From the NCBI GenBank assembly GCA_030390025.1, contig CM059431.1, positions 145,082,001 through 145,146,000 on the forward strand: DNA of 64,000 bases. The letters are read 5' to 3'. The position numbers were made by a program, and so were the translations under genes. Shown here in pieces: positions 1 to 64,000 of this stretch; position 1 is the first letter of the stretch, and every line of letters starts with the position of its first letter. The notes under the pieces are model-generated. The model saw only the letters and a list, made by a program, of their open reading frames with translations. It was not told the DNA's origin and made no database searches. This DNA is from Squalus acanthias. Lineage: Eukaryota.

Positions 1-2372
1 CGATGTGGATTCCAGAAGGCTTAACGTGCCTCATCAAAAGATGAGGTGCTGTTCCTCGAGCTTACGTCGAGCTTCGTTGGAACAGTGTAAGAGGTCGAGT
101 ACGGAGAGATCAGAGTAGGATTGTAGCGGAGAATTAAAGTGACCGGCGACCAGAAGCTCGCGGTCATGCTTACAGACTGAACAGAGGTGTTCCGCAAAGT
201 GTTCATCCAATCAACGTTTGGTCTCTCCAAAGTAGAGGAGACGGCATCGTGAGCATCGAATACAGGATACTAAATTGCAAGAAGTAAAAGTAAATCGCTG
301 TTTCTCCTGGAAGGAGTGTTTGGGCCCTGAACAGTCGGAAGGGAGGAGGTAAAAGGGCAGGTGTTGCATCTCCTCCGCTTGCACAGGAAGGTGCTGTGGG
401 AAGGGGAAGGGGTATTGGTGTGATAGAGGAGTGTACCAGGGTGTCGCAGAGAGAGCGGTCCCTTCGAAATACTGAAAGGGGAGGGGAGGGGATGATGTAT
501 TTCGTGGTGGGCTCACGCTGGAGGTGGTGGAAACGGTGGAGGATTATCCGTTGAATGTGAAGGTTGGTGTGGTGAAATGTGAGGACAAGGGGAACATTAT
601 CGTGGTGCTGGGAGGGAGGGGAAGGGGTGAGATCAGAAGTGAGGGAAATAGAACGGACACGTTCAACGGCATTGTCAAACATGGTAGAGAGGAATCCAAG
701 GTTGAGGAAAAAGGAAGACATGTCGGAAGCACTAGTATGGAAGGTGGCATCGTCAGAGCAGATGTTGCGTAGATGGTGAAACTGGGAGAATGCGATAGAG
801 TCCTTCCAGGAAGCGGGCTGGCAATAATTGTAGTCCAGTTAGCTGTAGCAGTCAGTGGGCTTATAGAGAATGTTTGCCAATAGGCTATCCCCAGAAATAG
901 AGTCAGAGAATTCGAGGAAGGGAAGGGAATAGTCGGAAATGGACCATGTGAAGGAGAGGGAAAGTTGGAAATTGGAAGCAAAGTGGTTAATTTTTTTAGT
1001 ACAGGGTGAGAGTAGGAATCGGCACCGATCCTGTCATCAATGTACCGGAAAAAGAGGTGAGGGAGGGGATCTGAGTAGGACTGGAACAAAGAATGTTCCA
1101 AAAATCCCACGAAAGGGCAGGCATACCTAGGGCCCATGCGGGTTCCCATAGGAACACCATTAATTTGGAGAAAGTGAGCGGTGTGAAAGGAGAAGTTGTT
1201 TAATGTGAGAACAAGTTCAGCTAGGCGGCGGAGGGTGGTGGTGGATGGGGGCTGGTTGGGCCTCTATTCAAGGAGGAAGCGGAGCACCTTCAGGCCATCC
1301 TGGTGCGGGATGGAGGTGTTGAGGGATTGGACTTCCATAGTGAAAAGGAGACGTTTGGTGCAAGGGAACTGGAAACTGTTAACGTGGCAGAGGGCGTCGG
1401 AAGAGTAAGGGATGTAGGTGGGAAGAGTCTGGACAAGGGGAGAAAATATTGTGTCGAGATAGGAAGAGATATGTTCTGTGGGGCAAGAACAGGCTGAAAT
1501 GATGGGTCTACCAAAGCAATCCTGTCTTTGTATCTTGAGAAGGAGGTAGAAGCGGGATGTACGTTGTTGGGGAACTATGAGATGGACAGCCATGGAGGGA
1601 AGATCTCCAGAGGAGATGATGTTAGTGACCATCTTGGAAACAATGGCTTGATGTTTGGTAGTGGGGTCATGGTCCAGACGGAGGTAGGAGGAGGTGTCGG
1701 AGAGTTGGTTTTCAGCCACCGCTAGTTAGAGGTCGGTTCATCAAACAACAACAGCGCCACCCTTGTCAGCAGGTTTAATGACAATGTTGGGGTTGGATCT
1801 GAGAGAATGGAGTGCTGCAAGTTCAGTGGGAGGTAGCTTAGAGTGAGTGAGAGGAGCAGAGAAATTGAGCTTGCTGAAGTCATGCCGGCAGTTAGCAATG
1901 AAAAGCTCCAGAGAGTGTAAAAGGGCAGAGGGAGCGATCCAGCTGGAATGAAAATTCTGAAAATGGGTAAAGGTTCCGTTGTGCGGGGGAAGACTCCTGG
2001 CTAAAGAAGCGAGCACGGAGATGAAGGCGACGAAAAAAGAGCTTAGCATCGTGACGAGCTCGAAATTCATTGAGGTGGGGACGTAAGGGGATGAAGCTCA
2101 GGCCTTTGCTGAGGACTGATCATTCGGGGTGAGAGAGGGGAAGGTCAGAGGCGACAGTGAAAACACAGCAGGGGATGAGATTGGAAGAAGGTTTGGTGTC
2201 AGAGGAAAGTGAAGGAGAAGAAGTTTCTGGAGGGGTGTTGATGTCCAAGAGTTGTTGAAGCTTGCGATCCTTGACACCTGAAAGGAAGAAAAAACGTTTT
2301 TGTTTAAGCGCCGGATGAGGAGAAGGATGAAATGGAATTGTGGACAAGGACAGTTGTGAGATAGAGTGAGTC
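1..2372 (-). mobile_element. Penelope-like element (RT + GIY-YIG endonuclease), decayed 3' portion
   Basis: Frameshifted minus-strand ORFs carry PLE motifs IVIKPADKGGAVVV, RFYLLLKI..GRPIISAC, MGTRMGP.YA, FFRYIDD and GIY-YIG-like NLVSCIRCSRCRLLYFGETKR. Confidence 0.9.
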
Positions 2373-3854
2373 ATAGAGTGACAGTAACACAGAAAATTTA
2401 CGACACCGAAGGAGGCCATTCAGCCCATCGTGACCACACCGGCCCTCAAAGAGCTACCCACCCTAATCCCACATTCCAGCACTCGGCCCGTAGCCCTGTA
2501 GGTTACGGCTCTTCATGTGCACATCCAAGTACTTTTTAAATGGGATGAGGGTTTCTGCCTCTACCACCCTTTCGGGCAGTGAGTTCCAGATCCCCACCAT
2601 TCAATAGGTGCATTTTTTCCCTCATCTCCCCTCTAGTCCTTCTACGAACTATTTTCTTCTATGCCCCCTAGTTCTTGAACCCCCTCCTAAGGAAATAGGT
2701 CCTCCCTATCCACTCTATCTGGGCCCCTCATAATTATATACATCTCAATTAACTCTCCCCTCAGCCTCCTCTGTTGCAAGGAAAATAACCCCAGCCTACC
2801 AGACTTTCCTCATCGCTAAAGTTTTCCAGTCCTGTCAACATCCTCGTAATTCAAATCTGCACCATCTCCAGTGCAGTCAGATCCTTCCTGTACTTTGGTG
2901 ACGAAAACTGCACGCAGTACTCAAGCTGTGGCCGAATTCATGTTTTATACAGTTCTAGCATAACTTCCCTGCACTTATATTCTATGCCTCGGCTAATAAA
3001 TGAAAGCATTCCGTATGCCTTTTTTAACTACATTATCGACCTGTCCTGCTTCTTTAATGATCTGTGGACATACATTCCAAGGTTCCTCTGTTCCTCCACA
3101 CCTCTCAGTATCCTCCCATTAATTGTGTATTCCCTTGCCTTATTGCCCCTCCCCAAATGCATTACCTCACACTTTTCTGAATTAAATTGCATTTGCCACT
3201 TTTATGCCCAACTAACCAGTTCATCGATATCTTCCTGCAGACTAAAGCTTTCCTCCTCACTGTCAACCACGCGGCCAATGTTTGTATAATCTGCACAAAT
3301 CTTTATCATGCCCCATACATTTAAGTCTAAATCATTAATATATACTACAAAAAGTAAGAGGCCAAATACTGAGCCCTGTGGAACCCCACTGGAAAAAGTC
3401 TTAGAGTCGCAAAAACTCCCCTCAACCATTACCCTTTGCGTCCTACCACTGAGCCAATGTTGGATCCAATTTGCCACTCTCCCTTGGATCCCATGGACCT
3501 TTACTCTTTTGATCATACTGTCAAAAGCTTTGCTAAAGTCCATGCAGTCTACATCAAACGCACTGCCCTCACCGACCCTCCTTGTTAGCTCCTCAAAACA
3601 TTCAATCTAGTTAGTCAGACACGATATCCCTCAACAAAACTATGCTGACTGTCCTTGATCAATCTGTGTCTTTCTAAATGAAGTGTTATACTGTCTATCA
3701 GAATTGATTACAGTAATTTGCCCACCACCGATATTAAACTAACTGGCCTGTAATTGCTTGTTTTATCCCTTCCACTCTTTTTAAACAAAAGTACACCGTT
3801 AGCAGTTCTCCAATCGTCTGGCACCACTCCTGCAGCCAGAGAGGATTGGACAAT
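2373..3854 (-). mobile_element. CR1 LINE 3' fragment inserted into the Penelope element
   Basis: [21 protein letters not shown] and NYRPVSL motifs. 3' tail near 2373-2500. The PLE frame rejoins seamlessly across the insert (QHR|LTLSHNCP). Confidence 0.85.
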
Positions 3855-4290
3855 GTCGGTGCTGCAGCAGAGAGCGGTCGAGAGTGTGCATGTGGCGCTG
3901 CATGGCATTGAGCGTGGATCTCAGGATGCGGCGACAGCAGTGGTTCGAGGAACGCTGAATGTCTCGGAGATATCTGGGTGGATCCAAAGATGAAGGGTGG
4001 AATTTTAGTTGAAATCGACGTGGACTAAGTCGGAGTCGGAGACAATTGCTGAGGAAAGAAATATGGCTGTGAAAGCAAGATTTGGTAGATATCTGATCAA
4101 ACACATGAAGGGAAACAGAAATAATTGGAGATGAACAAGGTAAAAGAGACAAACAAAAATCCCATCGGAGAGAAGAGTAGAACTTCTTCAAGTTGGGCAT
4201 TCCTAGAAGAGTAGTGGCATTAAATTAAACACTAATACAAAAGCAAAATACCGTGGATGTTGAACGTCTGAATAAAACAGAAAATGCTGA
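3855..4290 (-). mobile_element. Penelope-like element 5' portion (N-terminal ORF + pLTR remnant)
   Basis: ORF 3799..4200 (CFHSHISFLSNCLRL...RILRSTLNAMQRH) continues the frame at 2372. 4236-4290 matches the repeat seen again at 9080 and 58206. Confidence 0.8.
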
Positions 4291-4730
4291 GTACGGCAGC
4301 ATAGTGGTTATGCTACTGGACGAGTAAACCAGAGGCCTGGACTAATGATCTGGAATGGAACATGAGTTCAAATCCCATCACGGCAGCTGGGGAATTTAAA
4401 TTCAGTTAATTACATTAAAAAAAAAAAGATCTGGAATACAAAGCTAGTATCCGTATTGGTGACCATGAATCTACTGGATTGTCGTAAAAAGCCATCTGGT
4501 TCACTAATGTCCTTTAGGGAAGGAAATCTGCTGCCCTTACTTGGTCTGGCCTATATGTGGCTCTAGACTCACAGCAATGTAGTTGACTCTTAACTGGTCT
4601 CTGAAATGTTCTAGCAAGTCACTCAGTAGTATAAGGCAGCTCACCACCACCTTCTCAAGGGCAATTAGGGATGTGCAAAAATGCTGGTTTTGCCAGCGAT
4701 GCCCATATACCATGAACGAATAAATAACAA
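4291..4730 (+). mobile_element. tRNA-derived SINE, DeuSINE/SacSINE1-like
   Basis: A-box-like GCATAGTGGTT and B-box GAGTTCAAATCC. Central Deu-like block AGGAAATCTGC..CCTTAC.TGGTCTGGCCTATATGTG. LINE-like 3' tail ending AATAAATAA. Confidence 0.75.
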
Positions 4731-4749
4731 AAATATCCACTTTCTACCA

Positions 4750-5990
4750 AGGCTGCTAAGTTTCCTGTTATACCAAACGGCTGACACCTCCTGTGAGCCA
4801 GATTATCAAGCAGCTTCTGAAAACCCATATACACCGCACGTGCAACATTCCATAAAACCATGTTGTCACTTCTTAAAAACATTGTGTAAATTTCTGAAAC
4901 AAGACTTGTCTACAGCTAATCCGTTCCATCCTCCCCTCATCATCCCCTTAACGTTAACCTTTCAGCCTCAAATTACGATTCGAGGAGTCTGCCCAGAACA
5001 GCTGTAGACTTATTGGTTTGTTACCAGATTTATCCTGTCTCCTGCATTCTTGAACAGAGACGTTACTTGGGCTGATTCAGTGCTCAAGTATATTGTTTAT
5101 ATCTGAAGAAGATTGAATAATTGTGGGCAGTGTCTCTCCTAGCTCCTCTATAACTTCCTTTAACAGCATGGTGTGCGTTATAACTGGTTTGCGTGACTTA
5201 TCTACCATGGCTATTTTTTCAGATCCAAATCCTTCTCTACAGCTAACTCCAATTGTGGTCCCACATCCTCCTCCAGTACACCGACATTCTCACTACCAGG
5301 ATGAACGTTTTGAAACGAAAGAATCTATATTATATCTCCTCAAATCTTCATCCTCTCCCTTCATCCCGAGTCAAACATTATTTTTTTTATAAACCATTAC
5401 TTTTTATTTTATCTGCTTGCTTTGTTGCATATTCTCTTTTATCCCCCCGCCCTATCTCACTTTTCAACTTCCTACATGTTTTACATTTCTCATGATTTCA
5501 TGGAATATTGAGTGCTCTGTTCCTATTTTGGGACAGATACAAACCCGTTAGTAATACAGCCACCCACAACCATTTTTTCTCTCTAGTGAAAATGCTCTAG
5601 TAAGGAAAATGTCACTCCGAGTCCTTCATACATGGTTACAAGGCCCGATCACTCGTGCTTTTAACTTTCACGTTTGTTTCGAATGATTTTTGCATTCACA
5701 AAAGAAACATACAAGCGATGTTTTTTTTTTTAAATGCGCACTTTCTCTTACTTTATTTTAAAGCAAATATAGGGACTTTAAAGCTCACCACTTCGAAATC
5801 TTCCACTTTTTCCTGCAAAATGTTTTCACTATTTAATAAGCCTTCTGTTTCCTCTCCAACAATATTATTAATTCCGCTCTCTAGTCTCAGATCCGGATAG
5901 TTCACACACTATCCATTAATATTAACTGCTAGCATCTCACTGCTCCATTCACCTTTTCTGTAAAATCATTGTTGTTGGTCAGTTCAGATC
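4750..5990 (-). mobile_element. Old, highly decayed CR1-like fragment
   Basis: Residual RT motif AVYMGFQKLLD in ORF 4655..4882 and weak CR1 similarity further on. Confidence 0.45.
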
Positions 5991-6179
5991 GCGCCCGTCC
6001 CTTCCCTCACTCTAGTGCCCCAAGAACGTGAACCCTTCCCTCCTGCTCCAGCCCTGCCGCCGCACATTGACCAGCCTCATATTTCACTCATTAAACGGCC
6101 CAGTGCAAAACAATATGGGGAGCGTGATGCCTTGGTTTTCAATCTATTGACTGACTTTAAATTCCCTCAATATAGCCTC

Positions 6180-7160
6180 AAACCATGGGTGCATCCTAGA
6201 CCCAACTATCTCCCGCTGCTTCAACAACGTACTTTAATCCATCATAAGCTTAGACGTGGCGTTTCTCGCTGATGATTACACTGTGTTCGGCTCCATTCGC
6301 AATTCCTCAGATAATAAAGCAGTCCATGCCCGCATGCAGCAAGACCTGGTTAACATTGGGATTTGGGCTGATATGTGGCAAATAATATTTGCGCCACACA
6401 AGTGTCAGGCAATGACCATCTCCAACAAGACAGAGCATAACGACCTCTCGTTGACAGATAATGGCATTACCATCGCAAAGTCCACCACATTAAAATCCTG
6501 GGGGGTTACAGTTAACCAGAAATAGAACTGGCCCAGCCACATAAGTGCCCTGTCCACTGGAGCAGGTTAGGGCCTGGTTAATGTTGTGCGAGTGGCTCAC
6601 CTCCAGATTCCCCAAAGCCTCTCCACCAACTAGAAGGCAAAAGTCAGGTGTGTGATGGAATACTCTCTGTCTGCCTGGATGAGTACAGTTGCAACAACAC
6701 TTAAGAAGCTCGACATCAAACAAGACAAATCAGTCTGCTTGATCGACACGGCATCCATTGGGTCAAATAATCACTCCCTCCACCATTGACGTACCGTGGC
6801 TACAATGTGTTGTCTACAGGATGCACTGCAGCCATTCGCCATGGCGTCTTCGAAAGCGCCTCCCAAACCCAGGATAACCACCACCTAGAAGGACAAGGGT
6901 AGCTGATGCATCGGAGCACCACCACCTGCAAGATCCCCTTCAAACCACACACCATCCTAACTTTGAAATACATCGCCCCTCCTTCAGTGTCACTCTGACA
7001 AAACCTTGGAACACCCTACCTAACAGCACTGAGGGATTACCTTCACCACGTGGTCTGCAGTGCTTCAGGAAGGTGATCCAACATCACCTATTCAAGGGCC
7101 AGTAGTGATTGACAATAAATTCTGGCCCAGTCAGCGACACACACGTCCCGAAAATGATTT
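6180..7160 (+). mobile_element. Non-CR1 LINE 3' fragment (clade uncertain, RTE-X-like)
   Basis: FLADDYTV..QQDLVNIGIWADMWQIIFAPHKCQAMTISNK. The 3' end resembles the SINE tail at 4630-4730. Confidence 0.7.
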
Positions 7161-7264
7161 AGAAAACCTATTTTTCTTCTTGGTTTTAATCGTGAATACT
7201 TTCTGCTCTCCTTGTCTTCCAAGAATAGGTCTCATCCGTTCCAATATATTCTTCCCTTTGACAC

Positions 7265-7745
7265 CTGAAGTAGCCTATTCCGCTATATATAGAATCAGAC
7301 ACCATATCGTTCTCCTATTCCTGTGGGAAACTACTCTCAAACTCCAGCCTCCAACGCTCGGGGTGGCCTTCTGCTCCTTGGTATCACAATGCTGCTCAGG
7401 AAGACCCGCCTCTGAGTTATTCTCTCTATCCACATTACAGTCCCCAATACCAGGCATCTATTGAACAGTTCCAGTACTCAGGGGCTCCCTCCATCTGTGA
7501 CTGAGATGCCCCTCAGATGATCACTCACTTCTCTCTTTCTACTCTGTCCCTGTCCTGTTCCCTCTTCCTGTGAGAGCTGCAGGTTCATGCATGAGATCTG
7601 GAACATTTTCGGGACAGACATTGTATTTTAAAGTATTTTGTGATCCTACCTGTGTCCATTCTCATTCTTGTTGAGGATGTAGGATCCTCTTCGCTGTTTG
7701 GACCTTCAGCCATGGTGGTGACTGGAGTTCCCAGATTCTGATCGT
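7265..7745 (-). pseudogene. First coding exon of a putative shark NLR-family (NACHT-LRR-like) gene; extended part disrupted
   Basis: Acceptor TTACAG| at 7745 and strong Kozak CACCATGG (ATG 7713), giving MAEGPNSEEDPTSSTRMRMDT. Donor G|GTAGGA at 7650, with a possible distal donor near 7265. The extension has stops and frameshifts. The NLR assignment rests on my recollection of similar N-termini in shark NLR models; no NACHT or LRR exon lies in the window. Confidence 0.5.
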
Positions 7746-7767
7746 CTGTAATAAATATAATATTAAT

Positions 7768-8250
7768 CATAGATTCATAGACGTTTACGGCACAGTAAGA
7801 AGGTCATTCGACCCATCGTGTCCATGCCGGCAGAAAAAGAGCTATCCATTCTAATCCCAAATTCCAGCACTTGGTCCATAGCCTTGCAGGTTACGGCACT
7901 TCAGTGGCATAAAAAAGTATATTTTAAATGCAATGAGGATTTCAGCCTTTTCCACCCTTTCAGGCAGTGAGCTCCAGACCCCCTCCACCCTCTGGGTGCA
8001 AACATTTCACCTCAAATCCGCTATAATCCTTCGAGCAAATACTTTAAATATAAGCCCCTTGGTTTTCTGACCTCTCTGCTGAGGAAATAGGTCATTCCTA
8101 CCCTCTCTATCTCGGCCCCAATTAATTTATACTCCTCAATTAGATCTCCCCTCAGCCTCCTCTATTCCAAAGAAAACAACCACAGACTATCCAAACTTTC
8201 CTGATTGCTAAAATTTCCCAGTCCTGGCAACATCCTCATAAATCTCCTCT
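7768..8250 (-). mobile_element. CR1 3' end fragment
   Basis: Same 3' UTR/tail as the copy at 2373-2870. Confidence 0.8.
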
Positions 8251-8565
8251 GTGACAGGAGATTATCATTGGATCCATACAAAAGATCTGTAATTGAAGGA
8301 TGAGAGGGTAATATTAAATTGAGAAGGAGAACGTTGCCTTGTTAAAAATAATATAAAGTCCCTTCTCCCCCATCAGTACAACAGCTGTTAGCTCTGGGAT
8401 CGATCATTTCCCGAGTATTACGATCAACTCTCCACATCAGGTTTGACACAGACAGCTGCCCAGTGAAATCCACTGAGTACCGCTGATCTCCACAACCGAG
8501 TTCCAGACGGGCTCCTGTCGGCCGAGACTCCGCACTGAGAGCGCCCATTAGTGAGATTTACTCAC

Positions 8566-8610
8566 ACAGTGCAGTCCAAAACCAGTCTTATTCCTGAGAT
8601 AGAGAATATT
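8566..8610 (-). other. 45-nt candidate exon (probably 5' UTR)
   Basis: CTGCAG|AATATT...CACTGT|GTGAGT splice sites. A same-length paralog sits at 40362-40406. TAA occurs in the phase-1 frame in both copies. Confidence 0.6.
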
Positions 8611-9077
8611 CTGCAGGGAAATATGGAGCCGGGTGATCATTGATGGATTAAATAATCCTTCACTAGCTTTTACGCATTCTGACGCTGTTGTATTATTATT
8701 ATTCACAAATCTCTGTTGAATGTTTTCCATTTGTTAAGTTTAATTATTCTGCTAATTTATTAATATAATATTGATCAACATTCACAATGTGGATGTGATT
8801 CCTCTGGTCTCTATGGGCAGTGACATTGTCCGTGTGTTCATGGAAATGTGTCCTGGTTGGTGTTTCTATTTGAATATATTGACCTTATCTCTCATGGTGT
8901 CAGCACCTGACGAATGAGCACTGTAGGAAGTGAGGACATTTACTGCTGTTCCACTAATATTAACACTAATGTAGAATGTTATGAATCATTTAACTTTAAT
9001 CAGTGAGGTGATGCACAGCATTATTGTTTGGAATATCTTTAGGGGCCTTACAATCTCAGAAAACACCATACATATAT

Positions 9078-9300
9078 GCAAAAGCCAAATACTGCGGATG
9101 CTGGAAATCTGAAATACAAACAGAAAATGCTGGAAATACTCAGCAGTTCAGGTAGCATCTGTGGCGAGAGGAACAGAGCTTCAGGTTTCAGGTCGATGAC
9201 CTTTCGTCAGAACTGGAAAACGTTAGAGATGTAACAGATTTTTAGCAAGCGCAGGGGCAGCGAAAGCGGGGAGGGGAGGAAAGAAATGAATTTCTGTGAC
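9078..9300 (-). mobile_element. Penelope pLTR fragment with hammerhead core
   Basis: Matches 4236-4290. The minus strand reads CTGACGA-aAGGTC-atc-GACCT-GAAAC. Confidence 0.75.
9170..9216 (-). ncRNA. Minimal type I hammerhead ribozyme motif (stem III degenerate)
   Basis: CUGACGA core, stem II AGGUC/GACCU, then GAAAC. The sequence after GAAAC no longer forms a clear stem III. Confidence 0.6.
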
Positions 9301-9599
9301 AGAATGGAAGGAAGAGAGATAAACGTGCGTCCAATCAAACTCTCAGTCAGCGTCCTTTCCTTTCCCCACTGTGGAAATCTAAAAGCGATTCAGTCTCGGA
9401 TCAGTAACTTCTCCAAACATTAGTTAACGTTATTCTCCGGCATTAATTTATAACCAAGTTTGAGAACTTTTACAATTCAGTTTTCTGCTGTTTCACTCGC
9501 GCTAACACTGGTATAAAAACACACAACAGCAACTACAGTACAGTAGGGAAACAAACTGAATACAGAGTACTGAGTATTAAATGCAACTGAGAGGAGAAC

Positions 9600-10189
9600 T
9601 AAAAAATGAAATAACTGTGCAAGGAAAATGCATGAGAAAAGATTAGCGGTATCATTGGCTAAGGGCCAGAAAGCAGAGTTTTGGTTAAGGGGAGTTTTTC
9701 AGACTGGAAGGAAAGATACATTGGTGTCCCCCAGCGTTGGTATCAGGACCACTGCAGCTTATGATCTATATTAATTAACTGGACTTGGGTGTACGGGGCA
9801 TAATTTCAAAGCTTGCTGATGATAGGAATCTCGGAAAGGTGATGAGAATAGTAGCAGACTTCAGGAGGTCATAGGCTGACTGGTGAAATGGGAAGGCACT
9901 TGGCAGATGTAATTTAATAGAGAGCAGTGTGAAGTGATGCAGTTTGGAAAGAACAATTTGGAGAGGCAATACAAAATGAATTGGTTGGACAAGTTGATCA
10001 GGCTATTCGTAAAGCGTACGGGATCCTTGGCATTATAAATAGAGGTCATGATGCGGAGATGCCGGTGTTGGACTGGGGTGGACAAAAATGAGAAGTCGCA
10101 CAACACCAGGTTATAGTCCAACAGTTTTAAAACTGTTGGACTATAACCTGGTGTTGTGTGACTTCTCATTATTATAAATAGAGGCATAG
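9600..10189 (+). mobile_element. CR1 fragment (continues at 15359)
   Basis: Decayed RT C-terminal coding sequence, broken at ...ATAAATAGAGGCATAG. Confidence 0.7.
10047..10170 (-). mobile_element. Penelope-derived palindromic mini-insertion (no ribozyme retained)
   Basis: 42-bp arms 10087-10128 / 10129-10170 plus the family tail. TSD ATTATAAATAGAGG at 10032-10045 and 10171-10184. Confidence 0.85.
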
Positions 10190-10433
10190 GAACATAAGAA
10201 CAGGAGGAAGTCTTTCAGCCCTGTCGTAAGAATGAGCCTTACGCGTGGTGAACTTAAAGTAAGCTTTAATCAACTAAAAAGGTGCTACATACAAAAGAGG
10301 TCTTACTCTATGCCTCTCCAGGATCCAACTGCTCAGTCCAGTATTTATCCTGGACTAATCACAGGAAGTGATGCAATAAAGTTCGAGTCACAGGAAGCTG
10401 TATTGTGTTACCACATTCTCCCCCCCCAAAAGA

Positions 10434-13400
10434 TTAGGAGGCCGGGATGCTCCCTCCATTTCGTAGCCGCCGGACGAGGGAGAGCCGCACCCGTTTGGGT
10501 TCTCGTAGCGGTAGAGGGCCCCTAGCCCGTTTACCCGCCGCGGGCCGTGGACCAGAGTCCGAGTGATCCAGCCCGCTCTGTGACGGGTCAGGACGATCCT
10601 GACTGTGTACTGGTGCCCGAACGGGTGTCGGGCAGGGCTGTGGCAGATCCGTTTCCGAGCGTATGGTACGGGGTGGATCGTGGCTGCGCGTGCGAGCCCC
10701 GACGGGCTCATAGTCAGTCTGCCCCAGGTCGGCACGCTGGAGTGAGGTACCAGCCGGCGTCAGATCCAGATTGTGATGAGAGGCACCTGGCGAGCCCAGA
10801 GATGTGCCTGGTACAATATCATCCCCTGGTGTCCCTCTATGTTTCGGCGGGCAGGGAGCCAGATCCCGCAATGACACGGTAGATTCCCGACCGTCAGGAT
10901 ATCGAATATAGGCGTAGGTAGGGTTGACGTCAGTGAGCTCAACCTCATCTACCAGGGGGTCATTCTTAGACGCCCGGACATATCTTCGGAGTAGCACTGG
11001 TCCCGGTGCAGTCAGCCACGACGGGAGAGATATCCCATAGGATGAGCGACGCTGAAATCGGAAGAACCGTTCATGAGGCGTCGTATTTGTGGCGGTCGAA
11101 AGGAGGGACCGTGTGGAGTGTAATGCGTCTGGAAGTACTGCTTCCCATTGCTGGTTGGGTAGGCCCCGAGATCTCAAAGCCAGACGTACCGCATTCCAGA
11201 TGATAGCGTTAAAACGCTCGACTTGCCCATTCCTGACCGGATGATAAGGCGTCGTTCTGCTGGCAGCAATACCCCGTTCCGAGAGATAGGCCTTGAGTTC
11301 TCCTGACATAAAAGAAGGGCCCCGATCCGAATGAACATAGGATGCCATGCCACAGAAAGCAAATACCTGCTCAAGGCAGCTGATAACCGTGGTCGTCAGC
11401 ATATTGGGGCAGGGAAAGGCAAACGGAAAACGGGAATACTCATCGACCATGGTCAATAGATAAGTGTTGCGAGTTGAAGAGGGCAACGGCCCCTTAAAAT
11501 CGATGCTAAGCCGTTGCATTGGCTGGGTCGCATGTATGAGTATACCACCCGAGGGGCGGAAAAACTGAGGTTTCAATTCCGCACAGACTCTGCAGTCCGA
11601 GCACCTCTTCTTTACATCCCCGGTAGAGAATGGGAGATTTCGGGACCGCACGAAGTGTAGCATGCGAGTAACGCCCGGATGACACAACCCATCATGGATG
11701 TCTACGAGCGTAGAGGGTGCCATGGCGGAGCAGAATGCTCGTGTGAGGGTATCCGGAGCCACATTCTCCTTGCCAGGTCGATAGTGGATGGTGTAACCAA
11801 AAGAGGCCAATTCCAGCCGCCAAAGCTGGATTTTATTATTTTTAATTTTGGTCCGTTTTCGATTATCGAGCATGAAGGCGACCGATCGCTGGTCCGTGAT
11901 TAAGGTAAAGTGCTGGCGAGCTAGGAGATGAGTCCACTTCCGTACTGCCTCTATGATGGCTGTAGCTTCTTTCTCGACTGGAGGATAATGTAGCTCAGCC
12001 CCTTGAAAAGTCCTGGACAAAAATGCCACCGGACGACCTTCCTGATTCAGAGTGGCCGAGATCGCCACCTCCGAGGCATCACACTCAACAACAAAAGGAA
12101 GACTCTCATCGATGGAGTGAAGAGCCGCTTTCTCCAACTGTTTTTTCAGGAGGTTAAAGGCTGCAACAGCCGCTGTGTCTAGTGGGAATGTGCTGGCCTT
12201 CAGTAGAGGTTGGATTCGGTCCGAGAAGTTAGGAATCCATTTAGCATAGTATGCAAACAGGCCGAGGGCCCGGCGCAAGGAGGCCGGATTCTTAGGTGGC
12301 GGGAGTTCTTGGAGTGGGCGAAGCCTTTCAGGGTCAGGTTTAATGATGCCATTGCCCACACAATAGCCAAGGATGTTGATGGTTGGTTGTGACTCAATGG
12401 ATTTAGCCGCATTTAATGTCAAATTACGGTGCTGGAGTGCATCCCAAAATCGTTGGAGATTGGCGTCATGTTCCCGCTGATTGCGACCTGCGACAGTAAT
12501 ATTGTCCAGATAAGGAAACGTATCCTTCAAGTCTTCCTGTTTGACCAGGTCATCCATTGCTCGCTGGAAGACAGCCACTCCATTAGTGACCCCAAAGGGG
12601 AGGCGACGAAATTGATACAGCCGTCCATTGGCTTCAAAGGCCGTATACTGCTTGTCTGAGACCTTCAAGGGTACCTGATGATAGGCACTTTTCAGATCAT
12701 ATGTTGAGAACACCGTGTACTCAGCCAGTATATTAACCATATCATCGATGCGCGGCAATGGGTATGCGTCCAAGTCCGTATATTGATTGATGGTCTGTGA
12801 ATAGTCAATGCACAGCCGTTTCTTGTGAGGTTGTAGAGGGTTCTTAACAATAACGACCTGGGCGCGCCATGGCGACGAACAAGGCTCGATGATATCCTCT
12901 GCTAAAAGCCGAGAAATCTCAGCCGCAATAAAAGACTGGTCTTCCTGACTGAAACGTCGTGACTTTGTTATAATCGGTTTGCATCGAGGAGGGATACTGG
13001 TAAACAGTGAGGGTTCATCCAGTGAAGCTGCTGACAATGCACAGAACGGTAATCGAGGTCGTATATTAGAAATAGTGAGTTCAGGTTTGGATCTGCCGAA
13101 CTCAATGGTGAGCTTCTTATGCTGCTTTTGAAAATCCAGCCCTAAGATAAGATCACTACATAAGTCCTTGAGCACCGAAAGCCGGGTGGAGGGATACCTG
13201 CGACCATTAAGTGTTATTTCAACCATACAAAAGCCAGAAATTCTGGTATTAAGTGATGACTGAGCCATCGCAATTGCCTGGTCCGATGGGAAAACATGTA
13301 GCTTTAACTCTGCAACAATCTGTTCCCTAATGAAACTATCAGTGCTACCTGAGTCAATTAAGGCATCTAAAGTATGTCCATTAATTGATGCTTTTGTAGC

Positions 13401-13727
13401 TGCATGGAATAGGTTCTGAGGACAAGCAGCTGTAATTGGTGTCGTTGCACAAAGAGTGGCTGAAACTCTAGGTGTGTTTCTTCGAGAGAAAACCCGAGAG
13501 GAAGCACGATAGATTTTAGCTGGAACATCTTGATAGGCCCTTACCGGGGCAGTTCGGTAGGACTTAGCTTGATAAGCCCTCGTAGAGGCTCTTGATAGGC
13601 AAACCTTTGCAAAATGACCCTTTTTGTTGCAATGACTGCAAAACGCATTGCGAGCAGGGCAGAATTTCCGAGGGTGAAACTCATCACCACAAAAGAAGCA
13701 TTTCTTAGATTGCCAAGAGGCTGCCAC
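10434..13727 (-). CDS. Gypsy polyprotein C-terminal part: double CCHC knuckle, protease, RT, RNase H, integrase
   Basis: CFFCGDEFHPRKFC..CSHCNKKGHFAKVC; LIDSGS; YDLKSAYHQ, LPFG, YLDN; ECDAS..EKEA..TDQR; H..H..C..C zinc finger and D..D..E integrase. Confidence 0.92.
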   Translation of the reverse strand: MAASWQSKKCFFCGDEFHPRKFCPARNAFCSHCNKKGHFAKVCLSRASTRAYQAKSYRTAPVRAYQDVPAKIYRASSRVFSRRNTPRVSATLCATTPITAACPQNLFHAATKASINGHTLDALIDSGSTDSFIREQIVAELKLHVFPSDQAIAMAQSSLNTRISGFCMVEITLNGRRYPSTRLSVLKDLCSDLILGLDFQKQHKKLTIEFGRSKPELTISNIRPRLPFCALSAASLDEPSLFTSIPPRCKPIITKSRRFSQEDQSFIAAEISRLLAEDIIEPCSSPWRAQVVIVKNPLQPHKKRLCIDYSQTINQYTDLDAYPLPRIDDMVNILAEYTVFSTYDLKSAYHQVPLKVSDKQYTAFEANGRLYQFRRLPFGVTNGVAVFQRAMDDLVKQEDLKDTFPYLDNITVAGRNQREHDANLQRFWDALQHRNLTLNAAKSIESQPTINILGYCVGNGIIKPDPERLRPLQELPPPKNPASLRRALGLFAYYAKWIPNFSDRIQPLLKASTFPLDTAAVAAFNLLKKQLEKAALHSIDESLPFVVECDASEVAISATLNQEGRPVAFLSRTFQGAELHYPPVEKEATAIIEAVRKWTHLLARQHFTLITDQRSVAFMLDNRKRTKIKNNKIQLWRLELASFGYTIHYRPGKENVAPDTLTRAFCSAMAPSTLVDIHDGLCHPGVTRMLHFVRSRNLPFSTGDVKKRCSDCRVCAELKPQFFRPSGGILIHATQPMQRLSIDFKGPLPSSTRNTYLLTMVDEYSRFPFAFPCPNMLTTTVISCLEQVFAFCGMASYVHSDRGPSFMSGELKAYLSERGIAASRTTPYHPVRNGQVERFNAIIWNAVRLALRSRGLPNQQWEAVLPDALHSTRSLLSTATNTTPHERFFRFQRRSSYGISLPSWLTAPGPVLLRRYVRASKNDPLVDEVELTDVNPTYAYIRYPDGRESTVSLRDLAPCPPKHRGTPGDDIVPGTSLGSPGASHHNLDLTPAGTSLQRADLGQTDYEPVGARTRSHDPPRTIRSETDLPQPCPTPVRAPVHSQDRPDPSQSGLDHSDSGPRPAAGKRARGPLPLREPKRVRLSLVRRLRNGGSIPAS

Positions 13728-14389
13728 AGTGGGGTCATCATCCTCTTCATCAGTGAAGTCATCAGATTGATCGTCAGGGATAAAGTCCTCCTAATAGAGT
13801 TCACCTGTGGCCTCTTAAATTGCCTGACTGTAGTTAAGGCAGCAGACCGAGGTCTGGGCACTGTATAAAGGTCTGCATTTCTTTTTGCCAGATCTAGAGA
13901 GCAAGCCATGTCATAAGCTCTCTGAAGCTCAAGTGTCTTACTTTCCAGTAGACGCTGGCGTATAAATGGGGAGGCAAGCCCGCAGATGAAAGCATCACGG
14001 ATCATTTCTTCACGGTACAGCTCAGCTGAGGCCGCCTGAAAGTTACAGTCCATACTAAGTCTGCGAAGCTCTTGGAGGAATTTATCAATGGATTCCTCCG
14101 GCCCTTGTTGGGCTGTAGCTAGTAGATGTCTGGCATAGACCTCATTCGGTGTCTTAGTATATAGTCTTTTAAGCGTCCGAATTGCCTCCTCGTAACTGCC
14201 CCATTCCTCAACATACTGAAATACATTCGGAGTGACACAGTTGATGAGTATCCGCAACTTTGTGTCATCATCAGCCTTGCAATATTCGAGAAAATTGTCA
14301 AACGTGCGATACCAGTGTTTCCACACCTTACCGGCTGCTGGGGTGTTTCGGTCCAAGTCAAGACGCGATGGTTTAAGGATGTTTTCCAT
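13541..14389 (-). CDS. Gypsy Gag N-terminal part, frameshifted at ~13790
   Basis: Near-identical to the N-terminus of the continuous ORF in copy C. One C is missing at 13790-13791 relative to 62938-62940. Confidence 0.85.
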   Translation of the reverse strand: MENILKPSRLDLDRNTPAAGKVWKHWYRTFDNFLEYCKADDDTKLRILINCVTPNVFQYVEEWGSYEEAIRTLKRLYTKTPNEVYARHLLATAQQGPEESIDKFLQELRRLSMDCNFQAASAELYREEMIRDAFICGLASPFIRQRLLESKTLELQRAYDMACSLDLAKRNADLYTVPRPRSAALTTVRQFKRPQVNSIRRTLSLTINLMTSLMKRMMTPLWQPLGNLRNASFVVMSFTLGNSALLAMRFAVIATKRVILQRFAYQEPLRGLIKLSPTELPR

Positions 14390-15358
14390 GATGGGTGATT
14401 CCCTGGATCCTTAGTTCCGAGTTCGTCCAAAAAGTTTGAGTGCGAAGTTTTTCAAAGTTGATTAAATTGTCGTAAGAATGAGCCTTACGCGTGGTGAACT
14501 TAAAGTAAGCTTTAATCAACTAAAAAGGTGCTACATACAAAAGAGGTCTTACTCTATGCCTCTCCAGGATCCAACTGCTCAGTCCAGTATTTATCCTGGA
14601 CTAATCACAGGAAGTGATGCAATAAAGTTCGAGTCACAGGAAGCTGTATTGTGTTACCACAAGCCCCTCGAGCATGTTCCGCTACTCAATTGTATCGTGG
14701 CCAATCTGTATTTTAAACCAATTTACCCACCTTGGTCCCCTAACCCTTAATACCCTTGCCTAACAAAACTAAATAAATCTTAGTTTGAAAATTGTCAATT
14801 GACCCCCAGCCTCCACAGCTTTTTAGGCTGAGAGTTTATATTTTTGGTATATTTTGTGTGAAGGAGTGCTTTCTGCCATAACTCCTGACCGGCCCAGCTC
14901 TTTTTAAGTAAATGCCCCCTTAGTCTGGACTCACCCACCAGATGAAATAGGTTTCTGTTCCACTAATGTAATCCCTTCAAATTCGTTATAATTCTGGCGA
15001 ATCAGTGTTGGACCACTTCAAGGTCAATGTATACTTCCTGAGGTGTGGAGCCCAGAACTGAACACAGTTCTCTCAATGGAGTCTAACCAGAGCGCTGTAC
15101 AGTTTTAACACAAGTTCCACCCCTTTTTATTCCAGCTTTCTTGAGATAAAGGCCAACATTCTAGTAGCATTGTAAATAGTCTTTTTCACATGTCCACTAT
15201 CTTTTCGCGATTTCTGTACCTGGACTCCCGAATCTCTCTGCTCATCCACAGTTTCTAACTTCTCACCATTTACAAAATACACTGATCTTTGGTTCTAAGT
15301 TCAACATTGAATGACCTCACACTTCCCCACATTGAACTTTATTTGCTACAGCTTTTGC

Positions 15359-15920
15359 CATAGAGTGCAAAGCAGAAGGAGTTATGCTGAACCTTTTCAA
15401 ATCACGGGTTAGGCTTCAGCTGGAGAACTGTGTTCAATTACGGGCACCGCACTTTGGCAAGGACGTCAAGGCTTTGGAGATTTATTAGAATGTTAGCAGG
15501 GATGAGGGATTTCAGTTACGTGGAGAGAATAATGTAGATGGGATTATTCTCCTTGGAGAAATGAAGTTTAAAGATAGTTTTAATAGACGCGTTCAAAATC
15601 ATGAAAGTTTTTTGATGAGCAAATAAGATGAAACTGTTTCCACTGGCGGAAGGGTCAGTAGCGACAGGTCACATATTTAAGGTAATTGGCAAATGAGCCA
15701 GAGGTGCGATGAGTAGATTTTTTTTTCAGAACCATTGAGTTATTATGATTGGGAAGGCACTGCCAGAAAGGGTGTTGGAAGCAGATACAGTAGTAACTTT
15801 TAAAAGGCTATGGGGAAAGAGCAGGCGAGTGGGATTAATTGGATTGTTGTTTCAAAGAGCCGGCACAGCCACGATGTTCCAAATCGGCTCCTTATATGCT
15901 GTATGCTTCTATGATTTTAT
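15359..15920 (+). mobile_element. CR1 3' fragment (continuation of 9600-10189)
   Basis: Resumes the INRGIEYKS-like sequence and ends in a CR1 tail. Confidence 0.7.
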
Positions 15921-16019
15921 TATATCGACCTCTAACTCTTTCTTCCTAAGCGTGGCATATACGAGAAAAAATTTGAATAATATTTACAGCAGCAGAGCTT
16001 TAGCCTATGAGATTGGATT

Positions 16020-16216
16020 TGGGAGTTGTGGTCTACTAAATTACATAACTGCCAGTAAGGTAATTTCTGAAAATAAACAATATATTCTTACCTAAAACAT
16101 TCTTTATACGTCAAATGATCAATAAATTTGAGCTACTACGTTATTAAACGGCGATTTTGCTACATTAAAACACTATAATTGTGCTCAGTATATTCCGGTC
16201 CTTACCTTGTGCTGCG
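16020..16216 (-). repeat. Truncated exon module M0
   Basis: CTATAATTGTGCTCAGTATATTCCGG.CCTTACCTTGTGCTGCG is shared with 25925-25968 and 31845-31888. Only about 11 nt of the exon remain. Confidence 0.8.
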
Positions 16217-16839
16217 AGTTTGGTGAGTGAGGGAATGAATTTTAAAGGTTAATTTTTTTTAATAAAATCTACTCTTGTGTGCTTGCAATTAGCATTTAAC
16301 TTAAATTTAAATTTACTTTTTCAAGTTTTAAGTTTCTTCCAGGCTTGGGCAGGGCTAAGCAACCTCTGTGCTGGAGAGCAGGTGAGAATAATTAATTGAA
16401 TAACTAGTCTAATCTGGTTCTGTATCTGCCAGACAGCTCAGTTATTCAATCTCAGCAGTATAAATAAGGGAGGCTAGAGTGCAGTTTCTCACGGAGTGCA
16501 GCTCGGAACAGAGAGTGAAGCTTTGAGTTTGGTGACTGAGGGAATTCGGGGAGGGAGGTGTTCCTTTCTTTTTCAGCTTCCAGAAGAGCAGGAGTTAAAA
16601 AGCTGCAGACGAGTGGACAGAGAACCAGCAGGAGTTCGGCTCTGTGACAGACCCCAAGCGCATTTGGAGAAAAATATAACGTGACATCACAGGGAAAAGG
16701 GTAAGTGATTGGTTGGTTAGTATTTTGCTCATCTCCCTTATCTTTTAAAGCCCAGAAAATTAATTAGTAATTGTAAGGTTTCATTAGTATTAGTTTACTA
16801 GCAGTAATACATCTAATTAGGTGTATAATTACTCTTTAC

Positions 16840-17378
16840 ACAAATCCCTTTGTAACAAAAGCTAAAATACTAATTGCTTTCCTAATTTCTTGCTGTACCT
16901 GCATGTTAACTTTCTGTGATACATGTGCAAGTGCACCCAGGTCCCTCTGAATGCAAACATTTCCCAGTCACTCGCCATTCAAAAATTATTCTGCTTTTTT
17001 GTTTTTCCTATTAAAGTGTATAACTTCACACTTCCCCACATTGTATTCAATTTCCATGTTCTTGCCCACTTAACCAACCTGTCTATATCTCTCTGCAGGC
17101 TCTTTGTGTCCTCTACATAGCTTACTTTTCCACCTAACTTTGTATCATCAGCAAACTTGGATACTTTACACTCAGTCCCTCATCAAAGTCATAAATATAG
17201 ATTATAAGGAGCTGAGGCCCAATCACTGATCCTTGTGGTACTCCACTAGTTACAGCCTGCCAACCCGAAAAATTCCGTTTATTCCTGCTCTCTGTTTTCT
17301 GTCCATTAACCAATCCTCAATCTTTACTAATATATTACCCCGAATCCAATGAGTCCTATTTTTGTGTAATAACCGCTT
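16840..17378 (-). mobile_element. CR1 RT fragment
   Basis: Reverse complement encodes [15 protein letters not shown] and WQ/FN-type motifs. Confidence 0.8.
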
Positions 17379-19600
17379 GAGTGGCAGCTTTCAATCTAAA
17401 CAGAGGAAACTACATGGGTATGAGGGACAAAATGGCCATGGTAGATTGGGAGACTACACTAACATTTATGAAGGTGGTCATACAAAGGCTAACATTCAAG
17501 GAAATAATGCATAATTTGCAGCAAACTTATATTCCTCTAGGGCATAAAAACCCAAAAGGAAAAGTGATCGAACCATGGCTAACAAAAGAAATTAGAGCTA
17601 GTATTATTTCAAAGGAGGAAGCTTATAAAGTTGCTGGAAAATGCGGTCAGCCTGCGGATTGGGATATTTTTAGAAATCAGCAAAGGGAGACCAAGAAATT
17701 GATAAAGAAAGAGAAAATGAAATATGAGCACAAACTAGCGAAAAATATCAAAACAGATTGTTAAAGCTTCTATAGGTATGTGAAAAGGAAAAGACTGGCG
17801 AAGGTAAAATTAAATCCTTTCCAGACAGAGATGGAAGAATTTATAACGGGGAAGGAGGAAATGGCTGAGAAATTAAATAAATATTTTGTTTCTGCCTTCA
17901 CGGAGGAAGACACAAAAAACCTCCCAGAAATACGAGAAAACCAAGGTTGTGACGAGAATGAGGAACTTAAAGAAATTATTATTAGTAAAAAAAACAGTAC
18001 TAGCAAAATTAATGGGACTAAAAGTCGAAAAATCCCAAGCACCGGATGACCTACATCCTAGGGTTTTTGAAAGAGGTGGCCATTGGAATAGTGGACGCAT
18101 TAGTTGTCATCTTCCAAAATTCTATAGATTCTGGAAGGTTCCTGCAGATTGGAGGATAGCAAATGTAACCTCGCTATTTAAGAAAGGAGGGAGAGAGAAA
18201 ACGGGGAACTACAGAAATCTTAGCCTCACATCAGTTGTTGGGAAAATGCTGGAATCTTTTATAAAGGATGCAATAACTGTGCACTTGGAAGCTAATATTA
18301 AGATTGGGCAGAGTCAACATGGATTTATGAAAGGGAAATCCTGTTTGACAAACCTATTGGAGTTCTTTGAGGATGTAGCTCGTGGAGTAGTCAAAGGGGA
18401 ACCGGTAGATGCGGTGTATCTTGATTTTCAGAAGGCCTTCGATTAGGTCCTACACAAGAGGTTGGTGAACAAAAGTAGGGCACATGGAATTTGGGGTAAT
18501 ATACTTACATTGATTGAGAATTGGTTAACAGAACGAAAACAAAGAGTAGGGACAGACGGGTCTTTCTCAGGGTGGCAGGCTGTGACTAGTGGGGTACCGC
18601 AAGGATCGGTTCTTGGGCCCCAGCTATTCACAATCTATATCAATGATTTGGATGAGGGGACTAAATGTAACATTTCCAAATTTGCTGATGATACAAAGCT
18701 AGGTGGCAGTGTCAGTTATGAAGTGGATGTGAAGACGCTTCAAGGGGATCTCGACAGGCTCAGTGGGGGTGGCGAGAACATGGCAGATGGAATATCATGT
18801 GGATAAATGTGAAGTTATCCACGTTGGTACAAAAAACAGAAAGGCAGAGTATTTCCTAAATGGTGAAAGATTGGGGAATGCAGAAGCTCAAAGACACCTG
18901 GGTGTCCTTGTACTTGAGTCAATGAAAATGAATGTGCAGGTGAAGCAAGCCATTAGGAAGGCAAATGGTATGCTGGCCTTCATTACAAGATGATTTGAGT
19001 ACAGGAGTAAAGAAGTCTTACACCAATTATATATGGCCTTGGTGAGACCACACCTGGATTACTGTGTACAATTTTGGTCTCCTTACCTGAGGAAGGATAT
19101 AGTTGCCATAGAGGGAGTGCAACGAAGGTTCAGGAGATTGATTCCTGGGATGGCGGACTGCCTTATGAGAAGAGATTGAAACTAGGCCTGTATTCTCTTG
19201 AATTCAGAAGATTGGGAGGGGATCACATTGAAGCATACAAAATGATTACAGGGCTTGATAGGATGGATGCTGGGAGAATGTTTGCCTTAGCTGGGGAGTC
19301 TAGAACCAGCGGCAACAGCCTCAAGATAAAGGGTAGCCATTCAGGACTGAGAGGAGAAGAAATTTATTCACACAGATGGTGGTGAATTTTTGGAATTCTC
19401 TACCCCAGAGGGCTGTGGAGGCTCCGTCATTGGTTATATTCAAAACTGAAGTCGATAGATTTCTAACTAGTAAGGGCATCAAGGGACATGGCGATAGGGC
19501 CGGTGAATGGAATCAGCAGAAGATCAGCCATGATCTCATTGAATGGCGGAGCATGCTCGAAGGGCCAAATAAACTGGTCCTGCTCCTATTTCTTATGTTC
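17379..19600 (+). mobile_element. CR1 ORF2 fragment with 3' end
   Basis: [47 protein letters not shown] and FADDTK motifs; tail TTCTTATGTT. Confidence 0.92.
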
Positions 19601-19609
19601 GTATCTTCT

Positions 19610-20420
19610 TATCGAATGCTTTTCGAAAATCTGAATACACTACACCCATTGGTTCCCCCTTGTCTATCCTACTAATTACAACTTAAACAAAACTCTAACA
19701 GATTTGTCAAACACGATTTCCATTTCCTAAAGCCCCTTCCCCCTTTACCTTGGCAGAGAGATCAATAACCAGCGGGCTTAGATTTAAAGTAATTGGTAAA
19801 AGGTGTAGAGGGGAAAGTTCTTTTCCAAGAGGGTGTTGGGAGTCTGGAACTCACTGACTGAAAGGATGGTAGAGGCAGAAACCCTCACCAGTTTCAAAAG
19901 TGCTTGTATGTACACCTGAGGTGCTGTAACCTACAGGGCTACGGAGCAAGAGCTGGAAAGTGGGATTAGGCTGGATAGCTCTTTGTCGGCCGGCGTGGAC
20001 ACGATGGGCCGAATGCCCTCCATCCATGCTGTAACTTTCTATGATTCTATGAATACCATGTTGACTCTGGTAATCATATTACGATTTTCTAAGTGCCCTG
20101 TTACCACGTCCCAAATAATACATTCTAGCATTTTGCCTACTAGTGATATCAGACTAAATGGTCTGTTGTTCCCCGTTTTTTCTCATCCTCTTTTCTTAAA
20201 CAGCGGGGTTATGTTTGCTACCTTCAAATCCTTGGGGACTGTTGCAGAATATAGAGCATTCTGGGAGATTAATGGCAGTGCATCCATTATCTCAGCAGCT
20301 ACCTCTTTTAAAATCTGAGGATGGAGGGTTTCTCCAGTACTAATATCTCCAGTACTATGTCATTACATATACTGATTTATTTACGTTCCTCATCTTCTCT
20401 AGACCCTTGGTTCCCCATTA
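19610..20420. mobile_element. Mixed CR1 fragments (a minus-strand piece interrupted by a plus-strand 3' end at ~19735-20050)
   Basis: CR1 RT motifs in antisense on both sides of a CR1 3' UTR ending CTATGATTCTATGA. Confidence 0.65.
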
Positions 20421-20963
20421 GTTCCGGACTCATCAATAGCGCCATCAAGGAACATTCACTCATAAATAAACTGTTCCACCAGGCTCTGTTCGGGTGGTGC
20501 ATGAAATCCTCGGATCCAGAAAGTTGAATGCTAGAAAAGAGGTGCCAGTATCTCCCCTAGACAACAAGGCACCATTTGACTCTGTTTGGCACCAAGGAGT
20601 CCGAGCATCCTGAGGTCAATGCGGGTCAAAGGGTAAAGCTCCCGTGGCTGGAAACTTTGGATTTCGGTGCTGGTCATGCTAACTATTTTATGTTGAAAAT
20701 CCTCGATCTTTAACTGTTTGTTTATATTAGTATCATTAACGGGGAATATATTTTAACGTGGGAGTTTCCATTTTGAGGTTTTATTCTGTTAAATTGCTCT
20801 TCTTCAAGTCAGTTAATTTTTTGGGGAAAAAACATTCTTACCAGACCCAATATGGATATTATAGCATTTCAATATAATTGAACTACTACACAGATAAACG
20901 GCGACGAGTCCATTCCGGTACATTAAAGAACTATAATGGTGCTCAGTTTATTCTGGTCCGCAC

Positions 20964-21023
20964 CTTCTGCTGCTGCTCCTGATTCCGCTCCCTGAGACTC
21001 CGGGTAATTTATCGTTGTTTGTT
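20964..21023 (-). other. 60-nt candidate exon, module M1
   Basis: CTGCAG|...GAAG|GTGCGG. The phase 1-1 frame is open: (E)QTTINYPESQGAESGAAAE. Confidence 0.55.
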
Positions 21024-23621
21024 CTGCAGGTTAATAAAGACACCCTGTGTAAAGAACAACTGCACATCACAGTCATAAACATCACATTCAGCCTGATCAG
21101 TACAATCCCTCCCTGTACTTTTCTCTGGTGCCGGACTGGATCTGATTCACACCCGGTTTCATACACATTGAATTGTTCTGATGAATTACTGATCTTTTAA
21201 ACAAAGCCATTAAATATAACTGCGGCAACAGTTTCTAAATTTCCCCCAGTTCTTTCATCTGTGTTTCAAAAGACCCAAAGTGAAACCGGGTTCTGTAGCC
21301 GGAATCTTTTATCCGATTTCGTTGCTCAGCACAAAATGTCTTCCCACCTCTTCCATTCCTAATGTTTTTTCACCCCTCCAATCCCCACCTGCTGCTATCC
21401 TAATTCACCTCTTTGCCTTCCTTACCTCCTGCACGTTTCCTGATTCAGACCATGCATCGGTTCACCCTCATGCTCGATATCTGATTCTGCCTCTCATTCC
21501 CTTCCCACCTCTTCCATGCCTGATTACCGTCCATGTTTCCCTCTCCATCCTCTTGTATGTCTGATTTCCCATCTATCAGAAATATACATCGAAACTATTT
21601 GAAGTACACTGAATACGAGCATAATCACACAGTCCATCTGATATTACCTGCACCGAATGCAGTTACCGAGTGAAAAAATTATTCCTAAATTCCAGGCCAG
21701 CAGCCGCCCAATATTTCTCGTCAATATCCGCTCCTTTTTTCTCTCAGATGTTCATATTGAAAATGGTCCATTGTTTATCACTCGACCCGCTTGTTGTGAT
21801 CTGCCATCTCTCGCTGCCCCACATAGGTCCCGGTTGACCTTTTGAACCGCTGCATTCCTTGTGGTGATGATGCTCCTAGAATTGTGCTCGGAAGGCAATT
21901 GCAGGATCTTGACCCAACAACGATGAAGGAATAATGATCTGTGCGCAAGTCAGGCTGGACTGTGAACTTCAGTGGATATTGAAGCACCGGTATCTGAGGA
22001 CGTTGCTGCTTTTATCCTTACCAGTGGTAGGGAGAGCAGGTCTAAGCGGTGATGTCAATTTAGGCTTTGTGAATTGCTGTGGATAGTACATACTGTTGCT
22101 GGACAGTGTGGATACTAAGGACATATAATCAAGCACAATATTTTGTCTAAGAAGACGCCGAGCATTATGACTGCAGTTGTGGGTGTGTCCGTTTAAGACA
22201 AGTGTGGATGGGGAGGTGTCACAATATTGCTTAAAGAAACAGTTACAGCTGTGAGGAGGGATGATATAAGAACATAAGAACATAAGGACATAAGAAGTAA
22301 GAGCAGGAGTAGGCCTTACAGCCCCTAGAGCCTGCTCCACCATTCAATAAGGTCATGGCTGATCATCGACATCAACTCCAATTCCCCGCCTGATCTCCAT
22401 ATCCCTTGATTCTCCGAGAGTCCAAAAATGTAACTATCTCTGCCTTGAATATATGCAAAGACTCAGCATTCACAGCCCTGTGGGGCAGATAATTCCAAAG
22501 ATTCAAAACCCTCTGAGTGATGACATTCCTCCTCATCTGAGTCTTAAATGACCTTACCCATATCCTGAGACAATGTCCCCTAGTTCTAGATACTCCAGTC
22601 AGGGGAAACAACCTCTCAGCATCTACCATGTCAATCCCCTTCAGGACCGTCTATGTTTCAATGTGATCAGCTCTCATTCTTCTAAACTCCAGAGAGTATA
22701 GGCCAATTCTACTCAGTCTCTCATCATAGGACAGCCCTCGCATCCCAAGAATCAATCTAGCGAACCTTTGCTGCACCGCCTCCAAGGCAAGTATATCCTT
22801 CCTTAGATAAGGAGACCAGAACAGTGCACAGTACTCCAGGTGTGGTCTCACCAAGAACCTGTACAATTGTAGCAAGACTTCCTTACTCTTATACCTCAGC
22901 CACCTTGTAATAAATGCCAACATGCCATTTGCTTTCTTTATTGCTTGCTATACCTGCCTGCTAGCTGTCTTTGTTTCTTGCACGAGGACACACAAATCTC
23001 TCTGAACACCAACGTATGAAAGTTTCTCACCATTTAAAAATATTCTGTTTTTCTATTCTTTCTACCAAAGTGAATAACCTCACATTTCCCTACATTATAT
23101 TCCATCTGCCACCCCACTGCCCACTCACTTAGTCTATCTTTATCCCTTTGCAGACACGTTGTTTCCTCCTCAGAGCTTACTGTCCCACCTATCTTTGTAT
23201 CATCAGCAAACTTGGATACATTACATTCGGTCCCTTCATCTAGGTCATTAATATAGATTGTAAATATCTGAGGCCCCAACACTGCTCCTTGCGACACCCC
23301 ACTAGTTACAACCTTAAAAAGATCAGTTTATCCCAACTTTCTGTTTTCTCTCCGTTAACCAATCCTCTATCCAGTCTACTAAATTATCCCAAACACATGA
23401 GCCCTAATCTTGTGTAATAATCTATTGTGTGGCACCTTATCGAATGCCTTTTGGAAATGCTAATATACTACATCCTCTGGCTCCCCTTTATCTACCCTGA
23501 TAGTTACATCCAAAACACTGTAATTAATTTGTCAATCATGAGTTCCCTTTCATAAAACCATGTAGACTCTTCCTAATTATGTTATGACACCAGGTTATAG
23601 TCCAAAAGCTTTATTTGAAAT

Positions 23622-23656
23622 CACAAGCTTTCGGAGCGCTGCTCCTTCGTCAGGTG
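23622..23656 (-). ncRNA. Minimal type I hammerhead ribozyme (core intact)
   Basis: CAC-CUGACGA-aGGAGC-agc-GCUCC-GAAA-GC-UU-GUG: stem I CAC/GUG, stem II GGAGC/GCUCC, palindromic AAGCUU stem III. Confidence 0.8.
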
Positions 23657-23861
23657 AAGTGCAGAAATAAAAATGGGCACAGCATATATAGACAGAGAAC
23701 AATGGCTGTGCAGAGAACAATGCCAGACGACTACGGTTAATCTTTCTAACTGCCCTTTATCAGGGCAGTTAGAAAGATTAACTGCAGTCGTCTGGCATTG
23801 TTCTCTGCACAGGCATTGTTCTCTGTCTATATATGCTGTGCCCATTTGTATTTCTTCACTG

Positions 23862-23896
23862 CACCTGACGAAGGAGCAGCGCTCCGATAGCTTGTG
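23862..23896 (+). ncRNA. Minimal hammerhead ribozyme copy with GAAA>GAUA core mutation
   Basis: CACCTGACGAAGGAGCAGCGCTCCGATAGCTTGTG. Confidence 0.65.
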
Positions 23897-24339
23897 ATTT
23901 CAAATAAAGCTGTTGGACTATAACCTGGTGTTGTGCGACTTCTCACTTTTGTCCACCCCAGTCCAACACCGGCATCTCCGTATCATAATTATCTTATGAT
24001 TTTCTAAGTGACTTGATACCGCTTCCTTAACAATGGATTCCAGCATTTTCCCGACGACTGATATCAGGCTGACTGGCCTGTATTTCCCTGTTTTTTTCTC
24101 CCTCCTTTCTTGAATAGCAGTGTTACATTTGCGACCTTTCAATCTGCTGGGACCTCTCCAGAATCTAGGGAATTTTTGAAGATCAAAACCAATGCATCCA
24201 CTATCTCTACAGCCACCTCTTTTAGAACCCTAGGATGTTGGCCGTCAGATCCAAGGGATTTGTCGGCTTTTAGTCCCATAAATTTATCAAGTACTTTTCT
24301 CTACTTATATTAATTACATTAAGTTCCTCACCATATATT

Positions 24340-25853
24340 CATATGTCAGATGGATCCTCAAATGAGGCCGTATGCTTTGAACTAAAGATTTAAAAGGGCA
24401 ATCACACTGCAGGGAATATAATATAGACACCAAATAGTCAGAGGGAGTTAGAAGAGCAAATATGTTGGCACACTTCTGAGAAGTGCAAAAGAAATAGGAC
24501 TGTAATAGGAGGGGATTTCAACTAAATCTGATAGAATTAGTGTAAAAGATAGAGAGGGTACAGAATTCTTCAAATTAATTCAGGCTTACTTTTTTAGCCA
24601 GTACGTAGCATGGCCAACAAGACAGGGGTGGTTCTGAACTTAGTTTTAGGGAATGATGCTCGGCAGGTGAAAGGGACATCAGTAGGTAAAATGTTGGTGG
24701 TTATGATTATAATTTAGTTAGCTTTAGCCTAGTTATGGAAAAGGACGGTGATATACCATGAGTAAAGGTTTACAATTGGCGAAAGGCCATTTTTATAAGC
24801 TGTGATATGGTTTAGGAGAACAGCTGTGAACAGCTACTTGAAGGTAAATCAGTGTCAGAGCATTGAGGGGCATTCAAGGAGGAAATAGTGAGGGTTCCGA
24901 GCAAATATGTACCCACAAAGAAAAAGGTAGGGACTCCCAAATCTAGAGCTTCCTGAATGTCAAGGGACATACAGGGTAGGATAAGGTAATAAAGGGAAGC
25001 TTATGTCAAATACCGAGAGCTTAATACTGCAGAAATATAGAGGAGTATAGAAAGTACCGGGGGTAAATTAAAAAGGAAATTAGGAAAGCAAAGAGAGATC
25101 ATGAAAAAATATTGGCAATTAAAATTAAGGCAAACCCAAAGATAGTTTATAAATACATTAAGAACAAGAGAATAACTAAGGCAAGATTAGGCCCTATTAG
25201 TGACCCGATAGGTAAGTTGTGTGTGCAGGCAGAAGACTTGGCTATGGTTGTTCATTTGCGTCAGTCTTCACAAAAGAGAGCAACGATGCAGAAATGTATT
25301 TAAGGAGCAGGAGTGTGAAATATTAAATAAGATAAACATAGTGAGAAAGGTGTTTAGGATATTTGAAAGTTGATGAATAGCCAGGCCTGGATGAAATGGA
25401 TCCCAAGATATCAACAGAAGCAAGAGAGGAAATAGCGGAGGCTCTGACCATCATTTTCCAATCCTCTCTGGCTAAAGATGTGGTGCCGGAGTACTGGAGG
25501 CTGCTAACGTTGTATCGTTGGTTAAAAGGGTAGAAAAGGATAGACCGAGCAATTGCAGGCCAGTCAGCCTAACCGCGGTGAATGGGCGAATAATTGGTAA
25601 AAATTCTGTGGGACAGTATTAATCGTCATCTAGAAAGGCACGGATTAATCAAGGACAGTTAACATGAATTTGTTAAGGAAGGTCGTGCCTGTCTAACTTG
25701 ATTGTTTTTTTTGTGGAGGCAACAAGGAGGGTCGGTGAAGTTAGCGTGTTTGATGTAGTCTACATGGATTTTAGCAAGGCCTTCGAGCAGGTCTAACATG
25801 GCAGGTTTGTGAGAAAAGTAAAAGCCCATGGGATCGAAGGGAAAGTGGCAAGT
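24340..25853 (+). mobile_element. Decayed CR1 ORF2 (EN to RT), probably continuing 22130-22265
   Basis: GDFN-like motif, IKANPKIVYKYIKNKR and MDFSKAF-like motifs. Confidence 0.75.
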
Positions 25854-25957
25854 ATTGAATCTCAACTATTCAATAGCTTTGAACTACTACACAAACAAAC
25901 GGCAATCTCGCTACATTTAAAGACTATAATTGTGCTCAGTATATTCCGGATCCTTAC

Positions 25958-26017
25958 CTTGTGCTGCGGTCCCTGATTCTGGTTCCAGAGAGTCCGGGTA
26001 AGTTAGCGCTGTGGGTT
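25958..26017 (-). other. 60-nt candidate exon, module M2
   Basis: CTGCAG|...CAAG|GTAAGG. The phase 1-1 frame is open: (E)PTALTYPDSLEPESGTAAQ. Confidence 0.6.
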
Positions 26018-27479
26018 CTGCAGGTTAATGAACATACCCTGGGTAAAGATCAGTTACATCTTACAGTCATAAACACCACCTTCAGCCTGATCAGTACAAT
26101 CCCTCCCCACCCTGTTCACTGGTGCAGGACCCGATCAGAATCACACATGGTCGCATTCAGTTTAAATTGTTCTGATAAATTACTGATCTTTTATCCAAAT
26201 GATTAATCCTCTGTGTGGGAACAATGACTACATTTCCCCGCAGCTCTACCATCTGCGGTTCAGAGGACCCCGCAGTGAAACCGTGTTCTGTAGCGGGAAT
26301 CAGTTTCAGATCCTCAGTTAGATTTCATTGTTCACCATAAAATGTCTTCATCATCGGACAAAGATTGCAAATGACAAAGTTCGGTAATAATATTCTCCAG
26401 AAAATAGTCTCTAGTTAATGAATAACAGTCTGGGCCTTGATGATGGAGTTCAGACCCATGAGTATCAAGCTCCGGGTTTCAGTAGCTGGAACTGAATCAG
26501 CCAATGTCTACGGCAAACAAGTGAAAATCTGCTTCATCGGCTTGTTAACTATTAATGGTCATGATGTAATTTCACATTTTGTTTTAGTATTTCTTTTAGC
26601 AGTTTGATAGCAGATTATATTTATTATGAGACTGGGAACCTCTGAACATTAATTCACTTGCTAACCAGCACTTGTATTTAATATAAATATTAAAAGTTCA
26701 GGCTACCCCTTGGGACTGCTCCGTGTCTCAATCCCATTCCTGCTTCTCTGTGCTGCCTCTCCCCGTCTCCTTACAGCTCCCGCTGCTCGGTGTCTGAAAT
26801 TCCCGCCTTTTACCTGTCTGTTCCCCCACCGATTATATGCCTGACCTTTAATGTTTGTTTTCCCAAACCCACCGATTCCATTTCTGTATTTCTCCCTGTT
26901 TCATTCCCATCAGCTCTATGTCTGATTCTGTCGTAACTTCCCTTCCCCAGATCCACTGTCCATCTCACCTACTCCGTGCCTCAGTTTCTCTCTGCATCTT
27001 TAACCGGCTTCAACTCTACAACCGTCCTCCGGCTCTAACTACCTCCAACTAACTCTTCATTTCTTCCCCCACCTGCTGCAATACTAATTGTACCCTCGTC
27101 CTTCCTTTCCTCCCGCACCGTTACCGACCTTCCCACATCCTTTCGCTCCTTTGCTTTATTTCTGACTCTCCCTCTCCTTTCCTTTCCACCTGCCGCATGT
27201 CGGATTACCTTCCCTGCATCATTACCCATCCTGCTGCATGTCTGATTCTCCATCCACCACACACAATATATCAAAGCTATTAGAAGTACTTCCGAGTCAT
27301 ACTCAGCCCACGCATAATCCAAAAATCCATCCCATGATATCTTCACCGAATGTTGTTGCAAGTTCGAGAAATGCTGTTTATTAGAATAATCCAGCATTAA
27401 CCAGCTAGCTAATGTTTTCACTAATATTCTTTTCTGTTTGATCGCACATCTCCATGTTAAAAATTCCACTTGTCGTATT

Positions 27480-28200
27480 TTCTCTATTTTGTCGATTCAT
27501 TCGGTTCGATCTCATTCTAAAGTTCAGTATGTCCCTTGTTCCTGTTTCTCCGATCAGAGGAAATGGTTTATCTCTATCTATCCTATCGAATCTTTTTCAC
27601 ATTTTAAGCACCTCGGACAGAGCGTCCCTCAATCTTCGATACACAAGCGAATACAAACAAACTTTATGTAACCTGTCAATCTGACTACATGCCATTGATC
27701 CCCACTCTTTATCCGAACCCTATAACAATTTTTAACCCAAGTTAAAAGATTGTCTCCATTTCTAGCGTTCTAATTTTCTCAATTACTTCGGTGTGTAACC
27801 ATATCAACTGTTTTCTGCAAGACCACATAGATAACATCCACAGGCACTCGTTTGTCAACATCATAAGTGATCTCAAAATATTGAACTAGATTAGTCAGAC
27901 ATGAATGACCTTTAATAAAGCCATGCTGGCTCTCTGATCAGCTCATTTTGCTCAAATGCTCAGTCACTGGATCCATAATGACCGATTCTAGTAGCTTCCC
28001 CTCAACCGACGTTAAACTGACATGCATGTTATTCCCTAAATTGCTATCTTGCCCATCTTAAATAATGGAGTGACGACAGCAATTTCCAGTCTAACGGCAC
28101 AATTCCCGAATCAAGAAAGCTTTCAAGGATTCTAACTAACGCTTCTGCAATTTCCACCCTACTTCTTTTAATAGCTTTGGGTGGAAATCATCAGGTTCTT
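27480..28200 (-). mobile_element. Old CR1 fragments
   Basis: Antisense QHGF and CLTNL-like remnants and 3'-region remnants. Confidence 0.55.
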
Positions 28201-30840
28201 GTAATAACGGAACGTCTTTAATTATGGGGGATTTTAACAATCATATTAATTGGACAAATCAAATTGGGCAGGGCTCCCTTGAGGATGAGTTAATTGAGTG
28301 TATTAGGGATGGGTTTCTTGAGCAGTACGTAACTGAACCGACCAGGGGGCAAGCAACCTTAGAACTGATCCTGTGTAACGAGACAGGATTATTTAAAAAT
28401 GTCCTATTAAAGGATCCCCTTGGAATGAGTGACCATAACATGGTTGAATTCCATATTCAATTAGAGGGTGAGAAGGTTGGATCTCAAACATGAGTGCTAA
28501 GTTTGAATAAAGGAGACTATGAAGGTATTGAGTAGAGTGGATTGGGAAAATAGATTAAAGGGTAAGACGATACATGATCAGCGGTTTACATTTAAGGAGT
28601 TATTTTACAGCTTCCAAAAAATATATATTACACTGAGACCAAAAGGATGTAAAAGAAATGACAGTCATCCGGGGCTTAGTAAAGAAATTAAGGATAGTAT
28701 TCGACTAAAAACAAGGGTTTATAAGGCAGCCAAATCTAGTTGAAGGATAGAGGATTGGGAAAACTTTAAAAAACAGCAAAAAATAACAAAAAGATTGATT
28801 AAGAAAGGGAAGATAGATTATGAAAGTAAATTAGCAAAACATATAAAACCAGAGAGTAAGAGTTTTTACAATTATATAAAAAGAAAAAGGGTGGCTAAAG
28901 TAAATGTTGGTCTCTTAGAGGATGAGACCGGGAAATAAATGGTGGGAAATATGGAGATGGCAAATACACTGAATGGATATTTTGTATCAGTCTTTACAGT
29001 AGAGGATACTAAGAATATCCCAAAACTGGACAAACAGGGGGCTATATGGGGGGAAGAGCTAAACACGATCAAAATCACTAAGGAAGTGGTACTCGGTAAA
29101 ATAATGGGACTCAAGGCGGATAAATCACCTGGACCTGATGGCTTACATCCTAGGGTCTTGAGGGAAGTGGCGGTAGGGATTGTGCATGCATTGGTAATAA
29201 TTTTCCAAACCTCCCTGGACTCAGCAAAGATCCCGGCAGACTGGAAAACTGCTAATGTAACACACTTATTTAAAAAGGGCAGTAGACAGACGGCTGGAAA
29301 CTATAGACCGGTTAGCCTAACATCAGTGGTAGGTAAAATTTTGGAGTCCATTATTAAGGAGACAGTAACGGAACATTTGGATAATCATAATTTAATAGGA
29401 CAAAGTCAGCATGGTTTTATGAAGGGGAAGTCATGTTTGACAAATTTGCTGGAGTTCTTTGAGGAAGTAACATACAGGGTGGATAAAGGGGAACCAGTGG
29501 ATGTGGTGTATTTAGACTTCCAAAAGGCATTTGACAAGGTGCCACAAAAAAGATTATTGCTTAAGATAAAAAATCATGGGATTGGGGGTAATATTCTGGC
29601 ATGGATAGAGGATTGGCTATCTAACAGAATGCAGAGAGTTGGGATAAATGGTTCATTCTCAGACTTGCGATCAGTAACTAGTGGTGTTCCGCAGGGGTCA
29701 GTGCGGGGTCCCCAACTCTTTACAATCTATATTAACGATTTGTAGGAGGGGACCGAGTGTAACATATCAAAGTTTGCAGATGATACTAAGATGGGAGGGA
29801 AAGTAGTGAGTGAGGAGGACATAAAAAATCTGCAAGGGGACATAGACAGGCTAAGTAAGTGGGCAGAGATTTGGCAGATGGAATACAATACTTGAAATTG
29901 TGAGGTTATGCAGTTTGGCAGGAAAAATAGTAGAGCAAGTTATTATCTTAATGGCATTAAACTGGAAAGTACTGACGTACAAAGGGATCTGGGGGTCCTG
30001 GTGCACGAAACTCAAAAGGTTAGTATGCAGGTGCAGCAAGTGATTAAGAAGGCCAATGGAATGTTGGCTTTCATTGCTCGGGGATAGAATATAAAAATAT
30101 GGAGGTATTGCTTCAGTTGTACAGGGTATTGGTGAGACCGCAACTGAATACTGCATACAGTTTTGGGGTCCATACTTAAGAAAAGACATACTTGCTCTCG
30201 AGTCAGTACAAAGAAGGTTCACTCGGTTAATCCCGGGGATGAGGGGATGGTCATATGAGGAGAGGTTGGGTAGATTGGGACTATACTCATTGGTGTTCAG
30301 AAGAATGAGAGGCGATCTTATTGAAACATATAAGATTGTGAAGGGGTTGGATCGGGTGGATGCGGGGAGGATGTTCCCGATGATGGGTGAAACTGGAACT
30401 AGGGGGCATAGTCTTAGAATAAGGGGCTGCTCTTTCAAAACTGAGATGAGAAGGAACTACTTCACTCAGAGGGTGGTAGGTCCATTGAATATGCTGCCCC
30501 AAAAAGCTGTAGAAGCTACATCATTACACAAATTTAAAGCAGAAATAGACAGTTTCCGAGAAGTAAAGGGAATTAAGGGTTACGGGGAGCGGGCAGGAAT
30601 TTGGACATGAGTCTAGGTTCGGATCGGTCATGGCCCTGTGGGTAGCGTAGTGGGCCCAGGGGCCGTGTAGCCTGATCCTGCTCCTACTTCGTGTGTCCAA
30701 TTCTGTTAGGTTCAGGAGATGGTTCTGTGATAGTAGATTGGCGGTTAGGATCAGATCAGCCATGATCTTATTGAATGGCGGAGCAGGCTCCAGGGGCCAA
30801 TTGGCCTACTCCTGCTCCTATTTCTTATGTTCTTATGTCC
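28201..30840 (+). mobile_element. CR1 ORF2 (EN C-terminus to 3' end) with doubled 3' tail
   Basis: MGDFN, SDHNMV and a 268-aa RT ORF (28939-29745). Two consecutive 3' UTR-like tails at ~30600-30840. Confidence 0.93.
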
Positions 30841-31877
30841 TCGAGATGTATCTATCCAAACTTTCAATATTTTCTCCTTTAACATTTTTACAATTATGTA
30901 CACAGCAAAGTCCTCTCCTTGACTTATTTTTATTTAGCCTTCTCTCACTTGTCCTTTTCATCTGCTGTGAAAACTGACACAAAGTATTCGTTAACTAAAT
31001 CTGCTGTTACCTTGTTCGATATTACCGTATCATCTGCGGCTGTCTTTAATGGGCCACATCTCCCTCAGCCACTCTCTTGATATTAATATATTCGTACGGA
31101 TTTTTACTATTAGCTTTTATATTACTTTCAATGTGGTTTCGTATTCCCTTTTCGCGGCTCTTAATATTCTCTTTGTATCATTTGTTGTTTTCTCTGTTTC
31201 CCCAGTCCTCAGGATTACCGCTTTTCTTGACAGAGTGGGAGTCACTTCCTTTCGATTTATACTGATCTAACCGCACATGCAGACCATGGTTGTTTGATTG
31301 TACAAGTGAAATTTTACCTCCTTAGGGATATGATGTAGATGACCAGCAATGTCCTATCCACAAAATTAAAGTCAGACGGAATCAGTCCAATTACCCCACA
31401 ATGATCAGCAGAGTGACGGTGGACTCATCAATAGCGGGACCGTTACTCGCCTCGACAACAAGGCAGCATTTGACTCGGTTTGGCCACAATGAGTCCCATC
31501 ATCCTAAGGTCAATGTGGGTCAAAGAGGAAACCTTCCGTGGCTGGATATATTGGATTTCAGTAATGGTTCGGGCTGTGTTTTATGTTCAAAAGTCTTGAT
31601 CTCTAACTGTTTATTCAAAATCGTGTCATAAACTGGGAATCTATATCAATAATATTTTCAACAGCAGAATGTTAATGTGTGAAGTTACATTTGGAAGATT
31701 TATTCTATTAAATGTCGCTGCTGCAATTTCTAAAAAATAAAACAATGAGTTCTTACCTGACCCAATGTTGATACCTCAACTTTTCACTGATTGAACTATT
31801 CTGCCAGAAAATGGCACCGGGTCAGTTCTGCTACAATAAAACACTATAATGGTGCTCAGTATATTCCGGGTACTTAC

Positions 31878-31935
31878 CTTGTGCTGCAGTCCCTTATTCT
31901 GGTTCCAGAGAGAGCGTAAGTCAGCATTGTGGGTA
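31878..31935 (-). pseudogene. Degenerate copy of the 60-nt exon, module M3
   Basis: Donor GTAAGT is intact, the acceptor is mutated (CTGTAT), and the exon is 2 nt shorter. Confidence 0.55.
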
Positions 31936-32639
31936 ATACAGTATAATGAACACACCCTGGGTAAAGATCAGTTACACAGCACAGTCCTAAACCCGACCTT
32001 CAGCCTGATCAGTACAATCCCGCCCCGCCCTGTTCTCTGGTGTAGGGCTCGATCTGAATCACACACGGTCTCATTCTGTTTGAATTGTTCTGATGAATTA
32101 CTGATCTTTTAACTAAAGTAATTAATCATTTGTTTGGTAAAATGATTTAATTTCCCCCATCTGTTCCATCTGCGGTTCAGAAGACCCCGCAGGGAAACCG
32201 CGTTCTGTATCCCGATTCATATCCGTGACCTCAATTCGATTATATTGTTCACCATAAAACCAGTTTATTATCGGACAATGAAAGGGCACAGAGAGCGAGG
32301 GTCAAAGATCGCTGTTAGTTTCCTGGAATCAAACACCATAGGGAAGGGCACAGTGAGCTCTTTGTATTAACACAACACACTTCTTTGGAATTATCTTAAA
32401 TTGCGATGATATCTCTTTCTTTGTCCCGATTCTAAATCTATGGGAATGAACTACATTCGGATCACAGCTCTATTGATCTCGGTGTTAGACGAAATATAAT
32501 GTTAATCTGATCTAGATACGCTAGATTTCTTCAATTCCCGTCGCAGGAATAGTACAGGTTATTTTGCAGTGATGGTCATTTATTAGCAATAGAGTAAGGA
32601 TGATCAATTCCGGGAGATAGTATCCAATTAATGCATAAC

Positions 32640-33640
32640 AGTCTCGGCCTTGAGCATCAGGCTCCAGCTGAGAGTTTTACTCAGAAGCTGCGAGCGGAGC
32701 AGGATCAAATGTAGGTTCGCAAGGACAGGGGTGATTGATGAGCAGGCTTTTTGATGCAATTAAGTTTACAGAGACTGAAAGGAACATAGCCGGCCCAAAG
32801 AGGATTGTAAAAAACGAAACTGCAGGCGATTCAGCAGCAGGTGGGCTGAAGCAGGCCGAAGAGGAAGGAAGTTCCGGAGTTGGGAGAAGACGGTCTTTGT
32901 GAGGAGAGGAGAACGAGTCGAAAGCTCAGCTTGGCGCCAAATAGCACGCTGAGGTGGTGAATCGCCTGGTTCAATCAGAGACATTGGCTGGGACGAAGAT
33001 GGAAGAACTGGCGAGGGAACAGAATTCGTGGTGGGGCCGAGGACCATTTCGTCGATCTTTCCAGTGTTCAACTGGTGAAGTTGTAGTTCATCAAGGACTG
33101 GATGTTGGACAAGCAGCGTGGGCAAGCAGAGGCAGTGGAGGGGTCCAGAGAGGTGGTGGAGAAGTGGAGCAGAGTGTTGTCAGAGTACTTGTGAAAGCCG
33201 ACCCCCTCGGATAATGTCTCCAAGGGGCAGCATGAAGATAAGAAATAGAAGTGGGTGCAGGGAGAGATAGATCCATAAGGAATTCCAGAAGTAACAGTGC
33301 GGGAGCAGGAAGAGAAGCCGTTGATGAAGATTCTCTCTCTATAAGTGTGGATGGGTAAAAGGGGAACCAAGTGAGGGCAGTCCCACTGAGCTAGAAAACA
33401 GGAGAGGTTTTGGAGGAGGATATTGTGCTCGATCGTGTCAAAGACTGCAGAGAAGAATGAGGAGGGATAGTTTACCACGGTCATTGTCATAGAGGTTGTT
33501 ATTCGTGACTTTGATCGTCATTTTAGTGTTGTGACTTGAGCGGAATCCAGATTAGAGCGATTTAAACATGGAGTCGTGAGAAAGATGGGCAGAGATTCGG
33601 GAGGTGACAAACCATCGAGAGGAAAGGGAGGCTGGAGATG
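32640..33640 (-). mobile_element. L2-like LINE RT fragment
   Basis: SAVFDTIEHNILLQNL, VTSGIPYGS, FHKYSDNTLLHFSTTSLDPS and LQLN..K remnants. Confidence 0.75.
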
Positions 33641-34299
33641 GAGATACACATGTCTAACTCTTTACCCACGTGTCAAACTGGGCGCGTCTCTGATCAAACC
33701 CTCTCCTCTGAAATACAAAAGTCTCATTTGTGCTTTAATGTTATAGAACAAGTTAAACTCCTTTCACTGTTACATAAATTTCCACGCTGGGAATCTCCCA
33801 GTTCCACCGGAGGAGTTTCGTTGCTGCAGGCTACAGAATTAGAGCAAAGTTTCCGCAATTCTCTTTGTACCAAAATGCTTCAGAAAATGTGTCAGCGTCA
33901 TTTCCCTTTTCACACAGAATGTACAGCACAGAAACAGGCCAGTCGAACCGACTGGTCCATGTCAGTGTTTATGCTCCACATGAGCCGCCTTCCATCTCTC
34001 TTCATCTAACCCTATCATCCTAACCCTTTATTACTTTCTCCCTCATGTGTTTAATCAAGCTTGCCCATAAATGCGTCTTTTCTTTGCAGACAGGCTCTGT
34101 AACCTGGATCTTGCCTTCTCACCGACCCTGTGCCATTTACCAATGTTCCCTTGCTATAGTGTGGCCGGCTCACCGGATTTTAAAATCTGAAAAATGCGCA
34201 TGCGCGGTTTTTTGATCGTCCGCGTAGCCCCTTAAAGGGGCCGCACAACCGCAAAAATCTCAAAAAGAACAAAGCAGTACATCCGTTCTTGTTCCTCCG

Positions 34300-35383
34300 T
34301 CCCACTGACCCAGCGCTACACCCAAACCCCTACTGACCCATCAACCTAGTTCCACCCAACGTGATCCAGCATTCAACCAACACCCCACTCACCCAGCATC
34401 ACTTTCCACTCACCCAGCCCCACACCCACACCCAACTGACCCAGCATCACTCTCCACTCAACCAGCCCCACAACAACACCCCACTGACCCAGCATCACAC
34501 TCCACTCACCCAGACCCACTCCCCACTGACCCAGCATCACTCTCCACTCACCCAGACCCACACCCACACCCCACTGACCCAGCATCACACTCCACTCACC
34601 CAGCCCCACACCCACACCCCACTGACCCAGCATCACTCTCCACTCATCCAGCCCACACCAACATCCCACTGACCCAGCATCACTCTCCACTCACCCAGCC
34701 CCACACCCACACCCCACTGACCCAGCATCACTCTCCACTCATCCAGCCCACACCAACATCCCACTGACCCAGCATCACTCTCCACTCACCCAGACCCACG
34801 CCCACACCCCAGTGACCCAGCATCACTCTCCACTCACCCAGCCCCACAACAACACCGACTGACCCAGCATCACTCTCCACTCACCCAGACCCACACCCAC
34901 ACCCCACTGACCCAGCATCACACTCCACTCACCCAGCCCCACACCCACACCCCACTGACCCAGCATCACTCTCCACTCATCCAGCCCACACCAACATCCC
35001 ACTGACCCAGCATCACTCTCCACTCACCCAGCCCCACACCCACACCCCACTGACCCAGCATCACTCTCCACTCATCCAGCCCACACCAACATCCCACTGA
35101 CCCAGCATCACTCTCCATCACCCAGACCCACGCCCACACCCCAGTGACCCAGCATCACTCTCCACTCACCCAGCCCCACAACAACACCCACTGACCCAGC
35201 ATCACTCTCCGCTCACCCAGCCCCACACCCAAACCCCACTGACCCAGCATCACTCTCCACTCATCCAGCCCACACCAACATCCCACTGACCCAGCATCAC
35301 TCTCCACTCACCCAGCCCTACACCAACAGCCCACTGACCCAGCATCACTCTCCACTCACCCAGACCCACACCAACATCCCAGT
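34300..35383. repeat. 48-bp minisatellite, about 20 copies
   Basis: Unit CCCACTGACCCAGCATCACTCTCCACTCACCCAGCCCCACACCCACAC, made of two related subunits. Confidence 0.95.
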
Positions 35384-35385
35384 GA

Positions 35386-36420
35386 AATGTTACATTGTTA
35401 AAAGTAGTAACCTCCTCCTTACAATTTCAGCGTCTGAATAAACTGCCTCCTCTACAAATTCCTCAATGCCTCTTCTCTTCTATCCCCAGTGGTCATCATC
35501 AACTTGGAAAGCTGGCAATCGTCGAAAATGCAGAATCTCGGCGTGCTGTGGGGCTTTGAACTGTGAACAGCAAGTCAGGGAAAAAAGGCCATGTACATTA
35601 CCCATGTGAAGTTCAAACTAAATTATTGCTGGGGATTACAGCATTTTAGATTTAATTAACAGCCATTTAAGCATAGCTTAGTAATTCAGAGATTTAACTC
35701 ATTTGAGGCCAGTTTATTGGGGTTTCTATGTATTTGTGGTTAGTTGATTGTTGCTTTGATTTATACCCAATTCAGGAGATTAATTATTTACCAATGATTG
35801 ATAGAGGCCTGAAAGGACTGACATCGAAACTCGCAGAGCATGCCAGAATAGGAGACATAGTTAATTATTTAGAATTGCTGTAATTATACTCGGAGTGGAA
35901 GTAGGCTCGGTGCTGTGGAAGAGCAGACAGAAAGGGGACACAGATTGAAACGACATTAAAAGCAACACCTCAGGTTGAGAGAGTGGGAAAGAAGCTGTTG
36001 AAATTCTAGGTTTAATCAGGAGGTATAGAATATAAAACCCAAGAGGTAATGATGAGCCTATATCAAGCTTTAATAAGACCTCAGTTAGAATTATGTGTTT
36101 CAATATTGAACGTTGGTGTTTCTTTTGGTTAAATCAACGCAGATTGTGGGGCAATATGGTAGAAGTGTTTACAATTCTAAATCGGTGGGACAAGGTTGGT
36201 GAACTTTGTAACTATTTGTGTTAGTTTAATAATGCCAAATGTGATACCCACTCGGAGGTAGCTTCGTGCCTGTTGGTAATTTGTGTTGTTAGTTGTCAGC
36301 AACAGAGTAGTGATGGGGCTCTATTGAAAATGTGAGTAATTATTTTCATTAAAAGATTAGTAATGGAGAGCAGCCTACCTTTTCGTAATTTGAGTCGTTT
36401 CTTTATATGTAAAGATTCGT
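35386..36420. repeat. Duplicated block, paralogous to ~45099-46245
   Basis: Collinear match starting AATGTTACATTG.TAAAAGTAG and ending TATGTAAAGATT. Includes a shared decayed CR1 piece. Confidence 0.9.
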
Positions 36421-38479
36421 CATGGAACTAAATTCACACGAACAAAATAATTCACTGTTAGATGGAGAGTGTGGGTAAATTGTGAGTTTGCGTGCAGGCG
36501 GCGGGCATTAATTGAGGTGCTTAAAATGATAAAAGGATTCATTAGAGAAGATACAGAGAGAGATTGTCTCTGGTGGGGAATCCAGAACAAAAGGGGACAT
36601 TATTAAAATAAGATCTAGGCTGTTCAGGTGTGAAACCAGGAAGCATTTTTTTTACACAAAGGGTAGTGGAAATGTGAATATTTCTCCTGCAAAAAGCTTT
36701 GGATTCTGTCAATTTAATTTTTCAAAAGATCTTTTTTATCAGTTAAGGGCATCAAGCGAAATGAATTCAAGGCGGGTAACAGGAGTTGAAGCACAGATGA
36801 GCCATGATCTAATTAACTGGCAGAACGGGCTTGAGAGGTTGAATCGCCTCCGCCTGTTCTTCCATATAATCATCAGGTGGATGATAAATTCCAGCATTTG
36901 TTCAACGTGAAGTTTAATCGGAGTTTCTGGGCAATGACTTCAGCACTGGAGGGTTTGACAATCCCCTTTAAACGGATGTGATTGGTTGTTTTTATTTAAG
37001 GCTAGGCTCCATCTGTCGTGAATGTCACAGAATTCCAGGCCAGTAAAGATCAGATAATCGGTGCGGGAGAATCGAGGGCAAACTTTGTAAAATATACTTT
37101 AATAAAAACACACGGACTGTGTCCAGTCAGACTTAAACAGTGAGGCCCCGAAACTTACTGGAGGTTTTATTTTAGGGTCGGTCAAAAGTTCAATAAAAGT
37201 GATTCTCTATCTATAAATTGTTTTTACAAATGTCCTGTAATTTCCGATTTCATGACCTGCTCAAACGCTAAACGCATGTGTTACAAGATGGCTCCTGGGC
37301 TGGCAGCTCCCTGTTGAGCACCTTTGCTGTGCAACTCAATCCTTGGCCATGCGTTGCCATTTTTCCACCAATCTCCTCTTTTCCACTGTTTAATTTCTCC
37401 TGGCTCCAATAGTGGGTGCATTTAATCCCTAAATCGAAGTTAACTGCTAGTTTAAAGTTACCTGGGCCAAATGCCCATCCCCCCACCATGCCTGCTCTTT
37501 GGTTCTCTGAGTGCGCTCTGCACCTTTGCTCAAATTCAGCTTCCAAATTCCTGGTCTTCAACACTGCTTCTTCACTGGACTACACTGTACGTCGCAGCTG
37601 CTGTGTCTCTGATCTGCTATTCAGTTGCTAAGTTTTACGGGAACTTTGTCTAGCCTACAACCCATCCCCCACCGCCGCTGTTAGCTGTTGAGTTTATTAT
37701 TGTCCTAATGGTTTTTCAGCTTCAACTTGAGTCTGGTTTCTGTTCAGAAATTCACTCTCTTGGGCCGAAGTCCACTTCTCTTCCGCCTCTGGATCTTATT
37801 CTGATCTCCAACTGTGCCAACGTTTTTCTGCCCCGCTATCGATTCTGCTCATCTTCCAACTTTTCACTCACACGGAAATACCTCCAGCAGTGCGTCCTCT
37901 GGTACTCTACCCTTTACACAGCTTCAGAATTCACTCGCCTCCACACCTGGCTCCGAACCTGGACATCGTTCTATCAATGCTCCAAGCTGAGTCCACCCTC
38001 CCTACGGCAACATATCCCACCACGGGCCCTGCGACACTAACTCTGAGCTCCTTCCTATTGTCTCATCTCTATTCATCAACATGCAACCCGGCCTATGCAA
38101 CTTGAGTATCCTGTGGTCCATTCGCCTGCTCATTTTGGCTGCCACTCTGGACACAAGCCCATCCCTCCTATTTTCCTATTTTCCCATTTTACTGTTCTCT
38201 TTACCCCTTCTAGACCCCTTCTCCTGTCGTCATGCCTCCTTTCATTTCTCCGCTCTCGGGTACTCTGTCCTTCCAGATCCCTATCATACCCCTTCAGCAC
38301 GCCTCCAACTTTCTACTCTCCTGCCGCTGCCCCAGGATTCAATCGGTCTTAGAAAATCATACAGCTTTCCTCTGTTTCAGTCCTGGATTCCTCTGAAGGG
38401 CACATCGAGGCCCTTGTCGCTGTCTCCTTACGAGCAGCAACACCAACTCTCTCGTCCTAATCTCTCGCCACCCTTCCCC

Positions 38480-39310
38480 CCCAGAGCGCCCAAAGGGCAT
38501 AATCTTGCCAAGGTCATTCCCATCCCACTCTCCTCTCCCAATGCTGACCCTGTGGACTCTGCCACTGGATCATCTGTCACTGTCACTCTCAGCATCTCCC
38601 TCAGAATCTCCGTTCACTTGTGAACAAGGCCCTTGAAATCCTTCAGCTTATTGTGGATGATTGCATTGACATCATGGCCTTGACGGAAACCTGGCAATGG
38701 GGTGATGACACTTTTCCCCTTAATGAACTCTCCGCGCCTGGTTATCCATTTTACCACTTACCCCACCCAAACCGGAATGGTGGCGGTGTGGCGCTCTCAC
38801 CAAATCCACAACTTGGTCTGTCTCTCTACTCCACTGGCACCTTATCCTCCTTGTTTCACACTTCTTGCCTCTCATTTAAAATCCTCATCCTCTACCGCCC
38901 ACACAAGCACCACTCCAAATTTCTTAATTTTTTTTCACAGCTTTCACCTCGCAGCCTCTGCAAAGAGGGAATTCTGATCCTCGGTGATTTCAACCTCCAT
39001 CTCAAATAATATTGCTCTCTCCCCTCTGGGTTCACTGCTCTCCTATCCTTCCTTAATCTGTCTCTACATCTAAACTACTCTAACCATATTCAAGGCCACC
39101 ACCTGAATCTCGCCATCTCACGTAGCCCCGCTACTCCAATCATGTTACTCACAGATAAAGCCATCTCTGATCACTTCCTTCTATGCTCTCCACTCACATT
39201 TCCCTTCCGCCTCCCAACCATTATTCCTTCTCTCTCTGCCCCTGTAAACACTCTCCCCCAATCACTTACAAATGCATTTCCAAATTCCCAACTTTACAAA
39301 CCTTTTTGTC
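38480..39310 (+). mobile_element. L2-like LINE endonuclease region
   Basis: IDIMALTETW, GGGVA, ILYRP, ILILGDFNLH and ISDHFL (APE motifs). Confidence 0.8.
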
Positions 39311-39319
39311 CTGCATTCA

Positions 39320-39745
39320 GGGAGAGGATGCGAGGGGAGAGGAGAGAGCGGAGTTCGTAGTTGAGACGGGGAAGAAAAGACGGAGGGGGAGGAGACGGGG
39401 GCGAGAAGACGAGGGGGAGGGTGGAAGAGACGGGGCCAGTTGACGTCAGAGAAGATGGGGAGGAGAAGGAAACGGAGGTAGATGGAAACGGGGGGAGAAG
39501 GAGACGTGGAGGAGAAGGGAGATGGAGCGGGAAGAAAGAGATGGGAGTGGAAGGAGACAGGGGGCGAGGGAGAAGGGGAGACAAGAAGACGGGGCGAAGA
39601 TATGGTACGGCGAGGAGACGGGGGAGGAGATGCGGCATGGAGACTGAGCGCAAGGAGAAGGGGTGCGTGGAAACAGGGACGTGGAGACGGGGGATGCGAA
39701 GAGCTTGGGGAGGTGAGGAGACAGGGGGTGACGGGACAGGGAGAC
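39320..39745. repeat. Purine-rich (G/A) low-complexity tract
   Basis: GGAGA / GAGACGGG-rich, with few pyrimidines on the + strand. Confidence 0.85.
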
Positions 39746-39749
39746 ATAT

Positions 39750-40330
39750 ATGCATCAGGATCCTGACAGATGTGTATGGGGTTTCACAGTGTATCAGGAT
39801 CCTGCCAGGTGTGTACGGGATTTCACAGTGTATCAAGAACCTGCCACGTGTGTATGGGGTTTCAGACTATATCAGGATCCTGCCACGTGTGTATGGGGTT
39901 TCACAGTGTATCAGGATCCTGCCAGGTGTGTATCGGGTTTCACATTGTTTCAGGATCCTGCCAGGTTTGTATGGGGTTTCAAAGAGTATCAGAATCCTGC
40001 CAGGTGTATATGGGGTTTCACAGTGTATCAGGATCCTGCCAGGAGTGTATGGGGGTGTCACAGTGTATCAGGATCCTCCCAGGTGTGTATGGGGTTTCAC
40101 AGTGTGTCAGGATCCTGCCCTGTGTCTATCGTTTTTCACAGTGTATCAGGATCCGGGCAGGTATGTATTGGGTTTCACAGTGTATCATGATCCTGCCAGG
40201 TGTGTATGGGGTTTGGCATTGTATCAGGATCCTGCCAGGTGTTTATTGGGTTTCACAGTGTATCCAGATCCTGCCAGGTGTGTATGGGGATTCCGTGTAT
40301 GAGCATCTTACCAGATGTGTACAGGACTTC
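39750..40330. repeat. 39-bp minisatellite, about 14-15 copies
   Basis: Unit CAGTGTATCAGGATCCTGCCAGGTGTGTATGGGGTTTCA. Confidence 0.95.
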
Positions 40331-40361
40331 ACAAAACCGGCCATTGGTAAGATTTACTCAC

Positions 40362-40406
40362 ACAGTGCAGGCCAACACCAGCATTATTCCTGTGTTAGAG
40401 TATATA
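40362..40406 (-). other. 45-nt candidate exon, paralog of 8566-8610
   Basis: TTCAG|TATATAC...CACTGT|GTGAGT. Confidence 0.55.
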
Positions 40407-41170
40407 CTGAACGAATAATTAAGCAGGGTTTTCATTCATAAGCACATAAGAACTTAAGAAAATAGCCCCTCGCGCCTGCTCCGCCATTCAATAAGATCAT
40501 GGCTGATCTGATCTTTTCCTGAACTCCACTTTCCTATCCCGCTCCCCATAACCCTTGAATCCCTTTTTTTCAAAAACATTCTCTGAACCTTCTCAAATGC
40601 AAGTATATCCTTCTTTGAATAAGGAGACCAAAACTGTACGCAGTACCCCAGGTGCAGTCTCAGCAACGCCCTGTACATTTGTAGCAAGACTCCCGACATT
40701 TATACTCATCCCACTTGCAATGCACGCCAATATTCCATTTACCTTCATAATTATTGCTGTACCTGCATGCTAAACATTTTGTGTTTTATGTACGAGAACA
40801 CCCAGATCCCTCTGTACCGCAGAATTCTGTAGTCTCTGCATTTAAAACATATTTTGCTTTTAATTCTTCCTAACAAAGTGGAAACCTCACATTTTCCAAC
40901 ATCATACTGCATCTGCCAAATTTTTGCCCACTCACTTAAGCTATCTATATCCCTTTGCAGACTCTTTGTGCACTCCTCACATCTTGCTTTCCCACCTATC
41001 TTTGTATCGTCAGCAAATTTGGCAACAGTGCACTCGGTCTCCTCATTCAAGTCATTAATATAGATTGTGAATGGTTGAGGCCCCAGCACTGATCCCTGTG
41101 GCACCCCTCTAGTCACATTTTGCCAACCTGAAACAGATCCGTTTATTCCGAATCTCTGATTTCATTTATT

Positions 41171-41395
41171 CAAAATTGAGAGGTCGCACAACACCAGGTT
41201 ATAGTCCAACAGTTTTATTTGAAATCACAAGCTTTCGGAGCTATCGATTTGCTCCTTCCTCAGGTGAAGTAAATTAGGAAGGAGCAAATCGATAGCTCCG
41301 AAAGCTTGTGATTTCAAATAAAACTGTTGGACTATAACCTGGTGTTGTGCGACCTCTCAATTTTGTCCACCCCAGTCCAACACCGGCATCTCCGC
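41171..41395 (+). mobile_element. Penelope-derived palindromic insertion
   Basis: 90-bp inverted arms (41171-41260 / 41276-41365) plus tail. TSD TTCATTTATTCA at 41161-41172 and 41396-41407. Confidence 0.9.
41226..41266 (-). ncRNA. Minimal type I hammerhead ribozyme (core intact)
   Basis: CAC-CUGAGGA-aGGAGC-aaaucgaua-GCUCC-GAAA-GCUU-GUG. Confidence 0.8.
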
Positions 41396-43589
41396 TTCAT
41401 TTATTCAGCCAATGCTCTATCCAACCTAATATATTACTCCCAACACCGTGAGCTCTTATCTTGTGCAGTGACCTTTTATGCTGCACCTTATCGAACGCCT
41501 TCTGGAAATCCAAAAACACTACATTTACTGACTCCCCATTATCCACCCTGCTCGTTACATCCTCAAAGAACTCCAGCTAATTTGTCAAACACGATTTCCC
41601 TTTCATAAAACCATGTTGACTCTGCCTGATTGTATTATGATTTTCTAAATCTGCTATTACTTCCTTAATAATAGATTTCAGCATTTTCCCGATGACAGGT
41701 GCTAGGCTAACTGACCTATAGTTTCCTGCTTTGTGGCTCCCTCCTTTCTTGAATAGGGGAATTACTTTTGCGGTTCTCCAATCCACTGGGACCTCTCCTG
41801 AATCCAGTGAATGTTGGTAGATTACAACCAACTCATCCACTATCTCTGCAGCCACTACTTTTAAAACCCTAGGATGTAGGCCATCAGGTCCAGGGGACTT
41901 GCTATCCTTTAGTCCCATTAATTTGCCTTGTATATTGTCTCTGGTGATAGTGATTGTTTTAAGTTCCTCCCTCCCCATAGCCTCTTGATTCACAAGTATT
42001 ATTGGGATGCTTTTAGTGGCTATTACCTGTGAAGTCCGATACAAAATATTTGTTCAAAGCCTCTGCCATTTCCCTGTTTCCCATTATTAATTCCCCAGTC
42101 TCATCCTCTAAGGAACCAACCATTACTTTAGCTACTCTCTTTTTATATACCTGTAGAAGCTCTTACTGTCTGTTTTTATATTTTTTGCCAGTTTACTCTC
42201 ATAATCTGTCTTCTCCCTCTTAATTATTTTTTTAGTCATCCTTTTCTGGTTTCTAAAAAAAATCCCAATCCTCTGGCCGACCACTAATCTTTGCAACAGC
42301 GTATGCCTTTTCATAAGAACAGAAGAACAAAAGAAGTAAGAGCAGGAGTAGGCTATACGGTCCCTCGAGCCTGCTCCGCCATTCATTAAGATCATGGCTG
42401 ATCATCGACATCACTCCACACTCCCGCCCGATCGCCATATCCCTTGATTCCCCAAGAGTCCAAAAATCTATCTATCTCTGCATGGAATATACTCAAAAAC
42501 TCAGCCATCTGGGGCAGAGAATTCCAAAGATTCACAACCCTCTGAGTGATGAAATTCTTCCTCATCCCAGTGTTAAAAGGCCTACCCCTTATCCTGAGAC
42601 TAAGCCCCCTCGTTCTGGACATTCCAGCCAGGGGAAACAACCTCTCAGCCTCCACCCTGTCAATCCCCTTCAGAATAAATCAGATCACCACTCGTTCTTC
42701 TAAACTCCAGAGAGTATAGGCCCATTCTACACAATTTCTCATCATAGGACAACCCTCTGATCCCAGGAATCAATCTAGTGAACCTTTGTTGCACTGCCGC
42801 CAAGGCAAGTATATAATTCCTTAGATAAGGAGATCAAAACTGTGCACAGTACTCCAGGTGTGGTCTCACCAAGGCCCTGTACAATTGTAGCAACACTTCC
42901 TTACTCTTATTCTCCAAACCCCTTGCAATAAAGACCAACGTGCCATTGCCTTCCTTATTGCTTGCTGTACCTGCATGCTAGCTTTCTGTGATTCTTACAC
43001 GAGGACATCCAAATCTCTCTGAACACCAACATTTAAAAATTTCTCACCATTTAAAAATATTCTATTTTTTCTATTCTTCCTACCAAAGTGAATAACCTCA
43101 GATTTCCCTACTTTATACTCCATCTGCCACCTAACTTCCCACTCACTTAGTCATTATATATCCCTTTGTAGACTCTTTGTGTTCTCCGCACAGCTTATTG
43201 TCCCACATATCTTTTTATCATCAGCAAAATTAACTTCAATTTGATATCATCCTTAACTTCCTTAGTTAGCTTCTCGTAGAGTCTTTCTTTCTCACTGGAA
43301 TAAACCTTTGCTGAGAGTTATGAAATATCTCCTTAAATGTCTGCCACTACTTTTCTACCGACTTAACCTTTAATCTAATTTCCCAGTCCACTTTTGCCAA
43401 CTCTGTCTTCATAGCTTTGTAAGTGCTTTTATTTAATTTCAAGAATTAAATAATCCTCCATTCGGTTTCAGAGTCTTCTGGTGTTTTATTGTTTTTCTTG
43501 ACAGATTTAGGTTTAATATTTTCTATTTGTTGATTTTGATATTAAATTATGTTGATTTATGATTGCGATTGCTACCCACTCAATATATA

Positions 43590-44160
43590 TAGCTGGATGT
43601 GATCCCTCTGGTCATATAGGCAGTGACATTGTCCGTGTGTTCGTGTAGATGTGTCCTGCTTGGTGTTTCTATTTGAATATATTGACCACATCTCTCATGG
43701 TGTCAGCACCTGACTAATGAGCACTGTAGGAGGTGAGGACATTTACTGCGGTTCCACTAATATTAACACTAATGTATAATGTTCTGCATCATGTCACTTT
43801 AGAGAGTACGTGATGCACAGCATTAATTAGTGGAATATTGTGGGGTCTTGCAACATGAAAAAACGCAATATTAAACACGTGGTAGATTTGCCTGCTGTTT
43901 TACAATCACAATTCTCCATTTGTGCGCGTGTCACGCTGTGTGTGTGCCCATACATCTGCGTCCAATCAAACTCTCAATCAGCGTTCTTTCCTTTACCCAC
44001 TGTGGAAATCAAAAAACGGATTCAGCCTCGGATCAGTAATTTTTCCAAACTATAGTGGAAGGTATTCCCTGACATTAATATATAACCAAGTTTGAGAACT
44101 TGCGAACGTCAGGTTTGTGCTGTTTCACTCACGCTGACACTAGTATAATAAACACACAAC
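43590..44160. repeat. Duplicated block, paralog of 8780-9540
   Basis: Collinear similarity; lacks the PLE insertion. Confidence 0.85.
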
Positions 44161-44510
44161 AGAAACAACTTGCATTTCCTCAGCGCTTATAACATAGCAA
44201 AACATCACCGGGCGCTTCACAGGAGGCGAATCAGACAAAAGCTGGGCGCTGAATAAAGGAGGAGGAGGGGTGCTCACAATGTTGTCCAAATAAGTGAGTT
44301 TCAGGAGGGCAATAAAAGTGAGGAGAAGGAGCTGGAGAGGCTTGGTGGGGAATTGCTGAGCAGAGAGCTTGGACAGCCGAAAGCACGGCAGCCATAGAAA
44401 TGGTGAGGAGAGGGTGAAATGCACAACAGAGCAGAGACAGAGGAACAGAGAGATCTTGGAGTTGGCGGCTTGTAGGGCTGGAGGAGTTTCCAGAGACAGG
44501 GAGCGTCAAG
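44160..44510 (-). mobile_element. L2-like 3' end
   Basis: Minus strand ends ...GTGAAGCGCCC..ATG..TTGCTATGTT...AAATGCAAGTTGTT, typical of L2 termini. Confidence 0.6.
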
Positions 44511-44589
44511 ACCTTTGCAGTTTGTAACGTGCCTTTTTAATGACCATTACAGTTCAACAATATTCCCTTTAAGCTAGCGAAACCATACC

Positions 44590-45095
44590 TGGCTGACCCA
44601 GCCCCACACCGGCACAGCACTGACCCAGCCACACACCCAACACAACACCGGCCCAGCCCCAACCCCAGTGACCCAGCCGCACACCCCAGTGACCCAGCCC
44701 CACACCCCAGTGACCACACCCCACACCTACAACACACCGGCCCAACCCCACACCCCAGTGACCCAGCCCCACACCCCACTGACCCAGACCCACACGCCAG
44801 TGACCCAGCACCACACCTACACCCCACCGGCCCAGCCCCACATCCCACTGACCCTGCCCCACAGCGACACGCCACTCAGCCAGCCCCCACACCGACACCC
44901 CACTGACCTAGTCCCACATCCCACAGACCAAACAACATACCGACACACGACTGACCCAGCCCCACACCGACACCCCACTGGCCCAGTCCCACATCCCACA
45001 GACCAAGCAACATACCGACACCCCACTGACCCAACCCCAGACCCCACTGACCCAGCCCCACACTCCACTGACCCAGCCCTACACCAGCACCCTAC
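44590..45095. repeat. Degenerate CCCACTGACCCAG minisatellite
   Basis: Irregular 21/27-nt subunits related to the 48-mer at 34.3 kb. Confidence 0.85.
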
Positions 45096-46966
45096 TGCAA
45101 TGTTACATTGCTAAAAGTAGTGAACGCCTCCTCACCATTTACGAGTCTGAACAAACTGCATCCCTCTACAAATTCCTAACTGCCTGTTCTCTTCTCTTCC
45201 TTCCCGAGTGGACATTATGAACTTGGACAGCTGGCAATCGTCGCAAATGCAGCATCTCGGCAGTTATGGGGCTTGGAAATGTGAACAGCAATCAGGGAGA
45301 AAAAGGCACATATAAAGTTGTTAGTTTGTTATTGTTTCGGATTATAGCAGTTTGGAGTTAGTTTATTAATGCAGGAGGTTATAGCCATTTCAGCACAGCC
45401 TACTAATTTTAGAGATTTTACTCATTTGAGGCCAGTTTATTGGGGTTTCTATGTATTTGTGGTTAGTTTATTGTTGCTGTGGTTTATACCCAATTGAGAT
45501 AGATTAACTCACTTGCTAATGATTCACAGAGGCCTGGAGGGACTCGCAGCGAAACTCGCTGTGGAGACTAGAATAGGAGACATAGTTACTTATTTAGAAG
45601 AGCTGTAATTATACTCGGACTGGAAGTAGACTCGGTGCTGTGGAAGAGCAGAGAGATTTGGGGATACAGATTGAAAAAACATTAAAAGCAACACCTCAGG
45701 TTGAGAAATCGTGAAGCAACTGATGACATTCTAGGTTTATCGCGTGGTATAGAATATGAAACCCAAAAGGTAACAATGAGCCTATATAAAGCTTTAATAA
45801 AACCTCAGTTAGAGTTTTGTGTTTAGTATTGAGCTCCGCACTATAGAAAGGATGGAGACTTTAAAGATGGTTAAACACAGATTCATTGGGGGGCTGCCGG
45901 GTCTGAGGAACAACAAATATGCAGAAAGCTTTGAACGTTGGTGCTTCTTTTGGTTAAAACAACGCAGATTCTGGGGCAACATGATAGAAGTGTTTACAAT
46001 TATGAATCGGTGGGTCAAGGTTGCTGGAGGTTGTAACTTATTGTGTTCGTTTAATAATGCCAAATGTGATAACAAATAGCAGGTAGCTTCGTGCCTGTTG
46101 GTAATTTGTGTAGTTAGTTGTTAGCAACAGAGTAGTGATGGGGCTATATTGAAAATGTGAGTAATTATTTTCATTAAAAGATTAGTAATGGAGACCCGCC
46201 TACCTTTTCTTAATTTGATTCGTTTCTTTCTATGTAAAGATTAGTGATGTGACGCTCCTACCTGTTGGTAATCTGAGTAGTTCGTTTTTGTATAAACACC
46301 AGTGATGGAATCCTGCGACGTGTTGGTAGTTTGAGAGTCCGTGGGGAGACTGATGGAGACCAGGAGTGGGTTTAGCCTCAATATCCCCTGTGTAAAATGG
46401 ACTGCCCTCAGTCACTGTCTGAGCCCACACTCAGAGAATAGCTGCATTCCTGGCGCTGGGGAACACATCAGTCCGCGGGATACTGTAGTTAGAGAGGAAG
46501 GGAGAAAATAAAATCATAATACATCGGAATTAAGTTTAGAAGCTACATTAACCTTACCAAAATCCCGCAAGGATGATCTGTCACTATTTCCATATTGATT
46601 TTGCAAGTTATATCCTTGTTATTTCACTACAGCCAATCATTAGAAGTTTCTTGTTTCATTTGAGCAAGTTATAAATTGTGAATTTGATCTGATCCTTGTT
46701 CTGTCAGATACAGACCTCCGCCCTCTGTGTGAAAGCTGCTGCCCGCCCTCAGGATGGATTTACATACGAACATACAAATTAGGAGCAGGAGAAGGCCACT
46801 CGGCCCTTCGAACATGCTCCGCCATTCAATAAGATCATGGCTGATCCGATTACTTCACATGGAAACATAAACATAGAAGATAGGAGCAGGAGTAGGCCAT
46901 TCGGCCCCTCGAGCCAGTTCTGCCATTTAATGAGATCATGGCTGATCATCCAAATTCAGTACCCTG

Positions 46967-49900
46967 TGACGTAATAAAGATCACTACGCACTCGGTTGAA
47001 CATAAAGCAAGGCTTTAATCGACTTGTAACAAAGCATGGAGGTCTAGTTAGCAGTCACTAGCGTCCTGTTTCCAGATTGTCTCTGCCCAAGGTGGGCCCA
47101 CGCCCGAGTATTTAACTCCTCTGACGGCGCCCCAGCTGGCCTCCCAGTAGTACATCCCGAGTTACTTCTTGTAGAAGTTGCGATTAATGACATTCTTCCT
47201 CCCTAAAAGGTTTGGAAGTCCAGTCTTCCTTTAATGGACTAGGTGGACCAGAAATAGCCATAGTCATTTAGCTTTCCGCTTGTGACCAGAAGGTATGTCT
47301 CCCCGGACCGTGTCCTGGTCCCTGGATAGCTTGGCCCGTACCGGTAAGTCGGTAAAGTCCGCGTCATCTTGATCGCCCTGTGGAGGACTGGGAATATCAT
47401 GACTCCGAGTGCGGGTCCCCACAGGCAAAGAGCTGGCCTCATCCCAGGTCGTGGCTGGAGATTGTCCGGCGTCCTGGCTCGGGTGGCCATCCTACAGGGA
47501 GCGTCCGGCTCCCTGAGTTAATCCGGTAGCACTGCCAGCAGATCCCTCGAACTCCCAAGTGGGGCATCATTTTCATAGGGGTGCGAGGTGTTGACATCAT
47601 TGTCGTGCGATCCTTCATCATTCGGGCCCGGGTGACCGGTTGGGCAGGGAGCCAGATCTCTCAGTGAGACGGTGGCCTCCCAGCCATCAGGGTACCGTAC
47701 GTGCGCAAACGTGGGGTTTACCTGCGTTAACTCCACCTCGTCAACGAGAGGGTCGTATTTGGCATGCTGAAGAAACCCCCGGAGTAGCACAGGGACTGGA
47801 GCCACCACCATGACAGTAGAGACGTCCCATGTGTAGAGCGACGCCGGAATTTGAAGAATCGCTCCAAAGGCGGGACATTAGTAGATGTGGAGAGAAGAGA
47901 CCTGATAGAGTGTAACACGTCGGGGAGCACCGTTTCCCACTGCTGGTCCGGTAGGTTGCGTGCCCTCAGTGCCAGATGGACAGCGTTGCAGATGATGGCA
48001 TTGTATCGTTCAACCTGTCCGTTGCCGATTGGGTGATATGGTGTCGTCTTACTTGAGGCGATTCCCCGTTGGGAGAGATAACCTTTAAGTTCACTCGACA
48101 TAAAGGAGGGACCCTGATTGTGTGGATAAAATTTGCCATCCCGCAAAGGGAAAAGACCTGATCGAGGCATTTAATTACCGTAGAGGAAAGCATACTAGGA
48201 CAGGGGAAGGCGAAGGGAAAGCATGAATATACGTCTACCATTGTAAGTAGGTAGGTGTTCCGTGTCGACGAAGGCAATGGCCCTTTAAAGTCTATGCTGA
48301 GCCTCTGCATAGGCTGCATTGCATGTATGAGTAAGCCATCTGATCGGTGGAAGAATTGTGGTTGCAATTCTGCACAAATCCTACAGCAGGAGCATGTTTT
48401 CTTTACGTCCTCCGTTGAGAATGGTAGATTTTTGGAGCACACAAAGTGCAACATGCGGGTCACGCCAGGATGGCATAAGTCCATATGCAAATCCACCAGA
48501 GTCGACGTTGACATTGAAGAGCAAAATGCCCGTGTGAAGGTATCTGGGGCCACATTATGTTTGCCGGGTCGGTAATGGATAGTATATCCAAAGGCGGCCA
48601 GCTCCATCCTCCAGAGTAGAATTTTATTATTTTTGATTTTCGTGCGCTTCCGGTTATCCAACATGAAGGCCACGGAGTGCTGTTCAGTTATAAGCCTAAA
48701 ATGACGCCAAGCAAGAAAATTACCCCATTGGCGTACAGCTTCGATGATGGCCGTAGCCTCCTTCTCGACGGGGGGGGGGGGGGGTGCGGGGGGCCGGTAA
48801 TGGGTAATGGAGCTCGCTACCCTGCAAGGTTCTGGATAGGAATGCCACGGGTCGGCCACCTTGATTCAAGGTAGCCGAGATCGCCACCTCCGATGCATCG
48901 CATGCGACCACAAAAGGAAGGTTTTCATCAATGGAGCGAAGCGTAGCTTTCTCCAGCTGTCGTTTGAGGAGGTTGAAGGCAGAAATAGCCGTAGCTTCCA
49001 ATGCAAAAGACTTCGCATGGAGCAGGGGCTGAATTTTATCGGAGAAGTGTGGTATCCACTTTGCGTAATAAGCAAACATGCCAAGTGCCCGACGAAGAGA
49101 GCTGAGGTTCGTAGTTGGAGGGAGCTCCTGAAGTGGATGAAGTCGCTCTGGGTCCGGTTTAATAACACCATTGCCTACCCAATAGCCAAGAATGTTCACT
49201 GATGGCACCGATTTCACTGATTTGGATTCGTTTAACGTTAAGTGGCGACGACAGAGAACATCAAAAAATCTCTGAAGATTGGCGTCATGCTCCTTTTGAT
49301 CATGGCCGGCAATAGTGATATTGTCTAAATACGGAAAGGTATCCATCAAGTTCTGTTGCCGGACTAGGCCATCCATTGCCCGTTGGAAGACGGCCACCCC
49401 ATTGGTGACCCCGAATGAAAGGCGGTGAAATTGAAAAAGCCGACCATTGGTCTCAAAGGCCGTATACTTCTTGTTGGAGTCTTTCAGCAGCACCTGATGG
49501 TACACGCTTTTCAAATCGAAGGTCGAAAATACCTTGTACTTGGCAAGGTTGTTGACGATGTCATCTATGCGTGGTAGCGGGTAGGCAACCAGATAGATAT
49601 ATTGATTAATAGTCTGCGAATAATCGATACACAGACGTTTTTAATGTTGTTTTAAGGGATTTTTCACAATGACGACTTGAGCCCGCCAGGGAGATGAACA
49701 AGGCTCGAAAATACCGTCGACTAAAAGGCGAGAGATTTCTGCCTCGATAAATGCTCGATCGTCTTGGCTAAAGCGCTGCGATTTGGTGGCTATGGGTTTA
49801 CAGCGGGGGGAAGAGTGGCAAACAGGGAGGGTTCACCGAGTAAGGCCGCAGAGAGCGCACAACATGGCACCTTAGAAATGGTAAGCTCTGGCCTTGACCC

Positions 49901-51514
49901 TCGAAACTCAAAAGTGAGCCTCTTGTGCTGTTTCTGGAAGTCCTGTCCCAGAAGCACATCACTGCATAAGTTTTCGAGTACTCCGAGCCGGGTGGAGAGA
50001 TAACTGCGGCCATTGAGGATGAGGTTGACAAGACAGAAGCCAGAAGAATTGGTGGTCAGAGTCGTCAGAGCCATTGCAATCTCCCTGTCCGAGGGATAAA
50101 TGCGCAGTTTTAACCTGCTGACAGCCCGCTTACTAATGAAGCTGTCAGAGCTGCTAGAGTCGATTAGCGTGCTTAGAATGTACCCATTTACTGAAACCTT
50201 CGTGGCTGCATGGGACAAACTTTGGGGAAAAACAGCTGTGATAGGAGGAGGGGCAATTTTACTTTCGGCAGCTGTAGCCTTAACAATGGTTCTTGGGGGA
50301 TGAGCAGCTCCATAGATAGCAGCTGGGAAGCTAACAGGAGCTCTCGACCGGTATACTTTAGAGGAATGGCCTTTCTTGTTAGCAGAGGCCTGTGACTGGC
50401 ATACCTTGGAAAGGTGTCCTTTCTTGTTGCAATGATTGCAGGTCACATTACGAGCCGGGTAAAATTTTCTGTAATGGCACGCCCCTCCACAAAAGAAACA
50501 CATTCTTCCTGATTGCCAGGATGCTGCTAGGGCGGGGTTGTCATCAGCGAAGGCCTCTAGGGTAGGGTCGTCGTCCGTTAGAGTAGAGTCAACATCAGCG
50601 GGCGCATCCGCCCGAGACCTACCGAAAGACTGATTAAAGATGATAGCCGCCGCCCATGCACGTGGTGGGAGATACGTGTCTGCATTCTTCTTGGCCAAGT
50701 CCAGGGAACACGCCTGGTCATAAGCAGCCCGTAAATTGAGGGTTTTATTTTCCAGCAGGCGCTGACGTATAAAAGGGGACGCGATCCCATTGATAAAGGA
50801 ATCGCAGATCAGTTCCTCATGATACTGTTCAGCTGTAACCGCTTTAAGGTTACAATCCTTGCTGAGCCTGCGAAGTTTCTGGAGGAATTCATCGAGTGAT
50901 TCCCCAGGCTGCTGCCGCGTTGTGGCCAGAAGGTGTCGAGCAAAGATTTAATTCGGGGACTTGACATATAGCTGCTGTAAAATTCGGACAGCAGTGTCGT
51001 AGTCTATACAGTCCTCAATATAATCATACACATGAGGGGACACGTAGTTAAAAAGCATTCGTAACTTATTAGGGGCATCCGCCCTACATTCTACAAGAAA
51101 GTTGCTAAAGGTACGAAACCAATGCTTCCATACCTTCGCTGCCGCAGGTGCATTCGGGTCCAGGTCGAGACGAGCGGGTCTAAGGAGTTTTTCCATGATG
51201 GTTCAGTTTCTTGCCCTAGTTCCCTTCTGTGGTTCGAGTTGCAGCTGGTTGTTCCGAATCACCCAAAGCGTGGAGACGATGCAAGTCGATTAAATTGACG
51301 TAATAAAGACTCACTACGCACTCGGTTGAACATAAAGCAAGGCTTTAATCCACTTGTAACAAAGCATCGAGGTCTAGTTAGCAGTCTCTAGCTTCCTGTT
51401 TCCAGATTGTCTCTGCCCAAGGTGGGCCCACGCCCGAGTATTTATACTCCACGCACGGCGCCCCAGCTGGCCGCCCAGTCGTACTTCCTGAGTTACTTCT
51501 TGTAGAAGTTGCGA
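46967..51514 (-). mobile_element. Older Ty3/Gypsy (Mag-like) element, family B, decayed
   Basis: 3' LTR 46967-47192 (226 bp) with PPT at ~47193-47203. 5' LTR 51296-51514 lacks its outer 9 nt. gag-PR-RT-RH-IN is homologous to copy A but broken by stops and frameshifts. Confidence 0.93.
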
Positions 51515-52390
51515 CCTCGTCCTCGCCAATATACCTGTCGCAGATGCATCTGTCCATTACAGCACTGGTAGCAGTGACCACCGCACATTAATTTTGGTGA
51601 CGCAGTCCCGTCTTTCCACTGAGGACACCCTCCATCGTGTTGTGTGGCACTACCACCATACTAAATGGGATAGATTCAGAACAGATTTAGCAGCTCAAAA
51701 CTGGGCATCCATGATGCGCTGTGGGCCATTATCAGCAGCGGAATTGTATTCCATCACAATCAGTAAACACATGGCACGGCATATCCCTCACTCTACCATT
51801 ACCACCAAGCCAGAGGACCAACCCTGGTTCAAAAAGGAGTGTAGAAGAGCATGCCGGGAGCAGCAACAGGCGTACCTGAAAATGAGGTGCCAAACTGGGG
51901 AAGCTGGATCACAGGACTACATGCATGCTAAAAAGCGGAAGCATCATGCTGTAAACATGGATACGCGATCCCACAATCAATGGATCAGATCAAAGCTCTG
52001 CAATCCTAGTACTTTCCAGTCGTGAATGGTGGTGGACTATTAAACAACTAACGGGAGGAGGAAGCTCGATGAATATCCCTATCCTCAATGATGGTGGAGC
52101 CCAGCACGTGAGTGCAAAATACAAGGCTGAAGTGTTTACAACCAACTCCAGGCAGAAGTGCCGAGTGGATGATCCATATCGACCTACTCCCGAGGTCCCC
52201 ACCAGCACAGATTCCAGTCTTCAGCCAATTCGATTCACTCCACGTGATATCAAGAAACGGCTGAGCGCACTCTATACAGCAAAGGCTGTGGGCTCCGACA
52301 ACATCCCGGCTATTGTGCTGAAGACTTGAGCTCCAGAACTAGCCGAGCCTCTAGCAAAGCTGTTACAGTACAATTAAAACACTGGCGTCT
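51515..52390 (+). mobile_element. Non-CR1 LINE ORF2 fragment (probably the same type as 6180-7160)
   Basis: SDH motif, RVVWHY..WDRFRTDLAAQNW, QPWF..ECRRA and KAVGSDNIPAIVLK. Confidence 0.75.
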
Positions 52391-52394
52391 AGCA

Positions 52395-54385
52395 TATCCA
52401 AACCCGTCAAATCTTGAACACTTCTATCAAATCACCCCTCCACCGCAAATGATAACAAATCCAGCTTCTCCAACCGGTCCTTGTAACTAAGATTCCCCCA
52501 TCCCCGGAACCATTCTGGTTCATTTCCTCTGCACCCTCTCAAGGGCCTTCACATCCTTCCTAAAGTGTGGTGAACAGACCTGGAGGCAATACTCCAGTTG
52601 TGGCCTAACCAGAGGTTTATGAAGGTTCAGCATATCTTATCTATTTTTGTACTCAATACCTCTATTTATGAAGGCCAAGATCCCATCTGCTTTGTTAACC
52701 AGTCTCTCAATATGTTCTGCCAGCTTCAGGGACCTATGCACATTAACGCCCAGGTGCCTCTCTCCCTGCACAATCTTTAAAACTTTGCCATTAAGTGTAT
52801 TTTGCCTCCCCCTGTTCCTTCTGCCTTCTGTATTGAATTCCATCTGCCACTTGTCTTCCCATTCTGCTAGAATTTCTATGTCCTCTTGCATTCGATTGGT
52901 ATCATCATCACTGTTTGCAACACACCAAAGGTTGGTGTCATCGGCAAATTTAGAAATTCTATTCTTTATTCCAATATCCAGGTTATTTATATATATCAAA
53001 AAAGCAGTGAACGTAAGAACATAAGAAACAGGAGCAGGTGTAGGGCAATCGGCGCCTCGAGCCTGCTCCACCATTCAATAAGATCATGGCTGATTCAATC
53101 TTGGCCTCATCACCACTTTCCCGCTCTCTCCCCATACCCCCTGACTCCATTGTAGTTCAAATATCTATCAATCTCCGCCTTGAATATATTGAGTTTCTTC
53201 GCCTCCACTGCTCTCTGGGGTAGAGAATTCCAAAGATTCACGACCGTCTGAGAGAATAAATTCCTCCTCATCTCCGTCTTAAATGTGCGACCCCTTATTC
53301 TGAAACTATGCCCGTTCATTACAGTGGCCCCAGCACTGACCCTTGGGGAACCCCACTGTCTACCATTCTGCAGTCTGAAAAACAGCCATTTACCACAACT
53401 CGCGGTTTTCTGTCCTTAAGCCAATTTCTTATCCAAGCTGCCACTGACCCACCTATTCCATGAGCCTCAATTTTGTTAACCAGCCTTCTATGTGGTATTT
53501 TATCAAATGCCTTCCGAAAACACATGTAGAAATCATCCATTGCAATCCCTTCATCAATCCTATCTGTTACTTCATCAAAGAAATCAATTAGATTAGTCAA
53601 ACACGATCTGCCTTTTACAAATCCGTGTTGGCTTTCCTTAATTAGCTTAAACCTCTCCAAGTGCCCGTTAGTTTTTTTCCTTGATTACTGTAACTAAAGC
53701 TTTAGTCAACACTGATTTTAAACTGACCGGCCTGTAGATATTGTGGTGTCCTTATACCCTTTCTTGAACAATGGTGTCACATTTGCCCGTTTCCAATCCT
53801 AAGGCACCACCCCCGCATCTAGGGAAGATTGGAAAATTATGGCAAGCCATTCCGCTATCTCCTCCCCCAAATCCCTTAGCAACCTGGGATGCAAGCCATC
53901 TGGAACAGGCGACTTGTCCACTCTCAGCATACCCAGCCTTTCTAGTACATCCTGTCTCTCAATTTGTAACCCCATCCTTTGCTTCCTTTCCACTTTTACC
54001 GATGTTTTATAAGCATCCACCTCCTCAGTAAACACCGATACAAAGAACTCATTGATTATTCTAGCCTTGCCCTGCGCCTCATAGCATATATCACCTTCTT
54101 TATCTCTAATAGTCCCCACCCAACCTCTTACTACCCGCTTACTGTTTACATGCCGGTAGAATATTTTGTGTTCCCTTTTATGTTTACCGCCATGCTGCTC
54201 TCATATTCTCTCTTTGCCAAACTTATTTTCATCTTTCACATACCCTCTCAATTTATTGTATTTGATCTGGTTCTCCCTAGAAGAATTCACCTGACAAACA
54301 CCCTCTTTATTTGTTTCGTCATCTGCTCTATCTCTCACGTCATCCAAGAACCCCTTTCTTTGGTTACCTTACCCTACCCTTTCGT
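52395..54385 (-). mobile_element. CR1 ORF2 fragment with a nested CR1 3' end (~53010-53318)
   Basis: [33 protein letters not shown] and INRGIEYK motifs. Confidence 0.88.
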
Positions 54386-55815
54386 CATAGAATCTGAGGA
54401 TCATAGAATATTGCAGCACAGAATAAGGACATTCTGCCCATCCTGCCTGTGCCAGCTATTAGAAAGAAATGTCCAATTTAGTCCCACACCCCAGCTTTTT
54501 CCCCATATCCCTGCTAAATAAATCTCTTCAAATACATGTCTAATTGCCGTTTGAAAGTTCCTATGGAATCTGATGCCAACATCCTTTCAGGGAATGTGTT
54601 CCAGATCTAAACAATACTCTTTGTGAAAACATTCTCCTAATGTCCCCTCTAGTTCTTTTGCCAATTTGTAAAAATCTATGACCTCTGGTTTTCGATCCAC
54701 TCGGCAGAGAAAATAGGTTCTCGATACTTTCTCTTGTCCATGGAGATTGTCCATGTTCTGAGATGAATGAAGACGCAGTGTGAGGTGACAGAAAGGCCAA
54801 TAAGTTCCACTTGTAGAGCCGAACTGTGTAACTCAGTGAGGACAAGACATTCCCCGGAGTGGAACCGGGAGAATCTGCAGGGCGTTGACATCATTCTGGG
54901 GAGTCCGCTCTCTTTCCACAGGCACGTTGGGCCAAATGGGCTCCTTCTGTGCTGTATCATTCTATTATTCCATGAATCCGTGGCACCGACAAAGTTATCT
55001 CTGGCACTTTCGTTGAGTATATTCAAGGCTTAGATAGATAGACTTTTGAACTCTAGCCGAATCAAGGAATATGGGAATCGGGCGAGCAGGTGGAGTTGAG
55101 GTAGAGGGTCGTCCATTATATTATTGAATGGCGGAGCAGGCTCGAGGTGCCGTATGGCCTGGAGCGGGGAGGTTTGCTAATGCTGTTGGGAGTGTTTAAA
55201 CTAGCTTGGCAGGAGAATGGGCACCAGCATATAGACGTAGAAAAAATAAATACGGTGCATAAAAGAGTGAGTGTGTTGGATAGTGCAAGAGAGGAATGTA
55301 GTATCAGAGCCGGATGTAGTACAATATTCGACAGGAGCAGACTAAGAAAGACTGCGAAAAAATCAAAAATGGGTTTAGAATGCATGTACGTAAACGCACA
55401 AAGTGTGGTGAATATGGTTACTGAGCTGCAAACTAAATTTAACGTGTGTCAATATAATGTCGTGGCATTAACGGAAACGTGGCTTAAAATGGTGAGGAAT
55501 GGGGGCTTAATATTCAAGAGTACAAGGTGTTCAGAAAATATAGGGAAGGATAAAAGGGAGGTGGGGTGACATTGCTGATTAAGGAAGACATTGTAGTGTT
55601 GGAAATGGAACATATTCTTGAGGGGACAAGGACAGAATCCATTTGTTTAGAGTTGAGGAACAAAATGGTTATTCTCACGCTATTGGGGGTTTTCTATAGG
55701 CCTCCAAATAGTGTGAGGGAGGTAGAGGAGCAAATCTGAAGGGAAATCGCAGAAATATGCAGGAGCTATAGAGTGGTGATATTGGGGGACTTTAATTAAC
55801 GAAATATCAATTGGG

Positions 55816-57151
55816 ATAAGAATATAAGAAATAGGAGCAGGAATAGGCCACTTGGCCGCTCGAGCTTGCACCGCCATACAATAAGATCATGGCTGAACAT
55901 TGAATCAAAGCCACCTCCCTTCCCAGTCCCCATAACCATTCACTCCCTTATCTTACAAAAATCTGTCTATCTCCACCTTAAATGTATATAATGACCCAGC
56001 CTCCACGGCTCTCTGGGGCAGAGAATTCCACAGATTTACGACCCTCTGAAAGAAGAAATTCCTCCTCATCTCAGTTATAAAAGGACGACCCTTTATTCTG
56101 AAACTTTGCCCCCGAGTTGTAGATTTCCCCACGAGGAGAAACATCCTCTCTGCATCTACCTTGTCGAGCCCCCTCAGTATCTTATATGTTTCAATAAGAT
56201 CACCTCTCATTCTTCTAAATTCCAATGAGTTTAGGCACAACCTGCTCAACCTTTCTTCATAAGTCAACCCTCTCATCTCTGGAATTAACCTAGTGAATCG
56301 TCTCTGAACTGCCTCCAATGGACGTGTATATTTCCTTAAATATGGAACCAAAACTGTATGCAGTACTCAAGGTGTGATCTCACCAATACCTTGTATAGAT
56401 GCAGCAGGACTTCCCTGCCTTTATACTCCAACCCCCTTGCAATAAAGGCCAACCTTCCTTTTGCCTTTTTGCTTACTTGCTGTACCTGCATGCTAACTTT
56501 TTGTGTTTCATGCACAATGACCCCCAGGTCCCTCTGAACTGTAGCATTATGTAATCTCTCTCCATTTAAATAATAATTTGCTTTTTTATTTTTCCTGCCA
56601 AAGTGGATAACCTCGCACTTTCCCACATTATACTCCGTCTGCCAAATGTTTGCCCACTCACTTAGCCTGTCTATATCCCATTGCAGATTCTTTGAGTCCT
56701 CTGCACAACTTGCTTTCCCACCCATCATTGTATCATCCGCAAATTTGGCTACATTACTCTCGGTCCCTTCATCCATGTCATTAATGTAGATTTAAGTAGT
56801 TGAGTCCCAAGCAGCGATCCTTGTGGCACCCCACTAGTTACCGTTTGCCAACCGGAAAATGACCCATTCATCCCGACTCTCTGCTTTCTGTTAGTTCGCT
56901 AATTCTCTATCCATGCTAATATATTACCTCCAACTCCGTGAGCTCTTACCTTATGCAGTAACCTTCTATGTGGCACCTTATCGAATGCCTTCTGGAAATC
57001 CAAATACACCACATCCACTGGCACACCTTTATCTACACTGCTCGTTACAAAGTCAAAGAACTCCAGCAAATTTGTTAAACATGATTTCTCCTTCATAAAA
57101 CCATGCTGACTCTGCTTGATTGCATTATGATATTACAAATGCCCTGCTGCC
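55816..57151 (-). mobile_element. Nested CR1 3' fragment
   Basis: ORFs 55953-57096 carry RT C-terminal motifs; tail at ~55816. Confidence 0.88.
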
Positions 57152-58205
57152 ATTAGGGTAATGCTAGGGTAAAAGGAAAAAGGGGTAGACATTTTTTAAA
57201 TGTGCTCAGTAGAATTTCCTTGACAAATATGTTCTTGCACCAACTAGGAAGGAGGCATTGCTGAATCTGGTGCTGGGGAATTAGGTGGGCCAGGTCGACC
57301 AAGTTTCTGTGGGTGAACCCTTCGGTGTGAGTGATCATCGTAACATAAGATTTAGATTAACAATGATGAGGATCAAGGAACAACCTGGAGCTCTAAATCT
57401 AAACTGGAATAGAGCTAACTTCAATGGGATGCGAAAGGATGTGGCAAAATTAAAATGGAACCAAAGTCTTAGAGGAACAACTGTAATGGAACAATGGATG
57501 ATCATTAAGGATGAGACGTTGCAAGTACAGTCTAGGAACATTCCAACAAGAGGGAAGGGAAAAGGAAACAAAGTAGGGGCTCCTTGGATGACGAGGGAGA
57601 TAGCGAAGATGATGAAACAAAAAAGAGGGTGCATGATGCATGTCAGGTGAATTCTTCAAGGGAGAACCAGACCAAATACAATAAGTTGAGAGGGGAAGTG
57701 AAGATGAAAACAAGATTGGCAAAGAGAGAATATGAGAGTAGAATTCCGGTTAACATACAAGGGAACCCAAAAAACTTCTACCGGCATGTAAACAGTAAGC
57801 GGGCAGTAAGGGGCAGGGTGGGGCCTATTAGGGACAACAAAATGTGATATATGCTTAGAGGTGCAGGGCGTTAGAACACTCAATGAGAACTTTGTATCGG
57901 AGTTTACTAAGGAGGTGGATGCTGAAAAATATCTGTAGAATTGGACAAGCTGGAAGCAATGGAAGGGGTGAAAATTGACAGAGAGCATGTACTAGAAAGG
58001 CTCGGTATGCTTAGAGTATATAAGTCACCTGGTCCAGATGGCTGCGATCCCAGGTTGCGAAGTGAATTGTGAGAGGAGATAGTGAATAGGCTTGCCAGAA
58101 TTTTCCAATCTTCCCTAGATGCGGGGGAGGTGCCTGAGGATTGGAAAGTGGCAAATGTGACACCATTGTTCAAGAAAGGGTATAAGGACAATCTAGTAAC
58201 TACAG

Positions 58206-58318
58206 AAATAAAAACTGAAAATGCGTTAAATACTCAGCAGGTCAGACAGCATCTGTGAAGAGGCAAACAGAGTTACCGTTTCAGATTTCCAGAATCCACA
58301 GTATTTTGCTTTTGTAAT
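58206..58318. mobile_element. Penelope pLTR mini-insertion with internal inversion (family of 4236/9078)
   Basis: TSD GTAACTACAG at 58196-58205 and 58319-58328. Two oppositely oriented pLTR pieces, with only the GAAAC half of the hammerhead. Confidence 0.8.
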
Positions 58319-60684
58319 GTAACTACAGGCGGGTCAGTTTAACATCAGTGGTGAGTAACATTTTAGAAACAATCATCAAGGAAAAAATTAACGGGCACTT
58401 GGAGAGGTTTAAGCTAATTGAGGAGAACCAACATGGATTTCTAAAAGGCAGATCGTGTTTGACTAATCTAATTGAATTTTTTGATGAAATAACAGAGAGG
58501 ATTGATGAAGGGAATGCAATGGATGTTATCTACATGAATTTTCCGAAGGCGTTGGGCAAAGTAACACATAGAACGCTGGTTAACAAATTTGAGGTTCATG
58601 GAATAGATGGGTCAGCAGCTTTGGTAATGAATTGGCTTAAGGACAGAAAACAGCGAGTTGTGTTAAATGGCTGTTTTTCAGGTTGGAGGATGGTAGACAA
58701 TGGTGTTCTCCAAGGGTCGGTGCTGGGGCCACTGCTTTTTTGATATATATATAAATGACCTGGATATTGGAATACAGAGTAGAATTTCTAAATTTGCCGA
58801 TGACACCAAACTTAGAGGATGAATCTGCAACAGGACATAGAAAGGCTAGCATAATGGGCAGACAAGTAGCAGGTACAATTTAATACAGGGAATTGTGAGG
58901 TGAAGCATTTTGGCAGAAGGAACAAGGAGAAGCAATATACACGGAATAGCACAGATTTAAAGAGCGTGCAGAGAAAGAGGTACCTGGGAGTTGTTGTGCA
59001 TAGATCCCTGAAGGTGGCAGGACATATTGAGAGAATTTTTCGCAAAGCATATGGAATCTTGGGCTTTATAAATAGAGGTATTGAGTACAAAAGTAGAGAA
59101 GTTGTGCTGAACATTTATAAAGTGCTGGTTAAGCCACAACTGGAGTATTGCGTCCAGGTATAGTCACCAAACATTAGGAAGGATGTGAAGGCCCTTGAGA
59201 GGGTGCAGAGGAGATTTTCAGAACAGTTCCGTGGTTGGTGGATCTTAGCTATATGGACTGTTGGGAGAAAGTGCACTTGTTTTCATTAGAGCAAAGGAAG
59301 TTGAGGGACGATTTGATAGAGGTGTACAAGATTATGAAGGGTTTGGATAGGCAAGATAGGGAAAGGCTGATCCCACTAATTGGTGGAACAAGGACAAGGG
59401 GACACAGATTTAAGGTTTTGGGCAAGAGATACAGGGAGGACGTGAGGAAAAACTTTTTTACGCAGCGAGTGGTGAGGTCGTGGAATTCAGTGCTGTCGGA
59501 AGTGGTGGAAGTGGAGACACACAATATTTTCAAAGGGAGACTGTCTAGGCACTTGAGTGAAATAAACTTGCAGGGCTACAGGGATAGAGCGGGGGAATGG
59601 GACTGACAGGATTGCTCTACAGAGAGCCGGCACGGACTCGATGGGCCGAATGGCCATCTTCTGTGCCGTATGAGTCTATGAATATGACTCAATGACTCTA
59701 TGACTCTTTGACTCCTGCTCCTTATTCTTATGTTCTTATGTAGCGTAGGGTTACCATCAGAAATGTTAAAGTGTCGTTATTACCTCTAATGTTAGTGTAG
59801 AGACATCAATAATAATGTTAGAATAGGGTTACTACTAAAAATGTAAAAGTTGACTGAGCACCAGTAATGGTAGTGTAGACTCGCCATCGGAAGGTTACAG
59901 TTCGGTCACCGCAAGTTATGTTAGATCAAGGTCACCACCAATGACATTAGAATATAGTCACCTGCAGCAAAGTTAGAGTGGGGTCACTACCAGTAACGCT
60001 AGAGTATAGTCCTCACCAGTAGAATAACAACCAGCAATGCTAACATAGAGTCCGCAAAACATATGTCAGTGTACGGCCATTACCATTAATGTTATGTAGG
60101 GGGATTACCAGCAAATTTCCAATAAGGCTACCACCAGTAATGTTCGATTAGGGTCACTACCAGTAATGGTTGAGTAGGGTCACCACCAGTAATGGTAGAC
60201 TAGAGTCACCATCAATAATGTTAGAGTAGAGTCACCACCAGTAATGTTAGAGTTGGGTCACCACCAGTAATGTTAGAGTAGTTTCACCACCAGAAATGTA
60301 AGTGTAGAGTCACCACCAGTAATGTTAGAGTAGAGTCACCACCAGTAATGTTAGAGTACTTTCACCACCAGTAATGTTACAGTCGGGTCACCATCATTTC
60401 TTTTAGAGTAGAGTCACTAGCAGTAATGTCGTAAGAATGAGCCTTACGTGTGGTGAACTTAAAGTAAGCTTTAATCAACTAAAAAGGTGCTACATACAAA
60501 AGAGGTCTTACTCTATGCCTCTCCAGGATCCAACTGATCAGCCCAGTATTTATCCTGGACTAATCACAGGAAGTGATGTAATAAAGTTCGAGTCACAGGA
60601 AGCTGTATTGTGTTACCACATTCTCCCCCCCCCAAAAGATTAGGAGGCCGGGATGAAGTTCGAGTCACAGGAAGCTGTATTGTG

Positions 60685-61699
60685 TTACCACATTCTCCCT
60701 CCATTTCGTAGCCGCTGGACGAGGGAGAGCCGCACCCGTTTGGGCTCTCGTAGCGGTAGAGGGCCCCTAGCCCGTTTACCCGCCGCGGGCCGTGGACCAG
60801 AGTCCGAGTGATCCAGCCCGCTCTGTGAGGGGTCAGGACGATCCTGACTGTGTACTGGTGCCCGAACGGGTGTCGGGCAGGGCTGTGGCAGATCCGTTTC
60901 CGAGCGTATGGTACGGGGTGGATCGTGGCTGCGCGTGCGAGCCCCGACGGGCTCATAGTCAGTCTGCCCCAGGTCGGCACGCTGGAGTGAGGTACCAGCC
61001 GGCGTCAGATCCAGATCGTGATGAGAGGCACCTGGCGAGCCCAGAGATGTGCCTGGTACAATATCATCCCCTGGTGTCCCTCTATGTTTCGGCGGGCAGG
61101 GAGCCAGATCCCGCAATGACACGGTAGATTCCCGACCGTCAGGATACCGAATATAGGCGTAGGTAGGGTTGACGTCAGTGAGCTCAACCTCATCTACCAG
61201 GGGGTCATTCTTAGACGCCCGAACATATCTTCGGAGTAGCACTGGTCCCGGTGCAGTCAGCCACGACGGGAGAGATATCCCATAGGATGAGCGACGCTGA
61301 AATTGGAAGAACCGTTCATGAGGCGTCGTATTTGTGGCGGTCGAAAGGAGGGACCGTGTGGAGTGTAATGCGACTGGAAGTACTGCTTCCCATTGCTGGT
61401 TGGGTAGGCCCCGAGATCTCAAAGCCAGACGTACCGCATTCCAGATGATAGCGTTAAAACGCTCGACTTGCCCATTCCCGACCGGATGATAAGGCGTCGT
61501 TCTGCTGGCAGCAATACCCCGTTCCGAGAGATAGGCCTTGAGTTCTCCTGACATAAAAGAAGGGCTCCGATCCGAATGAACATAGGATGCCATGCCACAG
61601 AAAGCAAATACCTGCTCAAGGCAGCTGATAACCGTGGTCGTCAGCATATTGGGGCAGGGAAAGGCAAACGGAAAACGGGAATACTCATCGACCATGGTC
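60685..61699 (-). pseudogene. Integrase core/C-terminal remnant of copy C
   Basis: MVDEYSRFPF..HSDR..GQVERFN; out of frame with the upstream ORF after the deletion. Confidence 0.85.
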
Positions 61700-63538
61700 A
61701 TCCATTGCTCGCTGGAAGACAGCCACTCCATTAGTGACCCCAAAGGGGAGGCGACGAAATTGATACAGCCGTCCATTGGCTTCAAAGGCCGTATACTGCT
61801 TGTCTGAGACCTTCAAGGGTACCTGATGATAGGCACTTTTCAGAGCATATGTTGAGAACACCGTGTACTCAGCCAGTTTATTAACCATATCATCGATGCG
61901 CGGCAATGGGTATGCGTCCAAGTCCGTATATTGATTGATGGTCTGTGAATAGTCAATGCACAGCCGTTTCTTGTGAGGTTGTAGAGGGTTCTTAACAATA
62001 ACGACCTGGGCGCGCCATGGCGACGAAGAAGGCTCGATGATATCCTCTGCTAAAAGCCGAGAAATCTCAGCCGCAATAAAAGACTGGTCTTCCTGACTGA
62101 AACGTCGTGACTTTGTTATAATCGGTTTGCATTGAGGAGGGATACTGGTAAACAGTGAGGGTTCATCCAGTGAAGCTGCTGACAATGCACAGAACGGTAA
62201 TCGAGGTCGTATATTAGAAATAGTGAGTTCAGGTTTGGATCCGCCGAACTCAATGGTGAGCTTCTTATGCTGCTTTTGAAAATCTAGCCCTAAGATAAGA
62301 TCACTACATAAGTCCTTGAGCACCGAAAGCCGGGTGGAGGGATACCTGTGACCATTAAGTGTTATTTCAACCATACAAAAGCCAGAAATTCTGGTATTAA
62401 GTGATGACTGAGCCATCGCAATTGCCTGGTCCGATGAGAAAACATGTAGCTTTAACTCTGCAACAATCTGTTCCATAATGAAACTATCAGTGCTACCTGA
62501 GTCAATTAAGGCATCTAAAGTATGTCCATTAATTGATGCTTTTGTAGCTGCATGGAATAGGTTCTGAGGACAAGCAGCTGTAATTGGTGTCGTTGCACAA
62601 AGAGTGGCTGAAACTCTAGGTGTGTTTCTTCGAGAGAAAACCCGAGAGGAAGCACGATAGATTTTAGCCGGAACATCTTGATAGGCCCTTACCGGGGCAG
62701 TTCGGTAGGACTTAGCTTGATAAGCCCTCGTAGAGGCTCTTGATAGGCAAACCTTTGCAAAATGACCCTTTTTGTTGCAATGACTGCAAAATGCATTGCG
62801 AGCAGGGCAGAATTTCCGAGGGTGAAACTCATCACCACAAAAGAAGCATTTCTTAGATTGCCAAGAGGCTGCCACAGTGGGGTCATCATCCTCTTCATCA
62901 GTGAAGTCATCAGATTGATCGTCAGGGATAAAGTCCTCCCTAATAGAGTTCACCTGTGGCCTCTTAAATTGCCTGACTGTAGTTAAGGCAGCAGACCGAG
63001 GTCTGGGCACTGTATAAAGGTCTGCATCTCTTTTTGCCAGATCTAGAGAGCAAGCCATGTCATAAGCTCTCTGAAGCTCAAGTGTCTTACTTTCCAATAG
63101 ACGCTGGCGTATAAATGGGGAGGCAAGCCCGCAGATGAAAGCATCACGGATCATTTCTTCACGGTACAGCTCAGCTGAGGCCGCCTGAAAGTTACAGTCC
63201 ATACTAAGTCTGCGAAGCTCTTGGAGGAATTTATCAATGGATTCCTCCGGCCCTTGTTGGGCTGTAGCTAGTAGATGTCTGGCATAGACCTCATTCGGTG
63301 TCTTAGTATATAGTCTTTTAAGCGTCCGAATTGCCTCCTCGTAACTGCCCCATTCCTCGACATACTGAAATACATTCGGGGTGACACAGTTGATGAGTAT
63401 CCGCAATTTTGAGTCATCATCAGCCTTGCAATATTCGAGAAAATTGTCAAACGTGCGATACCAGTGTTTCCACACCTTACCGGCTGCTGGGGTGTTTGGG
63501 TCCAAGTCAAGACGCGATGGTTTAAGGATGTTTTCCAT
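61685..63538 (-). CDS. Gag-protease-truncated RT ORF of copy C
   Basis: 617-aa single frame running gag, CCHC x2, DSG protease and the RT N-half. The catalytic YDLK is mutated to YALK, and the ORF ends at the deletion junction. Confidence 0.85.
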   Translation of the reverse strand: MENILKPSRLDLDPNTPAAGKVWKHWYRTFDNFLEYCKADDDSKLRILINCVTPNVFQYVEEWGSYEEAIRTLKRLYTKTPNEVYARHLLATAQQGPEESIDKFLQELRRLSMDCNFQAASAELYREEMIRDAFICGLASPFIRQRLLESKTLELQRAYDMACSLDLAKRDADLYTVPRPRSAALTTVRQFKRPQVNSIREDFIPDDQSDDFTDEEDDDPTVAASWQSKKCFFCGDEFHPRKFCPARNAFCSHCNKKGHFAKVCLSRASTRAYQAKSYRTAPVRAYQDVPAKIYRASSRVFSRRNTPRVSATLCATTPITAACPQNLFHAATKASINGHTLDALIDSGSTDSFIMEQIVAELKLHVFSSDQAIAMAQSSLNTRISGFCMVEITLNGHRYPSTRLSVLKDLCSDLILGLDFQKQHKKLTIEFGGSKPELTISNIRPRLPFCALSAASLDEPSLFTSIPPQCKPIITKSRRFSQEDQSFIAAEISRLLAEDIIEPSSSPWRAQVVIVKNPLQPHKKRLCIDYSQTINQYTDLDAYPLPRIDDMVNKLAEYTVFSTYALKSAYHQVPLKVSDKQYTAFEANGRLYQFRRLPFGVTNGVAVFQRAMDDHGR

Positions 63539-64000
63539 GATGGGTGATTCCCTGGATCCTTAGTTCCGAGTTCGTCCAAAAAGTTTGAGTGCAAAGTTTT
63601 TCAAAGTTGATTAAATTGTCGTAAGAATGAGCCTTACGCGTGGTGAACTTAAAGTAAGCTTTAATCAACTAAAAAGGTGCTACATACAAAAGAGGTCTTA
63701 CTCTATGCCTCTCCAGGATCCAACTGATCAGCCCAGTATTTATCCTGGACTAATCACAGGAAGTGATGTAATAAAGTTCGAGTCACAGGAAGCTGTATTG
63801 TGTTACCACAAGTAATATTAGAGTAGAGTCACCACTATTAATGTTGGAGTAGGGACACTACCAGCAACGTTAGTGTACGGTCACCAGCAGTAATGTTAGA
63901 GTATGGTCACCACCAGTAATACTAAAGTAGTGTCACCATCAATAATGTTAGAGTAGGGTCACCACCAGTAATGTTAGAGTGGACTCACCACGATTTATGT

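Follow-up and report, generated by a model that had tools for sequence, protein, structure and literature searches.

The primer-binding site (PBS) of a clade of Ty3/Gypsy retrotransposons is complementary to a segment of the elements' own LTR, and this LTR-PBS pairing is a real, clade-wide feature. The elements very probably self-prime in some form from that segment, a possibility that an earlier note on this DNA had raised and that is supported by the covariation of PBS and LTR, by a mutation hot spot at PBS position +14 and by rare aberrant insertions. The primer is likely the copy of the segment that lies in the 5' LTR.

Three elements in the window

Three related Ty3/Gypsy elements (A, C and B), all on the minus strand, were found in the window, i.e., the whole 64-kb stretch of DNA that was analysed (Table 1). 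Gag and pol occupy two frames in copy A, unlike in copy C and the relatives, in which they read through in one frame. Element B also has a U5 hairpin before the terminal CA, with a sequence unlike that of the hairpin in A. The A family is uniform (40 of 40 scored matches were 100% identical over LTR and leader, from 844 candidates), and short patterns spanning the LTR/PBS junction counted 2220 A-type and 701 B-type junctions across the 3.7-Gb genome (reversed-pattern controls gave 0). The A/B element group is young and abundant in this genome. Rfam and ARAGORN gave no matches within the window.

Table 1. Positions of the elements and of their pairing parts in the window
Feature	Position	Strand	Remarks
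Element A	10222-14661	-	young Ty3/Gypsy LTR retrotransposon, 4440 bp, 5-bp TSD
Element A, 5' LTR	14468-14661	-	194 bp; LTRs 194/194 identical
Element A, TATA-like box	14588-14595	-	start site would lie near 14566-14565, upstream of the paired segment
Element A, putative self-primer segment	14511-14521	-	11 nt, ATTAAA inside; AGTTGATTAAA
Element A, predicted cut	between 14511 and 14510	-	junctions here in L190, L195, L196
Element A, short helix	14498-14510	-	begins at first base past primer end; weaker 5-bp version
Element A, U5 hairpin	14471-14489	-	directly before terminal CA
Element A, spacer	14467	-	one base, between LTR end and PBS
Element A, PBS	14456-14466	-	TTTAATCAACT, complement of LTR segment, no TGG
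Element A, PBS+14/+15 mutation hot spot	14452-14453	-	putative reverse-transcription junction
Element A, gag frame	13541-14410	-	gag and pol in two frames in copy A
Element A, pol region	10434-13790	-	two CCHC knuckles, protease, RT (YLDN), RNase H, integrase; no chromodomain
Element A, polypurine tract	10416-10430	-	
Element A, 3' LTR	10222-10415	-	second segment copy at 10275-10265
Copy C	60427-63810	-	family A member, internal deletion; LTRs 193/194 identical
Copy C, pairing parts	segment 63670-63660, PBS 63615-63605	-	
Element B	about 46967-51514	-	older family; RT-RH 77% identical to A
Element B, pairing parts	PBS 51294-51282 TTTAATCGACTTG; 3'-LTR segment 47026-47014	-	complementary
Element B, 5'-LTR segment	51356-51344	-	one mismatch to PBS

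Several features of the surroundings were recorded as well. The start of the 5' LTR of B is replaced by other sequence (51515-51560) and its upstream TSD was not found; a further locus (L022) shares B's flank, and the locus seems duplicated. Copy C lies inside a 26-nt tandem array (59744-60429 and 63724-64000), and further tandem arrays with units of about 48 and 39 nt are located at 34281-35481 and 39661-40371. A C-type subfamily has the first ~40 nt of the LTR duplicated upstream of the PPT region (window about 60650-60700; also L196 and L197). A, B and L188 are in or beside the same abundant LINE-type repeat (window 14663-14732 and 46803-46973), but the flanks of other A copies are diverse, so this repeat is not a strict target. 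Elsewhere in the genome, three A junctions about 4247 bp apart (G000:C1:566457-575212) suggest a tandem element array with shared LTRs, and one A copy (L065) has a 5' LTR truncated inside U5 and a G15 variant.

Pairing between the PBS and the LTR

The earlier note had placed the pairing parts of A, C and B, and every position was verified against the window sequence. A reads CA-A-TTTAATCAACT, the exact complement of AGTTGATTAAA in its LTR; copy C has the same pairing; and in family B TTTAATCGACTTG pairs with the segment of the 3' LTR and has one mismatch to the 5'-LTR copy (Table 1). The segment had been put forward as a possible internal primer about 45 nt from the LTR end: the distance stands (the 3' end of the segment is 43 nt away in A and 48 nt in B), and the internal position of the primer is the favoured reading. 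The compensatory change between A and B, on which the note had leaned, is present but weak when taken alone, because a U-G wobble can serve as its intermediate and each of its halves is a CpG-type change; of 27 old B copies, 10 show an LTR T facing a PBS G. It is the wider clade, and not this single change, that supplies the strong covariation.

The PBS-LTR pairing is not due to chance. A complement to the 11-nt PBS was present in 0 of 5000 dinucleotide-shuffled LTRs (the longest was 10 nt), and none of ~4000 pseudo-PBS positions inside element A reaches an 11-nt complement.

Covariation across the clade

Relatives were collected from metagenome contigs (the best 80 of 524 confirmed stretches) and from MAG contigs (7 loci, which are apparently eukaryotic contaminants), and an HMM screen for the gag start found it in 45 of these 87 loci. 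A perfect inverted repeat of 11-19 bp in PBS geometry was present in 39 of the 45 loci with a gag start, compared to 2 of 205 shuffles. One locus (L099) has an inverted repeat of 9 bp, and the five without a repeat comprise a single, apparently decayed locus seen in two assemblies, two loci in which no 5' LTR could be recognised and one that extends only 118 nt upstream. In loci with both LTRs, their comparison set the LTR end independently. Among viral contigs, 87 pattern matches contained no relative.

The loci were collapsed into 28 families chosen by their inverted repeat, which together with A and B gave 30 families with an RT-RH identity of 40-93% (median 55%). At PBS positions 1-11, 329 of 330 pairs are Watson-Crick (cross-family value 0.65), a figure that is partly selected because the families were picked by the inverted repeat. 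Pairing continues at positions 12-13 (55/60; cross-family 0.40) and 14-16 (53/90; cross-family 0.39), and 45 of 180 positions are paired at 17-22 (cross-family 0.26). There are 29 distinct PBS 13-mers among the 30 families, and positions 6-13 match the family's own LTR at 0.97 and the LTRs of other families at 0.51. The spacer between LTR and PBS reads CA-A in 26 families and CA-T in two, the loop length ranges from 21 to 70 nt, RCY follows the segment directly in 27 families, and a TGG-type tRNA PBS is found in 0 of the 30. Larger alignments, which the note had named as the place to look, thus bear out the covariation: the pairing holds across 30 families and the cross-family control is lower.

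Within this genome, in which three PBS variants coexist, the subfamily B' has an A at PBS position 8, from which a T in its LTR was predicted; the prediction was confirmed in 100 of 100 listed copies (608 matches), and the segment is intact in 98 of 100 listed copies. In a further locus (L093), a transversion in both LTRs is accompanied by a compensating change in the PBS and by a change at +14. A host RNA (a tRNA fragment or snRNA) that primes while the LTR match is incidental has precedents in the half-tRNA primers reported for some Copia lineages (PMC6317226, PMC10886601), but the number of distinct PBS 13-mers, the difference between own and foreign LTR matches and the three variants side by side in one genome speak against it, and we regard such a primer as extremely improbable.

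The named protein relatives belong to prawns and a copepod, to cnidarians, to a nematode and to cartilaginous fishes. The RT of the window is nearer to prawn and soft-coral relatives (P0005, P0034, P0014; 67-70%) than to those of other cartilaginous fishes (P0074, P0112, P0120; 57-59%), which may be a hint of horizontal transfer.

A helix at the predicted cut and the poly(A) signal

In 22 of 30 families, against an expectation of 7.2, a stem of at least 4 bp begins with the base that directly follows the segment, usually with the pairs GCCT/AGGC, ACCT/AGGT or GCCT/AGGT. This stem is weak in A and absent in B, each of which has a U5 hairpin of its own ahead of the terminal CA. The A leader folds with modest z-scores (-0.8 to -2.2), to which no weight was given; the folds of the 30 leaders consist mostly of local hairpins in the loop, and the PBS side is covered 18 nt from the PBS start.

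The earlier note had also considered that the pairing silences the 5' poly(A) signal. In HIV-1, a hairpin occludes the 5' poly(A) signal, and a duplex with a regulatory role of this kind (or in packaging or translation), combined with another primer, would fit the overlap of AATAAA/ATTAAA with the paired segment in 17 of 30 families. As a general function, however, silencing does not hold up: 13 families pair without a canonical hexamer in the duplex (it lies downstream in the unpaired loop in 3 of 30, and none is nearby in 10 of 30). Moreover, the spacing from the LTR end holds at one base across loops of different length, no other PBS is present, and regulation predicts neither the hot spot at +14 nor the junctions at the cut site described below. 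A purely regulatory duplex is accordingly given very little credence, and masking of the poly(A) signal could be a side benefit.

A mutation hot spot at PBS position +14

Substitutions near the PBS were tallied by hand among the matches listed. In the A' subfamily (first 100 listed of 390), position +14 is T in 71 copies, G in 28 and deleted in one, and the listed copies show 2 other changes in about 4900 free bases; in 20 fetched A' copies the T and G forms lie on one haplotype, and one fetched copy (L175) has an extra G on the A haplotype. Of 100 listed copies of the A group, 46 depart from the window sequence within +12 to +15, compared with 3 changes in 600 bases at +6 to +11. Position +14 is A in 71 and G in 19 of 90 listed B' rows, and among 27 old B copies (30 minus 3 rearranged ones) it has five states and the highest entropy of 1606 columns. 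Two metagenome families are also variable at +14, one of which could pair on to 19 bp. The position of the hot spot is independent of the duplex length (11, 12, 13 or 19 bp), which suggests a ruler. For Ty3 RT, a distance of about 13 bp between the active site of the polymerase and that of RNase H is reported (PMC5371799), and Tf1 RT is described as putting non-templated bases on most cDNA 3' ends (PMC11042837).

A 13-nt primer copied into the PBS in every cycle was considered and rejected for A: 0 normal elements are converted at +12, no normal A element having a non-T there, and in A and A' positions 12-13 (or 13) remain unpaired. The T-G wobbles that persist in old B likewise speak against simple primer copying into the PBS, whereas the concerted changes of L093 would count for occasional copying. 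Slippage may play a part in family A, where base runs adjoin the main variant at +15; primer copying with an added base does not explain this family.

A homoplasy test of +14 in old B was abandoned on a star-like tree (2 of 27 inner branches starred, 12 changes). Linkage among old B sites is low throughout (r2 at most 0.42) and its lack at +14 was for this reason not used as evidence, unlike the five states of that position; in the corresponding copies (L021-L050), the low linkage of mid-frequency sites suggests heavy recombination among co-packaged RNAs. The B LTR also has a non-CpG T/G polymorphism 27 nt before the primer end (window 51370; 8 of 27 B copies and 4 of 100 B' copies), within a motif, AGACCTC, that is also found in the A LTR. 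This site was tried as a start mark left by copying of the cap and rejected, since it is not the only biallelic site without linkage and family A has no such site.

Aberrant insertions and the putative priming copy

Patterns in which the PBS continues as LTR complement beyond the normal duplex were searched, and all seven places obtained (3 A-type, 4 B-type, none for A') were fetched. Such insertions are rare (7 vs about 2900 normal junctions). In L188, L189, L190, L191/L192, L195 and L196, the PBS runs on, with every base matching, as the reverse complement of the segment and of the sequence upstream of it; each end of the insertions is an LTR terminus, and TSDs of 5 bp flank them (in L188, 4 of 5). 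L188 reads LTR-A-inverted LTR and ends exactly at the LTR terminus. In L189 and L191, both with exact TSDs, the inverted copy crosses U3, enters the PPT and takes in internal sequence (126 nt or about 1.5 kb) before it rejoins; L192 is a tandem duplicate of L191 (639/640 identical). L190 consists of an LTR that is interrupted precisely at ATTAAA|GCCT by an insert of 120 nt. The opening 18 nt of this insert are those with which minus-strand DNA should begin; a 3-nt microhomology then leads over to internal sequence in minus sense, and after one additional A the U5 sequence is taken up again precisely at GCCT. Each LTR of L195 and of L196 has nt 1-17 of U3 fused to U5 at the cut site, with a 5-nt microhomology; the read-through stops at LTR position 96 (= 14566, about 30 nt after the TATA-like box, with a 7-of-8 microhomology) in L195 and at position 35, in U3, in L196. 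A second junction at the predicted cut AAA|GC is thus present in three insertions (L190, L195 and L196). L195 and L196 share the mini-LTR and may share an origin, which leaves at least five independent events.

The aberrant insertions preserve the covalent junction between segment and minus strand at single-base precision, and they preserve strong-stop ends that fall on the predicted cut. Template switching at the inverted repeat could produce them. One might also suppose that the pairing is maintained by fold-back or conversion at the DNA level during reverse transcription and has no role in priming; the snap-back in L188 ends exactly at the LTR terminus, so fold-back occurs here, but such a process leaves the clade without a primer and fails to explain the fixed one-base start of the repeat and the helix after the segment, and it is a most doubtful explanation.

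A 5' primer tail could not by itself serve as template for most of the read-throughs, which reach U3 or run past it. The primer might instead be the copy of the segment in the 3' LTR, with the RNA cut after the hexamer and the poly(A) tail removed, so that the 3' end of the genome primes either in cis (on a circularised RNA) or on a partner RNA. This would suit the read-throughs of L189 and L191, which carry all of U3, the PPT complement and internal sequence, that of L196 into U3, the direct joining of U3 and segment to the first 18 nt of the minus strand in L190, and the coincidence of the primer end with a canonical hexamer in 17 of 30 families. However, a misdirected second strand transfer after priming from the 5' copy yields the same products, so the insertions do not tell which LTR copy primes; L190, L195 and L196 point to strong-stop DNA with its end at the cut site and hence to a cut in the 5' copy; and the supporting insertions are few beside the normal junctions. 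We consider priming from the 3' copy improbable; if it were true, initiation and the first strand transfer would be coupled in one circularised RNA or RNA dimer, a mechanism of which no description was found in the parts of the literature examined.

Start of the transcript

If the 5' copy primes, as we prefer, the primer would be either internal, with a 5' tail, or the very start of the transcript, as in Tf1. A start upstream of the segment, unlike that of Tf1, is suggested by TATA-like boxes 84 nt (A) and 102 nt (B) before the primer end, the excess pairing at positions 14-16, the pyrimidine at -13 (25 of 30 families) and the stop of the L195 read-through; we adopt it tentatively, at slightly below an even chance. 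A start at the segment is favoured by the motif YNAGTY at -13 to -8 (G at -10 in 24 of 30 families, A at -11 in 22 of 30), which we take to be initiator-like, by the TATA boxes that L131 and L142 have at -38 and -44, and by the finding that no TATA position is conserved across the 30 families. We judge this second arrangement rather unlikely. One raw-read RNA run yielded 0 reads for the elements.

A possible course of priming

Priming from the 5'-LTR copy would proceed as follows. Over the 11-19 bp read from the sequences, the segment would pair with the PBS, a single base beyond the LTR, and the short RCCT/AGGY helix, whose conservation was observed and whose structure is predicted, would start at the next base. 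By analogy with Tf1, and in keeping with the insertions, the RNase H of the element would cut at AAA|RCY, which would free a 3'-OH on the segment and make RCY the new template end. Minus-strand DNA would then copy the spacer base and 20-70 nt of U5 and be transferred to the 3' LTR via the RNA that remains downstream of the poly(A) hexamer. Finally, an end of the plus strand or a template nick 13 nt from initiation may leave the scar observed at PBS+14, a distance that matches that between the two active sites of Ty3 RT. The chemistry of priming can in this clade be read from genome sequence, through the scar at PBS+14 and the rare aberrant insertions. As no tRNA primer is needed, the elements should also lack the usual target of silencing by 3' tRNA fragments.

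Classification and comparison with known systems

The elements have the protease-RT-RNase H-integrase order, TG..CA LTRs, a PPT and a 5-bp TSD, as expected of Ty3/Gypsy. The markers of the Mag lineage, as listed in PMC5408684, are a CCHC pair, a single frame, no GPY/F and no chromodomain. Two adjacent CCHC knuckles are present (in the translations and as conserved C/H columns); gag, protease and RT lie in one frame in copy C, and many relatives are single proteins of about 1200 aa; a GPY/F motif was not seen by eye in the integrase tail, and no matching Pfam family was shown. There is no Chromo domain in the pol of A, in the Pfam lists of 120 relatives or in 36 aligned relatives at E 0.05 (25 of 27 Pfam families shown), so the elements are not members of the Tf1/sushi chromoviruses despite their Tf1-like working. 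By these structural markers only, the clade would be Mag-like (the RT-RH tree was built without an outgroup). The searchable supplements of PMC6238403 and PMC8556966 contained none of three RT motifs, and a comparison with PDB and the ESM Atlas gave no named clade for the RT of the window. Known Mag elements (A/B/C clades, SURL, MolGy3/11) are described with the same short LTRs and wide metazoan range (PMC6238403); they differ in that self-priming is not described for them in the portions of the literature examined.

The closest solved RT is that of Ty3 of Saccharomyces cerevisiae (E 1.6e-58). Ty3 is similar in that its PBS is reported not to be perpetuated by primer copying (PMC5371799), and differs in being tRNA-primed and in its YLDD motif, where the RT of the window has YLDN. 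Among 121 proteins, 94 have xxDN, 16 have xxDD and 11 were not parsed. The YLDN form of Ty3 (D214N) is reported to be lethal for transposition in vivo (PMC5371799), though a family with this same change has recently made thousands of copies here.

In the open full-text papers searched, no self-priming was described for this clade and YLDN was not found together with a gypsy retrotransposon. PMC12471100, on Saci2-like elements that could concern a related clade, gave no match to YLDN or 'self-priming'. Skipper and bivalve TRIMs are reported without a tRNA PBS, and for Skipper the authors state that they found no LTR complement (PMC5006619, PMC6934838). The plant Copia elements TAR, Houba and Osr-1 form a separate LTR lineage with an LTR-complementary PBS (PMC6317226); they belong to another superfamily with other hosts, and self-priming, which is predicted there for TAR (PMC6317226), is a prediction only.

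The most similar system is that of Tf1/Tf2 of S. pombe and the Tf1/sushi group (Tj1, Tosmo, Tcn1), in which the PBS complements the element's own LTR without a tRNA; self-priming is described for Tf1/sushi, Tj1 and Tcn1 (PMC6317226, PMC4600332, PMC10085805). Both Tf1 and family A have an 11-nt duplex, the RNase H cut at the primer 3' end that is shown for Tf1 would take place here as well, and accessory helices adjoin the primer duplex (PMC7175516, PMC10085805, PMC4600332). In Tf1 the first 11 nt serve as primer, after cleavage between nt 11 and 12 (PMC7175516), whereas here an internal primer is favoured. Tf1 is reported to need accessory duplexes, the 'pretzel' (PMC10085805), which joins the LTR with PBS-adjacent sequence, whereas the accessory helix here is predicted to be a local RCCT/AGGY hairpin after the cut. 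The present clade further differs from Tf1 in the lack of a chromodomain, a duplex of usually 13-19 bp, the overlap of the primer end with the poly(A) hexamer in many families, an RT motif that is mostly YxDN, and hosts that are aquatic metazoans. Its design probably differs from that of Tf1, with an internal primer that overlaps the poly(A) signal and a hairpin stacked at the cut. These elements bear on the question, raised in PMC3601003, of whether hairpin priming is ancestral or has arisen repeatedly. Experiments have shown self-priming in a yeast chromovirus, and predictions extend it to the relatives of that element and to one plant Copia lineage. The present elements would add a large lineage of aquatic animals that lacks a chromodomain, has ~2900 junction copies in this genome and counts named relatives from a nematode, from cnidarians and crustaceans and from cartilaginous fishes.
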